A stretch of 39,998 nucleotides of DNA from a virus (taxonomy: Duplodnaviria; Caudoviricetes): IMG/VR virus record IMGVR_UViG_3300007734_000679, positions 1 through 39,998 of that record. The stretch is one strand, 5' to 3'. Positions 1-39,998 of this stretch are shown one piece after another (positions within the stretch are counted from its first letter, which is position 1; the number at the start of each line of letters is the position of its first letter). The notes beneath the pieces are model-generated. The model did no database searches. It was given only the letters and a program-made list of their open reading frames with translations, and was not told the DNA's origin. The position numbers and the translations under genes are program-made.

Positions 1-127
1 CCCAACCATTGTTCGCAATCCATCCTTTGAAGAGGCTGTGAAGCCCGACGAAAAAACAAGGGTGGCGTTGGAAAAGAACGTTCTTCTGTTCGACACTAAG
101 GAGTTTACGTCTACTAAGTCTGACGGA
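1..127. repeat. Terminal direct repeat copy 1 (assembly overlap)
   Basis: CCCAACCATT...CTGACGGA is identical to 39872-39998. Confidence 0.97.
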
Positions 128-3100
128 GCAGTTGTTACCGAGCGCGCATACAACAGCATCAAGGTTGAAGGCAACACGGCTCAAGAACGAGCGGAAAATA
201 TCATTCAGCAGATGGTGAGAAACCTGCTTGAGATTCACGATCGAATCCCTGAGGCAACTCGTAAGCGTTCAAAACTTTGGTACATGGGCGCAAACCGAAT
301 ATCGCGCGTGTTCGCAAAGCGATACGGCCTGACCGACAGGCAATCGGCGGCGGGACTGGCTGTGCTATCCCCGCAAGCAGATTGGCGTATGAACATCTCC
401 TACTGGGAGCGCATTCTCGACATCTCGCGTCACCGACAACAATATGTTTGGGATGCGAAAATGACTAGTTGGGCAGACGGGTACATTGAATCGAAGACGG
501 AAGAATGGGAACTGGAACGTCTTGCTTTAGAGAAAAGCCGAGACAACGCAAATAAGAGCGTATTGGTTGCAGGCAAAGCGATTGAGGGCAAGCAGAAGAA
601 GTACGAGTCCGTGCTTGCTGAGGTAGATGCGCGTGAACAATTGCGGCTTGCCGAACTTCAAGTCTTTGAAGATCAGGCGACAGAAGTAAAGGCGGCGCGC
701 GAACGACGCGATATAACCGAAAAAGCGGCTAAGGAACAACGCCAAGAGATTGCTGAGAAGAAGAGCAAGGCACGAGAAGCCGTTGATAAGGCTCGCGATA
801 AAGACAACAACAAGGCAATCAAAGCCCGCCAAGAAGTTCGGTTTGCTGAAACTGAGAAGCGTCAAGCGGAACGCGAAGCAATCAAGCGCCAAGCCAAGGT
901 TGATGAAGGGAATCCCAACCTTTTGGCGCAAGACTTTATTCGTGGAATGTCGTTGGCTAACGTGGAATCTGACTACGCACGTGCGTGGTGGATCCGCGCA
1001 TACGACGAAGCGCACAACCCTCGTGCCTTCCGCGATGTAACTCCTGAAGGCGACTTCCTTGATTTTGTCAAGACCGATAAAGGCAACAACTATCCTATTG
1101 GTTGGAAGTCCTTTGATGGAATCGCAAAGGCTGTTTCGATCATTCGCGATGGGTCTGTTGAAAACATCCACGACCAACTTGGAAACGAGCACAAGGTCAG
1201 GAGTTTCTACAACAACATTTACGCGCCCAACTCTTTGTTGCCGTTCCTTACTTCTGACACGCATCAGGTCGCGGCAGACCTTATGGAACCTCTTGGCTCA
1301 AGTGCAATCGAGGTTGGTCATAACTTTGGAACAGGTAAGGGCGTTGGCGTTGTCGGCCCTCAGGGCTTGAAGGGCACCTACTGGATGCACGCCGAAGCGG
1401 TTGTTCGCGCCGCGCGCGAGCGCGGGCTTATTCCTCGTGAAATGCAGTCCATTACATGGGAAGCAATTCGAGGCTTGTTCAAAGACACATTTAAGCAAGA
1501 TGAAAAGAACCTTGAGTCTGTCCGAGATCTTTGGGATCGGTATCGCAATGGGGAGGCAACTTATGAAGAAACCTTTGAATCCATCGTCAAACTTGCAGCA
1601 GGATTTACGGAGCCCTCGTGGGTTGGCATCGGATCCGATCGCTTCCTTCCTGCGGAGCGTGGGCATTCCAGTTACGAAAACGACTTGGCTCACAGCAGCG
1701 TCACACTCGATGAATCAGCCCTCACTGGAGAAGAACGACCCCGAAACATCGGGGATGTTGCAGCGGATGTTTCCCAAGGAGAGTCAGGAGTCCTAGAGCA
1801 AGCCGCTCCTGTATCGCCTGAGTTCTTCTCCGCGCTCAAGCGCAGCGTTGACGCCGTTGACGCTAAGGAGTTGACGGGCGCCCAGTGGAAAGATCGCATT
1901 GCCACCTTGGTAAACAAGGGCGAGGTCAAGGAAGAGGAAATCTATTGGACGGGCTTCTACGACTTCCTCGACATGCAGCGCGAAGGCAAGATCACAAAGG
2001 AAGAACTTGCTGCGTTCCTTCAAAACAATGGCGTAGATGTTCGAGTGTTGTCGTCTGAAGTGGTAAATGCGGGAAAGAAGACGTACAAACTAAGTTCTGC
2101 CGAGTATGGGACTGAAATTGGATCCTTTGCAAGCATGGAGAAAGCAGAAGCAAAGATTGAAAAAAACTTTCAACTCTCTATGGCGGTTCACGAGTCTGCA
2201 TTTGACCGTTACGTAGAGCAATTTGAAGGACGTTGGTATGTATCGGAAAGGGAAACGGTTACTGGTGAGCCATCAGGCTTGATATTTGATTCTCGCGAAT
2301 CTGCGGAAGCCTACGCAAAAAGAGAAAAAGAATATGCAATTGACCTTGAAAGGCAAAAGTATCGAACAGGCTTTGCCATTTACGAAATTGAACTTGGCGG
2401 AGGCGGAAACGATTTTAATTCAAAGTATGATTACGAACCGCTGATTTTGCCAAACGGCACAAACTACCGCGAAGTGTTGGTGACACTTCCTAACTTTCGT
2501 CCGCCAGTTAAACCTCCAAGCGCCAAAACGCTTGCGGCTCGCAAAGCAATATTTGAGAAGTACGAAACAGCCATTAAAAAAAATGATGCGGAAATAAGGG
2601 CAAATCTACTTAATTCAAGCGATATGACTCAGCAAGAAATGAGTGCTCACACAAATAAGCGATACGACTTGGGAATTGAACGAGATCAATTAGAAAGCGC
2701 TCGGGATCAGGAAGCAAGTCAATTTCCAATTCCTCAAGAAGCAGATGCACTTCGGTGGAAGATCCCGCACTTTGGTGAAGCAGGCGAACAAAACAATGTT
2801 CTTGTATCTACACGTTTGAATGATCGAGTAAGTGAGCAGGGTAAGCCTGCGCTTCACGTTGAAGAAATCCAATCCGATCAATCAGCAAAGGGTCAAGATA
2901 AAGGCTTTCAACCAAAGGAAGGCGTGTCGTCGTCAGACGAATATCTACGTCAAGAAGATATTCTGTACCAACGTTTTAATAGAAGTACGCAACTTGGGCT
3001 GGACGTACTTAGACAATTTGACAACCTTGGCTTTGATGATGGGGATAGAACGGGCCCGCTTCGATGGCTATCAAGCGAATCAAATTGGGATTTTGAAAAT

Positions 3101-6100
3101 GGCGGACTTGACTTGCGGGGTCTTACTGAAGATCAAGTAAGTGTTTTGCGGGAATATGTAGCAGCCAATAAAGAACTACGTGATCTTCAAAACAGTCGAA
3201 AGAGGACAAAAGAGTTGGTGCCGCGCGCGCCATTTATCACATCAACCGATGCTTACGTAAAATTGGCGCTCAAGCATACGCTTATGGAAGCCGTCAAGGG
3301 CAATTACAAGTATGTGACGTTTATTACAGGGGAGCAAAGCGTACAGCGATACAAGGACGCGTTGCTGCAAGTCATTGATAACGTGCGAATTAATAGAAAC
3401 GAAGACGGCACGTACACATACTTTGCAGAAAAAAATGGTCGAGTTGTCCGAAATGGCAGCGATGTGTCATCCGAGGTAATTAAGGAAACCTTTGGCAAAG
3501 AGGGCGGAAAGGAATTGCTTCGGGCTGCGGACGAGGCTGATGTTGACACGGTTGTAAGAGTTAACGCGGAGAACATTCCTGTTGGCGGCGCAGGTATGCG
3601 CAGGTATTACGACAGCATGGTCATAGACCTTGCCAACAAAATGTCGAAGAGGTTGGGCGGAGGCAAAATTGAATCTTTGACTATGAGCGACGGCACCGTT
3701 CAGCCTGCGTTGGAAATTACCGACGCTATGCGTGCAAAGATTAACGAGGCAGGTGGCCTGCCGTTGTTCCAAGCCGCATCGAAGAAGCCTGCTCGCGCCT
3801 CGTTTAACCCAAAGACGTTCGAGGTCAAACTTGGGCACCATTCGGACATGACATCGTGGGTGCACGAGTCGAGCCACTACCTGTTCGAGACATACCACAG
3901 GATGATCTTGGACGGCAGCGCGCCGAAGTGGGTCGCCGATGACTTCCAAACGCTGCTCACATTCTTTGGCGTCAAGGACAACGCTGAATGGAATACGCTC
4001 TCGTTTGAGGCGCGCAGGAAGCACTACGAGAAGTTCTCCTACAACTTTGAAATCTACATGGCGGAAGGCAAGGCGCCAACCATTGCGTTGCAGCCGTTGT
4101 TTGATCGCTTCAAATCGTGGATCATCCAAGTCTACACCGACGTCGTAAAGCATCAGAACACTCTGTACAAGGAGCAGTTCGGTGAAGAACTTCCTCCGCT
4201 TACCGATGAAGTCCGCCGCGTCATGGATCGCATGCTTGCGACTGAGGAGCAAATCCGAAGTACGGCTGAAGCCCGCGACATGAAGGCGATGTTCCAAACG
4301 CAGGAGGAAGCAGGAGTATCTGACGCGGCTTGGGCTGAGTATCAAACCGTGCTTAGCGCAAGTCACCGCGACGCTGTCAATGAATTGACCGCGCGCAGCA
4401 TGCGCGATTTCCAGTGGGTTGGCAACATGAAGAGCAAGTTCCTGAAGGAACTGGCAAAGAAGAACGCTGCTACTCGAAGAGCAGTCCGTGACGAAGTCGA
4501 GGAACAAGTACGTGCTGAACCGATCTTCAGGGCAATTGATTTTCTGAAGTACGGAATGACCACGTCGGAAAACGGCGAGCGCGTTTCGGCAGAGAACGTT
4601 GGCAAACTTAACCTTGCCGACGCGAAGGCTGTCCTAGGAGATGAAACCGCCAAACTTGGATACGGCAAGTACGGCATGATTGCAAAGGACGGAATGCCTG
4701 CTGACCTTGTTGCTGAACTGTTTGGGTTCAAGAGCGGCGACGAACTGCTTCGGGCTCTTGCGGCGGCAAAGAAGGTTGGAGATGAGATTGATGCGCGCAC
4801 TGACGAGCGCATGATGAAGGAGCACGGCGATCTGAACGATCCCGAGCGTATGGAGCAGGCAGCGAATGCTGCGCTGCACAACGATGCTCGGGCTCGTGCG
4901 GTGGCAACCGAACTAAACTTCATTACGAAGGCAACGACGCCCGTGAAGGAGATGGTTGCCGCTGCCCATGAGGTTGCGGTTGATCACATCAACAATCGCA
5001 AGATCAAGGATGTCAAGGCACATGAGTTTGCTGTAGCCGAAGCAAAGGCCGCGCGTGCAGCGCGCAGCACCGCCGACTCAAAGGTAAACCCCGAAGCCAT
5101 TGGAAAGTCCGCGGGTACTAGGGCATACAACAAGGCTATTGCCAGTGGCGTAGACGAAGCCGCTGCGGTGAAGTTGGGCGAGGACGCAGCAAAGACTGCC
5201 GCCGCAAATGCGCAAGAGCGCATCAACCTTCACAAGAAGCAGTACGGCGATGTTGACCCAATGGAGTCGGCGCGCCGCGCCAAGCAGCACCAGTTGTTCA
5301 ACAATCAGTTGGCTGCTGTTGCAGGTGAAGTGCAAGAGGAAGTGCGAGACACGGTCAGAGGTTTCTCAAAGTTCTTCAAGGCTGATTCCAAGATCAGCAA
5401 GAGCCGCGACATTGAAATGGTGATGGCTGCGCGCTCGATCCTTTCGGCGTTCGGTTTCGGACGTTCTGACAAGGCGCCGATTGAATACGTCAAGCAGATT
5501 GAAGCGTTCAATCCTGAACTGTTTGCCGCTCTTGAACCGATCATTGCGCGCGCATCACGAGGAGCGCAGGACTACCGAGAAATGACGGTTGCGGAGTTCC
5601 GCGCGTTGAGTGACGGCGTCACCGCTTTGTGGAACGACGCGCGCCGAGACAAGCAGATCATGGTTGGCGAGAAGAAGGTTGCGCTTGCGCAGGTCGTTGG
5701 AGAACTCGTTGATAGGACAAACGAGTTGGGCGTGCCTACCGAGATGGCGGGTGATAAGTCTGCGCCAACACGGCGTCAACGCATGATGCGCACGCTCAAC
5801 GGCGTGAAGAACATGATGCGCCGCGTCGAGCATTGGTGCGACGCGATGGACGGGCTCGACAACACTGGAGGCCCATTTACTAAATACATCTTCCGCCCCA
5901 TCGTAGACGCAATGGATGCGTACCGAGCCGATCGCACGAAGTATTTGAAGCGGTACGCTGAGTTGTGCGCAACGATCGAATTGCCGAAGGGCAGGATTGC
6001 TGCTCCTGAACTTGATTACACGTTCGGCGTCGGCAATGGTGGAGTTGGAAAGTCCGAACTGCTTGGCGCGCTGCTTCACATGGGCAACGACGGCAACATG

Positions 6101-7876
6101 CGCAAGTTGTTGATTGGTCGAAAGTGGGGCGAACTTGACGCCGAAGGAAACCTAGACGCTTCTCGGATGATGAAGTTCATCAACCGAATGGTGACCGAGG
6201 GCAAGTTGGTCAAAGCGGACTTTGACTTTGTCCAAAGCGTTTGGGATCTCAATGAGGAACTGAAGCCGATGGCGCAGAAGTCGCATCGCGACCTCTACGG
6301 CTTCTACTTCAAAGAGGTTGAAGCAACGCCGCTCAACACGCCGTTTGGCACGTATCGAGGCGGATACGTTCCCGCCAAGGTTGATCCGTTCATGGTCAAG
6401 GACGCGCAGCGCAACGCCAAGATGGATGCGCTTGAAGGCAACTTCAATCAGGTGATGCCGAGCACGGGTCTTGGGTTTACAAAGTCTCGCGTTGAGTACA
6501 ACCGTCCGCTTGCGCTTGACCTGCGCATGATTGGCAAGCACATCGACGATGTGATTCGGTTTGCACACGTGCAGCCCGCAATCAAGGATGTGTTGAAAGT
6601 CATTGGCAACGAAGAGTTTGCTTCGGCGCTCTCGAAGATTGACCCGACCGCTATTGAGACAATGTTGGTTCCGTTCCTCGGTCGTGCTGCAAGGCACACA
6701 GCGGTAGAACAGGGACGGTTCAAAGCAGTCGATGATTTTTGGATTGCTGTCCGCGGTCGAACAAGTTTGATGTTCATGTCTTTGAACCTCAGGCAACTCG
6801 GCGACGTCGGCGGAATATCTGTTGCGCTTACAAAGGTGAAGAGCGGGCAGTTGGCTGCTGCGATGAAACAGTACCTTGATAGCCCGCATGAAGTAGCAAC
6901 CATGATCGGCGAATTTTCGCCAATGATGGACGAGCGGTTGAACAACCACATTAACGACACGCGCGCTCGGCTCGATGACCTGATAGGAAATCAGAGTGGC
7001 TTGGGCAAGGCTCAAGCGTTGGCGCGTAAGCACGGCATGTTCCTGAACACCGTGCTTCATAACCAGTTGGACATTGTGACGTGGCTTGGCGCATACAACC
7101 AAGCACTTGCGGAAATTGCTGCTTCAGCAGGAGACAAGGAAGCGCAACGCGAAGCGGTGTCTCGTGCCGATGCAGCCGTTCGATTGACTCAGGGCGCTAT
7201 GAATCCTGAGGACGTTGCTGCGTACGAGCAAGGCACACCGTTCTACCGAACGATCACGCAATTCACGACATACCTCAACACGTTGGCAAATCTAAACGCT
7301 GACGAGTACGGGAAGATTGTTCGTGAATTGGGAATCAGGAAGGGTGCGGGCAAATTGGTACAAGCGCATATCTTGGCGTACGCCGTACCCATGATCATCT
7401 TCGGAGTATGGACTGATTTGATCAGTGGCGGTTGGGACGATGACGATGAATCATGGGCTGCTCATGCGCTCAGTGTTCTCTTTGGTTCGTATTTCTCGGG
7501 AGGCATAGGCATGCTCCCGTTCGGATCTCAGGTGCAAGGAATTGCCGAGGCTACGATTGCAAAGTCAATTGGTGGATCGGTCATCCGCAACAAAGAGCAC
7601 ATCAACGTCAGCCCCAGTATTAATGCGTTGGAGGGTGGTGTTGTTGGTGCAGCCGATAGCGCATACAGGGCAGTGAGCGGCAAGGAAATCACTGGCAAGA
7701 ACATCAAGGACGCTCTCACGCTTGTTAGCCTGTTCACAGGCATCCCACTGAACCCAATTGGTAAGACGGTTGGGTACGCGGTAGACGTCAACAACAACAA
7801 GATCCAACCGACTGGCACCGCTGACTACATCCGCGGTTTGATTACGGGGTCAGCAAGCCCTGAGAGCAAGAAATAA
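2..7876 (+). CDS. 3' part of giant internal virion / large polyvalent protein (~3,573 aa in total, starts at 37026)
   Basis: Position 38 corresponds to 39909, the same frame as the ATG at 37026. Contains an HExxH zincin-like motif (HESSH, 3863-3877) followed by EKF..NFE.Y..EGKAP, typical of polyvalent/ejection proteins. Sits between the ejection genes and the tail fibre. Confidence 0.88.
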   Translation, partial: PTIVRNPSFEEAVKPDEKTRVALEKNVLLFDTKEFTSTKSDGAVVTERAYNSIKVEGNTAQERAENIIQQMVRNLLEIHDRIPEATRKRSKLWYMGANRISRVFAKRYGLTDRQSAAGLAVLSPQADWRMNISYWERILDISRHRQQYVWDAKMTSWADGYIESKTEEWELERLALEKSRDNANKSVLVAGKAIEGKQKKYESVLAEVDAREQLRLAELQVFEDQATEVKAARERRDITEKAAKEQRQEIAEKKSKAREAVDKARDKDNNKAIKARQEVRFAETEKRQAEREAIKRQAKVDEGNPNLLAQDFIRGMSLANVESDYARAWWIRAYDEAHNPRAFRDVTPEGDFLDFVKTDKGNNYPIGWKSFDGIAKAVSIIRDGSVENIHDQLGNEHKVRSFYNNIYAPNSLLPFLTSDTHQVAADLMEPLGSSAIEVGHNFGTGKGVGVVGPQGLKGTYWMHAEAVVRAARERGLIPREMQSITWEAIRGLFKDTFKQDEKNLESVRDLWDRYRNGEATYEETFESIVKLAAGFTEPSWVGIGSDRFLPAERGHSSYENDLAHSSVTLDESALTGEERPRNIGDVAADVSQGESGVLEQAAPVSPEFFSALKRSVDAVDAKELTGAQWKDRIATLVNKGEVKEEEIYWTGFYDFLDMQREGKITKEELAAFLQNNGVDVRVLSSEVVNAGKKTYKLSSAEYGTEIGSFASMEKAEAKIEKNFQLSMAVHESAFDRYVEQFEGRWYVSERETVTGEPSGLIFDSRESAEAYAKREKEYAIDLERQKYRTGFAIYEIELGGGGNDFNSKYDYEPLILPNGTNYREVLVTLPNFRPPVKPPSAKTLAARKAIFEKYETAIKKNDAEIRANLLNSSDMTQQEMSAHTNKRYDLGIERDQLESARDQEASQFPIPQEADALRWKIPHFGEAGEQNNVLVSTRLNDRVSEQGKPALHVEEIQSDQSAKGQDKGFQPKEGVSSSDEYLRQEDILYQRFNRSTQLGLDVLRQFDNLGFDDGDRTGPLRWLSSESNWDFENGGLDLRGLTEDQVSVLREYVAANKELRDLQNSRKRTKELVPRAPFITSTDAYVKLALKHTLMEAVKGNYKYVTFITGEQSVQRYKDALLQVIDNVRINRNEDGTYTYFAEKNGRVVRNGSDVSSEVIKETFGKEGGKELLRAADEADVDTVVRVNAENIPVGGAGMRRYYDSMVIDLANKMSKRLGGGKIESLTMSDGTVQPALEITDAMRAKINEAGGLPLFQAASKKPARASFNPKTFEVKLGHHSDMTSWVHESSHYLFETYHRMILDGSAPKWVADDFQTLLTFFGVKDNAEWNTLSFEARRKHYEKFSYNFEIYMAEGKAPTIALQPLFDRFKSWIIQVYTDVVKHQNTLYKEQFGEELPPLTDEVRRVMDRMLATEEQIRSTAEARDMKAMFQTQEEAGVSDAAWAEYQTVLSASHRDAVNELTARSMRDFQWVGNMKSKFLKELAKKNAATRRAVRDEVEEQVRAEPIFRAIDFLKYGMTTSENGERVSAENVGKLNLADAKAVLGDETAKLGYGKYGMIAKDGMPADLVAELFGFKSGDELLRALAAAKKVGDEIDARTDERMMKEHGDLNDPERMEQAANAALHNDARARAVATELNFITKATTPVKEMVAAAHEVAVDHINNRKIKDVKAHEFAVAEAKAARAARSTADSKVNPEAIGKSAGTRAYNKAIASGVDEAAAVKLGEDAAKTAAANAQERINLHKKQYGDVDPMESARRAKQHQLFNNQLAAVAGEVQEEVRDTVRGFSKFFKADSKISKSRDIEMVMAARSILSAFGFGRSDKAPIEYVKQIEAFNPELFAALEPIIARASRGAQDYREMTVAEFRALSDGVTALWNDARRDKQIMVGEKKVALAQVVGELVDRTNELGVPTEMAGDKSAPTRRQRMMRTLNGVKNMMRRVEHWCDAMDGLDNTGGPFTKYIFRPIVDAMDAYRADRTKYLKRYAELCATIELPKGRIAAPELDYTFGVGNGGVGKSELLGALLHMGNDGNMRKLLIGRKWGELDAEGNLDASRMMKFINRMVTEGKLVKADFDFVQSVWDLNEELKPMAQKSHRDLYGFYFKEVEATPLNTPFGTYRGGYVPAKVDPFMVKDAQRNAKMDALEGNFNQVMPSTGLGFTKSRVEYNRPLALDLRMIGKHIDDVIRFAHVQPAIKDVLKVIGNEEFASALSKIDPTAIETMLVPFLGRAARHTAVEQGRFKAVDDFWIAVRGRTSLMFMSLNLRQLGDVGGISVALTKVKSGQLAAAMKQYLDSPHEVATMIGEFSPMMDERLNNHINDTRARLDDLIGNQSGLGKAQALARKHGMFLNTVLHNQLDIVTWLGAYNQALAEIAASAGDKEAQREAVSRADAAVRLTQGAMNPEDVAAYEQGTPFYRTITQFTTYLNTLANLNADEYGKIVRELGIRKGAGKLVQAHILAYAVPMIIFGVWTDLISGGWDDDDESWAAHALSVLFGSYFSGGIGMLPFGSQVQGIAEATIAKSIGGSVIRNKEHINVSPSINALEGGVVGAADSAYRAVSGKEITGKNIKDALTLVSLFTGIPLNPIGKTVGYAVDVNNNKIQPTGTADYIRGLITGSASPESKK

Positions 7877-7891
7877 ACCAAAGGCATTACC

Positions 7892-8947
7892 ATGACCATC
7901 AGCAACGTAAACAGGTTTGTGCAGGCAGGTGGCAACGGCGTGACCGTTGTATTCCCCTTCAACTTCAAAGTGTTTCAATCGACTGACGTGGCGGTCGTCA
8001 CGATGGTCACGAGCACTGGCGTACAGACGACGCCCGTGCTCGGCGTTGACTACACCGTGACGATTAGTGGTGATCAGAACTACAGCGCGGGCGGCAACGT
8101 CACATTCACCACTGCGCCTCTCACGGGCGTTCGCATCACAATCTCTTCGTTGGTGCCGAACCTTCAACCGACTGACCTGTCAAATCAGGGCGGGTTCTAC
8201 CCTGACGTCATCAACGATTCGTTTGATCGTTCGACGATTCAAATCCAACAGGTCGGCGATATCGCTTCAAGGTCGCTGTCGGTTGCTCAGAGCGAGCAGG
8301 GCGTGACAAGCCTTGCGTTGCCGCCGATCGCTGTACGCGCCAACAAGTACCTTGCGTTTGATGGTGGCGGTACACCTATGGCGGCGACGGGTACGAACAC
8401 CCCAGGAATCTCGTATGCAGGGAACGTCGAACTAACCGCCAACAACGCAGGCTCGAACGTTGCTCGTGACCTCGTGTTCTACGACAACGCGACCGAGCGC
8501 ATGCGGCTGACGGGCGCTACGGGCGCCCTGAACGTCACGGGCGCGCTGACTACGGCAAACCTCGGTGTGTCGGGCGCGCTGACTGCGGCGCTTGCCTGCG
8601 GAGGGTTTGCTCTAACTGGCCTTGGCGCACCTACGACGCAGACGGGCGCAATGCGATTAGACGACATCATTGTGAAATCGCGCGTGTCGATGGCGTGGGT
8701 AATCGCCAATGGCGCAGTCACTGGTTCGGACGGCACAATCAGTTGGACGTTTGCGGGAATCGGAGGCACAACCGTTACGGCTACGGCTAGTGCGGGATCA
8801 TGGACAGGCGTGCTTCTTGGGTTCAGCACCGCGGGCGCCTTGCTTTCGGTTGCTCTGCAATCGACTGCCGCGACTGCGCTCACGAAAACCAGCGCATCAA
8901 CCTCCGCAGCGTGGTGGTTGGCTATTGCAACTCGGAGTGGTACTTGA
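7892..8947 (+). CDS. Tail fibre protein (podoviral N-terminal adaptor-binding domain)
   Basis: GNGVTVVFPFNFKVF...DYTV...QPTDLSNQGGFYPDVINDSFDRSTIQIQQ anchor domain; Gly/Ala/Thr-rich C-terminus. Confidence 0.85.
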   Translation: MTISNVNRFVQAGGNGVTVVFPFNFKVFQSTDVAVVTMVTSTGVQTTPVLGVDYTVTISGDQNYSAGGNVTFTTAPLTGVRITISSLVPNLQPTDLSNQGGFYPDVINDSFDRSTIQIQQVGDIASRSLSVAQSEQGVTSLALPPIAVRANKYLAFDGGGTPMAATGTNTPGISYAGNVELTANNAGSNVARDLVFYDNATERMRLTGATGALNVTGALTTANLGVSGALTAALACGGFALTGLGAPTTQTGAMRLDDIIVKSRVSMAWVIANGAVTGSDGTISWTFAGIGGTTVTATASAGSWTGVLLGFSTAGALLSVALQSTAATALTKTSASTSAAWWLAIATRSGT

Positions 8948-9414
8948 TTCGATTCGGGCACAACTCGGGTAGCCCGATCAATACAACGCCGACAACGGCG
9001 GTCAGATCGTGCCTGAACTTCTGTCTTGTCCCGTACAAAACTGTGGCAACTTTTTCACCTGCGTTTGTGAGGGCGTATTTATTTGGAGCGTTAGACCCGC
9101 CCAATACAGGATGGCACCAAGCGATAGGATTTGAGTGGGGTGTGATTCTTACCTTTCAAAACTTCTATCCTGCTTCAAGCGGAAGAACCGTAAACATCAG
9201 GTACGGCGTTGGAACTACCCCAGGAACCTACGCAACCGTAGTTGCTCCCAATGACGCAGGAGCAACGCTCACTCAGTTCTTTGTCGAGCCGTCATGGTAC
9301 GTCTTGTTTGAGTTTATTAATGACGGCACGTTTGACGGGCCAACAAGCATGGCGTTGGCAAATCTGACAAACGGCACATCAATCATCGGATTCAGTGTGG
9401 AGTTCGCTCCTTAG
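8944..9414 (+). CDS. Putative fibre-associated / receptor-binding protein (156 aa, TTG start)
   Basis: TTGA overlap with the fibre stop codon; GGAG at 8934-8937; beta-rich sequence MIRFGHNSGSPINTT... The start is inferred. Confidence 0.6.
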   Translation: MIRFGHNSGSPINTTPTTAVRSCLNFCLVPYKTVATFSPAFVRAYLFGALDPPNTGWHQAIGFEWGVILTFQNFYPASSGRTVNIRYGVGTTPGTYATVVAPNDAGATLTQFFVEPSWYVLFEFINDGTFDGPTSMALANLTNGTSIIGFSVEFAP

Positions 9415-9421
9415 GATTTCA

Positions 9422-9733
9422 ATGGCTGTATCTCAATCCGCAACCATCACCGCTGCAAACACGTTCACCACGCCGATTCAAATCATTGGGTGGTACAACG
9501 TGTCCATCTCACGCTCGAGCGGCGCGGTTGGAACCCTTGGCGGCACCACCGCGACGGTGCAGCGTTCATTCGACGCAGGCGTCACATGGTTTGACCTAAA
9601 GCAATGGACAGTGACGGCAGAGGAATACGGCTTTGAGCCTGAGGGCTCCCTCATCCGAGTAGGTGTAAAGACAGCGCAATACGTCCTGTCTGTAAATGTG
9701 CGAATCGGTCACGAGGGCGGCATGACAAAGTGA
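9422..9733 (+). CDS. Small beta-rich virion protein with Asp-box-like motif
   Basis: AGGA RBS; VQRSFDAGVTW motif; lies in the tail region. Confidence 0.65.
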   Translation: MAVSQSATITAANTFTTPIQIIGWYNVSISRSSGAVGTLGGTTATVQRSFDAGVTWFDLKQWTVTAEEYGFEPEGSLIRVGVKTAQYVLSVNVRIGHEGGMTK

Positions 9734-9779
9734 GTGCACAGGTATTCTTACAGGGCATAAACCCCAAGGAATCCCTTGA

Positions 9780-9956
9780 ATGTCTATTGAATCTCTCGCC
9801 GCTGTTTTGACTGTAATTGCAACCATCATCAGCACTACCGTGCTTGTGCTCGGTAAGATCAGCCGTCTTGAAGTATTAATTGCTGAACTTCGCGTACAAG
9901 TTTCGGCGTTTGAAAACCGAATCGGTCGGCTCGAAAAGCATAAGGATATTTCTTAA
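9780..9956 (+). CDS. Small membrane protein (1 TM plus coiled coil), lysis-associated; missing from the ORF track
   Basis: Hand translation: MSIESLAAVLTVIATIISTTVLVLGKISRLEVLIAELRVQVSAFENRIGRLEKHKDIS; AAGGA RBS; stop abuts the next ATG. Confidence 0.7.
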   Translation: MSIESLAAVLTVIATIISTTVLVLGKISRLEVLIAELRVQVSAFENRIGRLEKHKDIS

Positions 9957-10148
9957 ATGGAAACTGCACCTAAGGCGGGATACAAGACAAGCGAGTTTTG
10001 GTTGTCGGTTGCTGCTATGGCGGTCGGCGCCGCGTTCGCAAGCGGCGTGTTCCCAACCGACTCGGGCGTTGATCGCATCCTTGGCTTGGCGGCTACCGTG
10101 CTGACCACCCTCGGCTACACCGTGAGCCGTTCATTGGTGAAGCGTTGA
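9957..10148 (+). CDS. Putative holin (2 TM)
   Basis: 63 aa, K.GYKTSEFW motif, two hydrophobic segments, basic C-terminus. Confidence 0.65.
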   Translation: METAPKAGYKTSEFWLSVAAMAVGAAFASGVFPTDSGVDRILGLAATVLTTLGYTVSRSLVKR

Positions 10149-10149
10149 C

Positions 10150-10350
10150 ATGCTCGACCGCATCGTGGCTGCTATCGCGCTCGCGCTCATCGATTTCATC
10201 GCTGGTCGGGTTGAGCGTGGGCGAGTGGCGGTTGATTCGCTTCCTGATCCCGATCGTCTTCACCGCGCTGGTGATCGCATCCGCGAGTGGCTGCGCGCGA
10301 ACGGTGCTCGTGTCGGAGGGAAGCCCGATCAGGGTGGGCCCAAGCAGTGA
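10150..10350 (+). CDS. Putative i-spanin-like (Rz-like) membrane-anchored protein
   Basis: N-terminal hydrophobic helix and charged tail; overlaps a lipoprotein ORF in another frame. Confidence 0.5.
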   Translation: MLDRIVAAIALALIDFIAGRVERGRVAVDSLPDPDRLHRAGDRIREWLRANGARVGGKPDQGGPKQ

Positions 10351-10459
10351 CATCACTATCTACACGATGGTCGATGGACAGTGGGTTCTGTCTTCAGGCA
10401 AAGTGAGAGTCAGCGAAGGTTGGTACTTAGTAAGTCCATCGTTTGTCGAGAACCAATGA
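10232..10459 (+). CDS. Putative o-spanin-like (Rz1-like) lipoprotein
   Basis: TTG start gives MIRFLIPIVFTALVIASASG-C, a signal peptide with lipobox ASGC; starts inside the previous gene. Confidence 0.6.
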   Translation: MIRFLIPIVFTALVIASASGCARTVLVSEGSPIRVGPSSDITIYTMVDGQWVLSSGKVRVSEGWYLVSPSFVENQ

Positions 10460-10629
10460 TGATCCCACTTTCCGAACAAGTGTTTGTTCCGCTTCATCGC
10501 GTCGAGCGAATCTCATTCTTTGCCGACTACGCGTTGATCAAGTTCATTGATCAGCGTGATGTCGAGCGCATCGACGGCGAAGACGCCGATCGGCTGCGCA
10601 AATGCATCAAGTTCACTTGGTCTGTCTGA
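10456..10629 (+). CDS. Hypothetical protein (57 aa)
   Basis: ATGA coupling with the lipoprotein stop; MMIPLSEQVFVPLHRVERI... Confidence 0.6.
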   Translation: MMIPLSEQVFVPLHRVERISFFADYALIKFIDQRDVERIDGEDADRLRKCIKFTWSV

Positions 10630-10631
10630 TC

Positions 10632-10667
10632 AAAAAAAACCGACGCAAGCGGGTGCTTTGCGTCGGT
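10632..10667 (-). terminator. Intrinsic terminator (U-tract on the minus strand; may act in both directions)
   Basis: A8 run followed by the stem ACCGACGCAA / TTGCGTCGGT. Confidence 0.7.
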
Positions 10668-10672
10668 GCTCC

Positions 10673-10701
10673 TTGAACTTTACGCATTTGCTGTGTAGAG
10701 T
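10673..10701 (+). promoter_or_regulatory. Sigma70-like promoter upstream of the structured RNA
   Basis: TTGAAC-17 nt-TAGAGT; the same -10 hexamer occurs in the promoter at 19783. Confidence 0.55.
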
Positions 10702-10703
10702 TC

Positions 10704-11040
10704 GGGTCGGACATCCATAAGAGCGGTCACATTCTACCGCTCGACGACTGAAACAATCGCGGCGCGCCGCATGAATGTAGGATTTTCCCTCGCCTTTGTA
10801 GAGTGGAAGTGGTTTAGTCGTGCGTCTTGACCCTAGCGCACGCCGCGGATTTCCGCGCGCTCGCTCGATGCACGAGGCGGTTGGTACCACCCAACGAAAT
10901 GGTGAAAGCATCGGCAGGGATACCTCGTGCGGCTCCGTATGGGCTGACTTTCCCGTGACCTCGTTTGCACGGGGTCATGGTGTTCCTGCTGCCCACCGAT
11001 GAACTGATGCGACGTCTTGCGTGGCGATGCGCATAGCGAA
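10704..11040 (+). ncRNA. Candidate ~330-nt structured non-coding RNA
   Basis: No credible ORF; upstream promoter; many helices, e.g. 10721-27/10736-42, 10833-47/11020-36, 10870-77/10923-30, 10953-64/10969-80. Confidence 0.55.
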
Positions 11041-11075
11041 CCCCGAAAAAAAATTGCGATTGATCTTCTCTCCTC

Positions 11076-11150
11076 TTGCACTCTGCCCCCGTGTAGGGTA
11101 GACTACGTAGGTCAAGCATGCCGCTTGATCACAACTAGGAGTAGAACGTC
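11076..11150 (+). promoter_or_regulatory. Early promoter-leader unit 1
   Basis: TTGCAC-17-TAGACT; hairpin TCAAGC/GCTTGA; GGAGTAGA at 11138-11145. Confidence 0.75.
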
Positions 11151-11546
11151 ATGGCAAAGAACAACCGCAAGATTTCTGAAATGACCTCGAACTACAACGA
11201 GGTTGCAAACCCGATGCGCGAAGTGGTGAGGTCAACGTCGAACGTTGCTCTTGCAAATCTGATGTCGCGTTGCGACACACTGGCTGACACGGACGCAATG
11301 ACCGCAGCCATTGAAGGCGGCGAGACGATTGATCGTCAGGCGCGCGCGCTTCGCAGTTGCACATTGTTTGCCGTCGAAATTGGCGCAATCAGCCCCGACC
11401 AGTTTCAAGTGCTGAACACCATCCGTTCATATGCGCGCGCACGCGCGTATGCACTGATGAGCGAAATTGACAGCGCCGACATGCAGAAAGCGATTCGCAG
11501 CGGTGCGTACTCGGGATCAACTGCGCTTTCCGAACTTCTGAAGTGA
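11151..11546 (+). CDS. Hypothetical helical protein (131 aa)
   Basis: Strong promoter and RBS upstream; terminator-like hairpin downstream. Confidence 0.8.
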   Translation: MAKNNRKISEMTSNYNEVANPMREVVRSTSNVALANLMSRCDTLADTDAMTAAIEGGETIDRQARALRSCTLFAVEIGAISPDQFQVLNTIRSYARARAYALMSEIDSADMQKAIRSGAYSGSTALSELLK

Positions 11547-11557
11547 CGGCGGAAAAA

Positions 11558-11594
11558 CAGAAGCGCCGCACATGAGGCGCGGCGCTTCTGCTTT
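11558..11594 (+). terminator. Terminator-like hairpin
   Basis: CAGAAGCGCCGC / GCGGCGCTTCTG 12-bp stem, flanked by AAAAA and CTTT. Confidence 0.6.
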
Positions 11595-11619
11595 GGGGAA
11601 AAGATACGGACACCATACC

Positions 11620-11931
11620 ATGAAACAAGACGAAACACCACACCGAACACCGATGCAAAAAACGCGTTGGTCTACGCAGGACGAAGCGTGGAAACTGATT
11701 CAGCCTTCGTTGGCAGGGATCGGCGTGCGGGTATTCCGCTCCATTCAGGAGCGCCCGCAGACTTGCGACGAAGTCGAGATTACTCTCGGGCTCACGCATC
11801 AAACCTGTTCCGCATCGATCAACAAACTAATGCGGGACGGGGTGATCATTTCAATTGGCAAACGGAAGACCCGATCAGGCAGAGCCGCCTGCGTGTGGTC
11901 AATTCCGTTCCCTGAAAGTCTGTTCCCATGA
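11620..11931 (+). CDS. Winged-helix DNA-binding protein
   Basis: TCDEVEITLGLTHQTCSASINKLMRDGVI...KRKTRSGRAACVW, a common phage wHTH pattern. Confidence 0.75.
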   Translation: MKQDETPHRTPMQKTRWSTQDEAWKLIQPSLAGIGVRVFRSIQERPQTCDEVEITLGLTHQTCSASINKLMRDGVIISIGKRKTRSGRAACVWSIPFPESLFP

Positions 11932-12173
11932 ACCCTCTCATCACAGATCTTGTGCTGCTCACGCACGCGGGCAAGCGGTTGAACCGTCGCGACCTTGCCA
12001 TTCGATGGAACTGCTCAATTCGAAATGTCTCGGCGGTCATCGCCGTGGCTCGTGCCAAGTTTGGGGTAGTGCTCGAAAGCCACAAACTGACAGACGGCAC
12101 GCACGCGTACGGGCTTTCCTCGTACGGCAACCTTCAACCATCAAGCATGAAGCGCAAGAGGAAGACCCGATGA
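11928..12173 (+). CDS. HTH DNA-binding protein
   Basis: LNRRDLAIRWNCSIRNVSAVI HTH pattern; ATGA coupling. Confidence 0.65.
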   Translation: MNPLITDLVLLTHAGKRLNRRDLAIRWNCSIRNVSAVIAVARAKFGVVLESHKLTDGTHAYGLSSYGNLQPSSMKRKRKTR

Positions 12174-12362
12174 ATGAAAAAGAATAAACGCGTCAACTGC
12201 GCCGTTGCCGTTGGCGCCGACATGCACAAACAGATCACTGCGCTTGCAAAGGAATACAGTGCATCGATGGGATTTCATGTGAGCCGTACAACGGTCATTC
12301 GCATGAGCCTCACCGCTTTGCTGTACTTGCGCGATCGAAAGGCAGCACGCAATGCCAAATGA
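12174..12362 (+). CDS. Putative ribbon-helix-helix regulator
   Basis: Alternating beta strand (VNCAVAV) then two helices with VSRTTVIRMSL. Confidence 0.5.
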   Translation: MKKNKRVNCAVAVGADMHKQITALAKEYSASMGFHVSRTTVIRMSLTALLYLRDRKAARNAK

Positions 12363-12480
12363 AATGGTTCGAGCAATTGCTTCTGTGGTAATTCTTGCCT
12401 CGTGCATGTTCGCGCTGTACTGCGCGCTCGCACCCATCGTCACCATTGAGGAGGACAAGCATGACGATCTCGACTCCTGA
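12352..12480 (+). CDS. Small membrane peptide (42 aa)
   Basis: MPNEMVRAIASVVILASCMFALYCALAPIVTIEEDKHDDLDS; fills the gap between neighbouring genes. Confidence 0.45.
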   Translation: MPNEMVRAIASVVILASCMFALYCALAPIVTIEEDKHDDLDS

Positions 12481-12709
12481 CATCGTGACGATCCTGCGTC
12501 AACGCATTGATCAGTGCCGATGTTTAAACGCAGTACCCGCCACACGATGTTGCGGCGGCTGCGAACATGACACTCGCTGCCTCGTAGAAATCGTCGAAGT
12601 GCGGCGCGAGCGCGACGAGGCGCGGCGCGAAGTCTGCGCCATGTCGTGCGACGATCAGAAAAGGACGGCAGAGGATCGAGGTTGGGATTGCTACAAGGAG
12701 ACACCATGA
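12461..12709 (+). CDS. Cys-rich protein with ERDEARREVC...RGWDC motif
   Basis: GAGGAGGA RBS; the motif recurs at 21097-21309. Confidence 0.7.
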   Translation: MTISTPDIVTILRQRIDQCRCLNAVPATRCCGGCEHDTRCLVEIVEVRRERDEARREVCAMSCDDQKRTAEDRGWDCYKETP

Positions 12710-12831
12710 ACCAATGCGAGTTTTCCTACGCCCCCGAGTGTGGCAAATGCGATGCTTGCGAGTCGTGGGGAGATTATGTTCGGATCTGCCATCCGACCAC
12801 AGACACGGAAGAGGAGGACAACGATGACTGA
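12706..12831 (+). CDS. Small Cys-rich protein (41 aa)
   Basis: AAGGAG RBS; ATGA coupling; CxxCxxC motif. Confidence 0.55.
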   Translation: MNQCEFSYAPECGKCDACESWGDYVRICHPTTDTEEEDNDD

Positions 12832-13066
12832 GCAGGACAGCCTGTTTCCATCGGAGAAACTTTGGCGCAAAGAATGGGTTGGCATGCCCGAGTTTGAACA
12901 ACCATGCACCGAAGCAATAATGTCTGTAACTGTTCACTTTGTGTCATACTCTGACATGCATGCGTTTGCTGCGCTTGTTGGATCGCGCATCTTGCCTACG
13001 ACCAAGAGTTTGTTTTACCCGCCACCGTCAACGCCAGTAAAAATGGTGTACACGCGTGAATCCTAG
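12824..13066 (+). CDS. Small partner protein of the TAGT-like glycosyltransferase
   Basis: EWVGMPEFEQ...VHF...AFAALVG...TKSLFYP motif, which I recall upstream of phage TAGT/GREB1-like genes; GAGGAGGA RBS. Confidence 0.7.
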   Translation: MTEQDSLFPSEKLWRKEWVGMPEFEQPCTEAIMSVTVHFVSYSDMHAFAALVGSRILPTTKSLFYPPPSTPVKMVYTRES

Positions 13067-13928
13067 ACACCCTATCTACATTGTCAGCAAGGGTAGGTGG
13101 GACAGCAGGCTTACCGCTCGTGCGCTAGATGAAATGGGTGTGCCGTACTACATCGTGGTTGAGCAGGCTGAGTACGACAAGTACGCTGCGGTGATTTGCA
13201 AAGATAAAATCCTTGTGCTTGATCAGCAGTACCTTGACGACTATCAAACGCTTGACAATCTTGGGGCGACGAAGAGTAAAGGGCCTGGATCAGCAAGAAA
13301 CTTTTGTTGGGATCACTCGCTTTTGCGCCACGGCGCAACATGGCATTGGGTGCTAGATGACAACATCAACGGTTTCGTCCGACTCAATCGCAACCAACGC
13401 ATCAAAGTTAATAGCGGCGCAATGTTTGCAGCCGCCGAGGATTTTGTAGAGCGATACGAAAATGTTGTACAGGCTGGGTTTGAGTATCGATTCTTTGCAG
13501 GCGGTGGTCGCCGTGAGAAAGCACCGTACAGAACAAACACGAGGGTGTACTCGTGCATCCTTATTCGCAACGACATCCCATTCAGATGGCGTGGCAGATA
13601 CAACGAGGACACCATTCTCTCGCTTGACATACTGACTAATGGTTATGCCACCATACTCTTCCAAGCATTTCTTCAGAACAAGGCTGCTACACAGACTGTC
13701 AAGGGTGGAAACAGCGCAGACTTCTATGACCACGAGGGGACACGACCCAAGTCGCAGATGTTGATTGATGTCTATCCACAATACTCACGCATGGTCACCC
13801 GCTATGGGCGATGCCACCACCATGTGGACTACTCATCATTTCAAAGAACTCAACTAATTCGCAAGAGTGGCGTTTCGATTCCCGATGGCGTGAACAACTA
13901 TGGCATGGTTCTAAAGGAGACAACATGA
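13056..13928 (+). CDS. TET-associated (TAGT) / GREB1-like glycosyltransferase
   Basis: PIYIVSKGR, GPGSARNFCW, HWVLDDNI (acidic metal-binding motif), RVYSCILI, WRGRYNEDT, KGGN and HHHVDY motifs. Confidence 0.8.
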   Translation: MNPRHPIYIVSKGRWDSRLTARALDEMGVPYYIVVEQAEYDKYAAVICKDKILVLDQQYLDDYQTLDNLGATKSKGPGSARNFCWDHSLLRHGATWHWVLDDNINGFVRLNRNQRIKVNSGAMFAAAEDFVERYENVVQAGFEYRFFAGGGRREKAPYRTNTRVYSCILIRNDIPFRWRGRYNEDTILSLDILTNGYATILFQAFLQNKAATQTVKGGNSADFYDHEGTRPKSQMLIDVYPQYSRMVTRYGRCHHHVDYSSFQRTQLIRKSGVSIPDGVNNYGMVLKETT

Positions 13929-14476
13929 ACACCAAGCGCGAATGGATTACGCAGAAGAACCCTGATGCAATGTTGTGGGATGGGCTTGATGCTGCGATCA
14001 TTGGCATCGCCGAACGATGCGGTCAGCCTCCGACTGCTGTGTACGATCGAGAGCAAGCAATCGCTATCTTGGCACAGGAAATGACGGAAGAGGATGCCGA
14101 AGAATATTTTGATTTTAATGTGGCATGTGCCTATATCGGCGCTCTCACGCCGTTCGTGATGGACAGAATCCCAATGCATGAACTTCACACGCGTGACTAC
14201 CTTGCCCGCCTGCGCGATCTGCCGCACCCGTCGCTGCTTGATGTAGACGAGGCGATCGCGCAGATCATTGCGCTGCGTGCCGAGGTCGAGCGCCTGCGCA
14301 CCGCCGTCACAGTGTGGTCAGCGGCGGATGCCGAGTGGATGTCGATTGATGTCCCGACGCGCACCGCACTGAACACCCTGCGCGATGCGGACAAGGCGCT
14401 TCGTGATGCAGTCGGCTTGCCGTCGCCGAGAACCTATGACGATCCGACCGAGTGGTTCGACGGGGTGACCGAATGA
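13925..14476 (+). CDS. Conserved phage hypothetical protein fused to a coiled-coil domain
   Basis: DGLDAAIIG...AVYD...EEDAEEYFDFNVACAYIG..TP family motif; C-terminal ALRAEVERLR segment. Confidence 0.75.
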   Translation: MNTKREWITQKNPDAMLWDGLDAAIIGIAERCGQPPTAVYDREQAIAILAQEMTEEDAEEYFDFNVACAYIGALTPFVMDRIPMHELHTRDYLARLRDLPHPSLLDVDEAIAQIIALRAEVERLRTAVTVWSAADAEWMSIDVPTRTALNTLRDADKALRDAVGLPSPRTYDDPTEWFDGVTE

Positions 14477-14610
14477 GCGCGTACCAGATGGATCATCCGT
14501 TTGTGGTTTCGTTCTCGGGCGGTCGTAATCAAATCAATATTCAGCCCGAACTATTTGGAGCAACCAGTGATGAAGACAACGAGATCATTCCATGTACTTG
14601 CACCGACTAA
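14473..14610 (+). pseudogene. Internally deleted remnant of a PAPS-reductase-like (PP-loop) gene
   Basis: MSAYQMDHPFVVSFSGGR|NQINIQPELFGATSDEDNEIIPCTCTD: an N-terminal SFSGGR motif joined directly to a typical C-terminal Q..LF...PCxCTD tail. Confidence 0.65.
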
Positions 14611-14622
14611 CGTGGTGAACCA

Positions 14623-15039
14623 ATGACCTTCACTGTCATCGGCATCCCTGCGGCGCAGGGCTCGAAGCGCATGGTGCGCGCGCGCGGAGGGCGCACACTT
14701 CTGATCGAGCAATCAACGCGGGTCAAGCCGTGGCGCGCAGCCGTAGCCGCTGCTGCCCGCGCAGCAGGCTGTAAACCTCGTGATGGTGATTGCGCCGTGA
14801 CGGTCAGCATCAGACTTGCGCGACCCGCGGCGCACTACAAGGCAGACGGCACCCTGCGGACAGGGCTTCCACGATTCCCGCGCCGCATCGACATTGACAA
14901 GGCGGCGCGCGCTGTGCTCGACGCGTTGACTGGGGTCGCGTACCTCGACGATCGTCAGGTGCAGCAACTCGACATCGACCGAGTGTGGTACGCCGAGGGC
15001 GGCGCCCTGATCTCGGTAGATTTCATCGAAGGCGCTTGA
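14623..15039 (+). CDS. rusA: RusA-like Holliday junction resolvase
   Basis: G.PAAQGSKR, KPWR, DIDKAARAVLDALTGVAYLDDRQV catalytic motif. Confidence 0.9.
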   Translation: MTFTVIGIPAAQGSKRMVRARGGRTLLIEQSTRVKPWRAAVAAAARAAGCKPRDGDCAVTVSIRLARPAAHYKADGTLRTGLPRFPRRIDIDKAARAVLDALTGVAYLDDRQVQQLDIDRVWYAEGGALISVDFIEGA

Positions 15040-15108
15040 CACCCTACGCGATCGACAGTATGCTGTGTCTGCGCGCCAATTATGGTGCGCCCTACAGGAG
15101 TAGACCCT
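15036..15108 (+). promoter_or_regulatory. Early promoter-leader unit 2
   Basis: TTGACA-17-TATGCT; hairpin GCGCGCCA/TGGTGCGC; GGAGTAGA at 15097-15104. Confidence 0.8.
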
Positions 15109-16008
15109 ATGGACATCTCTCTCGCATCCCGCGCTGCATCGCGGTTCTCCCCTGATCAGGTTGACCTGATCGCTCGCACCATCGCCAAGGGTTGTGGCGC
15201 CGACGAACTTTCCCTGTTCATTGCGATCTGTGATCGCACTGGGCTCGATCCCTTTGCACGGCAGATCTACGCGATCCGCCGTTGGGACAGCCGAGAGAAG
15301 CGCGAAATCATGCAGTGCCAAATCTCGATCGATGGCGCGCGCCTGACCGCGCAGCGCAGCAACGAGTACGCGGGGCAGGACGGCCCGTACTGGTGCGGCG
15401 CGGACGGCGCGTGGCGTGATGTTTGGTTGTCGGACGAGCCGCCGACCGCGGCGAAAGTTGGCGTGATGCGGCGCGGATTCACCGCACCTTTGTACGCGGT
15501 CGCTTTGTTCTCGGAGTACGCGCAGCGCGGACGCGAGGGGCAGTTGACGGGGATGTGGGGGAAGATGCCAGTCGTGATGATTGCCAAGTGCGCCGAGTCG
15601 CTTGCGCTGCGCAAGGCATTCCCCGCCGAGTTGAGCGGGCTGTACACGAGCGAGGAAATGTCGCAGGCTGACGCGCCTGCGCCTGCCGAGCGCGCGACCT
15701 CGACCGCTGCACTGTTCAGCCCGACGCCTGTCACCGCTATCGCTGTTGTCGAGCCCGCGCCTGCGCCCGCGCTGCCGTGGCCTCCATCCTGTGACGCGAC
15801 CGTCACGCCCCGCAAGATCGTGCCGCGCGGCGCCAACACTGCCGTGCTGTTCGAGGATCATCAGGGCATGAGCAACTGGGTAGCGGTTCCGAACGAGATG
15901 GCAGGCGTGATCGAGGTTGGCGTACCCGTTGACCTCGCGTGGGATTTCGACAAGGCGGGCAAGTTCTTTGTTGCCCATTCCATCACCCGAATCAAGGAGA
16001 CAGCATGA
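15109..16008 (+). CDS. bet: Phage recombination protein Bet (RecT/Red-beta family single-strand annealing protein)
   Basis: [69 protein letters not shown]. Confidence 0.92.
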
Positions 16009-16517
16009 GCCTTTACGAGATTAATCACGAACTGCTTTCGCTGCTCAATGCGCGTACCGACGCCGAGGGCAACCTCGACGAGGAAACCGAAGCCGCAATG
16101 GCGGAGCACATTGCTGCGCTCTCAATGGCGTTCGACGACAAGATTGATGCATATGCAGCACTTATTCAAACCTGCAAATCTCGTGGTGATGCAAGGCTGT
16201 CGGAGTCCCGACGCATGGCGGCGCTTGCCGAGTCGGACAAAGTGCTTGTCGCGCGCCTGCAAAAAGCCGTACTTACGGCAATGACCAGTACGGGGAAACT
16301 CGCCGCCGACACCGCGCGTTTCCGCGTGCGCGTGGTGAAAAACGGAGGCGTCGTGCCCGTGATCGTCCACGATGCAGACAGCCTGAGCGCCGAGTATCGG
16401 GTGCCCGTATACTCGGAGCGTGTGGACACCGCAGCCCTGCGCATCGCGCTAGAGCGTGGTGATGTGATCGCGGGCGCCACGCTCGGAGAGCGCGGATCCC
16501 GACTCGACATCCGATAG
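16005..16517 (+). CDS. Siphovirus Gp157-like protein
   Basis: MSLYEI...DKIDAYA...E..R....A coiled coil; ends ALERG..IAGATL.ERG.RL.IR; adjacent to bet. Confidence 0.8.
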
Positions 16518-16527
16518 ATCTACTCCG
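16518..16527 (+). promoter_or_regulatory. Antisense seed complementary to the shared early RBS
   Basis: ATCTACTCCG is the reverse complement of CGGAGTAGAT and fills the gap between the stop codon and the terminator stem. Confidence 0.55.
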
Positions 16528-16572
16528 CTCCCCTGCGCCGCGCAAGTGGCGCGGGGGAGTTTTTCTATTTTT
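16528..16572 (+). terminator. Intrinsic terminator
   Basis: 14-bp stem CTCCCCTGCGCCGC / GTGGCGCGGGGGAG, GCAA tetraloop, then TTTTTCTATTTTT. Confidence 0.9.
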
Positions 16573-16586
16573 GTTCGCCGTCGCCC

Positions 16587-16665
16587 TTGCATCCTACCGA
16601 TGCACGGGGTACGGTGTGCGTGTACCGATCGCGTGATCGGCTCGCAACACCCACGGAGTAGAACC
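16587..16665 (+). promoter_or_regulatory. Early promoter-leader unit 3
   Basis: TTGCAT-17-TACGGT; hairpin CCGATC-GCGT-GATCGG; ACGGAGTAGA. Confidence 0.8.
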
Positions 16666-17037
16666 ATGTGCAAAAAATCCCCCAGTCCTCGATCGCTTGC
16701 GACAGCCGCAGCCATCGAAGCGGTCACGAACCGCATCGAAGCGTTTAGCGTGCAATGTTGGAAGCGCCCGCGTAAACCGATGTCTCCGTATGTGCTGCGC
16801 GAGCGCGCGGCGATCGGTTTCGCTCTTGATGTCCTGTTTCAGGCGGGCATGATTGTTGAGGCCGAGCGCGCCGCGTTGATTTCCGAAATGGACACCGCCG
16901 AGCACGGCGGCAGCACATACCCAACCCTGTGTGAGGCTTGCCACGGCGTCGTGCCGCAGGCAATGTCGAACACTGTCGGTAATTCCGAAACCGCCACCTT
17001 CACCGTTTGCGATTACTGCCGACCTATTTACGCTTAA
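16666..17037 (+). CDS. Early hypothetical protein with C-terminal CxxC..CxxC zinc finger
   Basis: Follows the leader unit; CEAC...CDYC. Confidence 0.75.
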   Translation: MCKKSPSPRSLATAAAIEAVTNRIEAFSVQCWKRPRKPMSPYVLRERAAIGFALDVLFQAGMIVEAERAALISEMDTAEHGGSTYPTLCEACHGVVPQAMSNTVGNSETATFTVCDYCRPIYA

Positions 17038-17048
17038 GGAACCCCACC

Positions 17049-17348
17049 ATGTCCGAATCAACCGACAACATCGCCGCCAGTCTGCACGCCCGCATTGAAA
17101 CCTACCGCGAGGAGATCCTCGGCGCGCCGCCGAGCCCCTCTAATTTCGATTACCTGCTCCGCCTGTTCCACGGCGCGCAGGCGCTGATCGCCTACGGGGA
17201 TGAGGCGCAACTGTGGGGGCCGAGCGCCGCGCGAAACGCGTTCGCGTGGCTCGACCTCGCATGGTCGCCGCATCGCGCCGCCGAGGAGCGGCGCAGATGG
17301 CCCGCGCTGTCCGCGGCAGGGCTCGCAGGTACGGGAGGTGGCGCATGA
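17049..17348 (+). CDS. Early hypothetical protein (99 aa)
   Basis: AAGGAA RBS; coupled to the next gene. Confidence 0.65.
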   Translation: MSESTDNIAASLHARIETYREEILGAPPSPSNFDYLLRLFHGAQALIAYGDEAQLWGPSAARNAFAWLDLAWSPHRAAEERRRWPALSAAGLAGTGGGA

Positions 17349-17593
17349 GAGTAATCGCGTACACCTACGACGCCGATGTGCACTGCCCCGCCTGCACGCG
17401 CAGGGCGCTCGCCATCGGCACGCTGACCGCGGCGCCAGTGTGGAACATCGAGCCGCCTGCGACGCGCCGCAAAGACAGGCACGGCATGCCCGAAATGTTG
17501 TTTGATTCCAAGGGCAACGAAGTCGGCGCGCTGTTTAGCACCGATGAATGCCCCGAGGCGGTCATGTGCGCCGACTGCGGGCGCGAGGTATGA
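17345..17593 (+). CDS. Early zinc-binding protein
   Basis: GGAGG RBS; IAYTYDADVHCPAC...DSKGNEV..LFSTDE...CADC. Confidence 0.75.
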   Translation: MRVIAYTYDADVHCPACTRRALAIGTLTAAPVWNIEPPATRRKDRHGMPEMLFDSKGNEVGALFSTDECPEAVMCADCGREV

Positions 17594-17805
17594 GCGTCGA
17601 GGCTGCGCGCGCTGCGGCGATCGCTGCGATCTATCGACAGATCCAGTGGGTCGCCGAGCACGGCGCGCTCGACCACAGCGGCGCAGCCGCGGCGTGTATC
17701 CGCGATCAGATCACACTCAGCGCGCACATGGCGCTGATCGATGACGAGGCGCACGCCGCCATGCTCGCGGCGCTCGCCGAGGCCGAGGGCACAAATTTTT
17801 TGTAG
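17590..17805 (+). CDS. Early hypothetical helical protein (71 aa)
   Basis: GAGG RBS; ATGA coupling. Confidence 0.65.
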   Translation: MSVEAARAAAIAAIYRQIQWVAEHGALDHSGAAAACIRDQITLSAHMALIDDEAHAAMLAALAEAEGTNFL

Positions 17806-17823
17806 ATTGATTTAGCAAAGCCC

Positions 17824-17905
17824 TTGCATCCTACCGATACGGGGGATACAGTCACCACATCGGGCGCGTGCTCGATTCAGATTCACACCTCACGGAGTAG
17901 ATTCC
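17824..17905 (+). promoter_or_regulatory. Early promoter-leader unit 4
   Basis: TTGCAT-17-TACAGT; hairpin ATCGGGC-GCGT-GCTCGAT; ACGGAGTAGAT. Confidence 0.8.
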
Positions 17906-18211
17906 ATGCTTGCGACCACGATCCTGACCGTTTCATTCACCACGCCAACCGACGCGCGCGGCACCCGCGCGCGCCTCCTGCACCTGTCGCAAGATGGGCG
18001 CACCCTCCACTACCGCGGGCGCGATCACGCGCTTTCCATGACGGGCCAAGCGCACGCCGAGGCGGCGGCGTTCGCCGCCGAGCGCGGGCTGCATGTGGTG
18101 GGATGTCTGTACATCCCCGTCTACGGCAGCGGAGATTTGAAGGGCAAGCATTCGACTTGGACATTCACCCTCAGCGCCGAGCGCATCGTTTCCGAATCCG
18201 TCACATTCTGA
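17906..18211 (+). CDS. Early hypothetical protein (PT..RG.R family)
   Basis: Follows the leader unit; TPTDARGTRAR...DHALS...AHAEAA motif. Confidence 0.75.
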   Translation: MLATTILTVSFTTPTDARGTRARLLHLSQDGRTLHYRGRDHALSMTGQAHAEAAAFAAERGLHVVGCLYIPVYGSGDLKGKHSTWTFTLSAERIVSESVTF

Positions 18212-18223
18212 ACAGGAACCCCT

Positions 18224-18550
18224 ATGAACAATCACGGAAATATCATGTTGACCGTCACCGAAAACTACTACCCCGCACTGGCTGCGGAGTTCGGTTCGGG
18301 CGCCCTGCTCGACATCGACTGGGAAGCCGACCTAGTTGACGGAACTATCGAGCACGAGGTCGGCGGCGGAGCAGTCGAATGGTCGGAGCATGCGGAGGTG
18401 ATCGAACGTATGCACATCGTCGGGCTGACCATCATCGGCGACGACGACGACGACGACTGCTACAACCACGATGCTATCGGCGCGTTGCCGCGCGCCGTGC
18501 GCGCCGAACTGCGCGAAATCGCGCGCGAAGTCTGCGAGGCGACACGATGA
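18224..18550 (+). CDS. Early acidic protein (108 aa)
   Basis: CAGGAA RBS; Asp/Glu-rich, including a D6 run. Confidence 0.7.
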   Translation: MNNHGNIMLTVTENYYPALAAEFGSGALLDIDWEADLVDGTIEHEVGGGAVEWSEHAEVIERMHIVGLTIIGDDDDDDCYNHDAIGALPRAVRAELREIAREVCEATR

Positions 18551-18840
18551 GCGCCGCCATCACCGTATCCGTATCGGACGGCTCGGCAAACGCGCTTGCC
18601 TACGCCATCGGCGCTCGGCGCCGCGATATCGAGGAGCGCGTAGCGGTCGCCGAGCGCCGCGGCGCTGCCGCGGTGGTGCGCGAGTACCTGCGCGAGGATG
18701 CGCTACTCGGCGCCGTCGCGCAACAACTGGACACGGAGATGGTGGCGCTCGATCGCGCCGAGCGCGAGCAGCGCGAGGATATCGAGGGGCTCGACAGCAT
18801 CCCCGTGTGGATGTTGGGGCTGCCGATCGAGCAGGACTAG
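18547..18840 (+). CDS. Early coiled-coil hypothetical protein (97 aa)
   Basis: ATGA coupling; ends just before a terminator. Confidence 0.7.
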   Translation: MSAAITVSVSDGSANALAYAIGARRRDIEERVAVAERRGAAAVVREYLREDALLGAVAQQLDTEMVALDRAEREQREDIEGLDSIPVWMLGLPIEQD

Positions 18841-18848
18841 ACCACGAC

Positions 18849-18878
18849 GGGCACGGCTGACGCCGTGCCCTTTGTTTT
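18849..18878 (+). terminator. Intrinsic terminator
   Basis: GGGCACGGC-TGAC-GCCGTGCCC-TTTGTTTT. Confidence 0.88.
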
Positions 18879-18898
18879 CGGAATGTTGAACTAACCAC

Positions 18899-18978
18899 TT
18901 GCACCCTGCCGATCCGCAGGGTACGATGTGCCAAGCAGGCCGCGCGGTCTGCGTCCAGAACCTCACGGAGTAGATCCC
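18899..18978 (+). promoter_or_regulatory. Early promoter-leader unit 5
   Basis: TTGCAC-17-TACGAT; perfect spacer palindrome ACCCTGC-N6-GCAGGGT; hairpin GCAGGCC-GCGC-GGTCTGC; ACGGAGTAGATC. Confidence 0.82.
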
Positions 18979-19722
18979 ATGTCACGCGCCACCACCACCA
19001 CCATGTCCGTATGCTATGTGCGCACCCGTAACACCGACCGCCTCCAGTTGCGGGTGGGCGGGCGCCTCGTGGCGCTCGGCTGCAGCGCCCTCACCCGCGC
19101 CGCCAGTGCCGAATCCGACGCCGCGGCGATCCTCGCAGCCGCAGCCGCGCCGCGCGGGCTGCATGTCGTTTCGGTCGAGATGGACTGCGGGTGCGGCTGG
19201 CGGCGCAATGTGTGGACGATGCGCGCCGTGCTCGGCGTCGGCGCTGCGCCGAGCGCCGCGCCAGTCGTCACGGAATCGTTGACCGCTGCCGACGAAGCGC
19301 ACGCGGACGCCTGCGCCGAGGCGGCAGCGGAAGCGCTGTCGGACATGATCGAGGGGTACCTCGACTGCGCGCTGTGGGCGAGTGTCCCGATGTCGGAGGA
19401 TGAGAGCGCCGACCAGTCGCTGTTTCAAATCGGATACGAGCGCGCGAATTGCTGCGCCGACACATGCGCCGACGCGCGCGCAGCGTGTGAGGGGTTCGCT
19501 GAAGCGCACGGGGACGCCCTGCGCGCTGCGTTTGAGGCTTACCCCCAATACACTCCCACGGGCGCGGGGCACGATTTGTTTCTCAGCCGCAACGGGCACG
19601 GCGCGGGGTTTTTCGATCACGGGGAGCACCCGTGTTGGGATGTGTTGCAGGCGGCGGCGAGGGGGCTCGGCGCGACCGAGGATGTGGCAGAAAATGCGGA
19701 CGGAACTTGCACAGTGCGATGA
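18979..19722 (+). CDS. Early two-domain protein; C-terminal domain of the 'GHD(F/L)xLxRNGHGAGF' phage family
   Basis: YLDCALWAS...AGHDLFLSRNGHGAGFFD motif; function unknown. Confidence 0.8.
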   Translation: MSRATTTTMSVCYVRTRNTDRLQLRVGGRLVALGCSALTRAASAESDAAAILAAAAAPRGLHVVSVEMDCGCGWRRNVWTMRAVLGVGAAPSAAPVVTESLTAADEAHADACAEAAAEALSDMIEGYLDCALWASVPMSEDESADQSLFQIGYERANCCADTCADARAACEGFAEAHGDALRAAFEAYPQYTPTGAGHDLFLSRNGHGAGFFDHGEHPCWDVLQAAARGLGATEDVAENADGTCTVR

Positions 19723-19726
19723 TGCG

Positions 19727-19761
19727 ACGGGCAGGCTCACCCCCTGCCCGTTTCTTTTTTT
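19727..19761 (+). terminator. Intrinsic terminator
   Basis: ACGGGCAGG / CCTGCCCGT stem followed by TTCTTTTTTT. Confidence 0.88.
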
Positions 19762-19782
19762 CGAGATTCTGACCCGAGCCCC

Positions 19783-19863
19783 TTGCATCCTACCGATAGA
19801 GGGGATAGAGTCCCTCTACCGCGCAGCGTGCGCGGCTCAGACCCCCTTCAACGGAGTAGAACC
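19783..19863 (+). promoter_or_regulatory. Early promoter-leader unit 6
   Basis: TTGCAT-17-TAGAGT; hairpin CCGCGCA-GCG-TGCGCGG; ACGGAGTAGA. Confidence 0.8.
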
Positions 19864-20208
19864 ATGACAACCATGACCATGACCACCATCGCCGCCGCCG
19901 ACCTTCAGTTCGCAAACCACCATGCGTACACGGATGTGAACCCCTACGAGATCGTTCGTCGCATCAGCAACACAACAATTGAGGTTCGCCTGATGGACGC
20001 GGTTCGCGATCCGTCTTGGAAGTGCGACTTCATCACGGGTGGCTTCTTCGGTCACACCGCCAACAACCACTCGCAACGGTGGACGATGACGAGCAACCCG
20101 AACAACGACGTCATTCGGATTCGCCTGACCAAGCGTGGATGGCAGCACAAGTCAATGCGATTCGTGCTTGCTGCCAAGCCAATTCACTTCTACGACTACA
20201 ACTGCTGA
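19864..20208 (+). CDS. Conserved phage early hypothetical protein (114 aa)
   Basis: YTDVNPYEIV...TIEVR...GGF.GH..N..Q.W...RL.K.GW...FYDYN family pattern. Confidence 0.8.
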   Translation: MTTMTMTTIAAADLQFANHHAYTDVNPYEIVRRISNTTIEVRLMDAVRDPSWKCDFITGGFFGHTANNHSQRWTMTSNPNNDVIRIRLTKRGWQHKSMRFVLAAKPIHFYDYNC

Positions 20209-20224
20209 AAAAAGGAAAACGACC

Positions 20225-20434
20225 ATGTACCTACCCGCCAACAAAAAACAACCCCTTCACCTCGGCGCCCCTGACTGCGAAACGCTCGCCCGCCTCAGCA
20301 AGTTCGCGCTGCTCGACCTGCTCACCGAAGCCCTGCGCGCAAACGCGGGGCATTGCGACACGCCTTGCACGCTCGAGGAAGTGCGCGAGTTCTGCGCGAC
20401 CACCCTCGCAGCCCGCGGGGATCGCGCAATCTAA
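20225..20434 (+). CDS. Hypothetical protein (69 aa)
   Basis: AAGGAA RBS; followed by a hairpin cluster. Confidence 0.65.
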   Translation: MYLPANKKQPLHLGAPDCETLARLSKFALLDLLTEALRANAGHCDTPCTLEEVREFCATTLAARGDRAI

Positions 20435-20486
20435 ACCGAGCAAAGGCATCTACACTCTGCCGCTCGGATAGGTCGCGACGCGACCC

Positions 20487-20521
20487 GAACCGCCCCGACA
20501 ATCTCGGGGCGGTTTCGCTTT
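20487..20521 (+). terminator. Intrinsic terminator
   Basis: AACCGCCCCGA-CAATC-TCGGGGCGGTT then TCGCTTT. Confidence 0.7.
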
Positions 20522-20558
20522 ACACACCACGCAAACCACCTACACTAGGAACACCCAA

Positions 20559-20840
20559 ATGCTCACCGAACACGCCTACCCCATCACCGACGCCGCCCAG
20601 TGGAAAGGCGCCGTCACCGCACACCTCGCCGAGCACGGCGTGAGCCGTTACGCCCTCACCCGCGCCGCACACGCTGCCGAGGTCTGCGCATCGCATACCT
20701 GCGAGTGCCTGCTCGCCTCCCCCGACACCGTCACAGGGCAGCGCATGCCCTCACTCGCCCTCGCGATCGACATCGCCCGACTCGCAGGGCTCGACCTAGT
20801 GCTAGTTGCCCGAGCCGTCCCCCTCACACCACGACCATGA
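20559..20840 (+). CDS. XRE/Cro-like HTH protein
   Basis: GVSRYALTRA...RMPSLALAIDIARLAGLDLVL, an XRE-type C-terminal pattern. Confidence 0.65.
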   Translation: MLTEHAYPITDAAQWKGAVTAHLAEHGVSRYALTRAAHAAEVCASHTCECLLASPDTVTGQRMPSLALAIDIARLAGLDLVLVARAVPLTPRP

Positions 20841-21100
20841 CCCTGATCACCCGAGCCGTAGGCATCCATCCCACCCTCGGCGTCGTGCGCGCCGCAGCCA
20901 TCACACGATCCCATCGCGAACACAGCAGCGCGCATGATTCTCTCCGCGACGCACTGCGCGCGCGCGGAGCCTCTCGCATATGGGTAGGCTCAGGCACGCC
21001 CGTAGCAGACTCGGACGCAGGTGCTCGAGAAATCGAATCCGTGCAGACGCGCGGATTCGCCACGCCACTGCGCGAACGCGAGAGCAGGCGCCCCCTATGA
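20837..21100 (+). CDS. Hypothetical protein (87 aa)
   Basis: ATGA coupling at both ends. Confidence 0.55.
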   Translation: MTLITRAVGIHPTLGVVRAAAITRSHREHSSAHDSLRDALRARGASRIWVGSGTPVADSDAGAREIESVQTRGFATPLRERESRRPL

Positions 21101-21309
21101 GCACACGCACAGCAGCCGCAGCACGAGCCGCTACGATCGCCGCACAGGCTGCGCAGGCAGACGCAGAGCGCAGGGCTCGCAGGATCCTCGGAGAGCGTGA
21201 CGAGGCACGCACACTCGTGTGCGCCCTAGATGTTGCTGCAGGCACATACGCGACACTAGAAGCCGCCGCCGAAGCCCGAGGGTGGCGCTCGGCGCAGAGT
21301 CGGAAATAG
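21097..21309 (+). CDS. Hypothetical protein with ERDEAR..VC...ARGW motif
   Basis: ATGA coupling; motif shared with 12461-12709. Confidence 0.6.
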   Translation: MSTRTAAAARAATIAAQAAQADAERRARRILGERDEARTLVCALDVAAGTYATLEAAAEARGWRSAQSRK

Positions 21310-21336
21310 CGGGAAGTTCCAACGGAAACCAACACC

Positions 21337-21792
21337 ATGCCACGCAAGCAACAACCACCACAGCACCTAGTCACACGACCACGCGGCCGCCCTGTCACAT
21401 TCGACCATGCCGTGGCGGATGAGATCCTCGCCCGAATCTCGGAGGGTGAGTCGCTGCTCTCGGTGTGCGAGAGCGCGCACATACCTGCGCATTCGACGGT
21501 TTGCGGGTGGGTTGTTGATGATAGGGACGGCTTTGCCGACCGCTACGCGCGCGCTCGCCGACTCTGCGCCGAGCGTTGGGCTCACGAGGTGCTCACGCTG
21601 TCCGACGCGGCGCCGATCGTGGCGCCCGATGGCCGCGTTGACTCCGCAGCCGTGCAGCACCAACGGCTGCGCGTCGATTCGCGCAAGTGGCTGTTATCGA
21701 AGATCGTGCCGAAGATCTACGGCGACCGTGTGGCGCTCGACCACGCAGGCGGCGTCGCTATAACCGTGCTTACGGGCGTGCCTGACGCGTGA
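21337..21792 (+). CDS. terS: Terminase small subunit (Sf6 gp1-like)
   Basis: GRP...EI..RISEGESL..VC....P..STV..W...F..RYARAR...RLRVDSRKWLLSK..PK.YGD. Confidence 0.92.
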   Translation: MPRKQQPPQHLVTRPRGRPVTFDHAVADEILARISEGESLLSVCESAHIPAHSTVCGWVVDDRDGFADRYARARRLCAERWAHEVLTLSDAAPIVAPDGRVDSAAVQHQRLRVDSRKWLLSKIVPKIYGDRVALDHAGGVAITVLTGVPDA

Positions 21793-23126
21793 GCGCCGCG
21801 GCGCCGATCACGCTCGACTACGCGCCGCGCGAATGGCAGCGCGAATGCCACCGCACGCGGGCTCGGTTCACCGTGCTCGCGCTGCACAGGCGCGCAGGCA
21901 AGACAGAACTAGCGCTGATGGAACTGATCGACAAGGCGCTGCGGTGCGCGCTGCCGCTCGGCCTGTTCACCTACATCGCGCCGCTGCAACGGCAGGCGAA
22001 GGCAATCGCATGGGCTCGATTGAAGCACAGGCTGCGCCCGCTCGAAGTCGCGGGCGCCGTGACCTACAACGAAGCCGACCTAGTCGTGGCGATGCGGCAC
22101 AACGGCGCGACCATCCGCCTGATCGGCGCCGACAACCCCGACGCGATGCGCGGCGTGCGCCTCGATGGCTGCGTGATCGATGAGGTCGCGCAAATCAAGC
22201 CCGAGGTGTGGCAAGAGATCGTGCAGCCCGCGCTGTCCGACCGCAAAGGCTGGGCGATGTTCATCGGCACGCCGAACGGCGTGAACCTGTTCTCTGAGTT
22301 GTTCGCGAGGGCGGCGGCGCTGCCCGACTGGAAGGCGGCGCGCTACACCGTGTACGACACGCAGGCGATCGACGCGGACGAAGTGCAGCGCCTGCGGCGC
22401 GACATGCCCGAGGCTGCGTTCGCGCGCGAGTACCTGTGCGACTTCGCGGCCGCGGGCGACGACCAGTTGATCGGCCTCACCGACGCCGAGAATGCGGCGC
22501 GGCGCGCGTACACCGAGCGCGACGTGGCCGACGCGCCGCTGATCATGGGGATCGACCCCGCGCGGTTCGGAGGCGATCGCAGCGTGCTAATCATGCGGCG
22601 CGGGTTGCAGGCGTGGAGCCCCACCGTGTGGCGCGGGCTCGACAACATGGAAGTCGCTGCGCGCTGCGCGAACCTGATTGAACAGCATTCGCCCGATGCC
22701 GTGTTCGTCGATGCGGGAGCGGGCGCGGGCGTCATCGACAGGCTGCGGCAACTCGACTACGACGTGGTTGAGGTGCCGTTCGGCGGGCGCCCGATGCTGC
22801 CCGAGCAGTTCGTCAACCGTCGCACCGAGATGTGGTGGCTGATGCGCGAGTGGATCATGTCGGGCGGCGCGATCCCGAACGATGTGGGGCTAAAGACGGA
22901 ACTGAGCACGCCCGTCTACTGGTTCGATCCTGCGGGGCGGAAGGCGTTGGAGTCGAAGGATGAAATTAAGAAACGACTTCAGGGCGGCGCATCGCCCGAC
23001 CTCGCCGACGCGTTGGCGTTGACCTTCGCGTATCCCGTGCGCAAGCGTACGGCGATCGAAACGGCACGCATCACGCGCGCATCGGAGCGCGACGACTACG
23101 ATCCGTACGCGAAGGTGCGCGAATGA
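21789..23126 (+). CDS. terL: Terminase large subunit
   Basis: Walker A-like HRRAGKT, MRGVRLDGCVIDE (Walker B), FIGTPNG coupling motif, RNase H-like GIDPARFGGD...SPDLADALALTFA. Confidence 0.96.
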   Translation: MSAAAPITLDYAPREWQRECHRTRARFTVLALHRRAGKTELALMELIDKALRCALPLGLFTYIAPLQRQAKAIAWARLKHRLRPLEVAGAVTYNEADLVVAMRHNGATIRLIGADNPDAMRGVRLDGCVIDEVAQIKPEVWQEIVQPALSDRKGWAMFIGTPNGVNLFSELFARAAALPDWKAARYTVYDTQAIDADEVQRLRRDMPEAAFAREYLCDFAAAGDDQLIGLTDAENAARRAYTERDVADAPLIMGIDPARFGGDRSVLIMRRGLQAWSPTVWRGLDNMEVAARCANLIEQHSPDAVFVDAGAGAGVIDRLRQLDYDVVEVPFGGRPMLPEQFVNRRTEMWWLMREWIMSGGAIPNDVGLKTELSTPVYWFDPAGRKALESKDEIKKRLQGGASPDLADALALTFAYPVRKRTAIETARITRASERDDYDPYAKVRE

Positions 23127-23578
23127 TCACGACGACGATCAACATCTGCCTGATCGCTGAACTGTGGGACGATCCCGAGTGGGAGCATGTATCGGGATCC
23201 TACGGCTACGAGGGCGGCTACGAGGGCATGCCGACGCCGAACCCGCAGCGGCAGCACTACGAGCGACTGGAGGCTGCGGGCGTTTCGACGATCCTGCGCG
23301 TTGACTCGGGCGGGGTGCTTGTGGGCTTTGCGATCCTGATCACGACGATCAACCCGCACTATGGGCAGCGGGTCACGATTGTCGAGAGCGCGTACATCCT
23401 GCCGCGTCATCGGGGCTCGGCGGGCTGTCGGCTTGTGCGGGCTGCGGAGTCGGCGGCTGTGTCGTTGGGTTCCGTGTGCATGCTTGCGACGGCGCCGATC
23501 GGGTCGCGGCTTGGTCGGCTGTATGAACTGCTCGGGTTCCGCGGCACGAGCACGACCTACATGAGGATGCTCGGATGA
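23123..23578 (+). CDS. GNAT-family acetyltransferase
   Basis: LVGFAIL...YILPRHRGSAGCRLVRAAE...RLYELLGF acetyl-CoA-binding pattern. Confidence 0.8.
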   Translation: MITTTINICLIAELWDDPEWEHVSGSYGYEGGYEGMPTPNPQRQHYERLEAAGVSTILRVDSGGVLVGFAILITTINPHYGQRVTIVESAYILPRHRGSAGCRLVRAAESAAVSLGSVCMLATAPIGSRLGRLYELLGFRGTSTTYMRMLG

Positions 23579-24066
23579 CTGACGAGCCGAGTCTGTGCAC
23601 GCTTTCGACTTCGGAGAGTGTGAAGGCGGAGTTGTACGCGTTGCAGCGCGAGTATGCGCACCTTCCGCAGGTCGAGATGCCTGTGCACCATGTGCTGCAC
23701 GGCGGCATGTACGCTCGGACGATCGAGGTGCCTGCGGGCACGCTTGTGGTTGGGGTGCATGTGATTGTGCCGACGATTGTGATCATCGACGGTCGGGGCA
23801 CGCTGACCGCGGGCGGGGAATCGGTAGAACTGGACGGGTACTACGTTCTCGCAGGGGAGAAGAATCGGAAGCAGATGTTCTATGCCGTGGATCGAACGCG
23901 TGTTACGATGATTACACCTTCGACCGCTTGTTCGGTTGAAGAAGCCGAGCGTCAATTCACCGACGAGCCCGAGTCGCTTATCAGCAGGCGCAGCGATGCG
24001 CATATTGTGATTAACACAGGAGCATGCTCATGTCAGGAGTCGCACTCGCAATTGGCGCAGGAGTAG
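23575..24066 (+). CDS. Cupin-fold protein
   Basis: PQVEMPVHHVLHGGMYARTIEVPAGTLVVG...G.KQMFYA..T..T pattern of phage cupin-like proteins. Confidence 0.7.
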   Translation: MTDEPSLCTLSTSESVKAELYALQREYAHLPQVEMPVHHVLHGGMYARTIEVPAGTLVVGVHVIVPTIVIIDGRGTLTAGGESVELDGYYVLAGEKNRKQMFYAVDRTRVTMITPSTACSVEEAERQFTDEPESLISRRSDAHIVINTGACSCQESHSQLAQE

Positions 24067-24353
24067 CAGCGGCGGGGCTTGGTGTTTCGATCTATCAGGG
24101 TCAGGCACAGAAGTCGAACGCAAAGAACTCGCTTGATGCGCAGAAGGGTGCGCAGAACGACGCGGCGAACCGTGCTCGATCTCAGCAGCGTTCTTCTGAG
24201 GAGGCGCAGAACATGGCGAACCGCAAGGAGCCTGATATTGCGTCGATCATGGAGAAGGCATCGAAGCAGGGTGTTGCGAGCACGATGCTGACGGGTGCTC
24301 GTGGCAGTCCTTCGGCAGGCGCACTTGGCAAGACAACGATGTTGGGTTCCTAA
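24030..24353 (+). CDS. Small virion / ejection protein upstream of the portal
   Basis: CAGGAG RBS; hydrophobic N-terminus, coiled coil, STMLTG...LGKTTMLG C-terminal motif; portal-adjacent position. Confidence 0.75.
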   Translation: MSGVALAIGAGVAAAGLGVSIYQGQAQKSNAKNSLDAQKGAQNDAANRARSQQRSSEEAQNMANRKEPDIASIMEKASKQGVASTMLTGARGSPSAGALGKTTMLGS

Positions 24354-26072
24354 ATGAGTCAACACCCGAGCGACGCACAATCGTACGAAGGTGCCCCGCG
24401 GCGCGATCAGTTGTTCACGCGCTGGGGTCATTTGAAGACTGAGCGCGCTACGTGGTGGGCTCACTATCAGGAACTGACGACTTTTCTTCTGCCTCGCAAC
24501 GGTCGGTTCTTCCGACAGGATCGAGACAAGGGATGGCGTCGGCACAACAGCATCTACGACAACACGGGCACTCGATCGCTTCGCACGCTCGGCGCGGGCA
24601 TGATGGCGGGCGCAACGAGTCCTGCTCGTCCGTGGTTTCGCCTTGCGACGGGCGACCCTGATCTGAACAAGTATCAGCCTGTGAAGGTGTGGCTTGACGA
24701 TGTGACGAAGCGCATGCTGATGGTGTTTGCGAAGTCGAACACGTACCGAACGCTTCATCAGATGTACGAGGAACTCGGTTGTTTCGGCACTGCGGCTTCG
24801 ATCGTGCTGCCTGATCACAAGAACTTGATTCATCACTACCCTGTGGTGACGGGCGAATATTGCATCGCGCACGACTATCAGGGTAGAGTTTGCACGCTGT
24901 ACCGAGAGTTCGAGAAGACTGTCGGTGAGATTGTGAAGGAGTTCGGCTACGAGAACTGCTCGACTACGGTCAAGCACATGTACGACCGCGGCACGCTTGA
25001 CAAGTGGATCCCGATCATTCACGCGATTGAGCCGCGGGCTGATCGAGATATCAAGAAGCGCGACAGCAAGAACATGCCGTGGGGATCTTGGTACTTCGAG
25101 GTCGGCGGCGATTCAAACAAGTTCCTTCGCGAGTCGGGATACAAGCAGTTCCCTTGCGTTGTTCCGCGTTGGGCTGTTGCGGGTGGCGACATCTACGGAA
25201 ACAGTCCTGGGATGGAAGCACTGGGCGATGTCAAGCAGTTGCAGCACGAGCAATTGCGCAAGGCTCAGGTCATCGACTATCAAACGAAGCCGCCTCTGCA
25301 AGTGCCGACCGCGTACAAGAACCGCGACATCGACACACTTCCTGGGGGTATCACCTTTGTTGATGGCGCTACGGCGCCTATCCGCACTGCGTTCGATGTG
25401 AACTTGAACCTTGAGCACTTGCTGATGGACATTCAGGACTGCCGCGACCGTGTGCGCGGTGCGTTCTACGCTGACTTGTTCTTGCTGCTTGCGAATGCGA
25501 CTGATACTCGAATGACTGCGACTGAGGTTGCAGAGCGTCACGAGGAGAAGTTGCTGATGCTCGGCCCTGTCATTGAGCGCATTCACAACGAATTGCTTGA
25601 GCCGCTCGTGGACATCACCTTTCAACACATGATTGAGGCGGGCGTTCTGCCGCCTGCTCCTGAAGAGTTGCAGGGAATGGATCTGTCGATCGAGTTTGTG
25701 AGCATGTTGGCGCAGGCGCAGCGTGCGATTGGCACGAATGGCATTGATCGGTTCGTTGGTTCGATCGGTGCGGTCGCGCAGTTCAAGCCTGACGTGCTCG
25801 ACAAGTTCGATTCTGATCAGTGGGCTGACGCTTACAGCGACATGCTCGGAGTTGATCCGAACCTGATCATCGGCGGCAAGCAGGTTGCATTGATCCGTAC
25901 TGCGCGTGCCAACGCTCAGGCTGCTCAGGCTCAGTCTGCGGCGATGCAGCAGACTTCGCAGACGGTCAAGAATCTTGCGCAGGCTCCGACAGGAGCAGGG
26001 CAACCGAACGCTCTGTCCGACATTATGAATCAGTTCTCGGGTTACGGATCACCATCAGCAACGGAGATTTGA
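24354..26072 (+). CDS. Portal (head-tail connector), podovirus type
   Basis: 572 aa; IYDNTG...TSPARPWFRL, YGNSPGMEALGD.KQLQ, RMTATEVAERHEEKLLMLGPV motifs. Confidence 0.95.
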   Translation: MSQHPSDAQSYEGAPRRDQLFTRWGHLKTERATWWAHYQELTTFLLPRNGRFFRQDRDKGWRRHNSIYDNTGTRSLRTLGAGMMAGATSPARPWFRLATGDPDLNKYQPVKVWLDDVTKRMLMVFAKSNTYRTLHQMYEELGCFGTAASIVLPDHKNLIHHYPVVTGEYCIAHDYQGRVCTLYREFEKTVGEIVKEFGYENCSTTVKHMYDRGTLDKWIPIIHAIEPRADRDIKKRDSKNMPWGSWYFEVGGDSNKFLRESGYKQFPCVVPRWAVAGGDIYGNSPGMEALGDVKQLQHEQLRKAQVIDYQTKPPLQVPTAYKNRDIDTLPGGITFVDGATAPIRTAFDVNLNLEHLLMDIQDCRDRVRGAFYADLFLLLANATDTRMTATEVAERHEEKLLMLGPVIERIHNELLEPLVDITFQHMIEAGVLPPAPEELQGMDLSIEFVSMLAQAQRAIGTNGIDRFVGSIGAVAQFKPDVLDKFDSDQWADAYSDMLGVDPNLIIGGKQVALIRTARANAQAAQAQSAAMQQTSQTVKNLAQAPTGAGQPNALSDIMNQFSGYGSPSATEI

Positions 26073-26073
26073 A

Positions 26074-26502
26074 ATGTCAGTAGTTGCATCGAAATCACCT
26101 ATGGCTTCTCTGCTCTACGATTCCGACAAGGGCGACGCGGGTGCTGCGAGCGAGTTTATTGCGCGCTTGTTGAACGGTGCTACTGCGATTCACATGCATC
26201 ACTTGATGGTGACGGGCGCGGGATCGTTCGCGAAGCACACCGCGCTCGGCGTGTACGAAGGATTGACTGAGGCGGTCGATTCGCTTGCCGAGTCGTACAT
26301 TGGTTGCACGGGTACTCCGCTTGTGTTCAAGGGCGGAACCGTGACGATGAACCCCGATTGCGTTGCGGAGGTGCGTGCGCTGTACGAGTACATTGAGACT
26401 GCTCGCACCGCGATGGGCACCGAATCTCACATTCAGAATGAGGTGGACAACATCTCTTCTTTGTTGTCAAGCGCGCTGTACAAGTTGACCCGACTTTCCT
26501 AA
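26074..26502 (+). CDS. Ferritin/Dps-like four-helix protein (DUF5856-like)
   Basis: HMHHL...KHTAL..YEGL...DSLAESYIG...IQNEVDNI..LL...LYKL. Confidence 0.7.
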   Translation: MSVVASKSPMASLLYDSDKGDAGAASEFIARLLNGATAIHMHHLMVTGAGSFAKHTALGVYEGLTEAVDSLAESYIGCTGTPLVFKGGTVTMNPDCVAEVRALYEYIETARTAMGTESHIQNEVDNISSLLSSALYKLTRLS

Positions 26503-26512
26503 GGAACAAACG

Positions 26513-26761
26513 ATGGCACTCCCGACAGGCTTTACCGCGTCCGACACGATTAACAGTTACTCGTTTGCTGTTCCTATTACGGTTGCCACTTCTTTCACTT
26601 TGTGTAGGGCAATTTATGTCGGAGGAGCGGGCAACATCACAGCGGCAATGTCAAACGGCGACTCAGTTACGTTTACAGCCGTGCCTGTGGGAACACTTCT
26701 TCCGATCCGTGCAACTAACGTGTCCGCGGCAACTGCAACTTCAATGGTCGCCCTCTATTGA
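26513..26761 (+). CDS. Head spike base protein (Rcc01079-like), copy 1
   Basis: RAIYVGGAGNITA.M..GD.VTF..VPVGTLLPIR...V.......MVALY. Confidence 0.72.
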   Translation: MALPTGFTASDTINSYSFAVPITVATSFTLCRAIYVGGAGNITAAMSNGDSVTFTAVPVGTLLPIRATNVSAATATSMVALY

Positions 26762-26778
26762 GCAAATAGGAGCAAACG

Positions 26779-27030
26779 ATGGCGCTTCCTTCAGGTTTCA
26801 CGGTGTCCGACACAATGCTCAACTACTCGTTGTCTGCGCCTATTGCGTTGGACGTTGTCTTTCCCCTGTGCAGGGCAATTTGTGTCGGAGTAACTGGCGA
26901 CATTACTGCGGTCATGGCTAACAACGACAACGTAGTGTTTAAAGGCGTGCCCGTTGGCATTCTTCCGATCCGTGTAATTCAGTGTAAAACCACGCTTGGC
27001 GGCGCATCTTCAATGGTCGCCCTCTATTGA
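26779..27030 (+). CDS. Head spike base protein (Rcc01079-like), copy 2
   Basis: Paralog of the previous gene: MALP.GFT.SDT...YS...LCRAI.VG..G.ITA.M.N.D.V.F..VPVG.LPIR...SMVALY. Confidence 0.72.
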   Translation: MALPSGFTVSDTMLNYSLSAPIALDVVFPLCRAICVGVTGDITAVMANNDNVVFKGVPVGILPIRVIQCKTTLGGASSMVALY

Positions 27031-27039
27031 GCAAACAAC

Positions 27040-28392
27040 ATGAAATCATTTGCACAGAACAGCCCTTTCCTCGTTGACGAATCATCAAACAACATTGCGG
27101 GCGTTGTAAGTTCAACGGGCGTGCAACGGTTCTATCCGCTTGGGTTTCACTCGACGAGCCCTGTCTCCGTGACATTTCCGCTTGCGACGGGCGCCATCAC
27201 ATGGGAGGACAACTCGGGACTTGTGCGCGTCGTCTGCGCGAACGCGCACGGCCTCACCGCCGCAATCGCGGTCGGCAAGTCTTTGTTCTTGACATGGACG
27301 GGTGGAGGACAGGTTGCAAACGGATTTGCGGCGATCACGGCAATTGACACGGACACCTCGGGAACCAAGATTACGGTCAACCTCCCGTACAAGAGTTCCA
27401 CCGTGACAATTGGAACCGCGGGCAGCACCGTGACGTTCGGCGCCGACAACAAGGCCGTCGGTCAGGTCACGGCATCGCCGACATACGGCGCGCCGATGAC
27501 CGTCATCAAGGCTTCGCACGGGCTTGTTCCTGGGGATGCGATGCAGTTTACGGCGGGAACATCGTTCCCGTCCCCAATCACAAACACTCCGACGCCTACG
27601 ACCTACTACGTCAGCAGGGTAATTCAACATCTCACGGCAGGAACAGCGTCGGATCGGTTCACGATCTCGACGAGTGCAGGCGGCCCCGAGGTCTACCAGA
27701 CCACCGCGACGGGCAGCAACGGCACGGGCACGTTCACGATGTACCCCGTGTCCACGTCGTTGACTTGGACTGCGCACGGTCGATCGGTCGGCGATCAGAT
27801 CCGATTCACGACCGCAGGAACGCTTCCTGCCTCGCTTGCACTTGCCACGACCTACTACATCGTGAAGGTCGTCGATGCGAACACCGTGCAGATTTCCGCG
27901 ACAGCGGGAGGAACGCCGATCGTGTTTACGGACGCGGGATCGGGAGCGCACACCGCGACTCTGTACTACGGATCTGCGCTTGTGGTCGCATGCTGCGGAA
28001 CGGGCACGGTCACTTTGAGCAGCCTGACCATCCCCGCGGGCACGCTCACGCGCACTGGCAGGCTTGAGGCAAACTACCTCATGTCGTGCCAATCCAACGC
28101 AAACACCAAGACCGTGTCGCTGACATACGCGCTTGGTAACGCGTACTCGCAACCATTGACGAACACGGGATGCCTCGCGCTCAACAAGATTTTTGTGGCA
28201 AACGGCGCGACGCAGGTCGTCACCACAAACTCGGGCCTGACGGGACACGGATCGACCGCAAACGCAACGACGACCATCACGGGAGTGAACTACGCGACCG
28301 CGGACACGACGCTTGCGCTGACCGTGACGATGGCGGGAACCCTCGGGGACAACTTCGTCACCCTTGACTACTACGACGTGACCGTCGAATGA
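27040..28392 (+). CDS. Putative head fibre / spike protein with repeated HGL..GD beta modules
   Basis: Thr/Gly-rich; repeats HGLVPGDAMQFT...TTYYV...FTIS..AGG and HGRSVGDQIRFT...TTYYI...VQIS..AGG; follows the spike-base genes. Confidence 0.65.
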   Translation: MKSFAQNSPFLVDESSNNIAGVVSSTGVQRFYPLGFHSTSPVSVTFPLATGAITWEDNSGLVRVVCANAHGLTAAIAVGKSLFLTWTGGGQVANGFAAITAIDTDTSGTKITVNLPYKSSTVTIGTAGSTVTFGADNKAVGQVTASPTYGAPMTVIKASHGLVPGDAMQFTAGTSFPSPITNTPTPTTYYVSRVIQHLTAGTASDRFTISTSAGGPEVYQTTATGSNGTGTFTMYPVSTSLTWTAHGRSVGDQIRFTTAGTLPASLALATTYYIVKVVDANTVQISATAGGTPIVFTDAGSGAHTATLYYGSALVVACCGTGTVTLSSLTIPAGTLTRTGRLEANYLMSCQSNANTKTVSLTYALGNAYSQPLTNTGCLALNKIFVANGATQVVTTNSGLTGHGSTANATTTITGVNYATADTTLALTVTMAGTLGDNFVTLDYYDVTVE

Positions 28393-28718
28393 GCAACTAC
28401 GACCCTCTTGACCTCAAGGCGCAGGAACGCGGCAAGTCCGACAAGGACATGCAAGCGCGGCTGCATCGCGAGGCGGAGGAATCTGATGTCAGATGGCTGA
28501 TGGCAAACAAGAGAGGTCGCCGCATTGTGTGGCGACTCTTAGATCAAGCAGGCGTGTTCCGCTCAACCTTCAACACGAACTCCATGCAAATGGCGTTCGC
28601 CGAAGGGAACAGGAACTACGGGCTCCGACTGATGTCGATGGTGCACGCGCTCTGCTCAGAACAGTACCCCTTGATGATAAAGGAATCGATGAATGAACGA
28701 ACAAACAACGATGAGTGA
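28389..28718 (+). CDS. Bbp19-like head protein
   Basis: DVRWLM..KRGRRIVWRLL...GVFRSTF..N...MAFAEGNRNYGL. Confidence 0.85.
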   Translation: MSNYDPLDLKAQERGKSDKDMQARLHREAEESDVRWLMANKRGRRIVWRLLDQAGVFRSTFNTNSMQMAFAEGNRNYGLRLMSMVHALCSEQYPLMIKESMNERTNNDE

Positions 28719-29361
28719 CGCCGCGGCAACAACAAGCGGCAACCCATCTAGTCCAATGTCGGGCATCCCCGCAGCGACGGCTGAGGCGTTGTACGGCAAT
28801 CAGCAGAAGGGTTCAGGCGATCAGACGCAGGCGTCGGCAGATGCCGCACGTAATGCGGAGTCCGATGGCAACAAGACGGAGACGTCAAACAACGCTCCTG
28901 AGAAGTACGAGTTTAAAGCCCCTGAAGGGCGACAATTCGACGCCGAGGTGATTGGATCATTCTCGGAAGTTGCCAAGGAACTCAACCTATCGCAAGAATC
29001 TGCGCAGAAGGTGCTCGACCGCGTTGCGCCAAAGATGGTGGAACGTCAGGCTGCACAACTGGAGGCTCTCCGTTCTCAGTGGACGGAGTCGTCGCGGTCA
29101 GACAAGGAGTTCGGTGGTGACAAACTCAACGAAAACCTTGTAACCGCAAAGAGGGCGCTGGACTCGTTCGGCACCCCTGAATTGCGCACACTGCTTAACG
29201 AGTCAGGTCTTGGAAACCATCCCGAACTTGTTCGGTTCATGTTTCGAGCAGGACAGTCCATTTCAGAAGACCGCTTCGTCGGATCGTCAAACGGGTCAAC
29301 CCCATCAAAGGGTGCTCCGCGCGATTTCAATTCGCAGGCAGCGGCAATGTACAACACTTGA
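28693..29361 (+). CDS. Capsid scaffolding protein
   Basis: APEKYEFKAPEG, AKELNLSQE.AQK, DKEFGG, LNESGLGNHPELVRF...ISED; directly precedes the capsid gene. Confidence 0.85.
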   Translation: MNEQTTMSDAAATTSGNPSSPMSGIPAATAEALYGNQQKGSGDQTQASADAARNAESDGNKTETSNNAPEKYEFKAPEGRQFDAEVIGSFSEVAKELNLSQESAQKVLDRVAPKMVERQAAQLEALRSQWTESSRSDKEFGGDKLNENLVTAKRALDSFGTPELRTLLNESGLGNHPELVRFMFRAGQSISEDRFVGSSNGSTPSKGAPRDFNSQAAAMYNT

Positions 29362-29391
29362 TTTCACACCTAGCACAAGGATTTAAGGCAC

Positions 29392-30420
29392 ATGGCAACC
29401 GCACTTTCAACCAATAATCTGACGCTCGCCGATTGGGCGAAGCGCACCGATCCCGATGGTCGCATTCCGATCGTCGCCGAACTCCTCTCGCAGTCGAACG
29501 AGATCCTTGAGGACGCCGTCTTCAAGGAAGGCAACCTCCCGACGGGCGAGCGAGTCGTCATTCGCACGGGTCTTCCGACCGTGTACTGGCGCGCGCTCAA
29601 TCAGGGTATCCCGAGCAGCAAGAGCACGACCGCACAGGTCGATGAGGCTTGCGGCATCCTTGAAGCCCGTTCTGAGGTGGACAAGGATCTTGCGATGCTG
29701 AACGGCAACACCGCTCAGTTCCGCTTGTCCGAGGACACCGCGTTCCTTGAGGCAATGAATCAGACTCAAGCGAACACGCTGTTCTACGGCAACCCTGCCA
29801 CTGACGCAAAGCAGTTCCTTGGTCTTGCAACGCGCTACTCGGCGTTGACGGGCGCAGGCAACTCGCAGAACGTTCTCAGCGCAGGCGGTAGCACTGGTAC
29901 GTCGCAGACTTCGGTCTACCTCTGCGTGTGGGGCGACAACACCGTGTACTGCCCGTTCCCGAAGGGAAGCAAGGCAGGTCTGATTCACGAGGATCTCGGC
30001 GAGCAGACTGTGTACAACTCGGACGGCACTCGTCTTCAGGCGTACGCAACCCGATATCAGTGGAAGAACGGGCTTGTCGTCAAGGATTGGCGCTACGTCG
30101 TCCGTATCTGCAACATTGAGCCAAGCCTTCTGCTTGCTCAGTCGGGTGGACAGGCGTCCACCGCAAGCACCGCGCTCATCAAGTTGATGGCGCGCGCGCT
30201 CTACCGTGTTCCAAACATGAGCATGGGCAAGGCGTGTTTCTACATGAACCGCACAGTCCACAGCGGACTGAGCATCATGGCTCTCGACAAGAGCCAGTAC
30301 GTTCTCAAGGTCAACGAAGGTCTGTCGCAGTTCGGAATGCCATACTCGTGGCTATCGTTCCTTGGCGTGCCTCTCCGTCGCGTCGATGCCATCCTCAACA
30401 CTGAAGCAGTCGTTTCCTAA
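29392..30420 (+). CDS. Major capsid protein (BPP-1/epsilon15-like)
   Basis: TLADWAKRTDPDG, EGNLPTG....RTGLP...WR.LNQG, LEARSEVD, GL.VKDWRYVVRICNI, GVP.RRVDAILNTEA. Confidence 0.95.
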   Translation: MATALSTNNLTLADWAKRTDPDGRIPIVAELLSQSNEILEDAVFKEGNLPTGERVVIRTGLPTVYWRALNQGIPSSKSTTAQVDEACGILEARSEVDKDLAMLNGNTAQFRLSEDTAFLEAMNQTQANTLFYGNPATDAKQFLGLATRYSALTGAGNSQNVLSAGGSTGTSQTSVYLCVWGDNTVYCPFPKGSKAGLIHEDLGEQTVYNSDGTRLQAYATRYQWKNGLVVKDWRYVVRICNIEPSLLLAQSGGQASTASTALIKLMARALYRVPNMSMGKACFYMNRTVHSGLSIMALDKSQYVLKVNEGLSQFGMPYSWLSFLGVPLRRVDAILNTEAVVS

Positions 30421-30441
30421 ACGACGAAAGGGAATACACAA

Positions 30442-30948
30442 ATGATTTCTGACGCACTTCTTCGCCTTTCAGGCACCGCAACCGCAGGGCAGGCGCACAC
30501 AATTACCGCAAGCACAGCGTGGTACTCGACGAACGTCGTAGACCTTGCTGCTAACACCAACGTATCGGGTGGTACCACCACTTCGCAGAATCGCGACATC
30601 GGCGAAGGCGAGGATCTCTACGTTGTCCTCACCATCGGCACTTTGGCAAGTGGTGCGGCTGCTTCAGTGACGACTGCGGAAGTCACAATCTCGACAAGCG
30701 CAACCGACGGCTCGGGCACCATCACAGTGCTTGGGACAACCACGATTGCATTTGCTGGATTGTTTTCAGGGCAGCAGTTCGTAATGCGCATCAACCCGCA
30801 AATGGGATCTGTTGGCGCCCGATACCTCGGCGTTCGCTACACGAACAACGGAACGGCGTGGACGGGTTCGCCCACGATCTTTGCTGATGTTGTCACCGAC
30901 ATCGCCGACAGCAAGAAGTTCTACGGTTCGGGTTTCACGGTCACTTAA
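30442..30948 (+). CDS. Capsid cement / decoration protein (Bbp16-like)
   Basis: MI.D..L..S...Q......STNVVDL...RDIGEG..L...RYLG.RY; follows the capsid gene. Confidence 0.85.
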   Translation: MISDALLRLSGTATAGQAHTITASTAWYSTNVVDLAANTNVSGGTTTSQNRDIGEGEDLYVVLTIGTLASGAAASVTTAEVTISTSATDGSGTITVLGTTTIAFAGLFSGQQFVMRINPQMGSVGARYLGVRYTNNGTAWTGSPTIFADVVTDIADSKKFYGSGFTVT

Positions 30949-30966
30949 TCCAAGGAGGATCTCTCA

Positions 30967-31128
30967 ATGAAGGTACGCGCAACAGCCAAGTGCTATATCG
31001 GCAACACCATCCGCGAGGAAGGCGAAGTCTTTGAGTACAACGGCATTCCCGACACTGTTCTGCACGCCGTCGAGGAGGAATCCCCGAAGGCAAAGCGCAA
31101 GCGGGACAACGCTTCCGACGAAGAGTGA
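30967..31128 (+). CDS. Small head-associated protein (53 aa); missing from the ORF track
   Basis: AAGGAGG RBS; MKVRATAKCYIGNTIREEGEVFEYNG... Confidence 0.75.
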   Translation: MKVRATAKCYIGNTIREEGEVFEYNGIPDTVLHAVEEESPKAKRKRDNASDEE

Positions 31129-31149
31129 TCACATCTGAGGCAAATCAGG

Positions 31150-31181
31150 AGGGGGCGAGTCGTAACAACGGCTCGCCCCCT
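31150..31181 (+). terminator. Strong hairpin after the capsid module (attenuator or mRNA stabiliser)
   Basis: AGGGGGCGAGTCGT-AACA-ACGGCTCGCCCCCT; no U-tract. Confidence 0.55.
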
Positions 31182-31198
31182 GCTGCAATGGAGGAACA

Positions 31199-31879
31199 AT
31201 GGCATCCGAAGTTGATATCTGCAATCTTGCGCTCGCCTACCTTGGTGATACGGCATCGCTGTCGAGCATTGATCCTCCCGAAGGTTCGGCTCAAGCAGAC
31301 CATTGCCATCGGTTCTATCCGATTGCGCGGGACACGCTGCTTGAAATGCACCTTTGGAACTTCTCGACGCGACGAATTGCGATTGCGCTTGCCGCATACA
31401 ATTCATCGACATGGTCGTTTGCGTACCTTGTTCCGAGCGACGCGATCAATCTGATCGCCGTAATCCCGCCTGACGTGGCGGACGACTACTCGGTCAAGTT
31501 TGTACCAACCGACGCGCCCGTATACGCGCACAACTACAGCCCGATGATTCAGACGGGTCGATACATCCCGCAGCCATACGCGGTCGAGACTCAAGCGGAT
31601 GGATCTCAGGTTCTGTACACGAATCAAGAGAACGCTGTGCTGCGATACACGGCGCACGTGCTCGACACCAACCTGTTCAGCCCGCTCTTTACGATGACGT
31701 TGGCGTGGCACCTTGCGTCGATGCTTGCGGGGCCAATCATCAAGGGCGAAGCAGGCTCTGCGGAAGCAAAGCGTTGCCTTCAGATGATGATGACGTATCT
31801 GAAGGAAGCGCAGGAATCTGACTCACTGCAAAGAAACATCAAGCCCGAGCATGTTGTTCCTTGGACTTCGGGGCGATAA
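31199..31879 (+). CDS. Tail adaptor (tail tubular protein A-like)
   Basis: MAS.VDICNLAL..LG...RFYP.ARD.LLE.H.W.F...W.FAY..PSD...F.PLF...LAW.LA. Confidence 0.9.
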   Translation: MASEVDICNLALAYLGDTASLSSIDPPEGSAQADHCHRFYPIARDTLLEMHLWNFSTRRIAIALAAYNSSTWSFAYLVPSDAINLIAVIPPDVADDYSVKFVPTDAPVYAHNYSPMIQTGRYIPQPYAVETQADGSQVLYTNQENAVLRYTAHVLDTNLFSPLFTMTLAWHLASMLAGPIIKGEAGSAEAKRCLQMMMTYLKEAQESDSLQRNIKPEHVVPWTSGR

Positions 31880-31882
31880 ATC

Positions 31883-34594
31883 ATGGCGAGTACCCGCGAC
31901 TACCATCGTTCGTTTTCAGGCGGCGAGATTTCGCCGAACATGTACGGGCGCATCGACGACAACCGCTATTCAACTGGCGCTGCTTACCTGCGGAACTTTA
32001 TTGCGCTACCGCAAGGCCCTGCGCAGAATCGAACAGGCACTGTCTTCGTACGAGAAACAAAGGGATCGGTACGCGCGCGCCTGATCCCGTTCACGTACTC
32101 GATGAGTCAGACGATGGTCATCGAACTTGGCGTGAACTACATTCGGTTCCACACAAGCGCGTTGACGCTGCTGAACACGGGCGCCGCAACGATCACGCTT
32201 GGCGTAACCAACTGTGTTGTCGGAAGCATGTACAAGTTTGGATTAACCACCTACTACTGCAAGACAACTCTTACGCCTGTAGTGACAGACCCGAGCACTG
32301 ACCCAACAAATTGGTATCCGCAAAGCAGCACGGTCTTTGAGATCCCAACTACATACACCGATAGCGAACTGTTTGACGTTCACTATGTGCAGAGCGGAGA
32401 CATCATCACGCTCGTGCACCCCGCTCACAAGCCTGCTGAATTGCGACGGTATTCATCCAGTCGTTGGGCGTTTACCGACGTGTCGTTTTTAGCATCAGTT
32501 AACCCGCCTGCAACAGTGGCGATTGCTGCAACTCGCGGCGAGCAGTTAACAATTCTTGGTCTTACCACTGCTACTCCCGCAGTGTTTACTTTCCCAACAG
32601 GTACGACGCATCAGTTTGCTCTTGGCGACAGCGTGTACGTCAGTGGATGTGCAGCAAGTGCTGGTGCGGCGTTTACTGATGGTTTCTATGTCGTCAATTC
32701 CATACCTACTGCGGGCGTCAACCTTACTTTAAAGACATACGACGCAGGAACGCAAATTGCTTACACGGGAACATACACCGCAAGCAGCGGCAGAATGCAG
32801 TTCGGAAGCCGTATCTCCGACATCGACAACTACTACGTTGTCACATCGGTATCAACAGGCGGTACGGAGAGCGCAGCAAGTACCGCGGTTCACATCATCA
32901 ACAACCTGTACATCAACGGCGCGTACAACACAATTAGTTGGACAACGACAAGCGCGCAACGCTACAACGTCTACAAGCGGCAAAGCGGTTTGTACGGGTA
33001 CATCGGTCAGACCGATGGACTTTCGTTTACTGACAACAACATTGCGCCCGACATGGGAATCACGCCGCCGATCTACGACACGGTGTTTAGTTCCACGGGG
33101 AACTATCCTGGGGCTGTTTCGTACTACGAGCAGCGCCGCGTGTTTGCAGGCACAGACAACGATCCGCAATATCTGTGGCTGACTCGGTCGGGAACTGAGT
33201 CGGACATGTCGTACTCGATCCCAACGACGGACATTGATCGCGTAGCGATTCGTGTGTCGGCTCGCGAATCAAACACGATTCGGCACGTTGTGCCGCTGAC
33301 GCAGTTGTTGCTGCTGACAAACGCTGCGGAGTGGCGCGTAAGCCCATCGAGCAGCGACGTCATTACGCCATCAACTATCTCGGTTCGACCTCAGTCGTAC
33401 GTCGGAGCAAACACGGTTCAACCTCAGATCGTGAACAACACCGTTGTTTACTGTTCATCCCGCGGCGGGCACGTGCGCGAACTTGGATATTCGTGGCAAT
33501 CACAAGGTTTCATCACAGGCGACCTATCGCTTCGTGCGGCGCATCTCTTCGACAACTTTGACATTGTGGACATGTGCTTTGCCAAGAGCCCACAGCAGAT
33601 CCTGTGGTTCGTTTCAAACAACGGCAAGTTGCTTGGACTCTCGTATGTCCCTGAAGAGGAAATTGGCGCTTGGCATCAGCACGACACTGACGGGACGTTT
33701 GAATCGTGCTGCGCCGTCGCAGAGGGGTTTGAGGACGCGGTATACGTCGTAGTCCGTCGTAATGTCAACGGATCAAACGTTCGATACGTCGAGCGGTTTG
33801 GAAGCCGAGCAAACAGTATTAACAATTTGGTCTTTACTGACAGCAGCCTGAAGTACAACGGTTCGCTTGTAACTGGAACGATGACGTTAAGTGGTGGTAC
33901 GACGTGGGGGCCGAGCGACACGCTGACCCTGACCTGTAGCGTCTTTCCTACTTTCCTGTTTCCTGTAGCCACCGATTTGAACGACGCCATCGTCATTTCC
34001 GATGCGGCGGGCAATCAGTACCGATGCAGGATCATCGGAACCACATCGACGGCAGTTGCGCAAGTTAAGGTTGATGGGACAATTCCCGTTGCTCTTCGCA
34101 ACACCGCAACAAGTTTGTGGACGTTTGCTCGTGACACCTTCACTGGTCTGAATCACCTTGAAGGCAAGACGGTCAGCATCCTTGCGGACGGCGCTGTGGT
34201 TCCGCAGCAAGTTGTGGCGTTGGGAACTGTTTCGCTTCCGCGAGCGGCTTCGTACATCACGGTCGGACTCCCGTTTCAAAGTGACATCCAAACGCTCCCG
34301 CTCACGATGAACGTCGATGGATTCGGGCAAGGGCGCATGAAGAACATCAACAAGGCTTGGATCAAGGTCTTCAAGTCGTCAGGCATCTTCATCGGGCCCG
34401 ACGCTGATCACCTCGTTGAATACAAGCAACGAACCACAGAAACGTACGGCGTAGCGCCAAACCCGCAGAGCGACGAAGTGCTTGTAATGCTGACCCCGTC
34501 ATGGTCAAACGGCGGGCAAATCTACATCAGGCAGAACGATCCGCTTCCGCTCACCGTTGTCGGATTGACGCTAGAAGCCGCCATCGGCGGATGA
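31883..34594 (+). CDS. Tail nozzle (tail tubular protein B / Bbp13-like)
   Basis: SFSGGEISP..YGRID...NFI.LPQGP..NR.GT, QSGD...VHP, YPGAVSYYEQRRVFAG, AWHQHDT, GL.HLEG.TV..LADG, Q.DPLPLTV. Confidence 0.92.
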   Translation: MASTRDYHRSFSGGEISPNMYGRIDDNRYSTGAAYLRNFIALPQGPAQNRTGTVFVRETKGSVRARLIPFTYSMSQTMVIELGVNYIRFHTSALTLLNTGAATITLGVTNCVVGSMYKFGLTTYYCKTTLTPVVTDPSTDPTNWYPQSSTVFEIPTTYTDSELFDVHYVQSGDIITLVHPAHKPAELRRYSSSRWAFTDVSFLASVNPPATVAIAATRGEQLTILGLTTATPAVFTFPTGTTHQFALGDSVYVSGCAASAGAAFTDGFYVVNSIPTAGVNLTLKTYDAGTQIAYTGTYTASSGRMQFGSRISDIDNYYVVTSVSTGGTESAASTAVHIINNLYINGAYNTISWTTTSAQRYNVYKRQSGLYGYIGQTDGLSFTDNNIAPDMGITPPIYDTVFSSTGNYPGAVSYYEQRRVFAGTDNDPQYLWLTRSGTESDMSYSIPTTDIDRVAIRVSARESNTIRHVVPLTQLLLLTNAAEWRVSPSSSDVITPSTISVRPQSYVGANTVQPQIVNNTVVYCSSRGGHVRELGYSWQSQGFITGDLSLRAAHLFDNFDIVDMCFAKSPQQILWFVSNNGKLLGLSYVPEEEIGAWHQHDTDGTFESCCAVAEGFEDAVYVVVRRNVNGSNVRYVERFGSRANSINNLVFTDSSLKYNGSLVTGTMTLSGGTTWGPSDTLTLTCSVFPTFLFPVATDLNDAIVISDAAGNQYRCRIIGTTSTAVAQVKVDGTIPVALRNTATSLWTFARDTFTGLNHLEGKTVSILADGAVVPQQVVALGTVSLPRAASYITVGLPFQSDIQTLPLTMNVDGFGQGRMKNINKAWIKVFKSSGIFIGPDADHLVEYKQRTTETYGVAPNPQSDEVLVMLTPSWSNGGQIYIRQNDPLPLTVVGLTLEAAIGG

Positions 34595-34602
34595 GGTAAA
34601 CA

Positions 34603-35259
34603 ATGCCAAGCGACATCCCTTACTTTCTTGCTAGCACGCCAACTCCGCCATCACCAATGGCGCCAAACACTTCCGCAGCCGATTTCAAATCGATGGCAAT
34701 GGGAGGGCTTCTCATTGGCATCTTTGGCGCAGCGACTTCCGCGGTTGGTTCGTTCTACCAAGCAGAGAATCAAAAGAGCGAATTGCGAGCACAAGCGCAG
34801 AACCTAAAGTTCTCGGCGCAGATGTCGGCAATCAACGCGCGAGGCGCTGAGTTCTCCGCTCAGACAAGCAGGCAGGCTTCGCAGAAGGCAATTGGTCGAT
34901 ACACGATGGCAGCGGGGCAGGCTCGCGCTTCGGCGCAGACGGCAATTGCAGGCAGGGGAATTGAGGGCGGAGTTGGTTCTGCCGCCGAGGTAATCGGCAG
35001 CATGGACATCATCAAAGAAATCGACAAACTCACGATGGACGCCAATGCGGTTCGTGAGGAGCAGGCGCTTCGTACGCAAAGGACGAACTACGCAAACCAA
35101 TCAACAATGGAGTTCATGTCGTCGCGAAACATGAGCGCAAGCGCAAGGTCACTCAGTGCAACTTCCGCAGGGGCATCAAGCCTTCTCGGAGGAACCGCTG
35201 ATCTCGGATCTTGGTATCTCAAGACCATGATGTCAGAACGCCTTTCAAGGCGCGCATAA
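34603..35259 (+). CDS. Internal virion (ejection) protein, T7 gp14-like position
   Basis: Hydrophobic G/A-rich N-terminal segment, coiled coil, Q.A.AG.G...GVGSAAEV motif. Confidence 0.78.
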   Translation: MPSDIPYFLASTPTPPSPMAPNTSAADFKSMAMGGLLIGIFGAATSAVGSFYQAENQKSELRAQAQNLKFSAQMSAINARGAEFSAQTSRQASQKAIGRYTMAAGQARASAQTAIAGRGIEGGVGSAAEVIGSMDIIKEIDKLTMDANAVREEQALRTQRTNYANQSTMEFMSSRNMSASARSLSATSAGASSLLGGTADLGSWYLKTMMSERLSRRA

Positions 35260-35268
35260 GGCTCAACC

Positions 35269-37029
35269 ATGCCAACCGTACCATCGTCGTTTGTCCCGCA
35301 AATTGCAACTGAAGCAGGCGCAGCGGCTCCGTATCAAGCGACGCCCGTTCAGCCGATCCAAGACTTTGGCGCTCGTCAAACGGCGGCGCTTGGCAAGTCC
35401 ATTACGGATGTTGGCGGCGCCACTGCCAGCGTTGGTATGAAGTTGCTCAATGAGTTCGACGAAGCGAAATCGAAAGAGATTGAGACAAACTACCTCAAGG
35501 CGTCTATGTCGATCTTGCAGGGCAAGAACGGATACTTTGCGACCAACGGCAAAGACGCAGCAGATAGGTACGAACAAACGATCAGTCAATTGAACGAGGC
35601 TGCTAGTTCAGCCATTGGCGCTGCGGACAACGACACGCAAAGACAGATGATTCAAAACGCAGTCGTCCGTCATAACCTGAACAACACCGCGACTGCGGAC
35701 AATCATCGAACCAAAGAGATCACCGTCTACGCTTCAAACGAGGCAAAGACGCGAGCAAGCAACTTTGCCGACCTTGCGGTTGGCGCATGGGAAAGCCGAT
35801 ACGAAGCCGACGATGAAACGGGACGGCCAAAGGGACTCTTCCACGAGAACATGATTGTTGCTCTTGATGAAGTTCACACGTTTGGTCGGTTAAACGGTAT
35901 TGCTGAAGACTCCGCGCAAATGAAGGCTCTTGAGCAGTCAGTATGGACGCAAGCGTCTGTTGGCGTTGCGGAGAAATTGGCTTTAGACAAGGACTATTCA
36001 TCCGCAATCCAGTTTGTGAAAGAGCAAAAAGAACTTGATCACATTTCTTCTAAGGTGTCAGACGAGTTGCTCAGGGGCTTGGCGGCTGACCAAATGCGCG
36101 TAGAAGTCGAAACATACACCGAGCAAATTATGAACGGCTCGTTGGGTCGCACGGGCGATGAGTTTCCTGAGCCACGAACAAAGCGCCAAGCCTTTTTATG
36201 GGCTGATGACAACATCACTGATCCCGACATGAGAAGGTTTGTCAAGCAGCGCATGGGTCAAGAGTATGCGCAGATGGCAGAGTTTCAGTTTGAGGCATAT
36301 CGCGAGTTACGCGACCGCGTAGAAGATGTTGTGGCAGACCCAAAAAAGTCTTTCAACGACATTGATCCAAAAGACTTTGCACTACTTAGACCAAGCGATC
36401 AAGAGTTTTTTATGCGTGGTCAACGTGCCAAAGATGATGAAAACATCATGTGGGAGATTGCACGTGATCCATCAAAACTTACTCCCGAGTATTTGGAAAA
36501 CCATCGAAATCAGATTTCGCGCGGAACCTACGTGTCGTTGCGAAAGGCGCTTAAAGATGATCCAACTAATGGCGTTCCAACGATGGATGCGGATCATTTC
36601 AACAGAATCTTGACGGACGGCGGATACGGTTACTGGCTAGACGAGAAAGCAAGAGATGCTGACAAACAAAATCTTCTCAGGATGAAAGACAACATCAAGA
36701 TAGAAATTGATGGGCTGCAAACGCGTTTGGGTAGAGATCTTTCTTGGCAAGAAAAAGACGCAATCTTTCAGCGAAGAGTCAACAACCAAATTAGTCTGAA
36801 CGACAATTGGTGGTGGGGTTCTTCTCCTACAAAGACGCCGTTTTCCGCCGCAACTGCAACTCAAATGCTTAATGCGTATGAACTAGATGCGAACGATAAG
36901 AAGGTTTTTCTTATTGACCCTATGGAACAAGCACAAGCGCGAACTGAACTTCGTGGCGTTCTTGGCCGACAACCAAGAGATCAAGAAGTTGTTGATTATC
37001 TGAATCGACGAGGAATACTCTATCCATGA
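35269..37029 (+). CDS. Internal virion (ejection) protein, T7 gp15-like position
   Basis: MPTVP N-terminus, GY....GKDA motif, all-helical; between the gp14-like gene and the giant protein. Confidence 0.78.
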   Translation: MPTVPSSFVPQIATEAGAAAPYQATPVQPIQDFGARQTAALGKSITDVGGATASVGMKLLNEFDEAKSKEIETNYLKASMSILQGKNGYFATNGKDAADRYEQTISQLNEAASSAIGAADNDTQRQMIQNAVVRHNLNNTATADNHRTKEITVYASNEAKTRASNFADLAVGAWESRYEADDETGRPKGLFHENMIVALDEVHTFGRLNGIAEDSAQMKALEQSVWTQASVGVAEKLALDKDYSSAIQFVKEQKELDHISSKVSDELLRGLAADQMRVEVETYTEQIMNGSLGRTGDEFPEPRTKRQAFLWADDNITDPDMRRFVKQRMGQEYAQMAEFQFEAYRELRDRVEDVVADPKKSFNDIDPKDFALLRPSDQEFFMRGQRAKDDENIMWEIARDPSKLTPEYLENHRNQISRGTYVSLRKALKDDPTNGVPTMDADHFNRILTDGGYGYWLDEKARDADKQNLLRMKDNIKIEIDGLQTRLGRDLSWQEKDAIFQRRVNNQISLNDNWWWGSSPTKTPFSAATATQMLNAYELDANDKKVFLIDPMEQAQARTELRGVLGRQPRDQEVVDYLNRRGILYP

Positions 37030-39998
37030 CTCCCATTGCTTTCCAAACTGATCTTGATGCACAGAATCGAACTATTGGTTCTGATGTAAACCGCAACGGG
37101 ATGCCCGAGGTAACGGAAGCAATCTTGCCAACGCGCATTGTTGTTGATTTAAAAGCAAACACGGCAAAGATGTATCGCGGCACAAACAAGTTGGAACCTG
37201 ATAGCAGGTTCCAATTGGAACCTGCTCCACCAACACCGCTTGAACAACCAATTGCAATTGCGCCGCTTGAACAGCCCATTGCAATTGCGTCACCACAAAC
37301 GGTTGGTGTTCCGTCTGCAACAGACACAATCAAAGAAATGTTGGACAGTCGGCGAAATGCTATTTACCACGCAGCCATGCGATCGTCGGGAGGAAACCCT
37401 GACGCTGACGCAAAGACTTTGCAGGCAGCGCGCGATTCAGGTACGAGTTACGACTTTGTTCTTCAGAACATGGAACAAACGCAGCGTCGGCTTTTTGGTC
37501 GTGAAGTTGCCAAGTTGGATCTTCCAAAGAATGCGCCTGTACTTGCCGAAAAGTTAGCCACCGACCCTGACTTTGCGCGCATAGCAACCGACGATCTTGC
37601 CAACCTGAAAGAACAAGAAGGATGGTGGAGTTGGTTTGGGCATCAAGTTACGGGAATTCCAAATGCTGTCATGCATGGCTTTGCGGCTTACGAGCACGCA
37701 GAATCGGGTGCTACGCAAGTTCTTGGGCCGCCAGTGCTGCATTCCACAATGTGGCCGATGGTTGACGCTGAAACGTTTTTAAATAGGCAAGAGCAGTTAA
37801 ATGCACACGACCTAACGTTTGACCCTGAGCGCGAAGGCGGTTGGCTTCCATTTTGGAACATGCTTGGCATGACGGGAGAATCATTTTTCAGAGCAGTTCC
37901 TGCTGCGGGCGGTGGCGCCATTGTCGGAGGGCTCACAGGTGGGCTTGCGGGCACAGCGCCTGTGCCGTGGGCTCCAGTGACAGGCCCAGTGGGGATGCTT
38001 GCGGGCGCACGAGTTGGTGCGCAAGTAGGGTTAACTGGAGCAGTAGTTGAAGACAATTTTCGACAAATGATGGGCATGATCTATAACCGTGCAATTGATG
38101 AGGGGGCAAATCCTGAGGTTGCACGTTGGAAAGCGGCATCATGGGGTTTGACTATTGGCGGAATCAGCCTTGGATTGATGAAGACGCTGTACCCAAAACT
38201 GTTTGCTTCGTTTCTTGAAACAAAAGCAACACAAGAGATGGCTGCAAAAGAATTGGCTCAACGAATTGCAAAGGAATCATTGACGCCAACAATGAGCGCA
38301 GCAGTAAAACGCATTACTGCGCAGACCGCGAAGCAGACAGCAAATACTCTTGCTCATATTAGCGGAGTGGTGATTGGGATTGAAATGGCTAATGAGGACA
38401 CGCGACGGGCATCCAATATGCCCATGCGAATTGAATCACCTGAAGGAAGGGAAGAACTCTTTAACAGTGTTGTGCAAAACTGGAAGTTTATGGCAATTGG
38501 ATCTGTTGGCATGCAAGTGCTGATGCCATCAGCGCACAACCCAATTATGTCGTTGGCGCGTGAGCGAACTAGGATTCGTATTTCTGAAAAGCAAGCAGAG
38601 AGATTTGAGGCGTTAAGCATTCTTCAAAAGGCTTCTCAACTAGCCTTGCGTTCTCCCGAAGATGCGCAGTCATTGATGGAAGGCACTCTGACAGGCACTC
38701 CTGTTGAAGACATCCTGATCAGCAAAGAGGGGATTCAACGAGCGATGGCAACGCTCAAAATCCCGATGGCAAACCTTGATGAAGTGATTCCTGGGGGATT
38801 GGCTCAATTCAACGACGTCGCAAGCGGAACGGCGGAAAGCGGCGGCTACATCAAGGTCAAGACCGCTGATTTCAAGGCGCGCATTGAGAAGACTCCGCTT
38901 GGCAGTCTTCTTCTAGGAGATGTGACTTGGTCGTCTGAAATTGGAACGTTGAGAGAATCGGCAGCGCGCAGTGCGTTCCTTAAGACTTTCATTTCCGAGA
39001 TCAACGAGAACGTAGAAAAGTTTGCCGATGAGGTAAATGAGGCAATTAACAAGGACGACGCGCACAGGGAAAGCGCGGAAAAAGTTGCCAATGTGATCGA
39101 AGCGCAACTGATTGGTGAAGGCCGAACCGCGGAGCAGGCGCGTACTGAAAGCCGTTTTTTGGGAGCGATTGCGTTTGCGGGCGCCGCGCGAGAATCAGAA
39201 GGCAAGGCAACACGGATGACTCCCGAGGAGTTCCATCGGAAGTACCCAATCCACATTGCCGAGCCCGAATCCGAGAAGCCTTCCGAGCCCGCGCGCGAAG
39301 TCGCTGCGCCAACGGAAACGGCAGCGCAAGTCAAACCAGTTGTGCCAACAACCGTTGATCCTACGTCGCGACCTCGCACTGTCGCGGAAATGTTGGTGGA
39401 GAACCGCCGCGCGGAAGAAGCGCAAGCGAACGAGCCCGTTGGTCAAATGTCGCGCCAAGGCAATGATGCCGTTGTTGAAGCGATTGCAAACCTGCGCGAG
39501 GCAAATGAAGCGCACAAGGGGTTTGCTAAAGACGAGGGCTCTACGGCAAAGACTGCTTCCATGCACGAAATGATGAGCGATCAAATCGATGCTGTTGAGC
39601 GTGAAGTCAAAGCGGGCGACGCGGTTGGTCTTGAAATTGAAATTGCAATCTTGCAGGAAATGCTCGGCGCAAGCAATATTCGCGAAGCGCGCAACGCCGT
39701 CAAGCAACCTGGAATTGCAAAGCAACTTGCCACTACTGCGCAGCGCCTGATCGACACCGCACGCGGTGAACTGGATCGAATAATTGAAAGCACGCCAAAG
39801 ACGGGCGAGGAAGACACGCTGAATCAACCATTGACAACAATGGTGCCATCTACAAAGAACGTCGTTCTTGACCCAACCATTGTTCGCAATCCATCCTTTG
39901 AAGAGGCTGTGAAGCCCGACGAAAAAACAAGGGTGGCGTTGGAAAAGAACGTTCTTCTGTTCGACACTAAGGAGTTTACGTCTACTAAGTCTGACGGA
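37026..39998 (+). CDS. 5' part of the giant internal virion protein (continues into 128-7876)
   Basis: ATGA overlap with the previous stop; MTPIAFQTDLDAQNRTIG... reads open, and the frame is absent from the ORF track, consistent with no stop before the window end; same frame as 38..7876 across the overlap. Confidence 0.85.
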   Translation, partial: MTPIAFQTDLDAQNRTIGSDVNRNGMPEVTEAILPTRIVVDLKANTAKMYRGTNKLEPDSRFQLEPAPPTPLEQPIAIAPLEQPIAIASPQTVGVPSATDTIKEMLDSRRNAIYHAAMRSSGGNPDADAKTLQAARDSGTSYDFVLQNMEQTQRRLFGREVAKLDLPKNAPVLAEKLATDPDFARIATDDLANLKEQEGWWSWFGHQVTGIPNAVMHGFAAYEHAESGATQVLGPPVLHSTMWPMVDAETFLNRQEQLNAHDLTFDPEREGGWLPFWNMLGMTGESFFRAVPAAGGGAIVGGLTGGLAGTAPVPWAPVTGPVGMLAGARVGAQVGLTGAVVEDNFRQMMGMIYNRAIDEGANPEVARWKAASWGLTIGGISLGLMKTLYPKLFASFLETKATQEMAAKELAQRIAKESLTPTMSAAVKRITAQTAKQTANTLAHISGVVIGIEMANEDTRRASNMPMRIESPEGREELFNSVVQNWKFMAIGSVGMQVLMPSAHNPIMSLARERTRIRISEKQAERFEALSILQKASQLALRSPEDAQSLMEGTLTGTPVEDILISKEGIQRAMATLKIPMANLDEVIPGGLAQFNDVASGTAESGGYIKVKTADFKARIEKTPLGSLLLGDVTWSSEIGTLRESAARSAFLKTFISEINENVEKFADEVNEAINKDDAHRESAEKVANVIEAQLIGEGRTAEQARTESRFLGAIAFAGAARESEGKATRMTPEEFHRKYPIHIAEPESEKPSEPAREVAAPTETAAQVKPVVPTTVDPTSRPRTVAEMLVENRRAEEAQANEPVGQMSRQGNDAVVEAIANLREANEAHKGFAKDEGSTAKTASMHEMMSDQIDAVEREVKAGDAVGLEIEIAILQEMLGASNIREARNAVKQPGIAKQLATTAQRLIDTARGELDRIIESTPKTGEEDTLNQPLTTMVPSTKNVVLDPTIVRNPSFEEAVKPDEKTRVALEKNVLLFDTKEFTSTKSDG
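37236..37289 (+). repeat. 27-bp near-perfect tandem duplication (PLEQPIAIA x2)
   Basis: CCGCTTGAACAACCAATTGCAATTGCG followed by CCGCTTGAACAGCCCATTGCAATTGCG. Confidence 0.8.
39872..39998. repeat. Terminal direct repeat copy 2 (assembly overlap)
   Basis: Identical to 1-127; lies inside a CDS; 127 is a common assembler k-mer size. Confidence 0.97.

Follow-up and report, generated by a model that had tools for sequence, protein, structure and literature searches.

In plasmids of the ColE1 type, replication starts from an RNA and needs no plasmid-encoded initiator or Rep protein: a structured transcript of host RNA polymerase stays paired in a persistent hybrid, is trimmed by RNase H and is then extended by Pol I (PMC5043065). 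The MRB plasmids also replicate from an RNA without a Rep protein, and RNA-run replication has arisen more than once (PMC3035462). Among phages, T4 relies on R-loop-primed replication followed by recombination-dependent replication (PMC3016281). Large pseudoknotted RNAs, some of them from aquatic or phage DNA, are known from GOLLD, ROOL and OLE (PMC12286853) and from Polynucleobacter-1.

The window analysed here is a whole virus record of 39,998 bp with direct terminal repeats, which represents a complete podophage. In PHROG searches its virion genes (for terminase, portal, capsid, tail tube and internal virion proteins) came out as a module of podovirus type, and its early region was found to contain RusA, RecT and Gam-like genes as well as a glycosyltransferase; nearly all of its genes lie on the plus strand. 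The nearest isolate by capsid (86%) is Limnohabitans phage DC33, which has a different early module, and the sequencing runs containing DNA of the window are labelled mostly as freshwater, riverine or sediment. Positions 13056-13928 encode a TET-associated glycosyltransferase (Pfam TAGT, E 8e-41), which suggests DNA modification, and the early region of relatives holds a C5 methylase or PAPS-reductase-like gene. A single very large internal virion protein, of 3571 aa in G082, is split in the window by the record ends (37026-39998 and 38-7876).

The RNA site is a gap of 521 nt (10630-11150), with spanin-like genes on one side and a 131-aa ORF on the other. The original prediction called it the only large ORF-free gap, and the ORF lists show no larger one on the plus strand. 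That prediction had placed here a promoter-driven RNA of two closed domains, and the motifs it listed are all present, to within about one base. The features of the locus are as follows.

10632-10666, minus strand: A8 tract with inverted repeat, terminator-like, directly upstream of P1.
10673-10701, plus strand: promoter-like element P1, TTGAAC-17-TAGAGT, with a putative start at about 10706-10709.
10707-11006, plus strand: structured RNA of about 300 nt, with its conserved core at 10721-11006.
10721-10778, plus strand: 5' pseudoknot, made of helix H1 (10721-27/10736-42), pk1 (loop 10729-34 with 10773-78) and helix H2 (10759-62/10767-70).
10731-10736, minus strand: -10-like hexamer TAGAAT, at a distance of 99 nt from the A tract of the terminator.
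10786-10807, plus strand: hairpin H3, with an invariant GUAG at the loop end.
10809-10890, plus strand: pk4, 10809-13 with the loop 10886-90 of hairpin C (10880-84/10891-95).
10819-10857, plus strand: helix H4 (10819-24/10837-42), with the invariant loop UGACCCUA, and helix H5 (10844-48/10853-57).
10828-10977, plus strand: pk3, H4 loop 10828-34 with 10971-77.
10865-10998, plus strand: helix A (10865-71/10908-14), pk2 (10900-04/10994-98), which crosses helix A, and hairpin E (10930-35/10941-46); GAAAUGGUGAAA is invariant within this stretch.
11076-11104, plus strand: promoter-like element P2 for the next gene, TTGCAC-17-TAGACT, the same in L125.
11151-11546, plus strand: gene of a 131-aa helical-bundle protein, which accompanies the RNA only in the clade of the window and L125.

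The stretch 10707-11006 has eight homologues in other phage sequences and one probable remote relative (G055). A near-identical phage (L002/G082), two metagenome contigs (L172 and L185) and a copy at 75% identity (L125/G032) were combined with the window into a model, R1, which was positive in five of 50 records (mostly the longest of 80 capsid-related ones). Four of these were new, namely the distant, full-length copies in G062, G068, G069 and G070 (E about 1e-23). The RNA search was negative in 31 other holin-related records and in four named phages, and a further model, R2, found the RNA in none of 70 additional records, mostly short fragments. A pattern scan returned about 120 loci, among which the near-identical phage was the sole true homologue, and a pattern search of metagenomes gave two true homologues out of 20. 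One GTDB scan had no match to the RNA and a second gave a single 31-nt match in a Burkholderiaceae intergenic region (L280:3044-3076, minus strand), which resembles hairpin C and the invariant junction, lacks the rest of the RNA and was judged to be due to chance.

Over the core, the window is 84.6% identical to L125, against 63.4% and 73.1% for the flanking coding DNA, and 97.9% identical to L172, against 94.0% and 85.0% for neighbouring coding DNA. No reading frame in the RNA stretch is conserved across the homologues. The minus-strand ORFs that overlap it have no PHROG match and are frameshifted in L125 by indels of 1-2 nt, so that a conserved protein-coding ORF, the counter-explanation named with the original prediction, was not found.

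The nine aligned sequences share 52 pairs in nine helices, with 98.5% of 468 cells paired and 21 of the 52 pairs changed on both sides, counts that do not equal independent events because the alignment was fitted to R1 and the sequences form about four clades. In a slid control, in which partners were shifted by 1-3 columns, 34.6-44.4% of cells were paired. The RNA element is thus conserved and covarying, and its fold is predicted to contain four pseudoknots, pk1 to pk4, all added by an unbiased helix search. It is on covariation that the element is judged real; folding of the window alone is weak evidence, since the whole element reaches z -1.42 (10 of 100 shuffles as good), with the halves at z -2.87 (10704-10835, 0/100) and z -2.24 (10833-11000, 1/100). 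Covariation, together with the conserved promoter hexamers described below, supports the new promoter-driven structured phage RNA that had been proposed.

Within the 5' pseudoknot, H1 and H2 are separated by a clade-specific insert; pk1 comprises 7 bp, whose pairs can be read directly in the window, and has two double changes between L125 and the distant clade; H2 also has two double changes. Five of the six pairs of H3 are double-changed and one pair fails in four of the nine rows, while double changes occur in three of six pairs in H4, two of five in H5 and six of seven in helix A. In pk4, 4-5 of the 5 pairs form in all nine sequences, with two double changes. Variation in pk2 and hairpin E is one-sided only, and pk3 forms 7/7 pairs in all nine sequences; both pk2 and pk3 are near-invariant, so their support among the nine amounts to compatibility only. 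The pairing of pk3 and that of the base of hairpin G (10955-64/10969-78) are mutually exclusive, and these competing pairings make pk3 and hairpin G a candidate folding switch. Hairpin G has an invariant 3' strand and a 5' strand that varies on one side; it lies within the 12-bp hairpin noticed earlier, which survives at 10955-78 with 8-10 of 10 pairs in all nine sequences. A small hairpin after P2 (11111-11130) keeps its pairing with changed letters in L125; the region of the H4 loop could pair with the 5' strand of this hairpin by complementarity.

The model of two closed domains therefore gives way to an interlocked pseudoknot fold. Of its elements, GAGCGGT/ACCGCTC, GCGG/CCGC and the TTCC/GGAA hairpin are kept in the homologues. 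The pairing GCACGAGG/CCTCGTGC does not extend beyond the clade of the window (2 of 8 pairs in four distant homologues), and CGGCAGGGA/TTCCTGCTG, with 3-4 of 9 pairs, is not kept family-wide. Nor is the suggested switch pairing CATCGG/CCGATG, its 5' strand being used by the helix with double changes in 6/7 pairs. Neither ACGACTGAAAC/GTTTAGTCGT nor GGGTCGGAC/GTCTTGACCC is family-wide: the 5' arm of the former sits in the insert of the window's clade, within which a G.U to G-C change in L002 fits the pairing, and the latter could form over 6 bp in L125 but was not seen at all in the distant clade. Also to be dropped as family features are the closing helix of 15 bp and the end at CCCCG-A8, as the 3' arm is missing in L125 and the distant clade.

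The statement that the RNA belongs to no recognised family holds for Rfam. Nothing in the window reached the gathering score, and the models of Rfam 15, including ROOL, GOLLD, OLE, HEARO, tmRNA, RNase P and ribozymes, gave only chance matches in the window and homologues (E 0.7-3.5); the idea of a ribozyme is unsupported, as no ribozyme model matched there. ARAGORN reported none in the window, blastn against named phages gave no match to the RNA, and RF01718 (Polynucleobacter-1) was found in none of five records. The absence of Rfam matches at E<=5-10 in the window and homologues sets the RNA apart from GOLLD, ROOL, OLE and Polynucleobacter-1, which it resembles as a large pseudoknotted RNA. 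A blastn search of 72,556 plasmids (PLSDB) gave no match to the RNA, so no homology to ColE1 or MRB origins was seen. Sequence look-ups with three versions of the RNA turned up nothing similar. No published description was found in literature searches; motif lists outside Rfam could hold one, and one section of bioRxiv 10.64898/2026.10.21.760802 does not mention the RNA.

At the position matching the RNA of the distant clade, G055 has a longer, promoter-led element. It aligns end to end to R2 with 11.1 bits, a weak match (E 0.006 in 10.5 kb), and the best R2 matches in two control regions are short (6.7 and 5.3 bits). A different 8-bp complement stands at the places of pk3 (chance about 0.001), and plausible strands of pk2 and pk4 are present. 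Judged from these sequence features, the element is probably a remote member of the RNA family. The surrounding 1.1-kb gap (L313:7340-8460) is without credible genes and contains a cluster of GC-rich hairpins (7340-7500), an AT-rich palindromic stretch (about 7505-7600) and the promoter-led RNA, which measures about 445 nt and begins with 170 nt that the window does not share. Directly downstream of the RNA lies a 150-aa gene (L313:8468-8917), a weak look-alike of the G39P_N helicase loader that is to be taken as a lead only (atlas 0.85, family on 15% of members).

The promoter TTGAAC-17-TAGAGT, which had been read from the window, is corroborated by hexamers that stay while spacers diverge: L125 has TTGCGC-17-TATCGT, and L275, L276 and L278 have TTGCAT-15/16-TAT(G/C)AT. 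A P1-like promoter is present by eye in G055, and a strict promoter scanner did not call P1 in the window. No sense terminator occurs within 260 nt downstream of the RNA in any of six sequences tested. Contigs from the RNA runs X19 and X20 do not reach over the element, a result that is neutral. The minus-strand terminator proposed upstream stands in part: the inverted repeat is kept by eye, also in the distant clade, but scores as a terminator only in the window and L125 (2/6), with no score in L275, L276, L277 or G055. Antisense control is likewise suggested only, as a minus-strand promoter-like site over pk1 was found in L125, L275, L276 and L278 (4/6 tested) but not, with a -35, in the window or G055; the window keeps only the -10, which overlaps pk1 and may therefore reflect structure alone. 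The predicted antisense RNA would overlap only about 16 nt of the sense RNA.

The RNA, P2 and the 131-aa gene form a cassette, bounded by hairpins, which is inverted relative to its flanks (L125:4700-5680 compared with 10630-11600 of the window); the idea of an invertible segment was dropped, as terminal inverted repeats are lacking. Members of the distant clade lack the 131-aa gene and have the RNA upstream of the terminase, from which a few small genes separate it. It occurs with its own promoter in three gene contexts and in both orientations, and is therefore not tied to a single downstream gene. Fold comparison gave nothing specific for the 131-aa protein (the best Z, 9.7, is within the range common for helical bundles), Avd/S23-like rows are not distinguishable among its fold matches, and it shows no likeness to the loader-like protein of G055. 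A repeat-protein match (P0011) proved spurious. A distant homologue (P0010), about 50% identical to the L125 protein, was seen on a 24-kb Logan contig, which may carry another variant of the RNA. GC-rich repeats of GCGAAGCG/GCGCAGCG units lie 60-190 nt downstream of the RNA in L276, L277 and L278 and could be single-strand initiation hairpins. Those downstream of L278 gave only short matches to plasmids (best E 1e-3, Streptomyces plasmid ends), which leaves a likeness to ColE1 primosome sites unsupported.

Clustering of the ORFs of 21 related records showed that a lambda-O-like initiator family is confined to phages without the RNA. A profile built from this family and run on 24 records matched 11 of them at E<=1.4e-57 and none of the eight RNA records at E<=10. 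Sixteen records at least 89% complete and with the same virion module were tabulated, of which five have the RNA and no initiator (G000, G082, G062, G069 and, with the remote RNA, G055) and eleven the initiator and no RNA (G038, G040, G042, G043, G051, G059, G065, DC33, zth2-2, MW202640 and MW202722). RNA and initiator thus exclude each other in 16 of 16 (Fisher p about 2e-4 by hand, assuming an independence that the records do not have). Left out were three incomplete RNA records in which no initiator was seen (G032, G068 and G070), two records that are 73-76% complete and show neither (G058 and G066) and three with other virion modules, namely G012, with an initiator and a helicase, G014, with a primase and a helicase, and G016. 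The last of these (L323-L324), rated 99% complete, has no initiator in 31 scanned ORFs and no RNA match; RecT and Gam-like genes are present, and it may hide another origin type.

The remark that no replication initiator is visible in the window agrees with the results of PHROG, Pfam and the initiator profile. No initiator, helicase, primase or polymerase was detected by PHROG or Pfam in the non-structural ORFs of G000, G062 and G055, nor in selected ORFs scanned from G082, G069 and G032, results that hold for families that can be recognised and for ORFs no shorter than about 60-80 aa. A PHROG primase match in G062 was secondary to the methyltransferase match of the same ORF. G051 and G059 have several genes in common with the window, yet carry a protein initiator. 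On a portal tree with an open backbone, the RNA records form two supported clades plus G055; with only 2-3 lineages, the exclusion rests on few events, and RNA and loss of the initiator may both mark one early-gene module. No GC-skew switch was found at the RNA in five records. Since the RNA phages show no initiator gene and initiator-bearing sister phages lack the RNA, the RNA likely starts DNA copying.

The resemblance to ColE1 RNA II and RNA I lies in alternative pairings, the apparent lack of a replicon-encoded initiator, a long stretch of structured non-coding sequence that follows a putative sigma70-type promoter and has no terminator downstream, and a minus-strand terminator-like hairpin near the 5' end (PMC5043065). 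Unlike its ColE1 counterpart, the phage RNA measures about 300 nt rather than 550, has four predicted pseudoknots, resides in a tailed phage and matches no plasmid sequence, and its priming is putative. ColE1 RNA I covers nt 2-110, whereas the candidate phage antisense RNA would overlap mostly the promoter. As with the MRB origins, this would be an RNA-run replicon unrelated in sequence to ColE1; those origins are restricted to Vibrionaceae plasmids (PMC3035462), unlike the phage RNA. The window also has RecT, Gam-like and RusA genes, in keeping with the recombination-dependent phase of T4 replication. Unlike T4, which encodes its own replisome, the RNA phages show none of their own, and their RNA has an ornate conserved fold.

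The proposal of a ColE1 RNA II-like primer gains from the exclusion among 16 near-complete relatives. Counting against it are the few RNA lineages, the small proteins that follow the same pattern (below), the missing skew switch and plasmid match, the antisense promoter without a -35 in the window, the weak match of G055, the finding of neither RNA nor initiator in G016, and the poor conservation beyond 11006 on the 3' side, the expected place of a cleavage site. The uncatalogued RNA family is real and probably works like a ColE1 primer, without being a member of the ColE1 family. About an even chance is given to the reading that this conserved, covarying four-pseudoknot RNA of initiator-less phages serves as a pre-primer of ColE1 type from which phage DNA replication begins. 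Host RNA polymerase would transcribe the RNA from P1, and the folded 5' part with the switch between pk3 and hairpin G would keep the 3' part annealed to the template at around 11000-11060. This R-loop would be turned into a primer by RNase H and Pol I, the replisome would be brought in by host restart proteins, and replication would from then on be recombination-dependent and maintained by the RecT, Gam-like and RusA genes of the phage. Priming may be damped by a short antisense transcript that stops at the upstream terminator.

The strongest competitor, possible at roughly half that probability, is a free, trans-acting ornate RNA (a scaffold like ROOL, GOLLD or raiA, a decoy or an unknown ribozyme), co-inherited with the early-gene module and without a priming role. 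Its compact multi-pseudoknot core with invariant loops, its own promoter, its change of locus and orientation in the manner of a moron cassette and the many relatives without it (five of 50 positive) would fit such an RNA. Against it speak the missing sense terminator in 6/6 sequences, the lack of an Rfam match and the exclusion of the initiator in 16/16 records, which it does not explain.

The RNA might instead act with a small phage protein (phrog_13182-like, HTH or the 131-aa bundle) as a ribonucleoprotein initiator or loader rather than a primer, which is unlikely. A phrog_13182-like protein occurs in 8/8 RNA records and 0/16 others, an HTH protein in 8/8 RNA records plus G058, and a small protein tracking the RNA in this way could be the initiator instead. 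In G055 and the clade of G062, the RNA is followed at a short distance by the phrog_13182-like gene, but in the window this gene is 2.8 kb away, and the 131-aa protein, with its generic fold, is missing from the distant clade. A cis-acting leader, either an antiterminator or a riboswitch-like switch over the downstream early genes, is regarded as just as improbable: the exclusive pairing of pk3 and hairpin G is switch-like, no terminator follows the RNA and the downstream genes are co-oriented, but these genes differ among clades, in the window and L125 they are preceded by a promoter of their own, P2, and the switch is not coupled to a terminator or ribosome site. A degenerate ribozyme derived from a group I intron is very improbable, since the likeness of 10868-10922 to the 3' half of a group I core, noted by eye in the window clade, is countered by the lack of an RF00028 candidate in G000 and G032, by a P7-like helix that in R1 fails at 1/5 pairs in 4/5 rows and whose 5' strand belongs to pk1, and by the covariation of the look-alike strands as helix A.

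Returning to the pre-primer, many small tailed phages show no replication gene, and this RNA family is a candidate answer to how their replication starts. The broader reading, held at slightly short of even, is that a lineage of tailed phages swapped its protein initiator for a four-pseudoknot RNA in a movable cassette, run by host enzymes alone, which would be the third independent RNA-run replicon after ColE1 and MRB. As a candidate origin, the locus is well delimited and, at about 500 bp, small enough to clone; its fold is backed by covariation and it offers a specific, mutable switch. Should the RNA prime, RNA-run replicons would reach into phages, and should it not, structural studies would still have in it an uncatalogued RNA with several pseudoknots.

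What the first reader, a model, noticed from the sequence alone, without database searches (positions are those of the whole stretch)
16515..16572. 3'-UTR antisense seed matching the shared RBS of six early leaders: candidate RNA-based early-gene shut-off
Seen in sequence: the 10 nt between the gp157-like stop (TAG, 16515-17) and its terminator stem read ATCTACTCCG. This is the exact reverse complement of the extended RBS before six genes: GGAGTAGA (11151, 15109), CGGAGTAGA (16666, 19864), CGGAGTAGAT (17906) and CGGAGTAGATC (18979; 11 nt counting the G of the stop). Established knowledge: pairing with the canonical 16S anti-SD explains GGAG but not the conserved TAGA, and a seed plus intrinsic terminator is the layout of bacterial 3'-UTR-derived sRNAs. 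Inference: the 3' end of the bet-gp157 transcript may accumulate and block translation of the whole early regulon, including its own operon, acting as a timer. A lone 9-mer could occur by chance in 40 kb; the exact placement is the main argument.
Basis: partly seen in the sequence, partly recalled or inferred. Interest (0 to 1): 0.88.

Follow-up and report, generated by a model that had tools for sequence, protein, structure and literature searches.

The report
Phage mRNA tail masks ribosome-binding sites
In this phage and many of its relatives, a short sequence at the end of the recombination-gene message is complementary to the ribosome-binding site at the start of the same message and changes in step with it across lineages, so the message likely switches off its own translation, and in this phage it could also silence five other early genes that share that site.

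Summary
TCTACTCC occurs once (16519-16526), between the gp157 stop and its terminator; GGAGTAGA occurs six times, each at a promoter-proximal start. [quoted passage not shown] Own pairs beat swapped pairs (6.5 vs 5.0 nt, 0 of 10,000 permutations, 30 clusters); other terminators lack such seeds. The host-type 16S tail does not explain it. But the conserved partner is the operon's own RBS: in several phages the other early leaders do not match, and about a third to a half of lineages show no clear seed. Best reading: RNA autoregulation of the annealing operon, working like S. aureus icaR or V. cholerae CarZ, probably without Hfq. No expression or function data. The window also holds a conserved ~220-nt structured non-coding element with no Rfam match.

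The parts
16519..16526 (+). anti-RBS seed TCTACTCC (extends to 16517-16527 against the best leaders)
   Evidence: predicted open; conserved and co-varying
16527..16572 (+). intrinsic terminator (15-pair stem, GCAA loop, U-tract) abutting the seed
   Evidence: (z -5.9); seed ends within -2..+4 nt of the stem in 20 of 21 loci
16005..16517 (+). gp157-family gene (Pfam Sipho_Gp157; PHROG 253 Mu Gam-like), last gene of the operon
15109..16008 (+). RecT/Bet single-strand annealing protein gene, first gene of the operon
15036..15108 (+). operon promoter-like site (TTGACA 15036, TATGCT 15059), 5' hairpin and own RBS GGAGTAGA 15097-15104: the conserved partner
11076..11153 (+). early promoter-like site and leader, GGAGTAGA 11138-11145, gene 11151
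16587..16668 (+). early promoter-like site and leader, GGAGTAGA 16655-16662, gene 16666
17824..17908 (+). early promoter-like site and leader, GGAGTAGA 17894-17901, gene 17906
18899..18981 (+). early promoter-like site and leader, GGAGTAGA 18967-18974, gene 18979 (best partner, 11 nt)
19783..19866 (+). early promoter-like site and leader, GGAGTAGA 19853-19860, gene 19864

Best explanation
The last unpaired bases of the RecT-gp157 message, just before its terminator hairpin, are complementary to the ribosome-binding site of the message's own first gene and co-vary with it across related phages, so they likely pair with that site and would block translation of the annealing protein once the full message has been made. 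Shown: position, complementarity, covariation, specificity for this terminator. Predicted: the seed is open and the duplex is stronger than the 16S pairing. Inferred: ribosomes load while the ~1.5-kb message is still being transcribed; once the 3' end exists it folds back (most simply in cis, or as another copy or a decay fragment) and shuts the RecT start, capping the dose of annealing protein per message, probably without Hfq. In this phage five other early leaders carry the same site and would be hit too if pairing also happens in trans.
For: Own leader vs own 3' region: mean longest complement 6.46 vs 5.04 +/- 0.21 for swapped pairs, 0 of 10,000 permutations, 30 gp157 clusters at 75% identity, all 63 unique pairs included; 17 of 30 clusters reach 7 nt or more; 11 of 10,000 at 13 clusters. 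Same seed vs gp157's own RBS: 6.5 vs 4.7, p=0.0002. gp157 terminators vs other terminators, each against its nearest upstream leader: mean 7.0 (n=15) vs 3.6 (n=19, max 5), p=5e-7; against any leader, 11 of 22 vs 4 of 161 reach 7 nt. Beyond the GGAG core, pairs are kept through double changes at positions 5 (TA/AT/GC, 15 of 15), 6 (AT/CG, 15 of 15), 7 (13 of 15) and 8 (AT/GC/CG, 10 of 15) in 15 loci chosen for having GGAG and CTCC; sister clades swap GAGGAGAT/ATCTCCTC for GAGAGGAT/ATCCTCTC. L106 has lost CTCC but keeps GTAGAGA/TCTCTAC, outside the SD core. Pairing survives exchange of RecT for ERF or a third gene type. Only the own leader matches in L024, L098, L102, L106, L171, L006. Whole-message folding pairs seed with own RBS in 4 of 4 messages tried (window P 0.81-1.0). 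Promoter-like sites near the gp157 end in only 5 of 29 loci, at different places. Hfq over cut-off in 1 of 61 Planctomycetota genomes.
Against: No expression or function data. 13 of 30 clusters stay under 7 nt: no seed in L008, L009, L089, L093, L095, L147/L149/L154/L157, L018/L022; only G-U-containing or 5-6 nt matches in L010, L017, L094, L101/L102, L114, L126; in L090 the best match (9 nt) is the operon's second gene. Position 8 is uncompensated (A-C) in L096, L098, L170. With 6 deep clusters the energy test is not significant (1018 of 10,000, 57 pairs after dropping 6 without a called hairpin). Own leader is not significantly better than other early leaders overall (6.65 vs 6.0, p=0.09, n=23), and in this window, L003 and L105 another leader pairs better than the own one. 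Own leader ranks in the top 10% of candidate starts in only 14 of 39 loci by length and 8 of 39 by energy (crude gene calls). An 8-bp duplex is short, and equilibrium folding of a naked 1.5-kb RNA ignores ribosomes. Repression is assumed; covariation shows pairing, not its sign. Host is only weakly assigned.
Confidence: 0.55

Rival explanations
1. Regulon-wide shut-off: the 3' end, as full message or stable fragment, pairs in trans with all promoter-proximal early leaders and times the end of early translation.
For: In the window the six leaders are the six best of 47 starts (-19.7 to -15.0 kcal/mol, next -13.0) and share exactly the 8-nt core that the seed exposes. Several leaders match in L003 (5 of 5), L108 (four downstream leaders), L105, L033, L066, L049, L199. 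L094 has a separate non-coding unit with its own promoter-like site and terminator whose seed CTCCTTGTC matches all 7 early leaders by 7-9 nt and could only act in trans.
Against: Other early leaders do not match in L024, L098, L102, L106, L171, L006; complete genomes G404 and G405 show no seed for their shared leader cores among 26 and 17 hairpin sites. Early leaders share 7-12 nt cores also without any matching seed (L095, L101, L106). 8-bp trans pairing without Hfq is demanding. The L094 unit is one case; its L095 counterpart gives only 6 nt (read by eye).
Confidence: 0.25
2. Closed-loop translational coupling: the duplex holds the RecT start next to the gp157 stop; ribosomes finishing gp157 melt it and free (or re-use) the RecT start, tying RecT output to gp157 output.
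For: Seed begins 0-16 nt after the stop in 20 of 21 loci, within or near a terminating ribosome's reach (own knowledge); gp157's own RBS is not a partner.
Against: The seed is fixed to the terminator stem (-2..+4 nt), not to the stop (0-32 nt); L199 has it 32 nt away. No direct evidence.
Confidence: 0.08
3. No RNA pairing: a C/U-rich stretch before a G-C stem matches any Shine-Dalgarno by composition, shared ancestry or inverted copying, or the pair acts as DNA.
For: CTCC overlaps C-runs of the stems; a third or more of lineages lack a seed; clade-B seeds resemble an unrelated ATCTTTTCCCC element.
Against: Swapped pairs, gp157's RBS and other terminators all score lower; double changes outside the GGAG core in both clades; L106 pairs without CTCC.
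Confidence: 0.09
4. The seed is the RBS of an antisense gene (ORF 16510-16166, 114 aa, minus strand).
For: On the minus strand GGAGTAGA lies 8 nt before an ATG.
Against: Only 9 of 30 relatives have such a start with 50 or more codons, in two different frames; no PHROG match; no minus-strand promoter-like site downstream in the window; does not explain covariation with the leader.
Confidence: 0.03

Closest known systems
S. aureus icaR 3'-UTR anti-SD motif (PMC3868564; passages read; also passages of review PMC7821165)
   Same: Anti-RBS motif in the 3' UTR pairs with the SD region of the same mRNA (7 nt there); cis or trans left open by the authors.
   Different: icaR is one gene with the motif 260 nt after the stop in a long UTR and RNase III cleavage; here a two- to multi-gene phage operon, seed 0-32 nt after the stop and fixed to the terminator, pairing extends 3' of the SD core, and phylogenetic covariation is seen.
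CarZ and OppZ, V. cholerae 3'-UTR-derived autoregulatory sRNAs (PMC7398697; passages and part 1 of Discussion read; review PMC9438474 passages)
   Same: Seed plus terminator at the operon's 3' end; CarZ pairs with the 5' UTR of the operon's first gene; OppZ acts at an internal gene, as L090 may.
   Different: They are cut out by RNase E, need Hfq, and for OppZ intramolecular pairing was excluded; processing is untested here and Hfq is rare in the likely host phylum.
Phage P1/P7 c4 antisense RNA (passage in review PMC12197685)
   Same: Phage RNA that blocks a phage RBS region by short pairing.
   Different: c4 is a structured Rfam family acting on the antirepressor operon; no Rfam match here.
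s-SodF of Streptomyces (PMC3919588; abstract only)
   Same: Found as an mRNA 3'-end stretch complementary to a 5' end/RBS; processed, acts in trans.
   Different: 19-nt match to another gene; not autoregulatory.
Start-associated sequences of mycobacteriophages; hok fold-back inhibition (both recalled, from no call)
   Same: Repeated extended SD motifs at early starts; 3'-to-5' fold-back silencing of a full-length mRNA.
   Different: No complementary RNA recalled for the former; the latter is a toxin-antitoxin mRNA activated by 3' trimming.

Membership tests
3'-UTR-derived autoregulatory sRNA (CarZ/OppZ type) | seed at the operon 3' end followed by an intrinsic terminator | tested here: met
3'-UTR-derived autoregulatory sRNA (CarZ/OppZ type) | complementarity to the RBS of a gene in its own operon | tested here: met
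   (sequence and covariation only)
3'-UTR-derived autoregulatory sRNA (CarZ/OppZ type) | released as a discrete stable RNA by RNase E or own promoter | tested here: inconclusive
   only RNA contigs of relatives, none over the seed; promoter-like sites in 5 of 29 loci, not conserved
3'-UTR-derived autoregulatory sRNA (CarZ/OppZ type) | Hfq dependence | tested here: inconclusive
   Hfq over cut-off in 1 of 61 and 0 of 2 Planctomycetota genomes; host itself unproven
3'-UTR-derived autoregulatory sRNA (CarZ/OppZ type) | seed-dependent repression rescued by compensatory changes | not testable with these tools
   needs reporters
icaR-type 5'-3' UTR pairing | anti-SD motif in the 3' UTR able to pair with the same mRNA's SD | tested here: met
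   (predicted fold of 4 full messages)
icaR-type 5'-3' UTR pairing | long 3' UTR carrying the motif far from the stop | tested here: not met
   0-32 nt from the stop vs 260 nt
icaR-type 5'-3' UTR pairing | RNase III cleavage and toeprint block | not testable with these tools
   needs biochemistry
c4 antisense RNA or any Rfam family | match to the covariance model | tested here: not met
   window 10400-21400: one match at E 3.2, below cut-off, elsewhere
extended SD explained by host 16S tail | 16S 3' end complementary to GGAGTAGA | tested here: not met
   30 of 30 Planctomycetota tails read GGATCACCTCCTTTCT; duplex -6.7 to -10.7 vs seed -15.0 to -19.7; true host not known

The most novel reading that the evidence does not exclude
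These phages time their early phase with RNA alone: the 3' end of the recombination message (or, in L094, a stand-alone RNA) is a chaperone-free anti-RBS guide whose seed co-evolves with an RBS barcode on early leaders, so one transcript shuts down the whole barcoded early regulon, itself included.
Probability: 0.27. Interest if true: 0.86.

Novelty: new variant of a known kind. Interest (0 to 1): 0.7.

Why it matters
3'-end control of an mRNA's own RBS is known from a handful of single bacterial genes (icaR, CarZ, OppZ). Here it appears as a conserved, co-evolving module across a whole family of uncultured phages, survives replacement of the gene it controls, and probably works without Hfq. 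The natural compensatory variants give ready-made test pairs for an open question (does such pairing act in cis or in trans?) and a compact, retargetable 8-9 nt off-switch. If the trans reading holds, it is an RNA-only early-gene timer in a phage.

Tried and rejected
Host anti-SD as the cause of TAGA: rejected; one search used too loose a pattern and gave chance hits only. Antisense gene: rejected. Conserved internal promoter for a separate sRNA: not found. Rfam: no match. Expression: one metatranscriptome (X1, share 0.16) gave 18 contigs, none 99% alike and none over 16372-16738; it says nothing on a 3' fragment. Annotated phages: no tblastn match for gp157 among 50,697 records. CsrA binding to the GGA leaders: CsrA occurs in 17 of 31 phylum genomes but would not explain the complementary seed; not pursued. 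A second seed for the unmatched early leaders in complete genomes G404 and G405: none (the G405 ERF leader itself was missed by the leader pattern). Conserved phage target for the ATCTTTTCCCC RNA: none. Earlier scan notes: none. Literature: searches listed no paper on this element; in PMC10690425 six supplementary files were searched (gp157 appears only as a gene downstream of candidate structures), files 1, 2 and 4 could not be searched and may bear on novelty, also for the large element. No IntaRNA was available; ViennaRNA duplex energies were used.

Full report
Setting. The window is a whole 39,998-base virus record, a tailed phage with terminase, head-tail adaptor, capsid and tail genes from 21337 on and an early region of small genes, RusA, RecT and gp157 between 11151 and about 21100. 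The gp157 profile found 3 loci among 185,579 species genomes, two labelled Planctomycetota and one Rhodothermales; within that phylum 6 of 401 genomes match gp157 and 6 of 401 match the capsid protein at 31-49% identity. A planctomycete host is therefore plausible but unproven.

Observation. GGAGTAGA occurs six times, all on +, each 3-5 nt before an ATG; its complement occurs once, at 16519-16526, two bases after the gp157 stop and directly before a 15-pair terminator. Longest complements are 8, 8, 9, 10, 11 and 9 nt. Chance expectation is 0.14 copies per strand and 6e-5 for a 25-nt slot. Each of the six leaders follows a TTGCAY/TTGACA-17-TAnnnT site by 44-53 nt and most begin with a hairpin. 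In the 3' fragment the seed is predicted open (0.84-0.99, opening cost 0.2 kcal/mol); G16527 belongs to the stem. Of 47 starts I listed, the six leaders are the six best partners (-19.7 to -15.0 kcal/mol, next -13.0), against -6.7 to -10.7 for the 16S tail. That tail is canonical in 30 of 30 Planctomycetota loci, so it does not explain TAGA.

Relatives. RecT and gp157 searches gave 172 loci with a complete gp157 3' region; 129 had a recognisable annealing-protein start within 4.8 kb upstream, collapsing to 63 unique leader/3' pairs; 43 loci were dropped for lack of one. The upstream gene is RecT, ERF (13 of 16 scanned) or a third type without a Pfam match. Seeds and leaders change together: GGAGTAGA/TCTACTCC (window, L003, L171), GGAGTAGG/CCTACTCC (L005, L024, L100, L107, L168), AGGAGAAG/CTTCTCCT (L105), GTAGAGA/TCTCTAC (L106), GAAAACA/TGTTTTC (L006), GGAGACACA/TGTGTCTCC (L199), CGAGGAGAT/ATCTCCTCG (L033), CGAGAGGAT/ATCCTCTCG (L066), GCAAGCGA/TCGCTTGC (L054). 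The gp157 tree (61 rows; L018 and L022 left out) puts these in two main clades with several independent switches and with RecT, ERF and the third type interleaved.

Statistics and controls. With all 63 pairs and the first 48 nt from the stop, own pairs average 6.46 nt against 5.04 +/- 0.21 for swapped pairs (30 clusters at 75% gp157 identity, 0 of 10,000; 13 clusters, 11 of 10,000); 17 of 30 clusters reach 7 nt; 53% of own vs 15% of foreign pairs do. On 57 pairs with a called hairpin the result holds by length and energy at 27 and 34 clusters but the energy test fails at 6 clusters (1018 of 10,000). The seed pairs better with the annealing-gene RBS than with gp157's RBS (6.5 vs 4.7, p=0.0002, n=30). 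gp157 terminators score 7.0 (n=15) against their nearest upstream leader, other terminators 3.6 (n=19, none above 5); against any leader 11 of 22 vs 4 of 161 reach 7 nt. In 15 loci selected for GGAG and CTCC, positions 5-8 are paired in 15, 15, 13 and 10, with double changes at each; position 8 is a mismatch in L096, L098, L170, L102, L105. In 21 loci selected for a 7-nt match, the seed ends within -2..+4 nt of the stem in 20 and starts 0-32 nt after the stop. Against this: no seed in L008, L009, L089, L093, L095, the L147-L157 clade and L018/L022; weak or wobble matches in L010, L017, L094, L101, L102, L114, L126; in L090 the 9-nt match is to the operon's second gene; the own leader is in the top tenth of crude candidate starts in only 14 of 39 loci.

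Own operon or whole regulon? The own annealing-gene leader is the constant partner. In L024, L098, L102, L106, L171 and L006 the other promoter-proximal leaders score 3-5 nt, and the complete genomes G404 (L106) and G405 (L098) carry no other seed for their shared leader cores. Early leaders share 7-12 nt cores even with no matching seed, so sharing alone needs no RNA regulator. On the other side, several leaders match in the window, L003, L108, L105, L033, L066, L049 and L199; overall own vs other leaders does not differ significantly (6.65 vs 6.0, p=0.09, n=23, one row miscalled); and L094 has a non-coding unit with a TTGACA-17-TAGGAT site and a terminator preceded by CTCCTTGTC, complementary to all seven of its early leaders by 7-9 nt. 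I read own-operon control as the conserved core and regulon-wide control as a possible extension in some lineages, this one included.

Mechanism. Shown: geometry, complementarity, covariation, specificity. Predicted: whole-message folding pairs seed and own RBS in the window (P 0.81-1.0) and in L003, L005 and L066 (naked-RNA equilibrium). No conserved internal promoter (5 of 29, scattered), so the seed is the end of the full message or of a decay product. Hfq passes its cut-off in 1 of 61 phylum genomes, which favours a chaperone-free, intramolecular duplex, perhaps stacked on the terminator stem (inference). Inferred: translation of the annealing protein is confined to the time before the 3' end is made, limiting its dose. 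The sign of the effect is not shown; a closed-loop coupling to gp157 termination is a minor rival. An antisense gene is rejected (9 of 30, mixed frames). The one RNA data set was uninformative.

Comparison. It works like S. aureus icaR (anti-SD motif in the 3' UTR pairing with its own SD; cis or trans unresolved; PMC3868564, passages) and V. cholerae CarZ (3' seed against the first gene of its own operon; PMC7398697, passages and Discussion part 1). Membership of the 3'-UTR-derived sRNA class is not shown: processing, Hfq use and repression are untested or doubtful. No Rfam match. Of the phage sRNA review PMC12197685 I read part 1 of 6 and term hits; PMC9438474 and PMC7821165 as passages; PMC3919588 as abstract. 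Searches listed nothing on this element; three supplementary files of PMC10690425 could not be searched, and subscription papers are outside the library.

Verdict. Real, conserved and co-evolving; a new phage variant of 3'-end anti-RBS control. Own-operon autoregulation 0.55, regulon shut-off 0.25, closed loop 0.08, no pairing 0.09, antisense gene 0.03. Interest 0.70.

Noticed in passing
window 10790-11005, minus strand (aligned as 10760-11040); L003, L005, L006, L036, L043, L057, L062, L076, L090, L093-L096, L098, L101, L102, L106: A conserved ~220-nt non-coding element between late and early genes in both clades (22 distinct loci). In 18 aligned copies 19 of 30 predicted pairs show double changes; near-invariant TCACCATTTCG and TAGGGTCA; no Rfam match. 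Large structured RNA or a single-strand origin (no replication gene was recognised among the ORFs scanned). May be more novel than the assigned finding.
   Followed up: partly
window 11605->11550, minus strand; L003:5800, L006, L008, L089, L090, L093, L094:10589, L095, L102, L106: A separate candidate ~60-nt RNA: ATCTTTTCCCC, hairpin, U-tract in 11 clade-A phages, often 6 nt behind a TAnnnT box with a -35; about 6 of 15 pattern hits in viral contigs have the same layout. Invariant seed, no conserved phage target, no Rfam match: possibly aimed at a host RNA or protein.
   Followed up: partly
L094:3029-3245 (+): Stand-alone non-coding unit with promoter-like site and terminator; seed CTCCTTGTC matches all seven early leaders of that phage.
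   Followed up: partly
window 10630-10740, minus strand: Small non-coding unit downstream of the large element (TAGAAT box, hairpin, strong terminator at 10660->10631); a counterpart with a promoter-like site and terminator follows the element in most relatives.
   Followed up: no
L121:8228 and L122:10627 (minus strand): Convergent terminators just past the gp157 terminator are also preceded by 7-10 nt complements of early leaders.
   Followed up: no
L090:8768 and 10507-10535: Seed ACTCTCCCG matches the RBS of the operon's second gene, not the ERF gene, an OppZ-like sub-operon case.
   Followed up: no
window 16587-16615, 17824-17852, 18899-18927, 19783-19811: Four early promoters share a conserved spacer (CCTACCGAT...GGG), a possible operator or activator site.
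   Followed up: no
window 15109-16517 and relatives: The annealing gene in front of gp157 is exchanged among RecT, ERF and a third type without a Pfam match while leader and 3' end stay the same (L114/L115 vs L119/L180; L128/L129/L131 vs L036).
   Followed up: partly
window 38-7876; 13056-13928: A 2612-aa protein of unknown function (PHROG 9880, DUF7178) and a glucosyltransferase-like gene (PHROG 842).
   Followed up: no
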